A stretch of 58,935 nucleotides of DNA from a virus (taxonomy: Duplodnaviria; Caudoviricetes), in IMG/VR virus record IMGVR_UViG_3300005918_000002, positions 1 through 58,935 of that record. One strand, written 5' to 3'. Below are positions 1-58,935 of the stretch, one piece after another. Numbering within the stretch: the first letter of the stretch is position 1; every line of letters begins with the position of its first letter. Both the position numbers and the translations under genes were made by a program. The notes under the pieces were generated by a model. That model did no database searches, was not told the DNA's origin, and worked only from the letters and a program-made list of their open reading frames with translations.

Positions 1-90
1 TTACTTTTCTGGGAATTTCAGACAGATATTTCTCGGCAATTCATACAAGAAAATTGATATTACATTTAACTTTGACGTTCCTTATGAAGA
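1..90. repeat. Terminal direct repeat, copy 1 (circular assembly overlap)
   Basis: Bases 1-90 are identical to 58846-58935. Confidence 0.95.
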
Positions 91-328
91 CGTACTTACG
101 AAACTGAATACATTATACGCCTTGACCGATAGCTACGGCCAGCCTGAAATAGTAGAATGTTATTATGAATATGCTATAAATACGGCAACCATGATATACG
201 CACAACTGAAAAGAGATGATTATCTAAAGAATTATGAAAGCGGCCTCACTAAAGACGTACTCGTTAAAATGACTTTTTACGAATCGTATTACACAAGTGG
301 AAATTTATCAATTAAAGAAATAGCATAG
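2..328 (+). CDS. 3' part of a putative tail-associated protein that starts at 58718 and spans the circular junction
   Basis: The frame from ATG 58718 runs without a stop through the repeat and joins the 122..328 ORF in frame. Confidence 0.75.
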   Translation, partial: YFSGNFRQIFLGNSYKKIDITFNFDVPYEDVLTKLNTLYALTDSYGQPEIVECYYEYAINTATMIYAQLKRDDYLKNYESGLTKDVLVKMTFYESYYTSGNLSIKEIA

Positions 329-337
329 GAGTTAATT

Positions 338-607
338 ATGGCGTGGGGTTCAAAAAAAACATTTGAAATGAGGGACGGAACTACCGGGGCTGTTGATACG
401 GCCAGCTATACAGTACAAGCGCAACCGACAAATCAAACATTCCCAACGGGTGCGGTTTCATTAGCTCAAAAAACAGTCGATCAGGAAATCTGGGGATTAG
501 CCGCCGACAGCCTGACAGATGACATACATTACAAAATTTATATTGATACGGTGGAAACAGATACTCTTTGGTTTGCACCTACATCAATACCAGCAACTGG
601 AGGTTAA
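338..607 (+). CDS. Small putative virion/tail protein
   Basis: GGAG RBS; 89 aa; lies between tail genes. Confidence 0.6.
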   Translation: MAWGSKKTFEMRDGTTGAVDTASYTVQAQPTNQTFPTGAVSLAQKTVDQEIWGLAADSLTDDIHYKIYIDTVETDTLWFAPTSIPATGG

Positions 608-608
608 A

Positions 609-3600
609 ATGAAATTTAAAAAATTATTATTAGCATTAATGGTTTCGTCTTTATTAGTCCCGTCTTTTATATTCGGACAGGCTAAATTCTTAAAAAATAC
701 TTACAGTCTTGGATATGCGTTTGCAAACTGGGACGTTGAAAAATTACATCCCACATTTGCCACTGTAGATTCATGCGTGTTTAAAGTCTGGCGGAAACTT
801 GGCGGCGACGAGTGGAATCTTTCCATGTATGATGCACTTGGTATATTAATGTTTAATGTTGATTCGACTGGCAACGCCTCAATGTTGGGGTTTAAACTTG
901 GCACCTCAATTACTGCTAATTATATTTTAACTACAGACGCATCGGGGAACGGTACATGGCAAAGCTCTAACGCTTCAGTTGACTCAGCCTGGAATTCAAT
1001 AACGCTTGGCAACGATGCTGAAAACGTAAGCGGGCAAATTAATTTGATAGCCTCAGATAACAAACAAGGAACAGCTGCGATTAATACGAGTGACCAGTTA
1101 GTTTTTGGCGGTTTTAGTGGAGGCTATACGTTTGACGAAGACATTGCCATGCTTACAGGTAAAACCCTAATTGCCGAAACATTTAAAGCGGTTGACGGTG
1201 ACGGAATAACAATTACAGACGATGGTGATGTTGTTAACGTTAATTTCCTGGATGGTGGAGATTCAGATTTTTCCGGCCAGTACGCCCTCGACCTCCAGAA
1301 CATAACCGACCTCGGTGGCGGTGGTGTGAGTTATAGTTTTGACGGGGTGGATGATAAAATAACTTTTGCTGATGACGATGATTTTGATTTTGGTACAGGG
1401 GATTTTAGTATTGTCATTTCGGGTGTGTCTCCGACAAGTGTATCTGGGACACAATATTTAATTAACAAAGAGGCGGGCGGTGTCGGATATGGATTATATA
1501 TAGACGATGATGATCTATATATAAGATTTGACGATAATAATGCAGATGCTTCGGGCATAATCGGAACGGCAGTATTTACAGCAGACAAGTTGCATGATAT
1601 TGCAGTCACGGTTGATCGGGACGGGGACGCAACGGCATATATTAATGGTGTTTTGGTCGGTACGGTAGACATATCCGGTACAAATTTAACATTGTCTAAC
1701 GCTGGTGATCTACTTATAGGATCGACGACAGCCGGAGCAGATTTCTATGGTGGTCAAATATCATGGTGGGAACCATATAGTTTAGTTTTAACTGCTGCTA
1801 AAGTTGAAGCCATCTACTCCGGTGCGGAAACAGAATATAAGTATGTGGGGGCAAGTCAGACGTTGATAATGGATGAAGATTTATCAGCGGCAACCGATTG
1901 GACCCTGAATGGAACTGCGGCGATAAGTGGCGGAACATTAAATTTGACCGGTGATGGCTCTACTGGTAACTGGGGCATATATGATGACATTTCTCCTGCG
2001 GGTATATTTGGTAAAAGTTATGCCGTTACATATACAATTACTGCCAACACGTTGGTCGGTAATGGCGAGATGGAAACGGGAATTTTATCTGCTGGAGAAA
2101 TAGCACCGTCCCCTACCAGCTTATCAACGGGTGTGGGTACGCATACCACTGTATTCATCTGTGATAGAACAGGAGCAAGAAACAGGTTCGTTTTTAGACT
2201 TGCTGCTGGAAATTCAAGTGGTTCCATATCTATAGACAATGTATCCATTAGGCAAATCGGCAACGTAGCCAAATACAGAGCCAAAGATATGACACCCGGC
2301 ACATGGCACGATGCCAGCGGTAACGGGAACGATGGAACCGTATCAGGTGCAACACTAATCAACGCACAGGAATCCGGGTATTTCAAGCAGCGCATAGAGC
2401 TTGGTAACAGCACTGATTACTATACAGTAGAAATTGCAGACGATGGAGCCGTTACGCATACAACAGTTGACGTAGATGCTGCGGAGGCTCATATTGTTTT
2501 AATGCCTGATGGCAACGTAGGTATTAACGAGACAGCACCAGACAGCACACTTGAAATAGACGGTTCTTTACATGTAACTGGGAATGCAAGGATTGAGGGG
2601 AATTTAACAGCTCAAAGAATTTCAGTAAACAGCGCTTCAGATGTAGCATATATCACAGAAAATATAGATCCAATTATTTATAAATCTTATTTTGGGGGTT
2701 CTTATCCTTTTGATAATGGTGGAAATTTAATAATTCAACCCAGAACTTCCACAGCAAACCCAAGAGATATAGTTTTTGCAACCGGCACAGGAACCCCTTC
2801 TACAAGAGTGGTAATTCTTTCAGGTGGTAACGTGGGCGTTAATGAAACAGCACCAGACAGTACATTAGAAATTAAAGGTTCTTTACATGTAACTGGGAAT
2901 GCATTGGTTGACGGGAAAATAGGTATCGGTTTAGCCCCGACTGTAAACATGCTTGGTATATCGGTTGAGGCTGGACTGCTTACATTGAAAGAAACGACCA
3001 CGCCAACGGCAGATGCCGGTTATGGTAAATTTTATACCAAGACAGATAATGTCCCATATTTTCAGGACGGCGACGGTACTGAACACATCCTAGGAATTGG
3101 CTCATCGGATTACGGCGAAATGGGTAACGTATTCGGATCAAGTGCAACAGAAGCCTTAGGTGATGCCAATTTGCATGCCATGTATCATGCTAATATTACA
3201 GGTGCTTCACCGCATCTTAATAGTGGGTTTACATTTGTAGCTGGTAGTAATGGAATAATTGCCTCGTCTAATCTTGATGTAGGGGGAACGGTAACGTTCA
3301 CGAATATTGCTCACGGTCTTTTGGTCGGCGATATAGTAACATTAAATACAATGAGTAACGCCACATACGACGGTATTTATGAAGTCCAGTCGAAAACAGA
3401 TAACACATTTACAATAAATGAAACCAACACAACAGTAAGCGAAAGTGGAACATGGCAGATGGGAAGTTATTTATTAGTAGCGACAACGGGAACTTATCGA
3501 GGCGCATGGAATGCAAGTTTTTCTCAATCTCTCAATAATACCCAAACATCAATAATTGCCCCGTATGTTGATTTAGTGCAAGGAACAAAAGCGGTAGCTG

Positions 3601-3749
3601 AAAGATTGCTAGCAAATAATTCAGATGTCGGTGCGATTGGTGGAAACGGTTTAATGTATTTCACTGCCGGTAATAGAATTTGGTTTGCCGTTCAATCAAC
3701 GGCGGCACAGACATTAACGTTCGTTGTTAGGAACATTTCAATACATTAA
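609..3749 (+). CDS. Tail fibre/receptor-binding-like protein with LamG (concanavalin A-like) domain and N-terminal signal-peptide-like sequence
   Basis: GGAGG RBS before ATG 609. LamG-like motifs FDGVDD..DFGTGDFSI..HDIAVTVDRDG..AYING; two GNVG(I/V)NETAPDSTLEI repeats; Gly/Thr/Asp-rich. Confidence 0.7.
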   Translation: MKFKKLLLALMVSSLLVPSFIFGQAKFLKNTYSLGYAFANWDVEKLHPTFATVDSCVFKVWRKLGGDEWNLSMYDALGILMFNVDSTGNASMLGFKLGTSITANYILTTDASGNGTWQSSNASVDSAWNSITLGNDAENVSGQINLIASDNKQGTAAINTSDQLVFGGFSGGYTFDEDIAMLTGKTLIAETFKAVDGDGITITDDGDVVNVNFLDGGDSDFSGQYALDLQNITDLGGGGVSYSFDGVDDKITFADDDDFDFGTGDFSIVISGVSPTSVSGTQYLINKEAGGVGYGLYIDDDDLYIRFDDNNADASGIIGTAVFTADKLHDIAVTVDRDGDATAYINGVLVGTVDISGTNLTLSNAGDLLIGSTTAGADFYGGQISWWEPYSLVLTAAKVEAIYSGAETEYKYVGASQTLIMDEDLSAATDWTLNGTAAISGGTLNLTGDGSTGNWGIYDDISPAGIFGKSYAVTYTITANTLVGNGEMETGILSAGEIAPSPTSLSTGVGTHTTVFICDRTGARNRFVFRLAAGNSSGSISIDNVSIRQIGNVAKYRAKDMTPGTWHDASGNGNDGTVSGATLINAQESGYFKQRIELGNSTDYYTVEIADDGAVTHTTVDVDAAEAHIVLMPDGNVGINETAPDSTLEIDGSLHVTGNARIEGNLTAQRISVNSASDVAYITENIDPIIYKSYFGGSYPFDNGGNLIIQPRTSTANPRDIVFATGTGTPSTRVVILSGGNVGVNETAPDSTLEIKGSLHVTGNALVDGKIGIGLAPTVNMLGISVEAGLLTLKETTTPTADAGYGKFYTKTDNVPYFQDGDGTEHILGIGSSDYGEMGNVFGSSATEALGDANLHAMYHANITGASPHLNSGFTFVAGSNGIIASSNLDVGGTVTFTNIAHGLLVGDIVTLNTMSNATYDGIYEVQSKTDNTFTINETNTTVSESGTWQMGSYLLVATTGTYRGAWNASFSQSLNNTQTSIIAPYVDLVQGTKAVAERLLANNSDVGAIGGNGLMYFTAGNRIWFAVQSTAAQTLTFVVRNISIH

Positions 3750-3765
3750 AAATAAAGGAATTATA

Positions 3766-4131
3766 ATGAAAATTTTTAACGGTGGATTAAAGACTGATTT
3801 TAAAGTTAAGGCTGGAACGGGTGGGGTTGTTTTAACGCCGGGATTAAAAACATTTGTCCTTGCTCTTGCTTTAATTGGATCACTTATAAGGGTCGGTGTC
3901 TTTTATTCTCAAACTACCGACACGACTAAAACGGTTGAATCGTTAAAAATAAAAGTTGATACATTACAGATTGAGGCGGCTGTTAATCAGCATGCAATTG
4001 ATAGTAAACTCGCGTTATTAGTTAATCTTATAGATCCCGAAAATGGTAAAAAAGAACTTGATAAAATCGATAAGGCAAAGGAAAAACTTTTAAAGGAATT
4101 AAAAGGTAAGTCAAATGGAAAAATATTATAA
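3766..4131 (+). CDS. Membrane-anchored coiled-coil protein (lysis region)
   Basis: One hydrophobic segment (FVLALALIGSLIRVGVFY) followed by a coiled coil. Confidence 0.45.
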   Translation: MKIFNGGLKTDFKVKAGTGGVVLTPGLKTFVLALALIGSLIRVGVFYSQTTDTTKTVESLKIKVDTLQIEAAVNQHAIDSKLALLVNLIDPENGKKELDKIDKAKEKLLKELKGKSNGKIL

Positions 4132-4516
4132 AGTAAAAACTGTTAAAAGCGGTGATGGAATAATGGTATACGGTGGAGAAATTCACGGGGTGGATTTTCT
4201 TGAAAAGTCCTTAATACTTGCTATTCTTTTTGCGCCGGTTGACGGAGACTTGCCAGAAGAAAATGTAACACAAATAATGGAAACGGAAGATGGGAAAAAA
4301 ATAAATACGCAAGGCATATATTCCGATTCAACAATTAAAATTTTAAAAGTTAATTCACCGGCCAAGGCAATAATGCCGAAACATTCACACCCCGGTAAAG
4401 AATGGCTCCATGTTTTGAAGGGTAAATTTAAAATAAAATATTATAGAGGAAATGACATTTTAGTGTTGACATTGATGATTTTATTAACTATCTTTAAATT
4501 GAATGGAGGGTTTTGA
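4115..4516 (+). CDS. Cupin-motif protein, possibly truncated
   Basis: HSHPGKEWLHVLKG matches cupin motif 1; motif 2 is not evident. Confidence 0.4.
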   Translation: MEKYYKVKTVKSGDGIMVYGGEIHGVDFLEKSLILAILFAPVDGDLPEENVTQIMETEDGKKINTQGIYSDSTIKILKVNSPAKAIMPKHSHPGKEWLHVLKGKFKIKYYRGNDILVLTLMILLTIFKLNGGF

Positions 4517-4687
4517 AATGAGTGAAGAAAGCCAAGCATGTTTAAAAATTCCGACGTACACATGCGCAACTACACCGGTGTGGGCGTGTCTTAAATTAGG
4601 ATACTGTCCTTTATTGGCGTTGCTTACTAAGCACGTTGATGAGATGCTCGAAGAACTAATAAAAAAAGAAGACGATTAATACCGGAA

Positions 4688-4978
4688 TTGTCTTACATAG
4701 GGGATGATATGGATAAGATCAAACATTATTGTTTAATATTAATTGTCTATATAACATTTGAATATTTCTTCAAACAGGGGATTCTTTCTGCGTGCTTAGT
4801 TTCTATTACAATAGAACTGGCACAAGCTGAATATGCGATTCCGTTTAAATCTTTGAAATATCTTAAAGACGATTTGATAATATTTCGTAATGAGTTGTTT
4901 AAACGGGATACCCTTTTTGATCTAATCGCCGACGGCGCGGGACTGTTGGCCGGTATGTTAATAATGAAGGGGTATTGA
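4688..4978 (+). CDS. Small membrane protein
   Basis: Several hydrophobic stretches; DLIADGAG C-terminal motif. Confidence 0.45.
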   Translation: MSYIGDDMDKIKHYCLILIVYITFEYFFKQGILSACLVSITIELAQAEYAIPFKSLKYLKDDLIIFRNELFKRDTLFDLIADGAGLLAGMLIMKGY

Positions 4979-5215
4979 TTAAATGACTTTGAAACAAAGC
5001 AAACAATTAGCAATGTCTCATTTATCATCTCGAATTATGTATTTTGAATCTAAGGGGTGTTTTGAACGGGCAAGACTTATAACAGAAATCAGGGATACAA
5101 TAAGGGATAAAAAAAATACCCAAGAAGAATATGAAATATTAATGAATGTAGGTGATGAGGTTTATATTGGAAAATCGTTTCCGAAAAAATGTCTTATATG
5201 TTATAATGGTGTGGC

Positions 5216-5584
5216 ATGAGATTATCAGAACAGCAAAGTGATTTCATGTGGATGGTTCGCGATTTGCAAAATTTCGCCGAACCACTCTGCAAGGGATTTG
5301 GCGTATATATTAAAGTGACGGATTGGTACAGAACTGTTGAGCAACAGAAAAAGTATGTTGTCGAGGGTGTATCCTGGAAGATGGATTCTAAACATCTGGT
5401 CGGACTGGCCGTTGATTTTGTAGTAATGAAAAAAGGTCAACCCAATTATGACCATGTACTATATAAGTTGATGGGTATTTTCTGGGAAAGCATCGGCGGG
5501 GTTTGGGGTGGCAACTGGAAGAAGCATAAGGACAAACCACATTATGAGTACAATGAAACATTACGTGCCGCCTATAAGGGCTAA
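5216..5584 (+). CDS. Endolysin, peptidase M15 family (L-Ala-D-Glu peptidase-like)
   Basis: YRTVEQQ, SKHLVGLAVD (SxHxxGxAxD), WGGNW and DKPHYE motifs. Confidence 0.85.
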   Translation: MRLSEQQSDFMWMVRDLQNFAEPLCKGFGVYIKVTDWYRTVEQQKKYVVEGVSWKMDSKHLVGLAVDFVVMKKGQPNYDHVLYKLMGIFWESIGGVWGGNWKKHKDKPHYEYNETLRAAYKG

Positions 5585-5600
5585 GAAGCGGCCGGACAGA

Positions 5601-5945
5601 ATGAAAATTGAAGGCTGTGAAGAACTGCCGTATGAAGTAGATGACAGCCTTAAGGTAACATGGTATAACCGGGCATGGTGGTGGCTAAACGGCAAGAAAA
5701 GAATAACCTCTGTCATATTAACGATAGGCGGTAACATTGCATTGCTAACAGGTAACGCTCCTCTCGGAGGTGTATTGTTCGGCGTGGCCTCATTGATTGG
5801 TGGTGTAGCATTGGCGCATGAAGGTAGTAAAAAATTAAACAGCGTGACATCAGGTGATAAGATTAATTGGAATGAAATAATAAAAGTAATTGGTAATTTC
5901 ATAATGAAGTTACTAAGAATAGTGGCAAATAAGCCACAGATATAA
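5601..5945 (+). CDS. Putative holin
   Basis: Two adjacent hydrophobic segments after NGKKR; directly downstream of the endolysin; start codon uncertain. Confidence 0.5.
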   Translation: MKIEGCEELPYEVDDSLKVTWYNRAWWWLNGKKRITSVILTIGGNIALLTGNAPLGGVLFGVASLIGGVALAHEGSKKLNSVTSGDKINWNEIIKVIGNFIMKLLRIVANKPQI

Positions 5946-5960
5946 ACGGAGGAAAGAATC

Positions 5961-6128
5961 ATGGCACTAAAGAATGATGAGATTTTTGAAGTTTTTGGCG
6001 AGTTGCTTCTGGGCGTAGCGGCCGAATTGAGAGAAGACGACGACACCCCGGGAGAGTTGACGAAAAGTGAAATATGGAAACTCATTGAACAGTTTTCACT
6101 TAAGGCAATCAAAGAAATTGTAGACTAA
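5961..6128 (+). CDS. Hypothetical protein, 55 aa (not in ORF track)
   Basis: GGAGG RBS, ATG 5961, TAA 6126-6128. Confidence 0.6.
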   Translation: MALKNDEIFEVFGELLLGVAAELREDDDTPGELTKSEIWKLIEQFSLKAIKEIVD

Positions 6129-6223
6129 GCTGCATTCCCGAAAATAGCGGGCCTCCTCCTCACTAAAGTGGCGAGTCTCCCCCTCGTCGTTTCTTCTGAG
6201 TACCTCGCTATTTCCTCCGAGTA

Positions 6224-6258
6224 CCCCCGGACTGTATATTGTGCCGGGGGGCTTTTTT
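6224..6258 (+). terminator. Rho-independent terminator ending the late/lysis operon
   Basis: CCCCCGG...CCGGGGG stem followed by TTTTTT. Confidence 0.75.
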
Positions 6259-6390
6259 ATATGATCGATCAGACCGATAATTTGATTTTGTTGATCTTTT
6301 TAAAACACGTTACATACACCCTATATAAATACATAGGCCATTTATTTTAAGTGCCTTAAAACGGCTCTATGAGCTTTTTACGTAACCGGT

Positions 6391-6700
6391 TAACTATAAT
6401 AAAAATATAGAGTTACAAGAAAGCCATCCATTTTAAAGCAAAATTGATTCAAATTTATTGACTGCTAACCAGGCTTAATTATACGATTTTACATAACTAT
6501 AATAAAAACAAATAGATAAGGCGTGCAAAATAATGGCTTATAAGCAACGATAATTTTAAAATCAAATCGGTTGTTATTAAATTTTATTAAAAATAATTAA
6601 AATAATAGGTGATCTTTTTTATGTGGCGTAACCTTAATAAAAACAATGTCCAACGAAAAATAGTTTATGTTACGTAATTATAGTAAAAATAAAGACATAG
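6391..6700. repeat. Four ~26-bp imperfect direct repeats in an AT-rich non-coding region
   Basis: TAACTATAATAAAAA-like units at 6391, 6494, 6629 and 6675. Confidence 0.65.
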
Positions 6701-6743
6701 GGCAAATTTATTGTTTTATAATTATTCATTTTAAAAAAAAGAC

Positions 6744-6772
6744 TTGACTTTTAATAAAAATTATTGTATTTT
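6744..6772 (+). promoter_or_regulatory. Sigma70-like promoter
   Basis: TTGACT-N17-TATTTT. Confidence 0.55.
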
Positions 6773-6810
6773 ATTAATAGTTGGGGACAACAACAATAGG
6801 GGAAAACAAA

Positions 6811-7170
6811 ATGGAAGACTATAAAGAAATTGTAAATGCTAAAAAAGAAGAAATTATTAACACATTAAAAAAATGTGAATCAACACCATATATGCCGTTA
6901 AAATTTGATATACCGACAGCCATTGTATGTGTTGTTGGAATTAATAATTTAAAATTTGGTGTAAAGATTTTTAATAGTTATGATATTAAAGACAGTCTTA
7001 AAAATTTATCATTCCGTTATAATGGAATGGATAGGGTATGGGAAAAATCTTTTGATACTATAGACGAAATTGTAGTAGAATTGAAAAAAATAAATTTAAT
7101 TCCAATGCATAATATCCACAAAGAATTATGCGATTTTGGACCATTTGAAGGTCAATACATTTATTCATAA
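6811..7170 (+). CDS. Hypothetical early protein
   Basis: First ORF after the promoter; GGGG RBS; LKNLSFRYNG..VWEK motif. Confidence 0.55.
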   Translation: MEDYKEIVNAKKEEIINTLKKCESTPYMPLKFDIPTAIVCVVGINNLKFGVKIFNSYDIKDSLKNLSFRYNGMDRVWEKSFDTIDEIVVELKKINLIPMHNIHKELCDFGPFEGQYIYS

Positions 7171-7383
7171 AATAGGAAAAATTAAAATGAAAACTATTAT
7201 GGAAAACCATACGAGAATTTTTAGTTTTAGCGCCTCTGGTGGTGAGCGAAAAATTATTGAAAATCTTGAAAAAAGATTATGTAAAGGGATTAATAAAATT
7301 CCATTTTCGCAAGTCATAAGAAAAACTTTGGTTAATCTTCAATTGGAACACGAAGATAATAAATAAATTTAGGGGGAGGCAAA

Positions 7384-7674
7384 ATGAAAAATTTAACAGT
7401 AGTTGGTACTGGCAGTTACGATCATATGCCAGAACCTGCGGTCTATCAAAATTTAACAGGACTAACACTAGAGCAAGCATTAAAAGTTTTGCGAAGTGAA
7501 TCCTGGGGGAACATAGGCGAATTATCCCAAACCGATTTATCAGACGGCACATTTTTAGAGGTTAATTTAACGCCGGCGTCTGATGGTAATAGCAGGTATA
7601 TAAATAGCCAACGGGTTGAACGTTTTAAATATATAGACGGGTTTCCTAAAACTTTACGTAGATATTATATTTGA
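7384..7674 (+). CDS. Hypothetical protein
   Basis: GGAGG RBS; 96 aa. Confidence 0.55.
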   Translation: MKNLTVVGTGSYDHMPEPAVYQNLTGLTLEQALKVLRSESWGNIGELSQTDLSDGTFLEVNLTPASDGNSRYINSQRVERFKYIDGFPKTLRRYYI

Positions 7675-7688
7675 TGGGGAGAAATGAC

Positions 7689-8282
7689 ATGAAGATTAAA
7701 ATTGACATTTTACGTTGGGACACGGGAGAATTAATTTATTCATATGAATGCGAAGAGAACACGATAAAGATAACACTTGAAAGAGGTGTAAATGAAAAGA
7801 TTGATTTTTTCCGGGCGGAACTGAACTGGGCGGAACTGAACGGGGCGAAACTGAACGGGGCGAAACTGAACTGGGCGAAACTGAACGGGGCGGAACTGAA
7901 CGGGGCGAAACTGAACCGGGCGGAACTGAACTGGGCGAAACTGAACGGGGCGGAACTGAACCGGGCGGAACTGAACTGGGCGAAACTGAACGGGGCGGAA
8001 CTGAACTGGGCGGAACTGAACCGGGCGGAACTGAACTGGGCGGAACTGAACTGGGCGGAACTGGATTTTTCTTCATGGGGATTAAGCTGTAACACATTAA
8101 ATACATTGCTTGATCAAAGGCTAATTGTACAACTATTATTTCATGCTGCAAAACCATGTGAAAATAATAAAATAAAAATTGATGCCGATGTAAGGCGATT
8201 ATTCAAGTCGAAAATTTTTATAAAAATATTGCAGAAATTTCACCGCCAAGACGTTAAGGAATATACCGGGAATTTAAAATAA
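7689..8282 (+). CDS. Pentapeptide repeat protein
   Basis: 17 consecutive (W/G/R)A(E/K)LN-type repeats. Confidence 0.9.
   Translation: MKIKIDILRWDTGELIYSYECEENTIKITLERGVNEKIDFFRAELNWAELNGAKLNGAKLNWAKLNGAELNGAKLNRAELNWAKLNGAELNRAELNWAKLNGAELNWAELNRAELNWAELNWAELDFSSWGLSCNTLNTLLDQRLIVQLLFHAAKPCENNKIKIDADVRRLFKSKIFIKILQKFHRQDVKEYTGNLK
7812..8066. repeat. 15-bp tandem repeat, 17 units
   Basis: (t/g/c)GGGCG(g/a)AACTGAAC units encoding the pentapeptides. Confidence 0.95.
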
Positions 8283-8307
8283 CCGTATATTACAGAGGAG
8301 AATTAAA

Positions 8308-8640
8308 ATGAGAGTAATCGAATTAGAAGACATGGGTGACGAGCAGTATAAGGGATTATTGAAAGCTGGCAGAGTGGAGGCCGTCTTTGGATATAGCCAT
8401 AAAAGCGGTAGGATCTTTACACCGACCATTCACTTTCTAAACGTCCATACATTATTTGGATTGCTTGAACCGGCAACTTTAAAAGAGTTTTCGGCAAACA
8501 TTGATGCCGAGGATATGATCATGCAATGCCAGCAGATCCTTAAAACGGATGAGGAGCAGGAAGCGGATGCGGCAGAAGCATTTGAGGATCGCATGGGTGC
8601 AGAGGCAAAGATTCAGGAGGCACATTTTGGAAGCAATTAA
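8308..8640 (+). CDS. Hypothetical protein
   Basis: GAGGAG RBS; acidic C-terminus. Confidence 0.55.
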   Translation: MRVIELEDMGDEQYKGLLKAGRVEAVFGYSHKSGRIFTPTIHFLNVHTLFGLLEPATLKEFSANIDAEDMIMQCQQILKTDEEQEADAAEAFEDRMGAEAKIQEAHFGSN

Positions 8641-9056
8641 ATTCCAGATAATTTCAGCCATGATCGTAGAAAACGATAAAACCCTGATAGTTGTTAAGAT
8701 AAGAATAGGATCAGGCCTTTTAAAGGCGTCCGTTAGGTGTAGTAGCAAGAACCCCTTTTTTACTATCCATAAAATCCATGAGAACAAAACAGGCATTTCG
8801 TGGAAACTGCTTCAACGTTTTAATGAGATACCAGAATCAGAAATTATTGAAAAAGTTTTTGATTTCATGGTTGAACGCGACCGGATTAAAAATTATTATG
8901 TGTCTCATTATAAAACCCGAAAAGTAGGATTAAATAAACCCACCTCCTAGCACTCCGCAAAATCTCCGGTACTAACATAGGCCGGAGATTCCCCCGGTAA
9001 GCTGGTGGATATTTAAAAAAGAGAGGATGTACGGTATGAATATAAAAGGGGATATT

Positions 9057-9911
9057 ATGAAAGGTGTTAAAGTTCTTGAAATAGCACCAAGGGGAGAAGT
9101 CGGCGGCGTTATAAGTGAAGCGCCTTTTGAGAATTTTAGAACCTCATTTGCGTGTGGAATGAAAGTTGAATTACCAGAAAATTCAGACTGGCAAGCGATC
9201 AGGGAAGAATTGTTAAACGATAATCAGCAAGCCTTAATGTTCCGGTTTGAATTATTAAAGAATAAATTGAAAGCCGATTACATTCAAAAACAAATGGCCG
9301 GGATTAGATTCAGGGAAAAAGAAGGCAGGCAATATCCTTCCGTTACTTCTATTCTGGGATTTGATAAAGATTTTTTCATCAGTGATGTTGACCTGACTCA
9401 ATACGGCGCACGGGGTAGCATTGTTCACAAACTGATTGAGCATTATTGTGATAACGGAAAATGGCTTGACCTTAAGGAACTCGTAGGCCTTTACCCGGAT
9501 TTCCGGGAGGATGCCAGTATCATGCACCGGGGAAATTTGGGATTAACCCTTGAAACATTATCATATGAAAAATTCATGGAAGTACACGAAAAGGATTTTG
9601 AATTTGGGATAAAGGAAATTATTATTTTTAATGATAAATATCTTTATTCCGGACGTACTGATATGATAGGTAAATACAAGGGCAAGAAATCAATCATTGA
9701 TTGGAAAAGCGGAGTGGGTGATTTCCCACAACTGGCAGCCTATGCGAAGGGTGACGACATCGAAGGTATCGAACAACTGGTAATTTGTCCTGTTGGCAAA
9801 ACGGATAACAAGAGCGGGGTAATGAAACCCAGGGTGACAATAAATATCGAAAAAGAATTCAACACATTCTTAAAAGCAAGGGCAAAATTTGCCGAAAGAT
9901 TTGGAATTTAA
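9057..9911 (+). CDS. PD-(D/E)XK nuclease-like exonuclease (recombination module)
   Basis: YPSVTSIL, RGSIVH, YSGRTD, IIDWKSG and QLAAY motifs. Confidence 0.8.
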   Translation: MKGVKVLEIAPRGEVGGVISEAPFENFRTSFACGMKVELPENSDWQAIREELLNDNQQALMFRFELLKNKLKADYIQKQMAGIRFREKEGRQYPSVTSILGFDKDFFISDVDLTQYGARGSIVHKLIEHYCDNGKWLDLKELVGLYPDFREDASIMHRGNLGLTLETLSYEKFMEVHEKDFEFGIKEIIIFNDKYLYSGRTDMIGKYKGKKSIIDWKSGVGDFPQLAAYAKGDDIEGIEQLVICPVGKTDNKSGVMKPRVTINIEKEFNTFLKARAKFAERFGI

Positions 9912-9924
9912 ACAGGAGATTAAA

Positions 9925-10230
9925 ATGTCAAAACCAATTAAAAAAATATCAGTAGGAAAAGTTCAAGCCGCCGTCTGGCAGGGAGAATATAATGGGAAAC
10001 CGACATATTCATTCAGTTTCCAGAAAAGTTTTAAAGATAAGGCTTCCGGGGAATGGAAAAATACAACCTTCTTTTCCCCTACAGACCTGAGAGACCTGGC
10101 AATTCTCGTAAACAGTCTATGTGCAAAACAGGTAAAAGAATTTATACCAAATCAGTCAACCGAGACCGCACCACCGCCGCCACCTGTTGAGCAAAGTCAA
10201 ACGCCCGCAGAAGACGATCTACCATTTTAA
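9925..10230 (+). CDS. Single-stranded DNA-binding-like protein
   Basis: Aromatic beta-rich core (KSFKDKASGEWKNTTFF), Pro-rich linker, acidic EDDLPF tail; follows the exonuclease. Confidence 0.65.
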   Translation: MSKPIKKISVGKVQAAVWQGEYNGKPTYSFSFQKSFKDKASGEWKNTTFFSPTDLRDLAILVNSLCAKQVKEFIPNQSTETAPPPPPVEQSQTPAEDDLPF

Positions 10231-10400
10231 AATTTGTAGTATCAAAAATGGTAAACTGTATCGACATGCTGGTGTTACGGCTCCCGGCATTAAAACCGAT
10301 GAAGACGGTCGTATATTAGTAGCTGATTGATAACGGCCTATTCAACGAAATAAGCCAGATTAAGAAAAGCCCTAACCTTTGTACCTAAAAAGGACGAAAG

Positions 10401-10805
10401 ATGCAGAAACCGATCAATCCGCTTGATACGGCCCGACAATACACACACCGTTGCACTGTATGCGGTAATTTCTTCTGCCGGGCTGATAAAAGGCGGGTTT
10501 TATATTGTGGTGATCCTTGCAGAGACGGGGCGGCGGCAGAACGGAAACAACAAAAACTCGAAAAGAAACGTGCCGCCGCCCGTAAAAGATTTGAAAAGTA
10601 TTTCGTCGCTCATCCTGATTACTGGAAACTGATTAAGGTACTTGCGAAATGGCGACTTGTGGAACATGGCTCATATTCCATCCGGGATATTTTCGGAGTT
10701 ATGCGACACGAATACAATGATCAGATTAGTAATAACTGGTCTAAGTTTTATAAGGAAAAACTTGATTATGAATTTAACAAGGGGAGTGAATCATGCGAGA
10801 AATAA
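10401..10805 (+). CDS. Zinc-finger-containing hypothetical protein
   Basis: CTVC...YCGDPC. Confidence 0.5.
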   Translation: MQKPINPLDTARQYTHRCTVCGNFFCRADKRRVLYCGDPCRDGAAAERKQQKLEKKRAAARKRFEKYFVAHPDYWKLIKVLAKWRLVEHGSYSIRDIFGVMRHEYNDQISNNWSKFYKEKLDYEFNKGSESCEK

Positions 10806-11215
10806 AGTTCAGGGGTAAACGACAAGATAATGGTAAATGGATTTATGGATACTATAGATGTATTCAATGGGAGATCGATAAATATTCTCATGAAATCATT
10901 AACGGAAATAGCTTCTTTAGGGTTGATCCCGAAACAGTAGGACAGTTTACAAATAAAATAGATACACATGAAAAAGATATTTATGAAGGTGATAAGGTTT
11001 CATTTACTGTATTTGACGCTATGGGTAGCGATAATCTATTTGAAGGTATTGTAAAATTTGCAGGCGGACAGTGGCAAATATGGAACAATGCTATAACAGA
11101 ATTTTATGGACCAGATGGAGCGTTTGATTTGAACTGGGTAGTTAGTCAAGATGATGAAATTGAAATTATCGGCAATATCCATGAGAATAAAACTCACGAG
11201 GAGAAAGTATCATGA
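10793..11215 (+). CDS. YopX family protein
   Basis: MREIKFRGK...ETVGQFT...DIYEGD...EIIGNIHEN. Confidence 0.85.
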   Translation: MREIKFRGKRQDNGKWIYGYYRCIQWEIDKYSHEIINGNSFFRVDPETVGQFTNKIDTHEKDIYEGDKVSFTVFDAMGSDNLFEGIVKFAGGQWQIWNNAITEFYGPDGAFDLNWVVSQDDEIEIIGNIHENKTHEEKVS

Positions 11216-11634
11216 TTTATATATGTATAGGCATATTTGTTGTCAGTCTTGTTTTAGGATTTTCGATAATGGCAATATTGGCAAGTGGAAGCATTGCCGA
11301 TAAAGCACAAGAGCTTGGACACGCAAAACATGTCCTTGCTAAAATTCTACGCTGGTACGAATCCAAAGCCCTACGAGATTCATTCCCGAAGGAAGAAGCG
11401 GAAGATATCTTATATCATGTTTGACCACTGCGAAATAATCAATGCCATTTGTCCGTTCTGCGGGATCGCAGAAGGCAAGCACTTTTGTGGAACTATGCGA
11501 AGCGGTTGTACAGACATCGATTACATGATCAAGAATGAAATCGGCTGCCCAAAGATTACCGGGAAATATGGTAAACTGATTAAACATAAAAAAAAAGTTG
11601 TTAACGATGGTGATTTATTTAAAGGGGATTTATA

Positions 11635-11991
11635 ATGCCTGATGTAATAAAAACGTCCGAAGAAATAGACCATAAAATAAAGCAACTCGAATCAGGCCGA
11701 AAGGAATTAAACAACCGTGCAATAGATAAGGCCGAAGCAATGGGGATTTATCGCAAGGAAGTTGCGAAAACTTTAATAGGATTACGTAACGGTAAAACAT
11801 ACGAACTTGACGGCGAATCAATACAAAATCCACCGGCCTCTACGTCTGCATCGATCGCAAGGGGAATTTGTTGGAAGGAAAAGATTGAATCTAACAAGTC
11901 CGAAGGGTTATATAAGATTGCTATTATCGGCATGCAGTCTTTAATGGCCGAGCTGAATGGCAAGCAAAGTATTTTAAGATTTATTGAATAA
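11635..11991 (+). CDS. Hypothetical coiled-coil protein
   Basis: RBS; helical composition. Confidence 0.5.
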   Translation: MPDVIKTSEEIDHKIKQLESGRKELNNRAIDKAEAMGIYRKEVAKTLIGLRNGKTYELDGESIQNPPASTSASIARGICWKEKIESNKSEGLYKIAIIGMQSLMAELNGKQSILRFIE

Positions 11992-11995
11992 TCGC

Positions 11996-12024
11996 TTGAC
12001 ATTGACGAAATGATTTTGTAACTT
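11996..12024 (+). promoter_or_regulatory. Sigma70-like promoter
   Basis: TTGACA-N17-TAACTT. Confidence 0.55.
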
Positions 12025-12030
12025 GTTTTT

Positions 12031-12143
12031 GTACGGCGAATCGCAAGAAGGGAACTTAAAAAATGTATAAATTTCAGGCCATTCAAAATTACTTAAGTTC
12101 CTGCATTTCGTCGTGCGGCTTTCGGTTTTGAGTGGCCTGTTTT
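12031..12143 (+). promoter_or_regulatory. Structured leader / candidate attenuator upstream of the replication genes
   Basis: CAGGCCATTCAAAA/TTTTGAGTGGCCTG stem plus T-run; its loop is complementary to 12031-12059. Confidence 0.5.
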
Positions 12144-12479
12144 AATTTAAGATAGAGGTGATACATGGGAGAAATGGCAGACATGATGATTGACGGAACG
12201 CTATGCGAATATTGTGGCGTATATTTAGAACCGGGTGAAACGGTGTATCAGGAAGGTGATAAGAAAAAATCAAGGATGCCCAAAGATGGTACCGGCTTTG
12301 GATGTCCTGTAATATGTAAGAATTGTCATAAATAATACGGGAAGTGGCCAGTTGTATATTGCTGGAAAAGGTTTTACGGTTACCCCATAGTTAAAGAGGT
12401 AAAGCATGATACCATAATCAAAATCGTTTTTAAGTTGTTATGGTATAAAACAATCATGAAAGTTAAGAAAGGAAACATC

Positions 12480-12785
12480 ATGAAAATTAAAAGACTTATA
12501 ATCGCGATGTTGTGTTTAGTCCTGATAGTCCCCATTGTTGGACAGTCGGTATTAACAATCATATCAGACAAAACAGCACCGAAGAAATTCGAGGTTACGC
12601 TCACGGTAACCTATAATGCTATCACCCTAAAAGATGCAGCCGAAAAGGAATTGCAATTCAGGGAGAAGTACAAAGACGCTTGCAAGGTAGACATTACCCT
12701 TTCTGCTGTTGTTTCCGCTGGTTATATTAGTATAGGTGAGGCTGGTTATATTTATACAGGTGAAACAAATACGATAAGTCATTAA
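12480..12785 (+). CDS. Secreted hypothetical protein
   Basis: Signal-peptide-like MKIKRLIIAMLCLVLIVPIVG-Q. Confidence 0.55.
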   Translation: MKIKRLIIAMLCLVLIVPIVGQSVLTIISDKTAPKKFEVTLTVTYNAITLKDAAEKELQFREKYKDACKVDITLSAVVSAGYISIGEAGYIYTGETNTISH

Positions 12786-12796
12786 TGGAGTAAAGC

Positions 12797-13222
12797 ATGA
12801 ATACAAAAACATTATTTAATTTGTTAAGATCAGATGGGTGCATAGTAGTAAACAAGACATTGGCAAAAAATATAGGTATTAATGCCGCTATTATGTATTC
12901 AGAATTATTAAGTAAGTATTATTATTTTAGCGATAACAATATGCTTACGGAAACGGGAATGTTTTTTAATACGATTGAAGATATAGAAAAAGACACAACA
13001 TTAACAGGTTATCAACAGCGCAAAGCGATTTATAAATTATTCAAATTAGATTTAATAGAAGTTCAGGTTACCGGAATGCCAGCGCGGCGTTATTTTAAGA
13101 TCATGCAGAACATGAAAAATGTGGAAACATTACTCAATCCCAGTTATAAAGAAACTTCACGGCAGGTAGTAAAGAAACTTGACGGTAATAATACTAAGAA
13201 CAATACTAAGGGAAATATATAA
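12797..13222 (+). CDS. Phage replication initiator-like protein (N-terminal winged helix)
   Basis: NKTLAKNIGINAAIMYSEL...FFNTIEDIEKDTTL..QQRKAI..GMPARRYF pattern. Confidence 0.7.
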   Translation: MNTKTLFNLLRSDGCIVVNKTLAKNIGINAAIMYSELLSKYYYFSDNNMLTETGMFFNTIEDIEKDTTLTGYQQRKAIYKLFKLDLIEVQVTGMPARRYFKIMQNMKNVETLLNPSYKETSRQVVKKLDGNNTKNNTKGNI

Positions 13223-13285
13223 ATACTAAGAAACGTATTTATATATTTACGCAAGCGTACAAATAACTAATACAAAAGAGGAAAC

Positions 13286-13576
13286 ATGACAAAAGCAGAA
13301 CAAACCCGACGGGAACAGATGGAGGATATTATTATTCGCCTGTCCGTTCTAACTGAAAAAGAATCCGCCAGACTTTGGGGAATGGCCGGAAAGTTCTGGA
13401 ATGAATACGGGTACGCCGAAACTATGCGGGTGCTGGCTGGAATTTGGCCGGTGAAACCCATTGCATATATTTGTGGAGTATTAAAATCGGAAGAACTGAA
13501 AACAGTTGACCTGTCAACCATGCAGCTCCCGCAAGAGGTGTATGATAATCTTGGTGGGTTTGGAGGTGTAAAATAA
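13286..13576 (+). CDS. Hypothetical protein (possible replication accessory)
   Basis: GAGG RBS; KPIAYICGVLK motif. Confidence 0.45.
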   Translation: MTKAEQTRREQMEDIIIRLSVLTEKESARLWGMAGKFWNEYGYAETMRVLAGIWPVKPIAYICGVLKSEELKTVDLSTMQLPQEVYDNLGGFGGVK

Positions 13577-13578
13577 TG

Positions 13579-13642
13579 CACTAACGTTGTAGATATAATT
13601 GGTGGATGGTTTTCACCATCCATTTCATATCGCTTGTTATGT
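13579..13642. mobile_element. attC-like site A
   Basis: CACTAAC...GATATAA/TT-C-ATATC...GTTATGT around a TGGATGGT/ACCATCCA hairpin; near-identical to site I. Confidence 0.75.
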
Positions 13643-13670
13643 TGCACAATGAAAGAACCGGAGATTATGT

Positions 13671-14486
13671 ATGATTGAAAGTAACGATAAAAGAGATTCT
13701 GTGGGTGGGGGTAGTTCCCTTTCCCCTGCTTGTACTCTTTTGCTCGGCGATTGTTTGGAAGTAATGAAGGATATACCAGACGGATCAATAGATGCGATTA
13801 TAACAGACCCGCCTTATGGAACTACTGCTTGTAAATGGGATAGTATTATTCCCTTAGAACCTATGTGGGGGCAGTTAAAGCGGGTCATCAAGCCGAACGG
13901 TGCTATCGTTATGACAGCAAGCCAGCCGTTCACCACAACCCTGATAGCGTCTAATATGAAGATGTTTAAGTATTGCTGGGTGTGGGATAAGCGAGTAGCA
14001 TCTAATTCTCAGCTTGCTAAGATTCAGCCACTAAAGATTCACGAAGATATTTGTGTTTTTGGTGTCGGCAGAATCACATACAATCCACAAGGTCTTACTG
14101 ATTGCAATATAAGCAAGAGTAATAAGAACAGAAGTAAAGGAGTTGGTCACGTTGGCAGTGAATCAAAAAGGGAAAGTTTTACCCAAACAAAAACAGGCTA
14201 TCCTAAGTCAATCCAAAACTTTAAGCCAAATAATATCGGCAAAATGCACCCAACTCAAAAGCCAGTAGCCCTAATGGAGTATCTAATTAAAACATATACT
14301 AACGAGAATGAAACAGTATTAGATTTTGCAATGGGAAGCGGAACAACTGGCGTAGCGTGTAAGAATCTAAATCGTAATTTCATAGGCATAGAAAAAGAAG
14401 AGAAGTATTTCAACATTTCAAAGGATCGTATTTCCCTAATCCCTAAAGGGGGTGGGAATTGCGATCAAACAGCATTAGCAATATAA
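13671..14486 (+). CDS. DNA N6-adenine/N4-cytosine methyltransferase (beta class)
   Basis: GDCLEVM, DPPY, HPTQKP and LDFAMGSGTT motifs. Confidence 0.93.
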   Translation: MIESNDKRDSVGGGSSLSPACTLLLGDCLEVMKDIPDGSIDAIITDPPYGTTACKWDSIIPLEPMWGQLKRVIKPNGAIVMTASQPFTTTLIASNMKMFKYCWVWDKRVASNSQLAKIQPLKIHEDICVFGVGRITYNPQGLTDCNISKSNKNRSKGVGHVGSESKRESFTQTKTGYPKSIQNFKPNNIGKMHPTQKPVALMEYLIKTYTNENETVLDFAMGSGTTGVACKNLNRNFIGIEKEEKYFNISKDRISLIPKGGGNCDQTALAI

Positions 14487-14538
14487 CCATTTCATAACCT
14501 GCCATGTTTCACCGGTCAGGTTGATGAACAGGTTAGAA
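14481..14538. mobile_element. attC-like site B
   Basis: ATATAAC..TTCAT-AACCTG-CC / GG-T-CAGGTT-G-ATGAA..GTTAGAA; MTase stop codon lies within TAAC. Confidence 0.85.
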
Positions 14539-14589
14539 AAATAATAAAAAAGAATGGTAAATATTAATCACAACAGGTGGAGGGGCAAA

Positions 14590-14874
14590 ATGAAATTCAG
14601 TATGAGAATTGGCGATTTTGAATTGAAATCATGTAATCAATATTTAACATCACTTGGTGAACACACAACAGCAGAAATAGTTCAATGGTCAAAAGATGAG
14701 ACAACGGGGAGGCTTTATTGTTGGACTATTGCATGCTGGCGTGAAGACAAAGAGGGATTTGATTTATATTTTATAGATAGTAGACCGTTTGAATGTGATG
14801 CCGAAACATTTTTTAAATTAGCAAAAACGGGACAAATATTTTTAACGGAATATCTGGAAAAGAAGTCAAGTTGA
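14590..14874 (+). CDS. Hypothetical protein
   Basis: GGAGGGG RBS; flanked by an 18-bp imperfect direct repeat. Confidence 0.55.
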   Translation: MKFSMRIGDFELKSCNQYLTSLGEHTTAEIVQWSKDETTGRLYCWTIACWREDKEGFDLYFIDSRPFECDAETFFKLAKTGQIFLTEYLEKKSS

Positions 14875-15135
14875 CATTAATCATAACAGGTAGGGAGGTG
14901 AGATAATTTGAGCTATATAATAACTGCGGATGTCTATTTAGACGAAGAAGAGAATTCATATGGTGAAATTGTAAAAGTAAATGCACGGATTTTATCTAAA
15001 CAGGGATCTTGTATAACTTTTGATATTGCCGGAGATCATTCGAGAAAACGAAAAAGAACAAAGATGTTGTGTGATACACTTATAAATGCAGGGTTTTATT
15101 CATTTAATATACGGCATTCTTATTAAAGGGCAAAT

Positions 15136-16368
15136 ATGACAACAATTTTTGACAATCCTCCACCCCAAGCAATTGATGCGGAAATGTCCGTGCTTGGATC
15201 AATACTGCTTGACAATAAAGTAATAAATATTGTAAAGCTATTACCAAAGCATTTTTACAGAACTTCGCATCGCCAGATATTTCAAGCTATGTTAAACATG
15301 GATAACCAGCCTATTGATATTATCTCGCTTGAGGAGCAGTTGAAAAAAGAAAAGTTGCTTGAAGAAATTGGCGGTTCATATTATCTAACAGAGCTTGCAG
15401 AATCCGTTCCCTCTGCGGCCAATGTTTATGAACATGTGAAAATCGTAATGGAAAAATATACACTAAGGCAAATAATTGAACTGGCATATAACGCAACTAA
15501 GGAAGCGAACGACCTTAATGAGTCAGGCGCAATAATAGATTCATTCTGTAATAAACTTGTTGAGCTATCAATTGCAGAGGTTAGGTCTGATCACATATCA
15601 GAGGCCTTGCATGAATTTAATGATTATGTAGACAGGAAACAAGCTGGCGAAATTGTAGACGTAAAAGTTCCGTTCATTGATAATTTTGAGGAAGGTGAAG
15701 TTATTGTTTTGGCGGCACGTCCCAGTCACGGTAAAACTTCGCTTGCTACCCAGATACTTTTTGAGTGTAATGTTCCGGCTGGTTTAATATCAATGGAAAG
15801 CACAAGAAAAAAAATAGCCGGTAGGATGTTGGCGCAACTTTCGCGAATTGATTCTAAAAAATTAAGTAGGGGAATGCTTGAGGGTGCAGACGTTGCGAGT
15901 GTAATTCAGGCATCCACCGAATTGGCAGAAGCACCAATATATCTTGATTTTGCATCTGATAAGATTTATGAAGTATTGGCTACTGGTCATAGATGGATAA
16001 AAGAACACAATATAAAATTATTAATCATTGATTATCTTCAGCTGATACGTGGAGGTAAAAGCGAAAGTAAGAATATAGAGATTGAAAATATTTCCAGGTC
16101 TTTGATGAGATTTGCAAAAAGAACCGGTGTACCCTTATTGATTTTATCACAATTAAGCCGGGATGGAAAGGTTAAACCGGGGCTTGAACATTTACGAGGT
16201 TCAGGAGCAATTGAGCAGGATGCCGACAGGGTTATATTTATTCGTCGACTTCACATCGAAAATGTCAGTGAGGTAATAATTGAAACGGCGAAATATAGAG
16301 ATGGTGAAATCGGCGAAATACTATTACATTTTAGGAAGGAAATGATGTTGTTTAATAAAGATTTTTAA
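15136..16368 (+). CDS. dnaB: Replicative DNA helicase DnaB-like
   Basis: PPQAIDAEMSVLGSIL N-terminus, AARPSHGKT, IIDYLQL, LSQLSR and LRGSGAIEQDAD motifs. Confidence 0.95.
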   Translation: MTTIFDNPPPQAIDAEMSVLGSILLDNKVINIVKLLPKHFYRTSHRQIFQAMLNMDNQPIDIISLEEQLKKEKLLEEIGGSYYLTELAESVPSAANVYEHVKIVMEKYTLRQIIELAYNATKEANDLNESGAIIDSFCNKLVELSIAEVRSDHISEALHEFNDYVDRKQAGEIVDVKVPFIDNFEEGEVIVLAARPSHGKTSLATQILFECNVPAGLISMESTRKKIAGRMLAQLSRIDSKKLSRGMLEGADVASVIQASTELAEAPIYLDFASDKIYEVLATGHRWIKEHNIKLLIIDYLQLIRGGKSESKNIEIENISRSLMRFAKRTGVPLLILSQLSRDGKVKPGLEHLRGSGAIEQDADRVIFIRRLHIENVSEVIIETAKYRDGEIGEILLHFRKEMMLFNKDF

Positions 16369-16411
16369 AGTGAAAATAAAACTTGTTTTTTAATAAAACC
16401 TAGGGGTGTAA

Positions 16412-16633
16412 TGATAACGTTCAAAGATAACCTGCCTTGCGGTGGTCGGGCATAATTGAAAGGATTTAATGATATGGATATAGTTGATGCACTTCAAGAG
16501 TATTTAGACAAAACAAATCTTGGGAATAATTTACTTTTAGATGATTTATTGTGTTCATCGAGGGATGTTATCAAAGAGTTGAGGGAGGCGGGGCAAGGTG
16601 AGTTGGGCGGTAATCAAGATGGGGTGGTTATTG
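16412..16633. mobile_element. attC-like site C (long loop, degenerate right arm)
   Basis: Left arm TGATAACGTTCAAAGATAACCTG matches site F from AAC onward; CCTTGC/GCAAGG pairing; right box GTTATTG at 16627. Confidence 0.5.
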
Positions 16634-16785
16634 ATATAAAGACGGCATTTGCTTTAGCGCACCCGAATATGTTTAGACCTGAACCGGTGTATGGTTGCAA
16701 GGCATGTAATCGACAAGTCGTACTTGAGAGTGACGACTATTGCCCAAAGTGTGGTGTAAAAATAACTTGGGTGGGAAAATCTTGA
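16474..16785 (+). CDS. Hypothetical protein with C-terminal zinc ribbon; starts inside the loop of site C
   Basis: CKAC...YCPKCG. Confidence 0.55.
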   Translation: MDIVDALQEYLDKTNLGNNLLLDDLLCSSRDVIKELREAGQGELGGNQDGVVIDIKTAFALAHPNMFRPEPVYGCKACNRQVVLESDDYCPKCGVKITWVGKS

Positions 16786-16789
16786 TTCC

Positions 16790-16865
16790 GAATAACAGTT
16801 ATATTCACCGGCGGAAGGCTGGGACGTGGGCGGAAGGGCCGTCCGTGTACAATATTTGGTTATCT
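16790..16865. mobile_element. attC-like site D
   Basis: GAATAAC..ATATTCACCGGCGG / CCGTCCGTGTA-C-AATAT..GTTATCT. Confidence 0.65.
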
Positions 16866-16902
16866 TTTTCGCCCCTAATCCCTAAGTTAATCAATAAATG
16901 TC

Positions 16903-16931
16903 TTGACATTAACAAATGATATATGTATATT
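16903..16931 (+). promoter_or_regulatory. Sigma70-like promoter
   Basis: TTGACA-N17-TATATT. Confidence 0.7.
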
Positions 16932-16940
16932 AAAATAACG

Positions 16941-17176
16941 AAAAATTGAGGGGAAAACGTAATTGAGATCATTGGGAAATTTGGACGCGCAACTTGTTGA
17001 AAGGTTATAGTAGCGAGTAGCAGCCATGTGCCATAGGCAATCTTGGCCCCGTATGGGTAGCAAATTAACCGGAAGGACAAGCTCTGTGAAGACTGGATAG
17101 CAGCCGACGAACAACTCGGAAATTCCCCAGCGAACGAGCCAACACAAAATGGTACTGAGGACACCCCTCAATTTTT
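16941..17176 (+). ncRNA. Candidate structured ncRNA (~236 nt), family unassigned
   Basis: Begins about 10 nt after the -10 box; perfect 13-bp closing stem AAAAATTGAGGGG/CCCCTCAATTTTT; GC-richer than flanks; no + strand ORF in the ORF track. Confidence 0.55.
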
Positions 17177-17191
17177 ATTAAGGAAAATTAA

Positions 17192-17341
17192 ATGCCAGCA
17201 CCTAAAAAGAAGCATCCAAAACAGCCATTAGGAATTCGCCTTCACCCTTTCATAATTAAGCGGTTAAGAAAAGAGGGTAAATATAATGCACTTATTCAGC
17301 GTTTATTATGTGAATATTTCGGTATAGACCTTGGCGAATAA
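17192..17341 (+). CDS. Ribbon-helix-helix-like small DNA-binding protein, 49 aa (not in ORF track)
   Basis: MPAPKKKHPKQPLGIRLHPFIIKRLRKEG...LCEYFGIDL; paralogous to the ORFs at 19900 and 21591. Confidence 0.6.
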   Translation: MPAPKKKHPKQPLGIRLHPFIIKRLRKEGKYNALIQRLLCEYFGIDLGE

Positions 17342-17487
17342 ATATAACGACCCAAATAACCGGCTTTGCCGGGAAGGGAATTTAAAATGAGTTTATTTGA
17401 CGAGGCTACCGAAAGAATGTTAGACGACGAAGAGAGAGAGAGGATATTGGCGGCGGAGCAAAGTCCGTGTTCATTACCGTGTTCTAC
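17342..17487. mobile_element. attC-like site E (ORF start in loop)
   Basis: ATATAAC..AAT-AACCGG-CTTTGC / GCAAAG-T-CCGTGTT-C-ATT..GTTCTAC. Confidence 0.75.
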
Positions 17488-17695
17488 AGGGGATAGTCGG
17501 GACGGGAAGGGTGGCCTTAAAAATGGTGGGTGGTTTAAGAATGAACGCGAAAGTAAGGTGCCGTGCAGGAATTGCCGTTGTCCACATTGGGGTGACAAAT
17601 ACAATCAAAGTTGTGGTGCGTCTGATATAATAAGTGAAAAATGCGCAATGATTTGTGAGGAATACATACCGAAAAGATTGGTGGGGGATTTTTAA
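17387..17695 (+). CDS. Cys-rich hypothetical protein starting in the loop of site E
   Basis: GGGAAGGG RBS and ATG 17387; reads through the right arm of the site. Confidence 0.55.
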   Translation: MSLFDEATERMLDDEERERILAAEQSPCSLPCSTGDSRDGKGGLKNGGWFKNERESKVPCRNCRCPHWGDKYNQSCGASDIISEKCAMICEEYIPKRLVGDF

Positions 17696-17699
17696 GTGT

Positions 17700-17921
17700 G
17701 TAGAACGTTCAAAGATAACCTGCGAAATGGCGGGGGAAGGAATTGGAAAAGATGGATTTAGATAAAAAATATTATACCAGTGAATACATTGAATGTAATA
17801 TACTTCAACTCGTAAAAATGGAACCAGAGTGGGCGGCTTATAGGATACAAGCAGGAGAGAAAGCAATTGAACAGCTTGAGGGTGAGGCGGGGATTTCGTC
17901 AGGTTCATCTAGTGGTTCTAC
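17700..17921. mobile_element. attC-like site F (ORF start in loop)
   Basis: GTAGAAC..AGAT-AACCTG-CGAAAT / ATTTCG-T-CAGGTT-C-ATCT..GTTCTAC. Confidence 0.85.
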
Positions 17922-18219
17922 AGTGGGGGGCGGTGTGGTGATGGATGGCATTAAAAAATTCATGGGTGGAAGGGCTTGTTTAAAGATTGGCGATGGATCA
18001 ACACTTATCAGTGAAGCCCATTATAAGGACAGTATTGATAATGTCCTCGTATTGACGCAATATCACGAGTGTAGAAAAATAGGGTCAGAGCTAAAAGGTT
18101 CTGCCGGCAACCCTGCTACCAACAACGGCACAGTACTTGAAATAGTATTTACAAACTCCACTTCTGTACAAGTTGTAATAGACGCACTAGTTAAAATAAA
18201 AGCGGCCCTTGGGGAATGA
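17752..18219 (+). CDS. Hypothetical protein starting in the loop of site F
   Basis: ORF reads through the right arm (GISSGSSSGST). Confidence 0.55.
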   Translation: MDLDKKYYTSEYIECNILQLVKMEPEWAAYRIQAGEKAIEQLEGEAGISSGSSSGSTVGGGVVMDGIKKFMGGRACLKIGDGSTLISEAHYKDSIDNVLVLTQYHECRKIGSELKGSAGNPATNNGTVLEIVFTNSTSVQVVIDALVKIKAALGE

Positions 18220-18231
18220 ATTATTTAATGT

Positions 18232-18289
18232 GTAGAACCACTTCATAACCTGCCACGTTTCACCGGTCAGGTTGATGAACATGTTAGAA
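18232..18289. mobile_element. attC-like site G
   Basis: Near-identical to site B; GTAGAAC...GTTAGAA. Confidence 0.85.
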
Positions 18290-18310
18290 AATCGGAGAGG
18301 AGTAATTATT

Positions 18311-18505
18311 ATGAGTTGCTGGACAAAAGAAGAACTGGAAAACATGCTTGAAGATGTTGTTAATGAGTTAGAGTTGTCCGGTTCTATATTAGAAGAACAT
18401 GGGCCATTAGGAACACCGCCAGCTGAATTGGTTAGGCTTGTATTGGATGAGAAGGATAAAATCATATCAGCACAAAAAGCCGGATTAAAAATTATATTTT
18501 CTTAA
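18311..18505 (+). CDS. Hypothetical protein (cassette G-H)
   Basis: GAGGAG RBS and ATG 18311. Confidence 0.55.
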   Translation: MSCWTKEELENMLEDVVNELELSGSILEEHGPLGTPPAELVRLVLDEKDKIISAQKAGLKIIFS

Positions 18506-18506
18506 C

Positions 18507-18730
18507 ATATAACATTGGGCTCACCGATTTAGCGGTGGGGAAAGGATAGAATACTATGAGCGTACCAATTAGACATTTAAAACAAGCTTTGGCAATTATG
18601 GGTGTTTCAACCCCAGAAAGTCTTGAGGAATTTAGACAAGATGAATTAAAATGGATTAACAAGCTTGTTTTTACCGTAGTAATATTTGGGGATGAAGGGG
18701 CAAAATCCGCCGTGCAGCCAGTGGTTAGCC
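18507..18730. mobile_element. attC-like site H (ORF start in loop)
   Basis: ATATAAC..GGCT-CACCGATTTAGC / GCAAAATCCGCCGTG-C-AGCC..GTTAGCC. Confidence 0.65.
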
Positions 18731-18897
18731 AAGACGGAGCGGCGGCAAAGGTTGATATTATTCGTCCACTTATTGATGATACCATGAAATATCACAGAAC
18801 GGCGAACAGTAGAGCGAGTAAATTACTAACTGCATTGAATATTAGTGTTGATGCAGTTAAGGAGATACTTAAAGAGTGGGTTGATCGGAGTCAGTAA
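18556..18897 (+). CDS. Hypothetical protein starting in the loop of site H
   Basis: AAGGA RBS; reads through the right arm (AKSAVQPVVS). Confidence 0.55.
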   Translation: MSVPIRHLKQALAIMGVSTPESLEEFRQDELKWINKLVFTVVIFGDEGAKSAVQPVVSQDGAAAKVDIIRPLIDDTMKYHRTANSRASKLLTALNISVDAVKEILKEWVDRSQ

Positions 18898-19056
18898 GAA
18901 GAGGTAAACCATGAAAAACCTTATAAGAAAAATCGGTGAAACAATAATGTTTATCATTGAGTTTTTAGTAACTCTGTTAGGATATGGCCTGTTTGATTTT
19001 AAAGATGGGTTAGAATCTTATGGTAAACCAAAGTATATTAAAATACGGGGGACGAA

Positions 19057-19545
19057 ATGAAAAGGCAAAATTTATTTAAGGCGGCCATTTGCAGTTTTAT
19101 CCTGGCGGTAATTGCAATCATTCTTTTTTCCGGATGCCGTGACGATACGGCAGTTTGGAAACGTATTGCAGAATTGGAAAAGAAGCAAGTCGCAACGGAG
19201 GCCGCTCTTGACAGTGTGGTTTTCAAGGCGGAATTGAGACGAGAAATAAATACAGTCTGGCTCGGAATCGACGGGCTGGATGAAGAAATTATTGACATTG
19301 AAACCCGGCAAGCGGCAATAATGAACCGTCTTGCAAAGTTGGAAGTTGATACCGGGGGAATTATACTTATTTGGAATGAGAATAAATTCGATCCCCGGCG
19401 GCCAGTATACGGATACCGGATTTATTTAGGAAATCACTTGATCTGGGCAGGTCAGGACACATCCGTAACGCTGGAAAATTTAAGGTATTCGGCGTATAAT
19501 TCTGCCGGGGAATCGTTTGGTTTGGAGAAGGTGAGGATAAAATGA
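19057..19545 (+). CDS. Putative lipoprotein
   Basis: Signal peptide with LFSG-C lipobox; Fn3-like fragments YGYRIY..SAYNSAGES. Confidence 0.6.
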   Translation: MKRQNLFKAAICSFILAVIAIILFSGCRDDTAVWKRIAELEKKQVATEAALDSVVFKAELRREINTVWLGIDGLDEEIIDIETRQAAIMNRLAKLEVDTGGIILIWNENKFDPRRPVYGYRIYLGNHLIWAGQDTSVTLENLRYSAYNSAGESFGLEKVRIK

Positions 19546-19607
19546 ATATTTTTTCACGCCTAACCCCTTGTTTCTGTTGCCCTCTTTGAAAATAGTTGAA
19601 AAAAGAC

Positions 19608-19636
19608 TTGACTTTAATCTAAATGATTAGTATATT
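19608..19636 (+). promoter_or_regulatory. Sigma70-like promoter
   Basis: TTGACT-N17-TATATT; shares AAAAAAGACTTGACTTT context with the 6744 promoter. Confidence 0.7.
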
Positions 19637-19899
19637 TATAGTGTCATGAGAGACCAAACTAAAAAAAACGAGGAAAAGAAAGTGACAGCGATACAACAAG
19701 AATTGAAAAGATATGCAGAGATAAGAGCGCAATTATATCAGATTAAAGGTTTTGGGGGGACATCAATTAACGCTGCTATATCTTATGCCGTTGCTGATAT
19801 GATTAATGAACTCAATAATTTTGCAACCAATAAGGTTGAATATTTAAAAAGCGAAAACGAATATCTTTTAGGGTGTATATCGAAATTAAAGGAAGTAGC

Positions 19900-20268
19900 A
19901 TGAGAGGCGGCAAACGAGAAGGGGCCGGACGCAAGCCCAAGCCCGATAAAAAGAAGCCCGTATCTTTTCGCCTTCATCCTAAACTGATTGAACGGTTGAA
20001 GAGAGAAGAAAACCAAGCAAGTGCAATTGAAAAGGCATTGTGCCGATGGTTCGGTATAGACCTTGATGAGCAAGAGACAGAAAAAGAGGGCAAGGCAATG
20101 AAGATAGTTAGAATTAATGAAATTATTTTAAGGGCCAATACTTATCCAACATATTTTGTAGATTATAAGATAGGTAAGGACTGTTGGAAAAATTATGGTA
20201 GTTCTTGTGTCTATGCGGCTGCATTAGAAATGAAAAAACAAATAAATTCCGGGGAAATAGTACTATGA
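19900..20268 (+). CDS. Ribbon-helix-helix-like DNA-binding protein, apparently fused to a second small domain
   Basis: RGGKREGAGRKP...VSFRLHPKLIERL. Confidence 0.65.
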   Translation: MRGGKREGAGRKPKPDKKKPVSFRLHPKLIERLKREENQASAIEKALCRWFGIDLDEQETEKEGKAMKIVRINEIILRANTYPTYFVDYKIGKDCWKNYGSSCVYAAALEMKKQINSGEIVL

Positions 20269-20904
20269 TTTTTAGAGTTAAATTTAAGATAGATGGAAAT
20301 GAAAAATCCGCAATTGAGCCAGAATGTGGATGGTTTTTAATTGACCAACAGGGAAAGTTTTATAGTTATGGGCCATGTTCACCTGTAAAACCTGTTGAAA
20401 GTTGCATTAAAGAAATAGAGCCTTTAATATTAATAAACAATGAGTACTTGACAATTGAAGAGATAGAAGAAAGGATTAATAAATTTTGAATATTTCGAGA
20501 TAGACCTTGATGAATAAAAGATGAGGATTGAATGAAGGTTATAAAGTGTAAAAAATGTGGTATGACCTTGTGGCTCAAGGCTGATAGTAAAAAGAAATGC
20601 CACATTCCTAAACGATGTTCATTTTGTGGAGAATATTACATCTTGATGAATAAAAGGATGAAAGAGCAAGTAACACAATGATTCTAAATAATATTATATT
20701 TAATAATCGGTTATTTCGTATATTCGACAAAAAGAAACAGACCTACTGGGAAATTCTCTGCCGGATTGATTATGACACAGAAGAGATAACCGTTATAAAC
20801 AGGGGTGACGAAGACGAAACAACTGTTTTTTTTGGAGATGTATTGATTCATGGTGATATTTCAGCAACCTTGATAAATAAACAAATAAAAACGGGGAGTT
20901 TAAA

Positions 20905-21285
20905 ATGAAAGTCAGAATGAGCGCGCAAATGATTGATGATAATAACATCTTGATTCAACTTAATTTCTCAGGAAAAGGCGTTGATAGCGCTGAAATGATT
21001 GGAAGCGAAGCAAAAAAATATCAAGCAGAAGTACAAAAAATTGATTATGAGGATCAAATGAAAGTTACAATCAGAACCGCAGACATTAAACGGCACGGCA
21101 CAACTATTTTGCTTGGCCAAAAACGAACGGCAACCGAAGGGCGTGAGGGTAACCTGAAAACACTTAACATCCGCGAGAATGGTAAACACATTAAATCTTT
21201 TAGAGGCAGTTCTCTTGGTTTTTGTAATCCTCTTACAGATAAGGATAAGGATTATTTGGCCTCGCTCGGAAGCAATATTGAATAA
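20905..21285 (+). CDS. Hypothetical protein
   Basis: GGGGAG RBS; 126 aa. Confidence 0.5.
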   Translation: MKVRMSAQMIDDNNILIQLNFSGKGVDSAEMIGSEAKKYQAEVQKIDYEDQMKVTIRTADIKRHGTTILLGQKRTATEGREGNLKTLNIRENGKHIKSFRGSSLGFCNPLTDKDKDYLASLGSNIE

Positions 21286-21590
21286 AGACAACCAGACGGT
21301 TTTAAATTTATGCCGCCGCAAAATATCTGGAAGCTACTAAAGCACACTTGTAAAAAAGGAGACAAAATGGGACAGGATGAAACTTATTTTTATGACGGGC
21401 AAAAAGTAGAAGCTCTTCATTTTGAAGATGGGACACACTGGACCGTTGGCCAGTCAGGGATTGAGAAGATTATTGTAATCATGGAAAACGGAGAGATGGC
21501 AAGTGTTGTGTGGTTTGGCGTTTATAAAGACGGAAAATTAACATTTAAACAAAATCGTAAGTTTGTTAGCCACGCAACTATGGTTAAAAT

Positions 21591-21782
21591 ATGAGGGGCG
21601 GCAAACGACTAGGGGCTGGACGCAAACCGGCCCTTCACAAAAAGCGGATGGTATCTTTTCGACTTCATCCAAAATTGATTGAACGGTTGAAGATGGAAAA
21701 TAATCAGGCCAGTGCAATTGAAAAGGCATTATGCCAATGGTTTAATATAGATCTTCAACAAGGAGACAATGAGCAACTTTGA
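21591..21782 (+). CDS. Ribbon-helix-helix-like DNA-binding protein (paralog of 19900)
   Basis: RGGKRLGAGRKP...VSFRLHPKLIERLK..NQASAIEKALC. Confidence 0.7.
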   Translation: MRGGKRLGAGRKPALHKKRMVSFRLHPKLIERLKMENNQASAIEKALCQWFNIDLQQGDNEQL

Positions 21783-22208
21783 TAAAATGACCAGAAATCC
21801 ATCCACTGGCAAATTACAAAAAGCTAGTTGGATAGATAACTATTTTGGGAATCATATATACGGAGTTCAATTCCCGGATGGTAAAATCTGGAATGAAAAA
21901 GATATTAAAGATATTGAAGGGGATGTAGAGGAGATTACAATAATTGAACATGATGGGTTCCATTGCGGTGTCTGTGGTAAATGGGTAGCCAGGAAAAAGA
22001 AAGTATCTCAGTTTGCTGTTCAATGGTGGGACATCTGGGGACTATGTGACAGGTGCGATAATTGCAGGGGAGGGGATTTAAAATGAGAAATGTAATAAAG
22101 TGTACAAACGAAATTCATGTGATATTAAAAAAATATAAGTGTAAGAATGGTGATAAGTGCAGTAAATGCGGCAATACTGAATTGAGTAGTGATGAAACTT
22201 TTTAGCAT

Positions 22209-22272
22209 GCATAACGTTGGAGATATAATTGGTGGATGGTTTTCACCATCCATTTCATATCGCTTGTTATGT
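22209..22272. mobile_element. attC-like site I
   Basis: GCATAAC...GTTATGT; near-identical to site A. Confidence 0.8.
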
Positions 22273-22309
22273 TTTTCACCCCTATAACCAAAGAATGGAA
22301 AGGATTAGA

Positions 22310-22870
22310 ATGAAGGTGTTAATTGCTTGTGAATATTCCGGTGTAGTGCGTGACGCATTTATTAAGAGAGGCCACGATGCAGTGAGTTGTGACATTTTAC
22401 CAACAGAGAGATCCGGGCCCCATTATATGGGTAATGTTTTACCCCTATTGGGTGAAGGGTGGGATCTTATGATTGCTCATCCACCGTGTACAAGATTATG
22501 TAACTCAGGTGTTTGCTGGCTTGACAAAAGGAACCTTTGGGACGAAATGAGAGAGGGGGCCCGGTTTTTCAAAACTTTACTAAATGCGGACATACCTAGA
22601 ATTGCTATAGAGAATCCTATACCACATGGTTATGCGGTGAGAGAGATTGGTAAAAAATATGATCAGATTATACAGCCTTGGCAATTCGGGCACGGGGAGA
22701 CAAAGGCCACTTGTCTATGGCTAAAGAACTTGCCAAAATTAGAACCAACTAGAATTGCTAAAGGAAGAGAGCAGCGATTGCACATGTTGCCGCCTTCTAA
22801 AGATAGGGCGAAGTTGAGGAGTAAAACGTATTTTGGTATCGCTGACGCAATGGCAATTCAATGGGGTTGA
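22310..22870 (+). CDS. Short phage-type DNA cytosine methyltransferase-like protein
   Basis: VLIACEYSG, SCD, HPPC and IENP motifs (C5-MTase motifs I/IV/VI-like); GIADAMAIQW C-terminus. Confidence 0.8.
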   Translation: MKVLIACEYSGVVRDAFIKRGHDAVSCDILPTERSGPHYMGNVLPLLGEGWDLMIAHPPCTRLCNSGVCWLDKRNLWDEMREGARFFKTLLNADIPRIAIENPIPHGYAVREIGKKYDQIIQPWQFGHGETKATCLWLKNLPKLEPTRIAKGREQRLHMLPPSKDRAKLRSKTYFGIADAMAIQWG

Positions 22871-22888
22871 CCTATACCCTGTGAATAA

Positions 22889-22946
22889 ATATAACGCCCA
22901 TTATCAGCGGCGGGCGTTTATCGTCCGCTGCATAATTTTGTTATAA
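22889..22946. mobile_element. attC-like site J
   Basis: ATATAAC..ATTAT-CAGCGG-CG / CG-T-CCGCTG-C-ATAAT..GTTATAA. Confidence 0.85.
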
Positions 22947-22962
22947 TTGGAGGGAATATAAA

Positions 22963-23148
22963 ATGAATGAATACGATGTAAAAAGATTAGCTTTGATTTT
23001 GGCCATACAAGCAGACATTGAAGGAATGAAAATTGAAAACAAGGTTAGGTTGAGTAACAATCAATCACCAGCATATCCCGATGGTGAATTTATGATGAAA
23101 TCGGAAGAATTAAGAGAACTGGCCTATAAACACAATGAACAATTATAA
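22963..23148 (+). CDS. Hypothetical protein (cassette J-K)
   Basis: GGAGGG RBS; stop codon within the TAAC of site K. Confidence 0.65.
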   Translation: MNEYDVKRLALILAIQADIEGMKIENKVRLSNNQSPAYPDGEFMMKSEELRELAYKHNEQL

Positions 23149-23222
23149 CGTTGGTGCTTACCGGCAAATAGGCGGTAAGGAATTGGCTGTGACGGGTTGC
23201 CGCGTACAGCACTTTGTTAGCC
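23143..23222. mobile_element. attC-like site K
   Basis: TTATAAC..GTGCT-TACCGGCAA / TTGCCGCGTA-C-AGCAC..GTTAGCC. Confidence 0.8.
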
Positions 23223-23280
23223 TTAGAGAATGTGGCGTACAGAGCCACGCTTATGAACGGCGTACACGAGGGAAGATGAC

Positions 23281-24237
23281 TTGAATATGTTAGACTTATT
23301 TTCAGGAATCGGCGGATTTCGATTAGCAGCGCAAAGGGTTTGGGGGGAATCTCTAAACTGTAAATGCATGGTAGAGCTTGACCCGTTCTGTCAAAAGGTA
23401 CTTATGAAAAATTGGCCAGGAGTGACAATACATGACGACATTAAAACATTCAAGGGGAGCGGATGGGGAACAATTGACATTCTTACCGGGGGGTTTCCAT
23501 GCCAACCGTTTAGTGTTGCCGGGAAGCAGGGAGGCCGGGAGGATGACCGTTACCTCTGGCCTGAAATGCTCCGCGTTATTAAAGAAGCAAAGCCCCGTTG
23601 GGTTGTTGGGGAAAATGTTACTGGAATCATCAATCTGGCACTCGACGACGTGCTTACTTCGTTGGAAGGTGAGGGGTACGAGACAGAAACGTTTATTATT
23701 CCAGCTTGCGGTGCGGACGCCAAACACAGAAGGAACCGAGTCTGGATTGTTGCCAACAATGAGGGGTCGTTTGACGGGCAACCTATCCCCAAAGAGGTGT
23801 GGGGACAAATTCAACAACTTAGAATCAGTGTTGAGTCGGCAAATGTGGCCAACCCCAAGTGTAAACGAGCCGGGGTGGAAATACAGGACACCAGTAGACA
23901 AGAATGGAAATGCACCAACCCATCACAATCAAAGATGGTACGACAAGGAAACGGGGCGGTTAATGCAGAAAGGATTGGAGCATGCAGTGAAGATGTGGCC
24001 GACAATGACCGCTTGCGAATGGAAGGGGAGAGGCCCGAACAGCAAACAAAAGGGATTAACGAACGCAATTGGATGTACGGGTGGGAGCCTGAACCCTCAG
24101 TGGGTCGAGTGGCTGATGGGATACCCTCAAGGGTGGACAGACTTAAATCACTCGGAAACTCAATAGTGCCGCAAGTGGCTGAACGAATTTTCTGGGGGTT
24201 GCGCTGTGTAGAAGAGGCATTGTGTACGCAAGGCTAA
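23281..24237 (+). CDS. DNA (cytosine-5)-methyltransferase, large subunit
   Basis: DLFSGIGG, GGFPCQPFS, ENV, HRRNRVW and LGNSIVP motifs. Confidence 0.93.
   Translation: MNMLDLFSGIGGFRLAAQRVWGESLNCKCMVELDPFCQKVLMKNWPGVTIHDDIKTFKGSGWGTIDILTGGFPCQPFSVAGKQGGREDDRYLWPEMLRVIKEAKPRWVVGENVTGIINLALDDVLTSLEGEGYETETFIIPACGADAKHRRNRVWIVANNEGSFDGQPIPKEVWGQIQQLRISVESANVANPKCKRAGVEIQDTSRQEWKCTNPSQSKMVRQGNGAVNAERIGACSEDVADNDRLRMEGERPEQQTKGINERNWMYGWEPEPSVGRVADGIPSRVDRLKSLGNSIVPQVAERIFWGLRCVEEALCTQG
23432..24166 (+). CDS. Nested alternative-frame ORF, putative second C5-MTase subunit (motif IX-like)
   Basis: 244 open codons inside the MTase gene; GGAG upstream; LNPQWVEWLMGYPQGWT C-terminus. Confidence 0.65.
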   Translation: MTTLKHSRGADGEQLTFLPGGFHANRLVLPGSREAGRMTVTSGLKCSALLKKQSPVGLLGKMLLESSIWHSTTCLLRWKVRGTRQKRLLFQLAVRTPNTEGTESGLLPTMRGRLTGNLSPKRCGDKFNNLESVLSRQMWPTPSVNEPGWKYRTPVDKNGNAPTHHNQRWYDKETGRLMQKGLEHAVKMWPTMTACEWKGRGPNSKQKGLTNAIGCTGGSLNPQWVEWLMGYPQGWTDLNHSETQ

Positions 24238-24291
24238 CCACTTCATAACCTGCCGCTGTAGTCCACGGTCAGGTTCATGAACAGGTTAGAC
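24232..24291. mobile_element. attC-like site L
   Basis: GGCTAAC..TTCAT-AACCTG-CCG / CGG-T-CAGGTT-C-ATGAA..GTTAGAC; MTase stop codon within TAAC. Confidence 0.85.
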
Positions 24292-24556
24292 AAAATAAAG
24301 GAGAGTAAATATTTGATAAAGCCACATGTCTTCCGAGTAGTTCACGGCAAGGGTGAATTACTAGAGGGAGGAGAAGTTACCAGGTATCGGGGAATGAATT
24401 TCCATACCTGCAATATAAAAAGTAAAAAGAATATCTGCCAGTGGTGTGGCGAGCTTACGGATAACGAGAGGTTTTGCACAACCGGCCACATGTGGAAACA
24501 TCGGAAAAAGGTGAAACGTTACGCAAAGAACGTAACATAAAAAACGGATTGTTATA

Positions 24557-24979
24557 ATGAAAGAACTCCCATTTTCAAAACAGAAACAAGTTGGACGGGG
24601 TGCTATAGACGTAACGGAATATCGTAATATGGTATGCAAAGAAGCTGATCTTCAACGGCAAGCAGAGGAGTATTTACAGGTTCAAGGTATACCATTTATC
24701 AGGGTACCTGATGCGATATACAAAGCGATTTTTTCAAGCCGAACAATTAAGCCATATATTAAAGCGTTGATTTCAAGATTCATTAAGGGTTTGCCGGATC
24801 TTATAATTTTAGACCCCGCTGGCCGCTGGAATAGGGCCTGTTGTATTGAATTAAAATCGGCAACTGGAAAATTATCGCAGGGCCAAAAGAATTTTGCTAA
24901 ACGAGTTAATGTAGTTGTCAAGCGTAATTTTGAAGATTTTGTAAAAGAAGTTGAAGAGTTTTTAAACGGGAAGGAATAG
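24557..24979 (+). CDS. VRR-NUC domain nuclease
   Basis: EADLQ, GLPDLI and IELKSATGKLSQGQ motifs. Confidence 0.85.
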   Translation: MKELPFSKQKQVGRGAIDVTEYRNMVCKEADLQRQAEEYLQVQGIPFIRVPDAIYKAIFSSRTIKPYIKALISRFIKGLPDLIILDPAGRWNRACCIELKSATGKLSQGQKNFAKRVNVVVKRNFEDFVKEVEEFLNGKE

Positions 24980-24988
24980 AGATTCTTG

Positions 24989-25017
24989 TTGACTTTTACG
25001 ATAATTTTCAGTAGATT
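24989..25017 (+). promoter_or_regulatory. Sigma70-like promoter
   Basis: TTGACT-N17-TAGATT. Confidence 0.55.
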
Positions 25018-25045
25018 AATAGTGTATAAATAACGGGTTAAGTAA

Positions 25046-25693
25046 ATGTTAGAATTGAATAAAATTTACAACATGGACAATATGAAAGGTATGGCGCATT
25101 TTTCTGATAACTATTTTGAGTTGGCGATAGTCGACCCGCCGTATGGGATAAATCGAAGTAAAAATTTTGGCATGAAAGAATTTGGATGGGTTCAACACAA
25201 GCGGTCTGAATGGGATTCTGAAAAACCAAAGCCTGAATACTTTAAGGAATTGTTTAGGATTTCGGAAAACCAAATAATATGGGGTGGGAATTATATGGTT
25301 GAACATTTAAAGCCATCAATGGGTTGGGTGTTTTGGGATAAGGGACAGAGAAAGTTTTCTACCAGCGATGGAGAGTTGGCGTATACGAGTTTCAATAAAA
25401 AGTTAAAAGTTTTCAATTTAAGCCGGGCTGGTGCGTTGTCGGATAATGGGGGCAAGCCAATACACGCCACTCAAAAGCCCATAAAGCTCTACAAATGGCT
25501 ACTCCACAACTACGCCAAACAAGGCGACAAGATACTTGACACTCATTCCGGATCAGCCAGTTTAGCAATAGCCTGTGAATGGATGGGATTTGATTATATC
25601 GCATTTGAAACAGATATAGACTATTGGACTGACAGCTTAAAAAGATTAGAACAGGAACGGCAGAAGATGCAACAGATAAAAATGGAGTTATAA
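25046..25693 (+). CDS. DNA N6-adenine/N4-cytosine methyltransferase
   Basis: DPPY, HATQKP and LDTHSGSAS motifs. Confidence 0.9.
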   Translation: MLELNKIYNMDNMKGMAHFSDNYFELAIVDPPYGINRSKNFGMKEFGWVQHKRSEWDSEKPKPEYFKELFRISENQIIWGGNYMVEHLKPSMGWVFWDKGQRKFSTSDGELAYTSFNKKLKVFNLSRAGALSDNGGKPIHATQKPIKLYKWLLHNYAKQGDKILDTHSGSASLAIACEWMGFDYIAFETDIDYWTDSLKRLEQERQKMQQIKMEL

Positions 25694-26365
25694 ACAAAGC
25701 GACTGGCCTTATGTTCTTTTATAAATCTTAAAATATTTGGATGTACTTTGGGATTTTCGAGCTAACAGATATTAGCAGAGGCCGGTCGTTTTAAAAGGAT
25801 GAAAGGGGAAAATAATGAAACAAACAGAAGATGAGCTTTTAGGAAAATATCATTATTTTTATGGATTTTTTGCAGACCAACACGAGCGGGTTATAGCGGC
25901 CCTTTACGGTCACGGTCGTAAACATTCAATAGGTGAAGACGAGCAATTTTTACACCACTCCGCAAATTACCACGCATGGAAATCCCTCACCCATCTTGTG
26001 CGTGGCTGTTTTAAAAAGATAGACAAGGATAGCGAAGTACCACATTGGACACTTGCACAATTGAGGCTATACATGGCTCAGAATAGGAGAAAGTGAAATG
26101 TTTATACTAAAATGGCTTATGATTATTATATGGCCTATAGGGCATATTTATATAATTAGTAAGGGTGTATGTTCTGTATTTATGGTCAGGAAAAAAAGGT
26201 ATTGGTTCCGGCCATATTGGTATACACGGGGAATAAGATTAATGAAGTTCCGTGAAGCATTATATTTATCGATGTATGCAGAATAGGAGGGGGAGGTGTA
26301 ATTTGTACATGACAACAAAACGTGTACAGGAAACTGTAAGGGTTGTACATGAACAGGAGGGGATT

Positions 26366-26692
26366 ATGAAAATAACAGTAACGCCGGAGGGCAGAAATGG
26401 TGTCTGGTTGGCAGACAAGGATAGTATTATAGGGTTTATAAATCAATATAAAGAAGAACAAATTCATAATTTTATGCCGGGTGGCGGGGTAATTTTAGGT
26501 GTTGGCTGGGACAAACAAAGCGTTATAGATGAGATTAACAATTCTACGAGAATAGGTATACTAACGGGCGAGGCGTTAAGTAGAAATATGCGACATGCTT
26601 TATCTGTAATTTCAAATAATAAACTTTATGTGTTCGATATTGGAGAGATAACAGAAAACGATTTACATGTTGAACAAAGACCGGAGGCATAA
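26366..26692 (+). CDS. Hypothetical protein
   Basis: GGAGGGG RBS before MKITVTPEG. Confidence 0.5.
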   Translation: MKITVTPEGRNGVWLADKDSIIGFINQYKEEQIHNFMPGGGVILGVGWDKQSVIDEINNSTRIGILTGEALSRNMRHALSVISNNKLYVFDIGEITENDLHVEQRPEA

Positions 26693-26976
26693 TGGATAAT
26701 GAAATATTAAAAAAATATATTCCATGTGCAAAAAGAAGGTGGGAGGAAATCAGACGGGGAAAGGGATTGTGTTATAAATGTGGCGCACCTAAAAGATCAC
26801 AATTTACTAAATGTGATAAATGTCTTGCAAAACATAGGAAGCTAGTATTTGAAAATACGCAAAAATGGAAAGCAAATAATCTTTGTATTAACTGCGGGAA
26901 ACCATTAACTGAGATGGATGCTGGATTCGTAAGCCACGAAAGAAGTAATTGCAAACCGTCAAGGAGGACACCATAA
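26692..26976 (+). CDS. Zinc-finger protein
   Basis: GLCYKCG..CDKC..LCINCG. Confidence 0.6.
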   Translation: MDNEILKKYIPCAKRRWEEIRRGKGLCYKCGAPKRSQFTKCDKCLAKHRKLVFENTQKWKANNLCINCGKPLTEMDAGFVSHERSNCKPSRRTP

Positions 26977-27824
26977 TGGAACTTTTAAAAGCTGAAATTC
27001 CCTTGAATTGTGAAATAGCATTACACGGTGATACACATATCGGTTCAACCATGTATCACCATGCTGGTATCAATAAGATGAAAAAATGGCTTTTGGCTAA
27101 AAGGGATAGTAGGTTTTTTGTACATATGGGTGATGCAATTGAAGGAATAACAGTAGATGATAAACGTTTTGATTTCGCCTCATGTGATGAACCTATACCA
27201 TTAGAGCAAGTCAAAAGAGTGGTTGAAATTTATAAACCAATAGCCGGTCAATGTTTGGCATGGCTTAAAGGTAATCATGAGGATACCCTGAAAAGGTTTG
27301 GTGACCTGTCAAAATTAATGACAGATGAAAATCATTTAAATGTACCGTATGGAACCTGGACTTGTAAATTAAAATTAACACATAAAGAAAAACAAATTTG
27401 TAAAATGTTCCTCTCTCATGGTTTTAGGGGACGCATAGTTTCAAATGCAAAAGATTATGAACAGCAACAGGCCAACATGAAAGCAAGTCTTAAAAGGAAA
27501 TTAATTCATAAAGCATCAGATTGTCTTATCATGTGTATTGGTCACACCCATTTACTTTTAGTTTGTCCACCGGCAGAAAAGTTAATATTAAGATCAAATG
27601 ATGAGGAGTTAATCCAGGAATATTTAAAAGCTGGGAACGGTGCCGATTCTTATATTGAACCAGATAGAAGATGGTACGGGAATACCGGATCATTTTTAAA
27701 ACTTTATCAAATCGGAATTGATGGGTACGCAGAACGCGCCGGTTACGATCCAGTTGAGCTTGGTTATTTAATAGTTAAAATACGTGATGGGATAGTTCAA
27801 GACATAGAAAAGGTTGTATTATGA
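26976..27824 (+). CDS. Calcineurin-like metallophosphoesterase
   Basis: GDTHIG, MGDAIE, GNHE, SHG and GHTH motifs. Confidence 0.88.
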   Translation: MELLKAEIPLNCEIALHGDTHIGSTMYHHAGINKMKKWLLAKRDSRFFVHMGDAIEGITVDDKRFDFASCDEPIPLEQVKRVVEIYKPIAGQCLAWLKGNHEDTLKRFGDLSKLMTDENHLNVPYGTWTCKLKLTHKEKQICKMFLSHGFRGRIVSNAKDYEQQQANMKASLKRKLIHKASDCLIMCIGHTHLLLVCPPAEKLILRSNDEELIQEYLKAGNGADSYIEPDRRWYGNTGSFLKLYQIGIDGYAERAGYDPVELGYLIVKIRDGIVQDIEKVVL

Positions 27825-28090
27825 AAATATACTGTAAGGATTGTAATGCATATCTCGGAGAGGTTAATAAATGTAAAATATTAAAGGGTATGATTAGACT
27901 ATGTCCTACCTGTTATAACAAACTAAAATTGGCGGACAATGCGATGAAAAGCAAACGGAATACCGGCGGGACTGAATCGATGCCGGATTTCTTTAAGGAT
28001 ATATTTAAATTATAGGAGAAAGATCATGATTAATGTAGAACTGAAAGACAGTGACGTTAAAAATAGAAATTGACAAATTAAATTAATCAC

Positions 28091-28119
28091 TTGACAATGT
28101 GATAAATATTTATTATATT
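28091..28119 (+). promoter_or_regulatory. Sigma70-like promoter
   Basis: TTGACA-N17-TATATT. Confidence 0.65.
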
Positions 28120-28394
28120 ACGCAATATTTAAAGGATGTGAGATATGACAAGTAATTACAATATAAGTTTTGATGAGGACGATCCGAGAACGTTTGAAGA
28201 GGGCTGTGAATTATTAAAAAGACATACAAAAGCATTGGACAGAATCGGCAAGGCGCTTGGCCGTGGTAGTATAAATCGTATGGTTATGTATGATTATGTT
28301 AAGGAAAGTGAAATAGAATTATAAGTAAGGGTGATTGAAATGCGAATTGAAAATATAAACATTTCAGAAATTAAGCCATATATAAGGCAATAGA

Positions 28395-28865
28395 ATGGCA
28401 AAGAACAATCCCAAAATAGATCAAAACGATCCACAGGCTAAGATAATAATAGACTGGGAAGAGTTTGAGAAATTATGCTCCCTACAGGCTACCGAGGAAG
28501 AGATTGCTGAATGGTTTGGGTGTGATACGTTGACATTAAGACGTAAAATAAAAGGTAAGTATAAAGTAACATTTGAACAGGTCTTTAAAAAGAAGTCTGC
28601 TAAGGGTAAAATATCATTGAGAAGATTACAATTTCAGAACGCATCTGGTATAAAGAAAGATGGTAAATTTTTAAAACTACCAAGTGATACAATGCAGATA
28701 TGGTTAGGTAAACAGCACCTGGGCCAAAAGGATAGAAGAGAGCTTTCAAATGACCCGGAAGCACCATTTAATTTTTTAGCTTTAGTTGAAGCATCTCAAC
28801 AATGTAATACCAAAGAAGATTTTGACAAGATGCATGGTAAAGACAAAAAAGAAACGGAGGAGTAA
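28395..28865 (+). CDS. terS: Terminase small subunit (HTH type)
   Basis: FEKLCSLQATEEEIAEWFG...GKISLRRLQF...MQIWLGKQHLGQKD. Confidence 0.75.
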   Translation: MAKNNPKIDQNDPQAKIIIDWEEFEKLCSLQATEEEIAEWFGCDTLTLRRKIKGKYKVTFEQVFKKKSAKGKISLRRLQFQNASGIKKDGKFLKLPSDTMQIWLGKQHLGQKDRRELSNDPEAPFNFLALVEASQQCNTKEDFDKMHGKDKKETEE

Positions 28866-30171
28866 GATGAAAAGATCAGATTTGAAAACGGGTGACAAGT
28901 TTAAAGTGGCACAGAATGGTCGCGTTAAGTTATATAGTGTATTACTAGGCACAAGGAATGGAGATATAGTTTGTACTGAGGCTGGTCTTTGGGGTGAGCT
29001 TGAAGATTTACCAAAGAGATCACCATTAATTGTAAAATTGATGGATGGGGTGATACATGTATAAAGCAAGTCTATATATGTTTAAGGCCTCCGGGATTTA
29101 TGACTGCTAATTTTGATAATCCCCGTTATTACAAGCCCGCCTTAACAGTGCGGAATAGGAGAACAGTGGAAAAGACAGAGTATGAAGAGTTTAAACAGTT
29201 TAGTAGTTTATTAAAGGATTTTGGTGATTTTGCTGATGGTTGTCCTATTTCTGGGTTTGGAGTAATTTATAGAGATAAAATGCTTGCGGAATTGCTTAAG
29301 GTAAATGTTACAATATTAACATTACTATCAAAGTTGGTATATAAGGGAGATGGTCAACCAAAATAAACAACAGGAGAAAAAAAGATGAAAAAAGTAGTTG
29401 AATACAAATTCGGATTAGACGAAATGGTTGCAACTGATTTACGTGGGCCTGGTAGAATAAGTATGTTAGGGTTTGATGATTCTGGTGTGGTGTACTTTGT
29501 TAAAACGAAAGATGGTGGCACATGGTTTAAGGAGAAATTCTTAACTGCCAGATAGTGGAAAGCAATAACAGAATGTAATTAAATCGGCTGGATATGTAAG
29601 GGAGTGAAGATGGGACAGTTTGAAAAGACAGTACTAGAGCTAAGCGAAAAAGCTTTTAGGGGTGGAGCGGTAGCCATTACGAATAAAGAAATTGAAACGC
29701 CATTTATTCATAGCTCCACATCTAAAGAAATTGAAAACATAATTAAATCAATGGGAGAGATATACAAAAAAGATTTAGCTGTTTATTATTTAGAGGAAAG
29801 CAATAGATGAAAAAAACCTTAAACATAGTTGGAGAGAAAAATGGAAATAGGAATTATAATAAGGATTATATTAAATGTAATGGTTATTTTTATGTGTGCG
29901 TTTAATATAATGAGAGAGGCGGGCAAAAAAAATGTTCCCGCAGTGGCGGGGTTTTTATTGGCATTGTTATATTCTATGGCATATGTTATAGAGATTGCTC
30001 AATGATGAGTTTTGCCAAAAATGTTTATGGCATCAGTTTAAGTTCTGTTCATTTGGGAATATTGTCAAGGGTACGGTTAGGCGGTTTGGTTATGAAGAGT
30101 GTTACGAGAGGTAGTTTAAACAAAGCCGTTATAAGTCAAAAAATGTGGTTACCGATTCTAGGAAAAGATAA

Positions 30172-30690
30172 ATGCAAAAAAAAACCTTAAACATCGGAGC
30201 AGGTACAAGAACATACAAACACTACCCTACAAAAGAGTATGATTGTATTAATATTGACGAGCGTGACCTGCCCGGAATTGATTACATTGTAGACGCGTGG
30301 GATTTAACAAGTAGCATCTTTAAGCCTAAATGGCATAACAGTTTTGTTACCGACGAATTTGATTATATTTTAGCGTCTGGTATTATCGAACATTTCCCTA
30401 TTGCACAAACTGAAAATGTTTTAACGAAATGGATGAGAGTATTAAAGCCCGGCGGGATCATAGAATTTAAGTTACCTAATTTACGAGCTATTGCTGATTC
30501 TATAAGGAATGGTAGTGATTCAAAGAAAAAATCATGCCTGCTTTATGGTAACCAGGACTATCCGGGGAACTTTCATTATGTCTGCTTTGACAGGAAATTC
30601 TTTAACGAAGAAATTAATAAGGTGGGATTAACAGAAATCGAATATTGTGAAGAGGGTTTTAATATGATTATAATAGCGAGGAAGAAATAG
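30172..30690 (+). CDS. Class I SAM-dependent methyltransferase (type 11-like)
   Basis: LNIGAG, IIEHF and RVLKPGG motifs. Confidence 0.8.
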   Translation: MQKKTLNIGAGTRTYKHYPTKEYDCINIDERDLPGIDYIVDAWDLTSSIFKPKWHNSFVTDEFDYILASGIIEHFPIAQTENVLTKWMRVLKPGGIIEFKLPNLRAIADSIRNGSDSKKKSCLLYGNQDYPGNFHYVCFDRKFFNEEINKVGLTEIEYCEEGFNMIIIARKK

Positions 30691-30700
30691 GAGAAAAGAG

Positions 30701-30994
30701 ATGAAAAGAATATTAATTTTTATCGGCTTGAAAGTGGGTGAGATTATCGGAGCAGGCGTGGCGTTGTTTCTGGTTAACTGGCCTGGTGTTCGGTTGTTAG
30801 TTCATATACGTGATGTAAGCGGGTTTAATTGGTTTGAAATTAATTTTGTCGGGACGATAATAGGGTGTTTATTGTTGCTTGGGTGTTTGGCTCTATTGTT
30901 TTTGTTTTATGTTATATTTATAGATGGGATACCCACATGGATAAAAGCAAACTGGAGAAAAGCCGGAGAAATTTCAGGGAGGAAAAGAACATGA
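30701..30994 (+). CDS. Small membrane protein
   Basis: Two hydrophobic segments. Confidence 0.5.
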   Translation: MKRILIFIGLKVGEIIGAGVALFLVNWPGVRLLVHIRDVSGFNWFEINFVGTIIGCLLLLGCLALLFLFYVIFIDGIPTWIKANWRKAGEISGRKRT

Positions 30995-31408
30995 GATATT
31001 TTACCTTTACAGCAATGACGGAACATGGTGGACAGTGTACCATGGATTTAAAATCTGAAACTTTTCCTAATAGGGAGAGATTATTTAAAAAGGTACAATC
31101 GTATGCGGGTGATATTCCTACAAATTACATCCACCTCGTATTTGCCCTTGAATTTAAATCAAAAGAAGATTACGACAATTTCACCAGGGAAGAGGACGAA
31201 TAATGATTGAATGTATCTCAATAGAAGAAATTGATTATGACAACAACCTTTTGGACATATTGGAAATATTAAATAAAATGTTAAAAAATGAGAGTCTTGA
31301 ATTTATTGCAGAAGGTGGGGAACGTGACGGATTTGAGATTGTTCAGCTTATAAAAATATAAAAAGAAACGATATAAAAGGGGAGGTAATTATTTGAGGAA
31401 AACATTCT

Positions 31409-32926
31409 TTGACCTGGGAAGAAGTAAAGGCTATAAAATATTTAACAAGCGATTGGAACCGGCTGGCCCGTGATGGGTTTGGTGTAGAGCTAACAACTGA
31501 GAAACAGGAAATATTACATCTTATTCAGCACAATAGAAAAATCAGTCTAAGATCCGGCCATGCCTGGGGTAAGGATTACATGGCCGCACTTTCCGCCAAT
31601 TGTTATTTGTATTCTCATTATCCCGCTATCGTAATTTGTACAGCTCCCACCCATAGACAAGCCATAAGCATAAACATGGCCGAAATTTCATCAATACATC
31701 GTAATTCCAAAATACCGCTTACAGGTGAAGTCCTCACCAATATAATTAAATTCCCGTATAAGGGAAACAAAAACAAACCAGATACCAAGCATTATTTAAT
31801 GGCATTTAAGGCCGGTGATAAAAGTATTGAGTCATGGACAGGGTTTCATTCACCTAATTTGTTTTTAATAATGACAGAGGCCAGCGGTATAGAGGATGCT
31901 GTTGATGAAGCAACCGAGGGGATATTAACGGGCGTCGATCCAAAGAAATTAATATTGTTCAATCCAAATAACAATTCAGGTTTTGCATATAAGTCCGTAG
32001 CGAGTAAGTTTTATGTATCACGGAAATTGTCTTGTTTAGATGCGGCAAACGTAGTCAATAAGAACAATGATATTCCCGGCCAGGTAGATTATCCGTGGGT
32101 AAAAGAACATGTAGAAATGTGGTGTAGGCAAATAGAAAAAGACGAAGTATCAGAGGCTAAATGCGATTTTGAATTTGATGGTAAATGGTGGAGACCGAAC
32201 AATCTTGCAAGAGTTAAGATTTTAGGCGAGTTCCCCGAAGAAGATGAAAGCCAGGTTATTCCCATGCGTTGGGTTGAGTTGGCAAATGAACGTTGGCTTG
32301 AGGGTATAGGCAAGTTTGACAGGGACGCAAAAGGATGTGCACCATTAAGCCTCGGCGTTGACGTTGCCGGTATGGGTAGAGATAAAACTGTTCCTACTTT
32401 TAGATATGGTTCGTTTGTTGAGAAAATAGAAGAGTGGGATTTACCTGTTGACGACCCGGCTAAAATACACATGGCAATAGCGGGTAAGATAAAGCAAACA
32501 TTGAGAAGTGGTGATAAGGATTTTGTTGATTCACTTGGTGAGGGTGCTGGTGTTCATGCAAGATTACTTGAAATGGAAGTAGATTCTGTTAGTGTTAAAT
32601 TTTCCGAAAGTGCAAAAGGTTATACGGATTTAACGGGAGAGAGAACTTTTGCAAATATGCGATCATTATGCATTTGGGCGGTTAGGGATGCCTTAGACCC
32701 AAAACTTGAAGGGGCCCTTGCCCTGCCGCCCGATGCAGAACTAATGCAGGAATTATGTGAAACGAGAGTAAAGAATTTGAGAAGTGACGGGTCTATAGTT
32801 TTAGAACCTAAAGATGAGATTAAAAAAAGAATAGGACGCAGTCCCGATAAATCTGATTCTTTAGCGATAAGTTTTTATCCGGGTGATACTGATGCAATAT
32901 TTTTTGTTGGCGGAGGTGAGCGATGA
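31409..32926 (+). CDS. terL: Terminase large subunit
   Basis: Walker A-like SGHAWGKD, EASG, NPN, LGEFP, GVDVAGMGRD and SPDKSDSL motifs. Confidence 0.88.
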   Translation: MTWEEVKAIKYLTSDWNRLARDGFGVELTTEKQEILHLIQHNRKISLRSGHAWGKDYMAALSANCYLYSHYPAIVICTAPTHRQAISINMAEISSIHRNSKIPLTGEVLTNIIKFPYKGNKNKPDTKHYLMAFKAGDKSIESWTGFHSPNLFLIMTEASGIEDAVDEATEGILTGVDPKKLILFNPNNNSGFAYKSVASKFYVSRKLSCLDAANVVNKNNDIPGQVDYPWVKEHVEMWCRQIEKDEVSEAKCDFEFDGKWWRPNNLARVKILGEFPEEDESQVIPMRWVELANERWLEGIGKFDRDAKGCAPLSLGVDVAGMGRDKTVPTFRYGSFVEKIEEWDLPVDDPAKIHMAIAGKIKQTLRSGDKDFVDSLGEGAGVHARLLEMEVDSVSVKFSESAKGYTDLTGERTFANMRSLCIWAVRDALDPKLEGALALPPDAELMQELCETRVKNLRSDGSIVLEPKDEIKKRIGRSPDKSDSLAISFYPGDTDAIFFVGGGER

Positions 32927-34260
32927 GAATAGGTGATTTTATTTTATTTGAGAAGAAACCAGACCAGGCGTTGGCCATAAGCCAGACTGCGGCATCAACA
33001 CAAGCAAGATCAAGTTATTCAACAAGGTTTAGTTTTGATATTAACAAACCGATTATGCAGCTGTCCGGCGAGTTCATCGACAGGCTGAGGGGTATATTGC
33101 CTTGTATTGATCTTGTGCCGTCCATTTATAATTCGCTTATTGGTACGTTTGATTTTGAGACGTTTGGGAACAAATCAGCAGAGGACTATTTAAAAGATTT
33201 ATATTCAAACGTGGTTGTTAATAACGTTTCTAAATCCTGGCCGGTATTTCAGAATCAGCTTGTTGATTCGGCTATTGCAAAGGGTGGCGCGGCTGGCGAA
33301 GCCGTACCATTGGCAAACCTTAAGGGCTGGCACCACCTGACCAATATAAACACTAATACGCTAAGATTTAAAACGGTAGACGATAAGCCCGTACTTGGGC
33401 AAGTAGACTTAATGGGGCAAGTAAAGGTATTCGAGAAACCAGAGTATATTTATTATATGGCTCCTGATTTGAGAGAAGGATTCCCGCAGGGTTTTTCAAT
33501 TTACCACGGTATGCCCTGGATGACTCAAATACTTGAACGGCTATATCAGTGTATTAATAATGCGGCCTGGCGTGTAGGAGACCCCAGCTTTCTCATAACC
33601 GTAACAGGTGCGGAAAGCAAGAATCCTAAAGCAATGGCTCTAATGGCGAGGAATGCAGCGGAAAATGTACAAACTCAACTTGGTAAAGTCATGAAATTAA
33701 AACATGGCGGCAAGACCGGCGATGTCATTACAGGTTTGCCGTATGGTGGAAATCTGGACGTTAGCATTATCGGAGAAGGTGGCGAAAAAATGGTAACAGC
33801 TTTGTCTACTCCGATTGCAGAAGTGATGAAACAGATAATTGGTGGATCAAGATTACCTGACTGGGCGTTTTCACAAAATTACGGCAGAACGGAAAGTTTA
33901 AGCGATAACCAAGCCGATTTGTTAGCTGAGGGCGTAAAAGGTTATAGGTCTAATATTGATCCATTTGCTAACCGGTTTTTCGGTGAAGGTCTCGCAATGG
34001 TCGGAATGACAGGTATTAAGTGGGAACGTGTCTGGCGTGAGATTAGCTTTAGAGATCAAAAATCACAAGCAGAGACTCGCAAGGCCAACGCCTTCGCATC
34101 CAAGACAGAACTTGAAGTATTACTTGCGAAGATGGAAGCAGGATTAATGAGCCGTCAAGACGTGGAGACCGAACTTGACAGAAAGTTTACAGAAAGGGAA
34201 TGGTACGATATAGAAAAAGAGTTATCGCTAAACCGTACTATTAAGGCTGTTTTGAAATAA
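32923..34260 (+). CDS. Portal protein (putative)
   Basis: 445 aa directly after terL; helical; P.G.S motif region. Call rests mainly on synteny. Confidence 0.7.
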   Translation: MRIGDFILFEKKPDQALAISQTAASTQARSSYSTRFSFDINKPIMQLSGEFIDRLRGILPCIDLVPSIYNSLIGTFDFETFGNKSAEDYLKDLYSNVVVNNVSKSWPVFQNQLVDSAIAKGGAAGEAVPLANLKGWHHLTNINTNTLRFKTVDDKPVLGQVDLMGQVKVFEKPEYIYYMAPDLREGFPQGFSIYHGMPWMTQILERLYQCINNAAWRVGDPSFLITVTGAESKNPKAMALMARNAAENVQTQLGKVMKLKHGGKTGDVITGLPYGGNLDVSIIGEGGEKMVTALSTPIAEVMKQIIGGSRLPDWAFSQNYGRTESLSDNQADLLAEGVKGYRSNIDPFANRFFGEGLAMVGMTGIKWERVWREISFRDQKSQAETRKANAFASKTELEVLLAKMEAGLMSRQDVETELDRKFTEREWYDIEKELSLNRTIKAVLK

Positions 34261-34264
34261 ATTC

Positions 34265-34293
34265 TTGACATTGTGAGAATAAATTGTTAAATT
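34265..34293 (+). promoter_or_regulatory. Sigma70-like promoter
   Basis: TTGACA-N17-TAAATT with extended -10 TG. Confidence 0.55.
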
Positions 34294-34912
34294 ATAACAA
34301 CTTTTAAGGAGGGGGATGTTATGAAAAATAAATGCGAACACAAATACGAATTTTCTAATTATGGATGTTTATATTTTTGTGCTGACGGTGAATATAGGCC
34401 TGGGTTTGAGTTCTGGAGGTGTTCTGAATGTGGGGACACTATAACACATAAAAATCCAAAATTTATTTAAGATCACTCGGAGATGAAACTTGTTATTTTA
34501 TAAGTAAAGAGAAAAGGAGAATTATAATGGATAGCTACTCTGAGAATCTCGAGACAATGAAAATGATCGAAGAAATAACTTTACGGGCTCGGGCCATTTG
34601 TGAACAATGTGATTTACTTGTTTCAGAGGGCTTTACAAAGGTACAAATATTTTTTATGTTGGGGGAGATATGAAAGTAAATATTGAAATTGATCTAAATG
34701 ATTTTTATAATGAGTTTGAGGGTTTAGGCGAATGGCTCCAAACTTGGGTGAAGGATGAATTAAAAAAGGAAATTAAGAAAAGTCCCGAATGGAAAGATTT
34801 TGTAAAAACTCAAATTGATAAGGCGGTGGATGGTGTTTGATGGAGAAAATTAAAAACTTTTTAGCATGTTTGTGGTGGGCAATAGTTAATATGGAAAGTG
34901 CAGAAAGGGAAT

Positions 34913-35872
34913 ATGGAGTCAATCAATTTTAAACAATATAGCATAGCAAAGGGTTTAATAATACCAGAGATTAAACCAGAGTATTTAATTGGCAAGGCAA
35001 TGATACATGAATGCTCTGCCGGTTGTGCTATGAAGCTCGCCTCACAGCCCCACAGGTGGGACGAAGTAAATAAGTTAGCAAAAGAAACATTTAATAAGTA
35101 CATGGATATAGTTGAAGAGCATGAGAAGAAATTGCTTGATGTCCTGGGTTTGCCGAATATTAACACTGTAAGAATAGAAGCAACAAAGGGCACAACTGAT
35201 CCATATGTGCCACCCGCTAACGCAAGTGCTGCCGTGAGTACCATCCTTACGGACTGGGCGAATGATGTTGTCGGTAGTGAAGAGGTCTATCAGAATTCAC
35301 AGCTGCAAGCATTTGGAATAGGCTTATCGAAAACTCAAAAGGCAATTCTTCGAGTTGCACCCAAGGACAGGATTGACGAGATAAGGGCTAATACTGTTTT
35401 CGCATCTTACGGTAATCCAAGATTACAAGCAATAGTCCGGGACGGCTCGACTCGAATAATCAAAGACATTACTGTCGGCAAGAAGAAATTGATAGAAAGA
35501 ATTCTCGCAGACGGAATAATCAACAATTCCACACCTATGCAGGTAGCTAGTAGATTACATAAAATGGTAGGTGAGGGAGATGCCTGGCAGTGGTTAAGGT
35601 TTGCGAGAAGCGAAATAACTCTCGCAATGGAAGCCGCTTATGATGTACAGGCAGATGCACAAGGAATTAAGTATGATCAATGGTCAGCCGCCGGGAACGC
35701 TTGTGAGATTTGCTCACCGCTTGACGGGGACGTTTGGAAGCGTGGAGAGGGGCCGATACCGGTCGCAGATACACACCCGAACTGCTATTGTATCAGAATA
35801 CCGTTATTTGAATATGATAAAGTAGTTCAGAATATCTGGACTGAACCTTCTCCGTATTTACAGGCGGCATAG
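34913..35872 (+). CDS. Head morphogenesis / minor capsid protein (Mu F / SPP1 gp7-like)
   Basis: ARSE, ACEICSPLDG and HPNCYC motifs. Confidence 0.8.
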   Translation: MESINFKQYSIAKGLIIPEIKPEYLIGKAMIHECSAGCAMKLASQPHRWDEVNKLAKETFNKYMDIVEEHEKKLLDVLGLPNINTVRIEATKGTTDPYVPPANASAAVSTILTDWANDVVGSEEVYQNSQLQAFGIGLSKTQKAILRVAPKDRIDEIRANTVFASYGNPRLQAIVRDGSTRIIKDITVGKKKLIERILADGIINNSTPMQVASRLHKMVGEGDAWQWLRFARSEITLAMEAAYDVQADAQGIKYDQWSAAGNACEICSPLDGDVWKRGEGPIPVADTHPNCYCIRIPLFEYDKVVQNIWTEPSPYLQAA

Positions 35873-38230
35873 AGGAGAGATATAATAATGAATGGGTATT
35901 TCATGGACGAGCCAGAGCTTGAATATAAAGTTGAAAAGGCATACGTTAATAAAGAAACAGCTCAAGAAAACAGTGTGGTTATTTTGTGTCAGTATTGTAA
36001 AGGGCCCATGAAAGCATCGTTAGGCTGGGAGGGCCTGTCATTTGATCCAGGAGCGTGTAAGCGATTTTATACAATGATTTGTGTTAATAAAAAATGTGGC
36101 GCATGCGGCCCTAAAAGAATAAGCGAAAAAAAAGCCATTGAGGCTTGCTTGGGGAAAAATAGCATAGGAGTATAAGATGAGTTTAAGAAAAAAACAAAAA
36201 GAACCGAATGGTTATATAAATGTAATAGATTGCAGTGATTGTCACTGTATGAGTCGTTGCTATGCTGAATATGAATGTAACCTTGGATACGGCATTAAAT
36301 TAATGTGTCGAAAAGATGGAGGGATTATTTATTGTTCTACTGAGTGCAAACTTGTTGAGGTAATTACCAAAGACGGTGTTTATAAAAACAATAATATTAT
36401 GGCAACAAGTTTAGGAATTTCTTGTACAGGAAAAGGAAATAATGGAACAATTAAAATTAATATTAAAATTAACTAAGTTAATAAATTCACTCTTTACTCA
36501 AAACGTTGAATTAAGGAAAAAGTTTTATTTATTAAAACGACAGAACGAATGTTTACAGAAATGTTTAAAAAACACACTTTACGGGAGAGTTTATTTAAAC
36601 TAAGGAGAAGAAAATGAGCAATAAAGACACGATTTCAATTTTAAATAAGCGTGTGGAAGAATTAATAGAACGCATTTCCAAGTTAGAGGAAACAATTAAG
36701 CAGTTGATTTGCAAACATGATGGTGATGTAAAATTTAGTTTTGGGAGTAGAATATTTACAGGGTTTCACTATTTTAAAGAATGCTGTAATTGTGGGAAAG
36801 TATTAACCAGGTATCCCAGTATATACGAGTGGGAGGTTGCCCATGCGGAATACAACAAAGAAAAAGCCGATAAGGCAAAAAAGGAAGCCGACGAGAAGTT
36901 AAAGAAGGTGAGAGATGGAAAAGAAAAGATTTAATAAATGTATACCATACCATCTATTAATATGGTTTATGGAAAAGGCGTTCAATTATAAAGATGACAG
37001 AATGATGGAGCTATTTAATACCTTGGATACGGATGAGGACATATTTATACGTTGGGATTATATCGACAGTAAATTCCATAGCTACTTTCATATCCGTGTA
37101 TTCTATGGCGAAGACGGAGTATTAATCACAACAAGTAAAGATGAACTATATAAATATTTGAAGACGTTTTATTAAAACAGGGGTTTAAGATGAGTGAATA
37201 CAAATGGCAAATAGTAGGTTGCAAACTTGAATCTGCAAAAGATTGCAAGGTAAGTTTTAATGAATACGGATTGCCAATACATATCGACGATTATGGAATG
37301 GGAGCCTGTCATTATTCATTGATCAAAAGTAAAGATGAACAGGCAATAAGGCAAGTCATAGACGATGTGATTTGGGCTGTAGAGCGGTTGAAATGGGCAA
37401 CGCAGAAGGCACCTAATGAAAGGCCGGAACTATTAGAAATAATTGTTAAGGGAAGCAGAAAATAAAAAAGGCTTAAGATGAAAACATATTGCATTGACGG
37501 CATTACTGTTGAACGGATAGACAGTGAACCGTTTAGTTTAAACTCGCATGGTTTTATTTGCTATCCATTTAAAGTAGTTGGCCCTGAAAATATAAAAAGA
37601 ACGGATTTGAATAGGTTGTCCGGTAAAGAGCTTGATGGTAAAACAATATGTGGGGTTGAGTCATTTGCTATAGAAAACCAATTTAATGAAACTATTTCCA
37701 TAGCGTTTAAAGTGGGGGCTTAAGATGAACACACAAATCAAAAGAAAAGATAAATATATGGCACAAGATTAAAGGGTTTTTCATTGATCGTAATTGTGTA
37801 GATATGAGACAATATAGCGGAGGTTAAGATGGACACGAAAATACATGATGCAACGCCCTCAACATGGGTTGACTTACCAAAGATGACAATTGAAACGGTA
37901 AACAGGGATAATGATAATAATACTGAAATACCGACAACGGTGATAAACATAGACAAGGCAACTATCACTTATTCATTAGGTCTAATGGATTGGCTTAAAT
38001 ATAAATTGTTTATGTTAAAAAACTGGTTATTAATTAAGAGGGGTTAAGATGGAAATATCATATACATATGAAACAAAAATTGCATCAGTTGAAACGTTGA
38101 GAGACACACCCGAAGAAAAGATAATAAAAATAATCGGTGGCCCATTCACAATTGAATTGTTGAATCCAGCGCTTGATGTATCAGTTGGTGATAAGCTAGA
38201 AGTTATCTCTAAAAAAGAGATGCATTTCTA

Positions 38231-39118
38231 ATGCCAAGATTAATTTGTAAAATATGCAAAAAAGAAATATCAATATCATACATAGAACATGAAAAGATTG
38301 TAGATATTAATAACTGGATTTGTATTAATTGTGTGTCGGTTATCTATACAAAGGATTACCCCGCTGGGAAAGTTACTTTATTTACACCCATCGGTACGAG
38401 CGAGGACGGAGCGGCCTTGGGTGATCTGATAATGTCACAATTGGTTTTTGACGAATACAAAAAAGACAATCCAGATGAAACTGTTATAACGACACGGCCG
38501 GGAGACAATGCACTTGAAATGATAAAAATCTTAAAACCTGACAAGATATTTGTATCTGAGTTTCTATGTGACGACAAGCAGAAAATAGAAAAGCTGCCGC
38601 AGGTTATAAATTATAGAATGATGAATGAGCTTTGCAATTATGCGAGAGACGGGGTATATCCAAAGAACATATTTAAGCCGGATTACGTGTTACCAGAAGG
38701 CTTTGATTATGTTGTTTTACACATTAGAAACATATCAAAGGGCAAGACTAAGAATATGTCTCTTGAGGAAGCATATAAAATTACTCTCTCGTTAAGTAAT
38801 AGTAGACAAAAAATTATAGTAGTGGGTAACGATGCGAAGGTAACAAAACATCTTCCTTTGGGTGCCAGGGATTTGCGGTGCATGTTAACCCTAAACGAAA
38901 TTGCCGGGGTGCTTGAAAATTGCAAGCTGTTCATCGGCAAAGACTCGGGAATGGTACACCTTGCGGCCTCATGTGGATGCAATATAATAGCCTATGGATT
39001 CGTAGCTGATAAATGGCATCCTAAAACTGACAAAGAGAAATACAAAGCGTTCAATAAAGACGTTAAGTTTGATATGGTGTTAGATGAAATAAGAAATTAT
39101 TTAGAGGAGATGAAATGA
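38231..39118 (+). CDS. Glycosyltransferase family 9 (heptosyltransferase-like)
   Basis: ALGDLIM, LFIGKDSGMVHLAA and KWHP motifs. Confidence 0.8.
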   Translation: MPRLICKICKKEISISYIEHEKIVDINNWICINCVSVIYTKDYPAGKVTLFTPIGTSEDGAALGDLIMSQLVFDEYKKDNPDETVITTRPGDNALEMIKILKPDKIFVSEFLCDDKQKIEKLPQVINYRMMNELCNYARDGVYPKNIFKPDYVLPEGFDYVVLHIRNISKGKTKNMSLEEAYKITLSLSNSRQKIIVVGNDAKVTKHLPLGARDLRCMLTLNEIAGVLENCKLFIGKDSGMVHLAASCGCNIIAYGFVADKWHPKTDKEKYKAFNKDVKFDMVLDEIRNYLEEMK

Positions 39119-39416
39119 GAAGAGCAAATATTGAAGTTGATGATAAATTAAAAAATGAGCTTGAAAAATGGACAAAAAAGACATGGGACATATGCGGTAA
39201 AAAGGTTCATATCGAGACCGAGACTTATTACAAATTATATGACTGTAATTATAATGGAGTCCCCGACGGTGTTATAAAAAATTTCGTAAGAAAAGAAAAT
39301 GGCGAATTTGATTTAGAAATTATAAAATTTGATAATGGCGGTACCCTAAGAACAAAAGGATGGGGCAAGGAAAGATAACTATTTCAAGGAGAACTAAGAT
39401 GAAAACATTTTAATGC

Positions 39417-39445
39417 TTGACTTTAACGTAAAAAATGCTTATATT
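39417..39445 (+). promoter_or_regulatory. Sigma70-like promoter
   Basis: TTGACT-N17-TATATT. Confidence 0.6.
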
Positions 39446-39902
39446 CTTTTTAATTATGAAAAAGGAGTTAGTTATGCCGAAATATCCCTGTAAGAATTGT
39501 GGTGCGATGGTTAGCATCAGCTGTTTAAAGGAAAAGCAATTAAAAAATAAGAATGTCAAATATGCTGATTTTGTAACAAGATGCGGATCGTGTCCAGATG
39601 TCAAGACCGTCAAGAAGTCTTCAAAGAAAAATGATGGTAAATCTGGAAAAGTGCGTGGTGGGATAGATAAATTTTTTGGAGATAGTGAAGAGAATTTTGA
39701 AGGTACTAAATAGTTGCAGGTTAATCTTGACATAACCAAATTAAGTTACAAGACACAAAACAGAATAAGGCTATTAATAGAATTATTAGAAAATAAACAA
39801 TCAGTCGGCGGAAAATGGTCGGCGCATAAAGGGGATTTAATAATTAAAAAAGAAGTAGATTTAAAATAAAAAAATAAATAAATAGCCGAACCACTGCAAC
39901 GC

Positions 39903-39942
39903 AAAGTCGGATATTCCTTAACGGGAGTATTCGACTTTTTTT
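39903..39942 (+). terminator. Terminator-like hairpin directly upstream of the head genes
   Basis: AAAGTCGGATATTCC/GGAGTATTCGACTTT followed by a T-run. Confidence 0.6.
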
Positions 39943-39956
39943 ATTATGGAGGCAGT

Positions 39957-41333
39957 ATGGATTTTTTAGAAGAGTCACAGCGTAATTTTGTTTTCTCGTG
40001 TTATCCTAATTTGAAATTTATCAAAGAAGGCGTACGTGCGGAAAGTGGAACTGTAAGATTTTCTAAAGAAGTTTTTAAAGATCAAATAGAATGTGAAAAA
40101 TGGATATTAAAAAATACGGATGAAGATGTTGAGATAGTCAAGGAGTTTAATAATGTAACAGCCAAATCTTTAGAAATAACAGATGCGGACTGGGAGTTAA
40201 TTAAAGGGCGGCTTGTAAAGCCTGAAAAGTTTTTAAATGGCAAGAAAGACTTTACAATATTCGAGGAGTATCTTGCCTTTAATGCTTGGGATAGAGATGA
40301 AGAAAGATTCCCAAAGGAGTTTTTAAAACGATTAAGCGATACGATAGTTGGCAAACGTAGACTACAGTCGCATGATTGGTCTGGGAAATCCGGGATAGTT
40401 GGCCGTTATTTTAAATCAAGATTAGAAAAAGTAAGTATTGATGAAGCTGTTAAGTTAATGGGTAATCCTAATCCCGGTTTAAAAAAAGAACTGGATACGA
40501 TTGAAAAAGAAGACGGCGGAATATTTTATATGGTTCCCACTTATTACGTACCCAATGAATATGAAAAAGAGATCCTCGCTATTTCTGCTGGTCTCATTCC
40601 GTCGTCAATTGGTTTTAGGGGTGCAAAATTTGAAGAAGTTAAAGACGATAACGATAATACAATAGGATGGAAATATATTTTAACATCAAGAACCGAATCT
40701 GTTGAGGGTTCTGGCGTTGGTGTAGAAGCTCAATTCGGAGCAGAGACCAAAAAGAATCTATCCGGTGATACAAATATAAGCCGCTCCGATTACGAGGGCG
40801 AAAATGGAGAGTCCCGCTCCAACAAAGAGGGCGAAGGAATCCAGCACAAGAATGTTAATGGAGGCACTATGAAAATTAAATCCCTCGAAATGGAAATTGA
40901 GGTTAAGGATTTAAAAGAACTTGACAAGGCGGGGTCTGACATAGACGAAAAAGTCCAGCCCATACTTGACAATGTTAAAAGTTTGACCGATGAGGTAGCA
41001 AAGTATAAAACAGAAAAAGAAGCACTTGATGAAGTATTCGGTGAAGGTGTTAATCCCGAAAACCTGAAAGGGCTTATTGATCTTGCGGCTGAACTAAAAT
41101 CCGACCTTACAAATGAGGTTATAAGATTACAAGTTTTAACAAAGGCGTTACCAGATGAGCCGGAACGTGTCGAGACTCGAAAGGTAGCGGTTGAGAAATG
41201 GTCCATCAAGGAGATCAAATCTGCTCTTGAAGACTTGCAGAAACAGATTAACGTTCCCGCTGATGACCAGGCTTCGAGTAATACCAAAGAAACAGAAAAA
41301 GCCATAAACCCAAGATTGTATGAATTAAGTTAA
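39957..41333 (+). CDS. Prohead protease/scaffold protein (putative)
   Basis: DRDEERF, SHDW, SIGF and EGSGVGVEAQ motifs; coiled-coil C-terminus; upstream of the capsid gene. Confidence 0.65.
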   Translation: MDFLEESQRNFVFSCYPNLKFIKEGVRAESGTVRFSKEVFKDQIECEKWILKNTDEDVEIVKEFNNVTAKSLEITDADWELIKGRLVKPEKFLNGKKDFTIFEEYLAFNAWDRDEERFPKEFLKRLSDTIVGKRRLQSHDWSGKSGIVGRYFKSRLEKVSIDEAVKLMGNPNPGLKKELDTIEKEDGGIFYMVPTYYVPNEYEKEILAISAGLIPSSIGFRGAKFEEVKDDNDNTIGWKYILTSRTESVEGSGVGVEAQFGAETKKNLSGDTNISRSDYEGENGESRSNKEGEGIQHKNVNGGTMKIKSLEMEIEVKDLKELDKAGSDIDEKVQPILDNVKSLTDEVAKYKTEKEALDEVFGEGVNPENLKGLIDLAAELKSDLTNEVIRLQVLTKALPDEPERVETRKVAVEKWSIKEIKSALEDLQKQINVPADDQASSNTKETEKAINPRLYELS

Positions 41334-41343
41334 GGAGAATGCA

Positions 41344-41808
41344 ATGAGTGATATATTAGCGAAGGGCGGCGGAACTATCGGTGGATTGATTGTACCTGGT
41401 TGTATACCGGATGCGACTTTTCTTGCTGAAATAATAGTGCTTGAAGCTGCCGCAACCAAAATAGAGGGTAGATTGGTTACCCTTACATTTGCAAACAACT
41501 ATGAAGTTACAAGTGCCGCTGCTGGTGCCACGCCTGACGGTGAAATTATCGCGTGTCGTAAAACTACGCAGGCAGCCGGTAACAGTTACGATTTATCAGT
41601 TCGTCTTTTCCATTTTGTGGATCAGAACAGTGTCCATAATTCACCGAATGCCATTGTCACGCTTAAATATGATGGAACCACAGCCTTGCAGGATACCGCT
41701 ATGGTTGACGGTGCTGATTATACATATGTCGAAGACGGCGGAGCGAATGGATGGGGTGCTTGTATTTCTATAGATACGAGCGCAGAAAAGGCCGATTTTT
41801 TATTTTAA
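41344..41808 (+). CDS. Head decoration/cement protein (putative)
   Basis: Small Ala/Gly-rich ORF between scaffold and capsid genes. Confidence 0.5.
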   Translation: MSDILAKGGGTIGGLIVPGCIPDATFLAEIIVLEAAATKIEGRLVTLTFANNYEVTSAAAGATPDGEIIACRKTTQAAGNSYDLSVRLFHFVDQNSVHNSPNAIVTLKYDGTTALQDTAMVDGADYTYVEDGGANGWGACISIDTSAEKADFLF

Positions 41809-41820
41809 GGAGGCATCATA

Positions 41821-42924
41821 ATGGCTAAACGAGAAAATGGTTTGAAGGGCGTAGAATTTATAGACGACAACTTTGATGTTGGTATTTATGAGGACGCCCA
41901 AAAACAATGTAAATCAGTATCAATGATACTCGAAGATATGAAGGAAGAAAAAGAAGGCGAGCTTTCGCCGTATTCTGGCATGACAAAGTCCGAAGTATTA
42001 CAAACAAAAACTCTAATGCGTAAGGCTGGTCAGATTGCACCATTAACTGCTTTTGAAACTTGTATCGCAAAGGCTGGCATTCGTGGAACGGATAAAGTTG
42101 GAAAGTTCTTTGAGTATTCCGGAACTGATGTTTTATTTGGTGAAATGATTTCAGATCAGGTTTATACCGGCGAATTGAAAGTTTCACAGGTTCCCGAATT
42201 TTGCTATGCGCAAACCGTAATTGAATCGGATACATTTAAAAAATTGTATCTTGATGAAGACGAGGACGATATAGATTTAAAGGATATTGTCAAATTGCAG
42301 GATCTGCCAGAGACCAGGATTACAACGAGCGACAGGGTTGTAAGGCTGAACATGTACGGACGCTATCTTAAAATTTCCAAATACGATAAAAGCGAATTGA
42401 GTGTAAAAGCCTTTAACCGTTTTATGCTTAAAATCGGCCAGCAAATTGGTGTACGTAAAACCGATTTGATGTATTACAGATTGAGAAATGGCGACGGCAA
42501 TACAGGAAGCACACCCGGCAGTACGCTCACTTGTGGTGATGGTGCAAACGTGATCAGTTTTGCGAATACGGTTGGATGGGCGGCTCAGGCACCAACTCCA
42601 TATAAGCTTGATAAATTTGCAGTACGTAAAGCCAACTGGATCACATGGATTACCCGACTCTATGATGGTAAAACTACTTCTATCGGTAGCGATGTATTCA
42701 AGGCATTTCCAAAAGCATTTGAATGGGACAGGGCTGTACTTACTGCTAATTATGGTATCGGTGTTGATTCAAGTTTCGCTATTGAAGAAATCTCAACCGG
42801 TGCGCCCCTTGTAGAAGCTGAAAAATTAGTGCGAAGCGTGTCAGACGGAACAGCAATATCAACAATGTATGAATTTACCATTGGTGATAATGATGCTGTT
42901 GCAGTTCTTAACATGGCATCTTAA
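41821..42924 (+). CDS. Major capsid protein (putative)
   Basis: 367 aa; synteny; LPETRI..VRLNMYGRYLKIS..IGQQIG pattern. Confidence 0.75.
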   Translation: MAKRENGLKGVEFIDDNFDVGIYEDAQKQCKSVSMILEDMKEEKEGELSPYSGMTKSEVLQTKTLMRKAGQIAPLTAFETCIAKAGIRGTDKVGKFFEYSGTDVLFGEMISDQVYTGELKVSQVPEFCYAQTVIESDTFKKLYLDEDEDDIDLKDIVKLQDLPETRITTSDRVVRLNMYGRYLKISKYDKSELSVKAFNRFMLKIGQQIGVRKTDLMYYRLRNGDGNTGSTPGSTLTCGDGANVISFANTVGWAAQAPTPYKLDKFAVRKANWITWITRLYDGKTTSIGSDVFKAFPKAFEWDRAVLTANYGIGVDSSFAIEEISTGAPLVEAEKLVRSVSDGTAISTMYEFTIGDNDAVAVLNMAS

Positions 42925-42936
42925 GGGAGGCAAGAA

Positions 42937-43260
42937 ATGACAGATAAATCTAAAATGCTTTGGGCCTTGCCGAATACCGGTAAAGAATTACAGCTGACCG
43001 ATTCAACTGTTGTCTCAAGAGTAACAGATGAAAACGGCAAAATTAAAATTGAATATTTTAATGTTGCATGGGGTGAAAAGGAACTCAAGAAACCCAAACA
43101 GGTTCCTAACAGCCCAGAGTTTGCCGGTTATGCTAATATTGGTTATATAATTTTTGTTGATGCGCCTAAAGAAAAAAAGAAATCAACAGATGTGAATTAT
43201 ACAGCTAAGGCAAGCGGCGAAACAAAAGCGGCCAACAAATCAAAGGAGGCTAAAAAATGA
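42937..43260 (+). CDS. Hypothetical protein
   Basis: GGGAGG RBS; Lys-rich C-terminus. Confidence 0.5.
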   Translation: MTDKSKMLWALPNTGKELQLTDSTVVSRVTDENGKIKIEYFNVAWGEKELKKPKQVPNSPEFAGYANIGYIIFVDAPKEKKKSTDVNYTAKASGETKAANKSKEAKK

Positions 43261-45677
43261 AATTAAAGAAACTATTTGTTATAAGTTTTTGCCTTTTCAT
43301 GGCCGGTGTTTCTTTTTCTCAAACAGCACGGCCTTCCATTAGGACGAGCTGGTTTGAAACTGTTCAGTGGATTCTAACGGGTGAGGAAACATTAACCTAT
43401 AAAACACTTACAGATATGACAATTACAGGGCTAACGGCTCATACTAACACATCTGCATTGACAACCGGCACCATCCGATCTTATACTATCGCCCAAACTC
43501 AGACTGGTGACGGTGCGGCTATTCTCGAAGCATTGAGAGTTGATATTAATTCAGCCGTACAGACCGGAGCTTGGGCGAATGCAATTGTCGGAGCCGTGAA
43601 TTACATCGGGGCTACCGGAGATGCCGGCGGCGGAATGGCAGCGGCCATGTGTTCAGAGGTTACATTACCGGCCATTGCCTCACCTGGCGGATCATATTTT
43701 GCGCATGATTTTGAATTTAATGCGCCAACGACTTACACCGGAAATACAAGCAATAGTTTTAATGTTGCCTTCCTCAGATTTGGATTGTACGGAAACGCTA
43801 CTGCAATTGCATCCTTTGAGGATGAATCGTATTTCATGCGTGTTGACAATGCCTTTACAGATGCAACGGGTAATATGTGGTTTGATAATACTCTCAGAAT
43901 TCAGATTGAAGCCACTGATTGGTTTATTCCATTGTCAGATGCAGAGGGTGAATATTCATCTGCCTATGCAATAGACATTAGTAATGCAACGGACGCATCA
44001 AGTACTACGACCGGATCAATTGCAACCGACGGCGGTTTGGGAGTTGCCAAGAAAGCATTTATTGGAACCGACCTTGCCGTTGACGGTATTTCTAATCTTG
44101 ATAATACTGATATTGACGGAACGTTCACTATGGACGGGACCGCCTTTGATGTTAATTCAACAACCACCGTTACAATTGACAATACCAATACAAGTAATGG
44201 TGTTGTAATTAACGCTGTAACAAGTGGTAGCCCTGTTTCTATCGGTCATACTACATCGGAAACAACGGTCAATGATAATCTCACGGTTACCGGTGATGCA
44301 GATGTTGTGGTTGCTTTTACAGCCGGATCGGTTGGGTCTGATGCAGCCGTTACCGCAACCTCAGGAATGGATATTGGAACGAGTCAGGCTATTGTTGGAA
44401 CCACTGCGATGACAGTCGGAGACGGAACGCAGACAGTAAACGTGAATTCTTCTGATTGGAATATTGGTGCAACTGGTGACATGACCGGGATTGGCACTTT
44501 TGCGGCTGACGGACTAATGACACTTACTGCCGTAACAACCGGGATTGATATTAACGGGACATCCGCCGGTGCAGATGTTAATTATTATTCTATAGATACT
44601 GACTATGACCAGGGTGTTGTTTCTGGTGGAGTCTATGGTAGCCGTGGAAACATCACTGGGGTAGGCGCTTATGTAGATTGTATTGGTAATATAGATCATG
44701 TATATGCTACCCGTGGCGGTTCGTATATGGCAATGGCGGCTGATGCCGAAGCAAATCAGTTTTACGGCGGTACATTTAATGCTAATGCTTCAGGTGCTCA
44801 CACGTTTTCGCTCCGTGATGGTATGGCGGGATTAAAAACAAGTGTTACCGTGGATGCCGCTGTGACTGATATTGACCATGCTGGTAGTACGGGTGACGGC
44901 ATTGTCGCTGGTTTACATGTGTATACGGTGCCAATAGCTGTTGATATAAGTGCCGAGACTTTCGGTATTTATGAAAAGATTGGTGGATATACTGATTATG
45001 GTACATCAATTCAGGTTGTTGCAAACAATACAACTTCCGGGATACGTGTTCAGGTTACCGATGCAGCCGTACTTCCTAACGGTCTTGAAATTAGTGAGAG
45101 TGTCGGGACGATAACAAATGACATCCTATTGAGTGATGACTCGGTTATAAAAGGAGCTGTCACAAGTGGCGCAACAATTGGAGCTAGTGTAACCGGAGCT
45201 GTTCTTAAGAATTATGTCGGAGCCACGAACCAGACCATTATCACGTTCACAAATTACGCAATGCCGATTACAGATTCAGGCGGAAACGGTGGACATGGTA
45301 CGCTTCTATTGGCAACATTCCCTGAAGGTATGATTGATGCTGACGGCTTTATTGGCGACATCGAAATATCAGAAGTAGCTGGAATCGATGCAGCTGGTAC
45401 TTTCGATATGGGTATCGGAACTATTACTGTAGATGTAAGTAATGAAACTCTAGCCGGTGCAGAACAGGATTTAGTAAATGAGGTTGGTGGAACTCTTGTT
45501 GGTGGTGCTGATACTATCGATTTGGTTAATGTAACACTCAACCAGCTTGATGGACACACTACGGCAGTAGCAGTTTATTTTAATGTAGCCGTAACTGATT
45601 CAGACATGACCGCAACAGGATCGATGACAATGAGCGGAACAATAGTGATCACATGGTCGAATCTTGGTGATTATTAA
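43257..45677 (+). CDS. Large beta-rich fibre/surface-like protein with signal-peptide-like N-terminus
   Basis: 806 aa; Thr/Gly/Ala/Asp-rich; STTTGSIATDGGLGVAKK fibre-type repeat; MKLKKLFVISFCLFMAGVSFS-Q. Confidence 0.6.
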   Translation: MKLKKLFVISFCLFMAGVSFSQTARPSIRTSWFETVQWILTGEETLTYKTLTDMTITGLTAHTNTSALTTGTIRSYTIAQTQTGDGAAILEALRVDINSAVQTGAWANAIVGAVNYIGATGDAGGGMAAAMCSEVTLPAIASPGGSYFAHDFEFNAPTTYTGNTSNSFNVAFLRFGLYGNATAIASFEDESYFMRVDNAFTDATGNMWFDNTLRIQIEATDWFIPLSDAEGEYSSAYAIDISNATDASSTTTGSIATDGGLGVAKKAFIGTDLAVDGISNLDNTDIDGTFTMDGTAFDVNSTTTVTIDNTNTSNGVVINAVTSGSPVSIGHTTSETTVNDNLTVTGDADVVVAFTAGSVGSDAAVTATSGMDIGTSQAIVGTTAMTVGDGTQTVNVNSSDWNIGATGDMTGIGTFAADGLMTLTAVTTGIDINGTSAGADVNYYSIDTDYDQGVVSGGVYGSRGNITGVGAYVDCIGNIDHVYATRGGSYMAMAADAEANQFYGGTFNANASGAHTFSLRDGMAGLKTSVTVDAAVTDIDHAGSTGDGIVAGLHVYTVPIAVDISAETFGIYEKIGGYTDYGTSIQVVANNTTSGIRVQVTDAAVLPNGLEISESVGTITNDILLSDDSVIKGAVTSGATIGASVTGAVLKNYVGATNQTIITFTNYAMPITDSGGNGGHGTLLLATFPEGMIDADGFIGDIEISEVAGIDAAGTFDMGIGTITVDVSNETLAGAEQDLVNEVGGTLVGGADTIDLVNVTLNQLDGHTTAVAVYFNVAVTDSDMTATGSMTMSGTIVITWSNLGDY

Positions 45678-46011
45678 AACATGAATAAATAATTATGGCG
45701 AGTAGGCGGAAAGCCGTTAAACGTCTTTTTGTCCTACTCGTCACCCTATGGGGGATAAAAGAGGAAAGAGGATATTATGAGAATAATAAGCGATGGAACT
45801 GGAAGGCATACTTATACATATGATGACGATGGTAATTTAATAAAAAGGATAATTGAAGCTGAAATATTCATTCCTGTTAGTGGACCGAACAAAGTACAGC
45901 TTACTTTTTCCGATAAAGTACAGCTTACTTTTTCCAATGTAGAATTAGACATTCCATTTGACATAGATGGGTTGACAAAATTAAAGGAAAAACTGGGGAT
46001 TGATAAAGAAC

Positions 46012-46779
46012 ATGTTTCCTGAACTTTTAAAAATTGAGATAACGAGCAGATGTAATGCGAAATGTATATTCTGTCGCCATGATAATTATAAGGGAATGGA
46101 TATGGATTTTGACATATTCAAACTTATTGTTGATTCGTTCCCCGAAACAAAAGTGGTTCATCCTCAATTTTTTGGCGAACCTACATTATATCCTCAATTT
46201 GTTGAAGCATTAAAATACCTTAAGGATAATAAAAAGCAAGTTTGTTTCTATACAAACGGGTCGTTTCCGTTAGGCAACATTAAAGACATTCTCAACACTC
46301 ATCCAGACAAGATAATATTTTCCATCGAAGCCGACAATGAGAAATTATATAATAAGATACGCCCGGGATTAAACTGGAAGGTATTGCTTGCCAATATTGA
46401 GTTATGTAATAAATCGGTTAATGTAATTGTAAGGATGACAGTTTGCAAAGAAAACAAGAAACAGATACAGAGAATTAAAAAGTACTGGCAAGATAAAGGC
46501 TTAAAGGTGGTAGCCGTTCCCGAGGTACCAATAAGAAGAGGACGAGCTGGAAAGTATAATGATTATATCTGCAAAAGACCATTAAAGCAGTTTGTTGTTA
46601 AGGCAAACGGGGACGTGGTACTATGTTGTACTGATTGGTTTGGGAAATACGTTATTGGTAATGTAAAAGATGGGTGTGTAAATGTTTGGAATAGTAAAAA
46701 ATTTAAAGAATTAAGGGATAGAATTAATACAGAAACCGCCCCGTCAATTTGTGATAGGTGCGGGTTTAGAATGAGATGA
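46012..46779 (+). CDS. Radical SAM protein with SPASM/twitch domain
   Basis: CNAKCIFC, GEPTL, TNG, CKRP..GDVVLCC..IGNV and CDRC motifs. Confidence 0.9.
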   Translation: MFPELLKIEITSRCNAKCIFCRHDNYKGMDMDFDIFKLIVDSFPETKVVHPQFFGEPTLYPQFVEALKYLKDNKKQVCFYTNGSFPLGNIKDILNTHPDKIIFSIEADNEKLYNKIRPGLNWKVLLANIELCNKSVNVIVRMTVCKENKKQIQRIKKYWQDKGLKVVAVPEVPIRRGRAGKYNDYICKRPLKQFVVKANGDVVLCCTDWFGKYVIGNVKDGCVNVWNSKKFKELRDRINTETAPSICDRCGFRMR

Positions 46780-47828
46780 GGAGAAAAAAGATGAATAAAG
46801 AAATATGTTTTGTAACTGGGCATTGTTGTATTAGGGTCTTAAAAGAAGCTCAATGTTTAAAAGATTTAGGTTATAAAATACACCTTATTGTAGGCGGTGA
46901 TATATTCGGTACCTTAACCGCTAACCCTGAAAAATTTATGACATTATTTAAATCTATTATGCGGTATGTTACCACTGAACAGATGGAACATTCCATAAAA
47001 TTAATTAGCAAAGAAGTATCAATTTTCCACGTTCATAACGAACCAAGCTGGCCGGTTACTAAAATTAGAGAATTGGTACCTGATGCGAAAATTATACTTG
47101 ATATGCATGATTCAAATTATTGGCGTTACGATGGATGTGATTGGCCGGAAGAAGATAACGCCGTAAGCAATGCGGACGCTTTTATAGTCCCGTCGGAGTC
47201 GTGTAAAAAAGAATTGTCTACCAGGACAGACAAACCGATAACCGCCTGTCCCCCGGCGGTGCCTTATAGCTGGTACGTACATTTAAAGCCTGAATCAACT
47301 GATGGACTCGTAAGTCATGGTGGTCATAATAACAAAGTAAGCTGGCGAAATTATACAGATATATACAGGGCCATTGTTAAAGACAAACCAATTTTTGCTT
47401 ATTCTCCGCAGTTTACAATGGATGAGAACAAAACCGAATTAAGGGAAATTACTAATTACTACGCCGGATTAGGCGTTGGGCTTGGTAATCTACGATATTT
47501 TCAGCTGCTTGATATGCTTGGGAATTATACATGGAACCTCGTAGGCAATTGGAATAATAATAGCAAGGTTTGGCAATTTGCATTACCGAATAAATTTTAT
47601 GATGCCGTTGCCGCCGGGATCCCATCGGTTGTTTTCAACGTGCCAGAAGTTGAAAGCATAATTAACAAATACGACATAGGAATTACGGCTAAGAAGCCAG
47701 AAAATTTAATTAACAAATGGAGCCTACATACGGAAAAAAGAAATAATTTAATGTTGTGTAGGAAAAAATTAAGTATGGAAAATTTCATACAATCAATAAC
47801 TAAACTTTATAAGGAGATTCAAAGATGA
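46776..47828 (+). CDS. Glycosyltransferase (GT-B fold, GT4-like)
   Basis: HVHNEP, LDMHD and ALPNKFYDAVAAGIPSV motifs. Confidence 0.8.
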   Translation: MRRKKMNKEICFVTGHCCIRVLKEAQCLKDLGYKIHLIVGGDIFGTLTANPEKFMTLFKSIMRYVTTEQMEHSIKLISKEVSIFHVHNEPSWPVTKIRELVPDAKIILDMHDSNYWRYDGCDWPEEDNAVSNADAFIVPSESCKKELSTRTDKPITACPPAVPYSWYVHLKPESTDGLVSHGGHNNKVSWRNYTDIYRAIVKDKPIFAYSPQFTMDENKTELREITNYYAGLGVGLGNLRYFQLLDMLGNYTWNLVGNWNNNSKVWQFALPNKFYDAVAAGIPSVVFNVPEVESIINKYDIGITAKKPENLINKWSLHTEKRNNLMLCRKKLSMENFIQSITKLYKEIQR

Positions 47829-48190
47829 AGAGACTTAAAAGATTAGCAGTATTATTTTGTGTAATTATGCCGATTGTTCTATTTGCACAAGAAAGCGATT
47901 CTGTTAAAGTTGTAAATTTAACAAAGGAAAATACCGAGCTATCACAGGAAAACAATCAGTACCAAAAAATAATCACAAGCTTGCTGGTAGGTGAAAAAGA
48001 CATATCCAAAGTAGTGGCGGATTTATATCTTGAAAAATTAATATTAATGACCGACCGGGAGCAAATGCTTAAGGCCATAAAAGAAATGCAGGAACTTGCC
48101 CACGAACTTGAGAACGTAAAGACTATCGGCAATCTCGACAAAGTATTATCTAAGTATGGAATAAAGCGAAAAGTAACAATAAAGCAATAA
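47825..48190 (+). CDS. Secreted coiled-coil protein
   Basis: MKRLKRLAVLFCVIMPIVLFA-Q. Confidence 0.55.
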   Translation: MKRLKRLAVLFCVIMPIVLFAQESDSVKVVNLTKENTELSQENNQYQKIITSLLVGEKDISKVVADLYLEKLILMTDREQMLKAIKEMQELAHELENVKTIGNLDKVLSKYGIKRKVTIKQ

Positions 48191-48202
48191 AGGAAAAATG
48201 GA

Positions 48203-48652
48203 ATGGCTATTACTATTACTGCCGCAAATGTGGTTGCCAGGTTAAGAAGTTTAACGACTGTCGACGTACCTGATGCTGTACTCGCTACGCCTGCTTATAT
48301 TCCAGCTGCCGACGCTTGGGCTTCTCAGATTGTGGGATCTGACACTTTGACAGATAATAAAAGTGCTTTAATCGTTGCGGCCAAAATAGCATTTGTTTGT
48401 AAAAGGGTGATAGCCAGCGCACCCGTTGAAAGTTTTGACGTGTCCATTTTGAAAACAAAAGCAGTTACCGCAAATGACAGGCTTGCAATGATGGATATAT
48501 TAGATATTGAAATAGGTGACTTGCTTACATCTGCCGGTTATACCGAATCGTCATTTTATGTTACCAGCTCAGGTGGTGACGATTACACGGTTGACGGAAC
48601 GGATAACACGCAGATAGATTATACTGAACCAAACTTGACGGTGTGGCCATGA
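48203..48652 (+). CDS. Head-tail adaptor (putative)
   Basis: Size and synteny. Confidence 0.5.
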   Translation: MAITITAANVVARLRSLTTVDVPDAVLATPAYIPAADAWASQIVGSDTLTDNKSALIVAAKIAFVCKRVIASAPVESFDVSILKTKAVTANDRLAMMDILDIEIGDLLTSAGYTESSFYVTSSGGDDYTVDGTDNTQIDYTEPNLTVWP

Positions 48653-49110
48653 CAAAAAAAGAAAGATTTATGTTATGGTTATTAAGAAATGGTGAAGCCT
48701 TTACGATTGCCGATATTAGCGGAACTGTATGCCCGTGTATGGCTTACAGGGCGCAGGGATATTCTGCTCAATATCATATTGATTTTCCACTGGCCGCAAA
48801 ATGTAACGGAACAGGATTAATAAATACATCTTCCGTAACAGTAAATCTTAAAGGTATTTTTTACGATGCGGTACTTGCGATAAATAGAGTGATAATGTCG
48901 GAAGACATGAAAACGGAAATCGGTAAAATCAAAAAGGATGCGGTGATATTAGTTGGCACGGTAAACACCGCAACTAATGCATATTACGATTTATCTACGT
49001 TGGTGGAGAGGGAAGATACTTTAACCTGGTCGGGAAATACATACAAAATAAGAAAAGTATACCCGCTTGAAAATGTTGGACAACAGGCATTATTGGAGAG
49101 ACGATCTTGA
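48643..49110 (+). CDS. Head closure protein (putative)
   Basis: CPC..C.GTG motif; synteny. Confidence 0.5.
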   Translation: MAMTKKERFMLWLLRNGEAFTIADISGTVCPCMAYRAQGYSAQYHIDFPLAAKCNGTGLINTSSVTVNLKGIFYDAVLAINRVIMSEDMKTEIGKIKKDAVILVGTVNTATNAYYDLSTLVEREDTLTWSGNTYKIRKVYPLENVGQQALLERRS

Positions 49111-49544
49111 ACCAGACTTATGTAACAAGTGCAGGATGGAGCAGAAAAGTAAACAGAGTAATACGAACTGTCCACCCCTCTATTGTAAAAATAGTTAAAG
49201 AATCGTCCGACGAAGTTTTGAAGGCCACTATTAAGAATGTGTCCGGGCCGGGAATACGTCCGGGAGTTACCCGTGCGGAAAATAATGCTATTGGCCAGAT
49301 GCCAATCCCAAGACGTACAAAACAACTTATACACTCCATTAAACGATTGGTTATTTATAATTGGTTGCATGCTGTTTTTTCAGATCCGAACATTGCACCA
49401 CACGGAAAATATGTACACGACGGTACGAGAAGGGCAAGGCCAAGACGGTTTCTTGGTGACGTAATGACAGAAAAAAGCAGGAAAATTTATAGTCAAATTA
49501 AAGGCGCGTTTTTAATGGCAATGAGAAAAGAGGGGTTACGTTGA
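49107..49544 (+). CDS. Neck protein, HK97 gp10-like
   Basis: PRRTKQLIHSI and YVHDGTRRARPRRFL motifs. Confidence 0.7.
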   Translation: MNQTYVTSAGWSRKVNRVIRTVHPSIVKIVKESSDEVLKATIKNVSGPGIRPGVTRAENNAIGQMPIPRRTKQLIHSIKRLVIYNWLHAVFSDPNIAPHGKYVHDGTRRARPRRFLGDVMTEKSRKIYSQIKGAFLMAMRKEGLR

Positions 49545-50017
49545 TAAGATCAAATAATATAGCAGACATACAAGAATGTTTTGTGCAATTATTTGATGCT
49601 TTGACATCTCCGTGGAGTACGTGGGATATAATTAATGGCTGGCCTGATACTGAAATACTAGAAGCGGCATCGAAGGCTTTTGTCTATGTGTTAAATCCGC
49701 AAAAATCAGGAAGCCTTTTTAGTCAGGGCGGAACTGCAAGAAATTACTGGAATATTATCACCGGGTTTTGGGTAACCCGAGACAAAGGCGGACTCAACGA
49801 GGTGGCAGCATGGCAAGCAGCTATAATTAATTTAATACAGAACCCACAAACAGTACACTCAACTGTTTTTACTGTCGAAATTGGAGGGACGACATTTGCC
49901 GACACAACATTAAAAGCGCAAAAAATATCAGTAATTGACATCACCGGACAGAGACCTATAGACACTGGAGACATTCAAGAATTTAGAGCAGAAGCAACCA
50001 TAAATATAATAGCATAA
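49541..50017 (+). CDS. Tail terminator (putative)
   Basis: Synteny. Confidence 0.5.
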   Translation: MIRSNNIADIQECFVQLFDALTSPWSTWDIINGWPDTEILEAASKAFVYVLNPQKSGSLFSQGGTARNYWNIITGFWVTRDKGGLNEVAAWQAAIINLIQNPQTVHSTVFTVEIGGTTFADTTLKAQKISVIDITGQRPIDTGDIQEFRAEATINIIA

Positions 50018-50027
50018 GGAGCATATA

Positions 50028-50816
50028 ATGTGCCCAACAACTCAACTCGCTCCACCTGATGCCGAAAAACAAGTACTCGGCAGATTTACACTTGCCCGGT
50101 TTATTCTTTGCGAGGCAGCAGCAGCTACGCCAGTAGCTAGTACAGACATTGAAGATTTGGTTTCGTGGAGTTCTGGTGATCCAAATGTAAAATTTTCATC
50201 TGAATTGTTTTCACAGGGTTCCGGTAATGAATCAACGGTAAACGAAATTGGTCATACGTGGCCTTTAACACTTGATTTCCACAAGGGTGCTGCGTGGGAT
50301 AGACTTGCGGCCCTTAGGGGTGTTACACTTGGCACAAGCGATGACGCTGGAATGCCAATGGTTAAACAGAACGATTTCCCAGCATTTATACTTGAAATGA
50401 TCGTCAGGGAACATGACAATAGTACACATCTTGGAAGTGTTATTATTCCAGATTTTATTATTGATTCCATTGCATGGGATCATCCCATGGATGACTCGCT
50501 ATTTCAAATTAAAGGCCATACTCGTAGAGTGCCAACGGAAACATGTGCTGGATCTGAACTTGTATACGATGTATTTACAGGTGACGCATCTACTACTGAT
50601 TTTACCCAGTCTGCCTCACCGCTAAATATTACCACAGCCTCAAACTGGAATCATCTTAGTTATGATGATTATTTCTACATCAAAGAGAAAGCGTCAACTG
50701 CATCTACCGGCACTTTAAAGAAAACAGGCTACAGCTTATCAGGTGTAACACTTTCAGCTGCTACCGCACCGGCCACCGATACATTAGTACAGACACTATA
50801 CCTCAAGAAAACATAA
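50028..50816 (+). CDS. Major tail protein (putative)
   Basis: 262 aa; acidic/Thr-rich; upstream of the chaperone and tape measure genes. Confidence 0.6.
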   Translation: MCPTTQLAPPDAEKQVLGRFTLARFILCEAAAATPVASTDIEDLVSWSSGDPNVKFSSELFSQGSGNESTVNEIGHTWPLTLDFHKGAAWDRLAALRGVTLGTSDDAGMPMVKQNDFPAFILEMIVREHDNSTHLGSVIIPDFIIDSIAWDHPMDDSLFQIKGHTRRVPTETCAGSELVYDVFTGDASTTDFTQSASPLNITTASNWNHLSYDDYFYIKEKASTASTGTLKKTGYSLSGVTLSAATAPATDTLVQTLYLKKT

Positions 50817-51146
50817 ATAGGGATAGAGACATGAAGAGTTTAATAAATAAAAGTTCAAAAATCTTTGAGGTTGCGGCTAATAGAGCCTTGACGGGTTTAG
50901 TACATGAAACAGTTGAAAAGGTTTTTCCCCCTAACGGTGGGAAAGCATTTGTACAAGCCTGTTACGGTTGCGATGAAACACTAATACCTAGAGATAGATT
51001 GTTTATAATGTTCGAATCCGAGAGGGGGGTCGTAAAGGCCCCGCTCTTGAAATCAAATGGAATGTCCGAGCTGTCATTCGAAGAAGCAGTAAACACCGTT
51101 AAGCATGGTGCAAATGGATTTTTCAAAAAACTAGACGAAGGAGAAA

Positions 51147-51686
51147 ATGATGAGACCAATTGAAAGAATGAGAAAAGCGCAAGCAGAAAAAAATCTGAAA
51201 GTAGAGTTTGAATTTTTAGGTGAACAGGTTATGCTTTCCAGATTTGATATGATTTCAATTCAGGAAGAAATCGCCATTACGCATATTATAAAAAAAGAAG
51301 AGTATGCCAAAAGAGGGCTTGACAAAATCAGGCTTGATGAAAAGGCGTGGCGACAACACATAGACACCCGCAAGGCTAAACTTGTGGAGATCGGCAAAAC
51401 CGCTAAAGAAATAAAAATCATTATCGACGCAGAGGAAGATAAAAAACCAACGTCAGAAGCGGACAGGCTGGCAAGTGAGTTTTCGGCAATGTGTGCATCG
51501 CAGGAAATAATTCCAACGTTTTTACAAGATCCCAAAACAGGCGCATTGTTATTTACCACCGACGCTGAAAAGGCAGAAATTGCTAAACTTGTAAAAGGTG
51601 ATGTCGGCTTGATGACATTACTTTCTGAAAAGTTTATGAAACTAACAACTGCCATGTCAGAAATTGAGGAAGTTGCAAAAAACTGA
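51147..51686 (+). CDS. Tail assembly chaperone (gpG-like)
   Basis: Ends at slippery A-AAA-AAC; synteny. Confidence 0.65.
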   Translation: MMRPIERMRKAQAEKNLKVEFEFLGEQVMLSRFDMISIQEEIAITHIIKKEEYAKRGLDKIRLDEKAWRQHIDTRKAKLVEIGKTAKEIKIIIDAEEDKKPTSEADRLASEFSAMCASQEIIPTFLQDPKTGALLFTTDAEKAEIAKLVKGDVGLMTLLSEKFMKLTTAMSEIEEVAKN

Positions 51687-52063
51687 TTAAGGCCGGTTTG
51701 CTCCCGGAGTTTAATCTTCGGGTGCAGATCGCTCGTCAATTCGGGCTTTGGCCGTGGGATGAACGAATAACAGAAGCATTAAGTAATGATTACAAGAGGG
51801 CAATGTTAATAGCTTCTTTTGAAATCAAAACACCTGAGCAGAGTATAATTGAATTTTTATATAAGGAGTTTCCTGAAATTATAAAAGTGTATTCTGACAG
51901 GATAGGAACAGCGGCGTTAGTAGGTGGCACAAATGCGAACAGAGGCACTAAGGCCATAATGAACATGGACGGCTTGTATAAAGATCCAGAAGATGAAACT
52001 AATAAACGAATAAGCGGACAGGTATTAGTATTTCCGGGGAGCACAACAAAGGTGATAATGTGA
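51683..52063 (+). CDS. Tail chaperone frameshift extension (gpT-like, -1 frame)
   Basis: Open -1 frame from the slippery site up to the tape measure gene; no strong RBS of its own. Confidence 0.6.
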   Translation: MIKAGLLPEFNLRVQIARQFGLWPWDERITEALSNDYKRAMLIASFEIKTPEQSIIEFLYKEFPEIIKVYSDRIGTAALVGGTNANRGTKAIMNMDGLYKDPEDETNKRISGQVLVFPGSTTKVIM

Positions 52064-55000
52064 TAGGTTTGGGCGGATTCGGCGGACTCGGTGACATAGT
52101 TGCTCATATAGGAATAAGTGGCGACAAGCAATTCATTTCTAAAATGCGAGCAATGGATACGCAAACTGCGGCAACTGCCAAGATAATGAATAAGGCTTTA
52201 ACGGTTTCTTTTCTTGCTGCCACTGCCGCTATAATTGCGTCCTTTACAGCTGCCGCTCAATTTGAATCTTCATTTGCCGGAGTCGTTAAAACCGTTGACG
52301 GCCTCGACGATGGTATGGGCAATTTAAATCAAACCGGTAAAGAATTGGCCCAGGGCTTTAGGGATCTATCTTTTGAAATACCCGTAAGCGTAAATGAATT
52401 AAACAAGATCGGCGAACTTGGCGGACAGCTTGGGATTGCAAAAGAGGAATTGCTTTCCTTTACTGAAACAATTGCTAAAATAGCCACAACAACAGATCTC
52501 ACTATTGAAGCCGCCTCAATGGATATGGCGAAGTTTGTCAACGTTACAAAGCAAGTTGCGCCTGCCGGAATGTTAGCATCTGAACAGATTGAACGTATGG
52601 GATCTACAATTGTAGAACTTGGTAATAATACAGCCACAACTGAATCGGCAATTTTAGCAATGGCTACACGGATTGCAGGTGTTGGTAATATAATTGGATT
52701 AACACAACCAGAGATATTAGGTATTTCAGCTGCCATGTCTGCCGTTGGAATTAACGCCCAGGCCGGTGGAACTGCCATGTCAAGGGCAATGACAATGATG
52801 GCCACGGCAGTTGAAATGGGCGGCGGTGAAATTGAACTGTTTGCAGAAGTATCGAAATTATCAGTTGATGAGTTTTCAAGATTGTTTAAAGACGATGCGG
52901 CTGCGGCTATTTCTGCATTTTTAGTTGGGCTTGGTGAAATTAAAGAAGACGGTGGAAATACATTTAAAACGATAGACGAATTAGGGTTTTCAAATATTCG
53001 CCTACAGACTGCAATGTTAAAAGGCGCAAGCGCAAGTGATTTATTCACTAAATCCTTAGCAATGGCGAAAGCAGAATATGAATTAAATACCGCCCTGAAT
53101 ATTGAGTTCAATAAACGTGCAAGTACTTTAATATCAACGCTGAAAATGTTAGGTAATGTTTTATATGATGCCTTTATTGAAGTTGGTAATAAGTATCTGC
53201 CAGCATTAAAAGATTTTTTGAATAACCTAAAGGAAAACCCGGAAGCGATCAGGGATGTTGTAACCAATTTAGTCCCATTGATAGTTAAAATAGGACTGGC
53301 TGCGGGTGCAATTAAACTATGGATTTCAGTATCAAAAACATGGATTGCGCTTGGTTTACCGGTCAGCATTCTTGCATTGAAAACGGCATTTGCATCATTG
53401 ACTACTTTTATAGTGGCTAATACCGCATTGCTTGCACCCTTGGTAATACTATTATTGGCAGCAGGTGCGGCAATGATAGTGGTAAATTTAGCCGCCAATG
53501 ATGCTTACAAATCAATGGCATTATTAAATGCTGCTATTAAAGTACAGCAGGGGTTAGTAGACGAAAACAGGATGCGTTTAGAGAAAATGGTTGGAATTTA
53601 TGAAGAGCTTGGCGAGCACGCAGCAGATGACATGGTCAGATTGAATGATGTTGAAATGACAGTAGCCGAAGCAACAGAAAAAATAAACGAACAGCTTGTG
53701 CTTATGAAGGAAAACGGAAAAGGTATTGCTGATATTGAATTAACATTTGATAAAATAGTGACGGTCGGGGGTGAATTATTTAATGTCACGGAAGCACTTG
53801 CCGATTCAGGTATAACCTTAACAAGTTCTGTTCAAAAACAAATAGTAGAACTTGAAAAATTATATCCATTCATTAAAGACGACGCACTAGCCACTTCTGA
53901 ATTAACTGAAAAAATTAAAGAATTAAAAGAAAGAATAATGCCAGCAAGTGATGCAACAAAAATATTAAAAGAAAGAATGGGGGAATTTAAAGCAATCATT
54001 CCAGACATAAAGATTGGGGTATCTGATGCTTCTATTGAAATGTACATATTGGCAGACAATACAAAGGCTCTGGCTGATAAAACAAAGGAAGCAGCGGATG
54101 CGGCAGAGGCCGCGGCAGAAGCAATAAAAAAAGAAAAGGAACAGGCCATAGGTGCCGCTTATGCTTTGGGTGATCTTTGGGATGCCTTTGGTGATGGCGA
54201 TCGGGTTATAAGTAATTTAATGACTGCATTTGAAAAACTTATTTCTGGTGATTATATTGGAGCCGTAATTGCTGGATTAAAGTTGCTATGGGAAGCAATT
54301 TCATCAGATGATAAAATTTCTAAAGTTGAAGAATTTGAGGCCGCTGGAATAAAAATGAATGCCGCTGTATATGGGGAAATACAGGCACTTGCAGCACTTG
54401 CAACGAGTTATAATCTAACAGACGCAGAAATAGAACAGGTAATTAATAAACTAGATGCACTATTTGAAAGTATTGGAAAGGTTAACTTTTTAATAGATCA
54501 AGAAACTATTGATATTTATAATTCATGGGTAACGGCACTGGGTTCAGCGGGCGCATGGCTAGCAGAACTACAAATTCAAATAGAGGGTATGTATTTATTG
54601 GACGGAATTTTTTCCCAGGCAGAATTACAGGCCATGTGGGATTATAGTTCTGCCGGACTTTCGGTTGCTGAACAATTAGAAAAAATACAAGAATTATTAC
54701 TTGCTGGTGGCCCGCCGGAATGGTTAGCTTTTTTACAAGAGCAATATAATTTATTGATAGATACAACCGAGGCCCTTGTTGATCAAGAGGGTGCGGTTAA
54801 TGGATTAGTGATTGCATGGGAAAAGTATTACAGTGTCTTATTTGAAGAATTTTCGACTTTTGAGCAAAACGTACAAACGGCAACTCAGGGAATACAAGAT
54901 TTGTTATATTTTAATATAGACCTTGATACTACCGATGCTGACGAACAAATATGGGCGTCAATGCTTGCCATGCAGGCCTATCTCAGAACTTTAGATCCCA

Positions 55001-56481
55001 ACTCTCAGGCTTATAGAGATGGTTACAAAGCATTACAGGATTTGTGGCTGTTATACGACCAACTCGGAACGGGCAGAACTCTTGATATTTCTTTTCCCGT
55101 AGACCTTGATCAACTTGATAATTTTACCAGGGTGACCGGGGAGATGAGCGATGCGCTTGGTGATGCGTCAGATCAAGCAGAACGTCTTGCGGCTGAGTTC
55201 GCAGAATTAGAAGGCAAGGTTATAATTATTAACGATTATATTAATTACCTAAATGCAGAGCTTGATATACTTTACGCACAACGCGACAGGGTAATAGAAA
55301 TAAAAAATAGTATTGCGGAAATTAGCGAAGTGATTGAATTGTTAAACGGCGACGATGTTAATTTCTATCAGATTGACAAGATTTTGACAGATCTCGGGCT
55401 TAAATTGGATGCTTTTGTTATTCAGTGGAGTGCGGCATTTGGACAAATGTTAACAGACTATGAACAATTCGGTCTTGACATGGCGGCTGCCGATGCAGCA
55501 ATTCAATTATTAATGGATTTCAATGTTGATCTTGACACAACCGATGCAGATGAACAAATCAATGCATTAATTTTTAAATGGTTAGCATATTTGGATACAT
55601 TAGATCCAGGTTCTGCCGCTTACACAAGAGCAAAAAAAATGATAGATGATTTAATTGCAAGATTTGAAGAGCTTGGCGGAACCCTTAGTGAAGAGGATGC
55701 CATTGCATTCAATACAGCATTAGCGCAAGCGGCTATTGACGAACTGGAAGCCGAATTAAATGGTTTGCCCACAGAGTTTGAACTTAATATGGCCATACAG
55801 GAAACGTTGGATAAAATAGCTGAATTGTTGGCATTATTAAATAAAATATTATTAAGAATGCTTGAAATTGCCGGTATGGAACTTGATATAGAAATACCAC
55901 CCCCGGCTGATCCTTGGTGGGATGAACCAATAGACTTAAAAATTAATATGCCCGACATACCAATAATCCCTCCGGCCGATAAACCTTGGTGGATGGACGA
56001 AATCGAACTTAATGTAAAACCACCCGACATACCAATACCACCCCCGACTGATCCTTGGTGGGATGAACAAATTTTACTTGAATTTGAGGTAGATATTGGC
56101 CCCAGACCGTCTGACGCTTGGTGGAACGAACCTATTACAATTGATCTTTATTACAATATTAAAACCATAGGCACACCGCCAACAGGTGGGGAATATCCAA
56201 CTGCTCACTCAGGATATTCCGGCGCTGGAATCGGCAGAGAAATTCCCGCATTAATAAAAGACAATGAAGCAATTTTGACACCGGCATTAACAAGTAACAT
56301 CGGGACTGATAATATCGCAGCTGCGAATAAATCAGGCAACCCGGCATCTCTTGGCGGTACACCCGTTAATGTAGAAATACACGAAGCCACGCCCTCAACA
56401 TGGGTTAGTATTAATGACCAATATTTACAACCGAGAAATAAAGAAACTGATAATTACACAATAACGAGGAGTATTTTTTGA
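52060..56481 (+). CDS. Tape measure protein (TP901-like)
   Basis: 1473 aa; FESSFAGVVKT, GGQLGI, LGNNTATTE and AGGTAMSR motifs. Confidence 0.92.
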   Translation: MIGLGGFGGLGDIVAHIGISGDKQFISKMRAMDTQTAATAKIMNKALTVSFLAATAAIIASFTAAAQFESSFAGVVKTVDGLDDGMGNLNQTGKELAQGFRDLSFEIPVSVNELNKIGELGGQLGIAKEELLSFTETIAKIATTTDLTIEAASMDMAKFVNVTKQVAPAGMLASEQIERMGSTIVELGNNTATTESAILAMATRIAGVGNIIGLTQPEILGISAAMSAVGINAQAGGTAMSRAMTMMATAVEMGGGEIELFAEVSKLSVDEFSRLFKDDAAAAISAFLVGLGEIKEDGGNTFKTIDELGFSNIRLQTAMLKGASASDLFTKSLAMAKAEYELNTALNIEFNKRASTLISTLKMLGNVLYDAFIEVGNKYLPALKDFLNNLKENPEAIRDVVTNLVPLIVKIGLAAGAIKLWISVSKTWIALGLPVSILALKTAFASLTTFIVANTALLAPLVILLLAAGAAMIVVNLAANDAYKSMALLNAAIKVQQGLVDENRMRLEKMVGIYEELGEHAADDMVRLNDVEMTVAEATEKINEQLVLMKENGKGIADIELTFDKIVTVGGELFNVTEALADSGITLTSSVQKQIVELEKLYPFIKDDALATSELTEKIKELKERIMPASDATKILKERMGEFKAIIPDIKIGVSDASIEMYILADNTKALADKTKEAADAAEAAAEAIKKEKEQAIGAAYALGDLWDAFGDGDRVISNLMTAFEKLISGDYIGAVIAGLKLLWEAISSDDKISKVEEFEAAGIKMNAAVYGEIQALAALATSYNLTDAEIEQVINKLDALFESIGKVNFLIDQETIDIYNSWVTALGSAGAWLAELQIQIEGMYLLDGIFSQAELQAMWDYSSAGLSVAEQLEKIQELLLAGGPPEWLAFLQEQYNLLIDTTEALVDQEGAVNGLVIAWEKYYSVLFEEFSTFEQNVQTATQGIQDLLYFNIDLDTTDADEQIWASMLAMQAYLRTLDPNSQAYRDGYKALQDLWLLYDQLGTGRTLDISFPVDLDQLDNFTRVTGEMSDALGDASDQAERLAAEFAELEGKVIIINDYINYLNAELDILYAQRDRVIEIKNSIAEISEVIELLNGDDVNFYQIDKILTDLGLKLDAFVIQWSAAFGQMLTDYEQFGLDMAAADAAIQLLMDFNVDLDTTDADEQINALIFKWLAYLDTLDPGSAAYTRAKKMIDDLIARFEELGGTLSEEDAIAFNTALAQAAIDELEAELNGLPTEFELNMAIQETLDKIAELLALLNKILLRMLEIAGMELDIEIPPPADPWWDEPIDLKINMPDIPIIPPADKPWWMDEIELNVKPPDIPIPPPTDPWWDEQILLEFEVDIGPRPSDAWWNEPITIDLYYNIKTIGTPPTGGEYPTAHSGYSGAGIGREIPALIKDNEAILTPALTSNIGTDNIAAANKSGNPASLGGTPVNVEIHEATPSTWVSINDQYLQPRNKETDNYTITRSIF

Positions 56482-58718
56482 GTGTAGCATTAAAGATAGT
56501 CCCATATACTGGTAGCCTTAACGCGTCAACCGGGGTTACCACATACACCGCACAATCAGCAATAGAATTTGACGAAACAGAAACAAGAGATGTTGTTCAA
56601 TTTCATCCTAAAAGTTGCGTTGTTTTGGAATCACAAAATAAACCACCGGCGGTATATGACAGAAACGCAACGTATAACAAGGACAGTTCATTAATAAAAC
56701 TTTTTAAGGTGTCGATTTATCTTGATACGGTAACAACAAATAATAATGTTGACGCTTTATTTAATGAGAACTATATAAAACATAGGGTTTATTATGAATA
56801 TAGAAAAAATGCGGCAACTTATACCGACTGCATCCTTGATCCAAATTATCAAAAAAAATATTTCTTTGGTGAATTAGGTGCGGGATTTATAACTACATTA
56901 AATTTCTTTGAATCAGTTACGCTTTTTTATCCACCTTCCGGTCGAAGGGTGTTCGTAGAAGTAACGATAGACCCGGATGGCAGAGCCATTAAACTAGACG
57001 GTTATAAAGATGTTGCAAATATAAGTCCCGTTGTAAGTGAGGTTAATTTAGACCCTAAAAGTTTGAATCAGTTAATACTTAAAGATATACAAATCACTTT
57101 AAACGATTCAAGAGAGTTTTACAATCCAAGTACCAGAAGCTGGGAAACAGATAGGTACTTACCATTTAGAAAAGAATTTACCACGTTAAAGGAAGCACCA
57201 AGCGCAACGTATGCAACGGTGAGCGAGCTGGGCGTAAATTTATTCAAAACAGATGACATGGTAATATTTTCAGACGGTGTTAATACTGATATTGTTAAAA
57301 TAACTTATACTTCAAGCGTTCGGCAATATTTCGATTCTGATTGCCAGTATGGCGAATGTTGGCAAAGGATACATTTCCATACCGGTTCGCTTACTCATAC
57401 ATATTCTGGGGGTGACATAGTAACCTTGCAACCGTGGCTTGGTAAAAATGTAATAATACAAATTAGAGATATTACGCTTGGAGTGGCAACATTAAAAACT
57501 GTTTTTAGGGGGGTAATCAGACAACCTTTTGATTTTTACGGCGGCGGAGCAATTTTAAAAGTTGATAATCTGTTGGCTGAATTTCTTGATGCAGAATTAA
57601 AACTCGCAACTGGAAGCACCGATCCGCACAAACGATGCGATTCCGCCGGGTCTTTAGTCACTACAATAACGTGGACAAAATCCGGCACGGGTGTATTGTC
57701 AGGTATTACATATTATGAAAGCGCATCTCTTGGATTATGGACGGTTACTTTTTCAGATGCAACCAATTTTACAGTAACGGGATTAGGCATTAAAGATAAA
57801 GCCGGGACTACCGGAGCTGATTTTTATGATAAGACAGATGCAACGGATAGCCAGATAAAAATCCCGCTTGGCAATTGGAGCGGAACCCCGCAAGCCGATG
57901 ACGTTGTTATATTTTACTCATGTCTTAATTTTGAAAACTTATCCGTTCCCGAAATAATGTATCAATTATCAGTAGCACATGCGGGAATAGATACTGATTT
58001 AATAGATATGCATGCAAGCGGAATGACATATGTTGGAAGTGGGTACGGTGATTATACATTTAACGATTTATATAAAGACATAGCTGTTACGTATAGCGAA
58101 AACATTACAATATCATTTGATTCGTTTACTACTATTGGAGAGGCCATTCTTGCCGTACAAATTAATGCGGCTATATATCTATCACAAAATGCAGATGGTA
58201 AGCTTGCACTTTTCGCACTTAATCCAGAATGGTCGGTAGGGTATTGGTCTGCTAGTGGGGCTGGTCATTATATAGATGGGACGCAATCCGCAACCTCTTT
58301 GAATTATTATAACGAAATTGTAATTAAATATGGCTTCGATTACACAACGGGAGAATATCAATATTCATATATTTATCCTGGGGCGTCAAATTATTCCTTA
58401 TCAGTACTGGACAAAAAAAGAAGTGTTGAAATAGAAATGCCAGCTATTTATGATGAAGCAACAGCTGAATTATATGCAAAACGGTATTATTCATTTTGGG
58501 CTTTTGGCCCCGATATAATAAAAACAGATGCTAATATTAATGGTGCAGAGGCAAATATAGGACAGCAATCAAGAACAAGGGTCGGACGGTTTGACTCTCA
58601 ATCTTTATATGGTGCATATAATAAAATAGTACGAATTGAGAGAAATTTATTAAATCCAAGCAAGGCAACTATGATATTAATGAGAATGAGAAATCCATTA
58701 TTAAAAGGGTGGCAATAA
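56478..58718 (+). CDS. Tail tip/baseplate hub protein (putative)
   Basis: 746 aa directly after the tape measure gene; beta-rich. Confidence 0.55.
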   Translation: MSVALKIVPYTGSLNASTGVTTYTAQSAIEFDETETRDVVQFHPKSCVVLESQNKPPAVYDRNATYNKDSSLIKLFKVSIYLDTVTTNNNVDALFNENYIKHRVYYEYRKNAATYTDCILDPNYQKKYFFGELGAGFITTLNFFESVTLFYPPSGRRVFVEVTIDPDGRAIKLDGYKDVANISPVVSEVNLDPKSLNQLILKDIQITLNDSREFYNPSTRSWETDRYLPFRKEFTTLKEAPSATYATVSELGVNLFKTDDMVIFSDGVNTDIVKITYTSSVRQYFDSDCQYGECWQRIHFHTGSLTHTYSGGDIVTLQPWLGKNVIIQIRDITLGVATLKTVFRGVIRQPFDFYGGGAILKVDNLLAEFLDAELKLATGSTDPHKRCDSAGSLVTTITWTKSGTGVLSGITYYESASLGLWTVTFSDATNFTVTGLGIKDKAGTTGADFYDKTDATDSQIKIPLGNWSGTPQADDVVIFYSCLNFENLSVPEIMYQLSVAHAGIDTDLIDMHASGMTYVGSGYGDYTFNDLYKDIAVTYSENITISFDSFTTIGEAILAVQINAAIYLSQNADGKLALFALNPEWSVGYWSASGAGHYIDGTQSATSLNYYNEIVIKYGFDYTTGEYQYSYIYPGASNYSLSVLDKKRSVEIEMPAIYDEATAELYAKRYYSFWAFGPDIIKTDANINGAEANIGQQSRTRVGRFDSQSLYGAYNKIVRIERNLLNPSKATMILMRMRNPLLKGWQ

Positions 58719-58935
58719 TGTATGAAACTTTAAGATTTGTTCATAGTGGTGGAACTACGAGTTTTTATAATGATGAAACCATAGAAATGATAGTAGACAA
58801 TATTCAAAAAGTCGACAGGGTTCAAGATGTTGGCGCTACGGCTGGTTACTTTTCTGGGAATTTCAGACAGATATTTCTCGGCAATTCATACAAGAAAATT
58901 GATATTACATTTAACTTTGACGTTCCTTATGAAGA
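58718..58935 (+). CDS. 5' part of the junction-spanning tail-associated gene
   Basis: TAATG overlap with the previous stop; open to the window end and continues into 2..328. Confidence 0.7.
   Translation, partial: MYETLRFVHSGGTTSFYNDETIEMIVDNIQKVDRVQDVGATAGYFSGNFRQIFLGNSYKKIDITFNFDVPYE
58846..58935. repeat. Terminal direct repeat, copy 2
   Basis: Identical to 1-90. Confidence 0.95.

Follow-up and report, generated by a model that had tools for sequence, protein, structure and literature searches.

The window analysed here, the whole stretch of 58,935 bp, is a complete virus record bounded by direct terminal repeats of 90 bp. The phage genome has a GC content of 38.6% and carries nearly all of its genes on the + strand, where a simple greedy ORF call places 106 ORFs that make up 90.8% of the sequence. 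We identified genes encoding an O/DnaD-like replication initiator (12797-13222), a DnaB helicase (15136-16368), a terminase, a portal protein and four DNA methyltransferases. The methyltransferase genes (13671-14486, 22229-22870, 23281-24237 and 25046-25693; three of them within 3.5 kb) suggest a heavy investment in anti-restriction. The left end encodes a 1076-aa protein without a PHROG match (519-3749), and an ORF of 1473 aa lies near the right end (52060-56481). No cultured relative of the phage was found by tblastn, in which the best match to DnaB is 36% identical and that to the portal protein 25%. Among 5.8 billion proteins, the nearest DnaB other than that of the phage itself is 49% identical, and none of the rest exceeds 42%; IMG/VR contains no close DnaB relative. 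Four salt-lake metagenome runs, each from a different study, contain contigs identical to the window, and the 18 runs listed, all labelled salt lake metagenome, include no RNA dataset.

Downstream of the DnaB gene there is a non-coding gap of 406 nt (16786-17191), the second largest of the 15 non-coding gaps of at least 120 nt in this genome. The largest (6351-6780; 430 nt, 23.5% GC) is very AT-rich and could be an origin or a regulatory region. A replication origin near 17 kb was considered and rejected, given that the cumulative GC skew rises monotonically and makes no turn there. The 406-nt gap holds, in order, a gene-less junction module, a promoter, one arm of an inverted repeat, a GC-rich interior, the second arm and the ribosome-binding site of a small gene.

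The promoter is of the sigma-70 type and lies on the + strand, with TTGACA (16903-08) and TATATT (16926-31) separated by a 17-nt spacer and 11 of 12 positions matching the consensus. It ranks first among 75 promoter-like sites in the first 20,000 positions. Across the whole genome, sites with at least 11 of 12 matches number five on the + strand and none on the - strand, compared with 1.5 +/- 1.1 (maximum 4) in 40 shuffled sequences. The same two hexamers recur at 28091, 25 nt upstream of a ribosome site and an ATG. Since that second site heads a gene, promoters of this type plausibly work in this phage. The surrounding region (28070-28144) carries tandem strong promoter-like sites (TTGACA-17-GACAAT and TTGACA-17-TATATT) that directly precede a 59-aa ORF and the packaging genes. 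A scan with the promoter pattern matched only the related phage described below and one unrelated phage, in which a short leader follows the promoter; the pattern thus appears to be that of a generic strong promoter. From the usual spacing between a -10 hexamer and the start site, we place the putative transcription start at the A at 16938 (+ strand), 7 nt past the hexamer.

The first gene that this promoter would serve (17192-17341, + strand) encodes a 49-aa protein that resembles ribbon-helix-helix (RHH) proteins, and AAGGA stands seven bases before its ATG. The RHH label is plausible but weak: the best family matches are the antitoxin family PHROG 4692 (E 0.02) and Pfam BrnA_antitoxin (E 0.13; 13.1 bits against a cut-off of 26.1), and the best PDB sequence match is non-significant (E 0.83). 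An AF2 model of the monomer (pLDDT 61.7) places helices at residues 19-28 and 32-42 after an extended N-terminus. The phage has two further paralogues (19900-20085 and 21591-21782), and all three share RLHP..I..L......I...LC..F.IDL. The two longer paralogues have MRGGKR.GAGRKP at the N-terminus, and their DNA is 79% identical over 165 nt. A profile search recovered a handful of metagenomic relatives of 59 aa, among them P0128, which is 67% identical to the 49-aa gene product and is encoded on a 5.5-kb JGI contig (5,485 nt).

Between the promoter and this gene lie the two arms of a perfect inverted repeat, AAAAATTGAGGGG (16941-53, + strand) and CCCCTCAATTTTT (17164-76, + strand). The arms are complementary at 13 of 13 positions without any G-U pair and are separated by 210 nt. 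The 5' arm starts 10 nt past the -10 hexamer, such that a start at 16938 would leave about 3 unpaired nt ahead of the helix, hereafter the clamp. The 3' arm stops about 3-4 nt upstream of the ribosome-binding site AAGGA (17180-84), which is followed by N7 and the ATG. This is the sole perfect inverted repeat of the genome with arms of at least 13 nt, a loop of at least 30 nt and a span of at most 400 nt. Repeats of this kind are not rare by chance genome-wide, with at least one in 20 of 60 simulated genomes (mean 0.53), but are rare within this particular gap of 406 nt (2 of 3000 simulations). It is the position of the repeat, not the repeat alone, that stands out. One other perfect inverted repeat of at least 13 nt within 400 nt, an all-A/T palindrome at 13213-13248, overlaps the 3' end and stop codon of the replication-initiator-like gene (12797-13222). 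A third AATTGAG core follows the first one by 17 nt, at 16961-67, and 13-mers with at most two mismatches to an arm number nine in the phage against 5.3 expected.

In a predicted 245-nt RNA the 5' arm is paired with a probability of 0.85-1.0. The mean clamp probability of the 13 pairs is 0.88-0.98 when the 3' end lies between 17176 and 17240 or at 17341 or 17400, and drops to 0.0-0.53 for 3' ends at 17250-17300, where RHH codons at 17229-51 compete for the 5' arm. A weak local hairpin, UGAGG-ACACC-CCUCA (17156-17170, + strand; five pairs, three of them G-C), competes with the clamp for one and the same 3' strand and is followed by the run TTTTTATT (17172-17179). This hairpin with its U-run is the only terminator-like site between the promoter and the RHH-like gene. 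The 13-bp clamp is followed by the same U-run, although it has 210 nt between its arms. Terminator-like sites are not enriched in positions 1-20000 (16 against 14.8 +/- 4.1 expected).

The interior between the arms (16954-17163, + strand; 210 nt) is non-coding, A-rich and T-poor, with 47.6% GC. From arm to arm (16941-17176) the GC content is 46.6%, which exceeds that of the genome (38.6%), of all non-coding gaps together (36%) and of the flanks (33%). The interior includes two copies of TAGCAGCC (at 17018 and 17098), one CCGGAAGGA (17069-77), a CC-GGAA-GG hairpin and a C/A-rich 3' third. Repeats in 16780-17200 are of 7-9 nt only. We identified no + strand ORF of at least 25 aa within 16920-17191; each + frame contains at least three stops and none has a positive codon score, and a recoded or hidden ORF on this strand was rejected on these grounds. 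Antisense ORFs of 119 and 94 aa have codon scores of 0.06 and 0.02, against an antisense null of 0.083 +/- 0.096 (72 ORFs) and 0.206 +/- 0.083 for real genes (58 genes), and their length follows from the A-rich, T-poor composition of the + strand. Neither has a Pfam or PHROG match, and the 119-aa ORF matches only itself among 5.8 billion proteins. A protein on the - strand is therefore rejected. A sequence-only reading of this locus had proposed a promoter-driven RNA of unknown family on the basis of TTGACA-N17-TATATT, a perfect 13-bp stem, a GC content above that of the flanks, two TAGCAGCC copies with one CCGGAAGGA segment, the absence of a + strand ORF and a small RHH-like gene that follows. 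Each of these features was confirmed in place, the promoter being the best sigma-70 match of the first 20 kb, with the RHH label resting on weak matches. The same reading had named a conserved peptide as the finding that would speak against it, and none was found on either strand.

Further interpretations of the interior were also tried and rejected. The element contains nine GGA trinucleotides, as might be expected of a CsrA sponge, but 52 of 500 shuffled sequences reach nine as well. A reading of CCGGAAGGA and AGCAGCC as parts of an SRP-like RNA meets with the wrong motif spacing and no match to an Rfam SRP model. No extended similarity to the RHH paralogues, as in a decayed copy, was detected.

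The early region that surrounds the locus consists of small orphan genes separated by a repeated intergenic module, in which (A)TAACG, 6-7 nt, ATAACC, a short G+C hairpin, a GGAAGG-type ribosome site and ATG follow one another. Copies lie at 14470-14582, 16400-16476, 16786-16860, 17335-17386, 17690-17755, 18221-18310, 22880-22965 and 24223-24320. A core of 59 nt, 93% identical between two of them (14482-14540 and 18233-18291), comprises an AACCTG/CAGGTT inverted repeat and a further CAGGTT, and a third copy (24235-24294) matches parts of this core at 93-95%. These junction modules may be regulatory sites or recombination linkers that shuffle small genes. The copy at 16786-16860 (+ strand) is degenerate, lies just past the stop of a Zn-ribbon ORF and has no credible gene behind it. 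It carries GGCGGAAGG at 16810 and 16829 and has a folding z of -0.08. All three + strand CGGAAGG sites of the genome (five on both strands) fall in the 406-nt gap.

One strong promoter before a row of small genes with a repeated junction element resembles the arrangement at an integron Pc promoter, and the sequence-only reading had suggested that the promoter could drive the downstream cassettes in this way. We consider that it probably does feed the downstream genes. The likeness to an integron, on the other hand, breaks down at its defining part, because the phage has no integrase: the tyrosine recombinase model PF00589 has no match in the complete phage genome (all 14 control genomes were matched), nor does the serine recombinase model PF00239. 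The modules, as aligned here, also appear to differ from attC recombination sites in that they precede start codons.

Searches for relatives of the element recovered none. By blastn it has no match in 50,697 phage records or in 72,556 plasmids, and the 8-kb neighbourhood gives a single match, a methylase piece covering 2% of the query. In IMG/VR there are no matches to a 27-nt interior stretch or to the pattern TAGCAGCC...CCGGAAGG...TAGCAGCC, and no loci for the RHH alignment or for the Zn-ribbon ORF. The two arms at a distance of 195-225 nt occur nowhere in IMG/VR, twice in 185,579 species genomes and twice in JGI metagenomes, and alignment indicates that all four matches are unrelated to the phage element inside. 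The two genome matches (L005, 7465-7730; L006, 2886-3152) belong to a unit of about 243 bp with inverted repeats of about 45 nt in Lachnospiraceae MAGs, where the interior of one locus matches the reverse strand of the other; the opposite interiors may reflect an inversion or mere contig orientation. The other two (L009, 2100-2350; L010, 5670-5945), from one metagenome, consist of repeated TTAAGAAATTGAGGGGCTGGATTTCTTAG-type hairpin units in both orientations and are a separate repeat family that matched the arm pattern by chance.

The sole related phage (G001, contig L002), whose DnaB is 49% identical, has other genes in place of the element downstream of DnaB. All that it has in common with the locus is a promoter-like match of 47 nt, situated where its contig is cut off, and the two short arm-like matches that it contains both fall within coding sequence. 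Metagenome contigs of the four runs that cover the region, with holes in coverage, are identical to the window, so they offer no variants for testing the pairing. As far as these databases reach, the element is an orphan, and the lineage of its phage is poorly sampled, with a single distant relative.

We tentatively favour, at somewhat under even confidence, an internal sigma-70-type promoter followed by a long untranslated and clamped leader of the RHH-like gene. Transcription would start near 16938, and the first 255 nt or so would be the 5' leader of an mRNA with the RHH-like gene and probably the small early genes behind it. In the cell, 16941-53 would pair with 17164-76, closing the leader with about 3 nt free at the 5' end and running into the U-run just ahead of the ribosome-binding site. 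The paired 5' end could shield the mRNA from 5'-end-dependent decay, and the clamp or the competing local hairpin (17156-70), followed by UUUUUAUU, might stop a part of the transcripts. The leader would thereby dose the RHH-like gene and the downstream message. This proposal builds on observed properties of the locus, namely the promoter match, the repeat and the absence of coding capacity, and on a clamp predicted to be stable. It is favoured by the quality of the promoter, the strand bias, the precise placement of the arms, the predicted clamp and the presence of only a weak terminator before the gene. Against it, a mere leader accounts for neither the length of the GC-rich interior, which is long at 210 nt, nor its composition; part of the interior may be a relic. 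Further points against the leader are that transcription could be ended efficiently by a 13-bp helix that leads directly into UUUUUAUU, leaving an RNA that stands alone, that the folding model favours another partner of the 5' arm for 3' ends at 17250-17300, and that a perfect 13-nt repeat is not improbable genome-wide.

Stem-loops at the 5' end are known to stabilize mRNAs, as in the E. coli ompA 5' UTR and the 5' stabilizer of Bacillus phage SP82. As in these, the helix at our locus lies within a few nt of the 5' end and ahead of the ribosome site, where it is expected to block 5'-end-dependent RNases. Unlike the local hairpins of ompA and SP82, it has the far end of a 236-nt leader as its second strand and runs into a U-tract, and its role is predicted from sequence. 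Attenuators and riboswitch platforms share with the locus a promoter, a long GC-rich leader, alternative pairings, a U-run, a ribosome site and a gene. The alternatives here consist of one 3' strand that pairs either with the distal 16941-53 or with the local 17156-60; as both helices precede the same U-run, there is no clear on/off logic. In contrast to these systems, the leader contains no known aptamer, its 13-bp closing helix is far longer than a ligand-sensitive P1, and a leader peptide with a convincing start is missing. Phage P1 c4 and P4 CI are RNAs of about 70-80 nt that undergo processing by RNase P and base-pair with defined sites downstream. They likewise belong to the leader of an operon, early or immunity, in which small regulatory genes follow, but we found neither such complementarity nor a processing signal in the phage element.

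An alternative that we regard as unlikely is a stand-alone structured or stable ncRNA of about 236-240 nt, with its own promoter, the 13-bp stem and a U-run end, which would act in trans or bind a protein. The promoter lies directly upstream and the stem with UUUUUAUU at the end, the gap is long and GC-rich (second of 15; 46.6% against 36%), no ORF fits either strand, and the whole 245-nt RNA folds at -65.6 kcal/mol (z -1.84), a value that 10 of 200 shuffled sequences equal. This signal is lost once the arms are removed. The 210-nt interior folds at -48.8 kcal/mol (z +0.34; 121 of 200 shuffles fold as well), and 18 local windows of 60 or 100 nt are unremarkable, with a lowest z of -2.13 and most values above zero. 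The clamp is therefore the only thermodynamic signal, and a leader fits better than an ornate RNA. The reverse strand folds with z -0.97.

A search with 4227 Rfam families, a check that the sequence-only reading had proposed, gave no family support: there was no match at the gathering score in the whole window, none even at E<=10 with lax filters in 16700-17400, and none to any riboswitch model. ARAGORN likewise identified no tRNA or tmRNA gene in the window. With no homologue in the phage, plasmid, IMG/VR, genome and metagenome scans there is no covariation to draw on, and the only related phage has other genes after DnaB. Two more specific RNA types were rejected. A retron msr-msd RNA would call for a reverse transcriptase, and PF00078 has no match in the phage; a ToxI-like type III toxin-antitoxin RNA would need tandem repeats of about 36 nt, compared with the 7-9-nt repeats present, and the downstream gene resembles an antitoxin-type RHH protein, not ToxN. 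The element first described from sequence thus stands as to its promoter, stem, GC content and lack of coding capacity, but neither Rfam nor interior folding lends its structured-RNA interpretation a positive result.

Long GC-rich intergenic regions are the class mined in Breaker-type searches for structured ncRNAs (PMC8723152). The locus resembles the DIMPL and Breaker-lab candidates (PMC8723152, PMC11109978) in being an unusually long GC-rich gap in an AT-rich genome. Acceptance of such candidates requires homologues and covariation, and the phage element has neither. On present evidence a new RNA family is neither supported nor excluded. Rather less probable still is the more specific proposal of a new single-member class of phage RNA of about 236 nt, in which a terminal 13-bp helix doubles as the terminator of a transcript from its own promoter and repeated loop motifs, UAGC(A/G) and C-GGAAG-G, bind a protein of the host or of the phage early in the infection of a salt-lake bacterium.

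Just as unlikely, in our view, as the stand-alone ncRNA is the possibility that the interior is a relic of cassette turnover, in which the promoter is real, the interior consists of decayed coding or junction sequence, and the repeat is fortuitous or left over. The region is built of small orphan genes and junction modules, the interior has the same GC content as the coding sequence nearby and no excess of structure, and a chance repeat turns up in a third of simulated genomes. The stretch AAATTAACCGGAAGGA at 17061-77 resembles the module AAATAACCGG...GGAAGGGA at 17353-80. This module-like piece, together with the degenerate, gene-less module in the same gap (16786-16860), keeps the relic interpretation alive. 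Decayed coding sequence, however, is at odds with the missing coding signal and the three or more stops in every frame; no protein or DNA relic was matched, and a leftover repeat would have to fall exactly between the start site and the ribosome site, whereas only 2 of 3000 simulations place one in the gap at all.

RHH proteins act as small repressors and recognize repeated half-sites in the promoters of their own genes. The arms could accordingly be paired operators acting at the DNA level, for instance for the neighbouring RHH-like protein, with autoregulation by roadblock or by a DNA loop, and we rate this as improbable, below the preceding alternatives. Apart from the general behaviour of such repressors, it is consistent with the position of one arm at +3 of the promoter and of the other just before the gene, about 223 bp apart, with the perfect Watson-Crick repeat that contains no G-U pair, and with the third AATTGAG core at 16961-67. 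The RHH assignment itself is weak (Pfam E 0.13; pLDDT 62 with only two helices; no significant PDB match), and the other two RHH paralogues lack comparable upstream sites, the arm-like matches in the phage being nine against 5.3 expected. A mobile or invertible segment, either a MITE-like insertion or an inverton bounded by 13-bp terminal inverted repeats around about 210 bp with a GC content unlike the genome's, is highly improbable and largely refuted: the segment is single-copy in the phage, with no target-site duplication and no direct repeat flanking the arms, the arm pattern has no match in IMG/VR and four internally unrelated ones elsewhere, the phage encodes no serine or tyrosine recombinase (a host enzyme is possible), and both contigs extending across the left arm are oriented as in the reference, the X9 contig alone spanning the whole segment.

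The locus carries a caution, in that a promoter, a terminal stem and a high GC content resemble a structured RNA, yet the interior folds like random sequence. The element is nevertheless a well-delimited candidate. Should the RNA prove to stand alone, a new phage ncRNA would have been identified. If, as in the leader that we tentatively favour, the clamp governs stability or read-through, one internal promoter would dose a block of small early genes in this uncultured phage.
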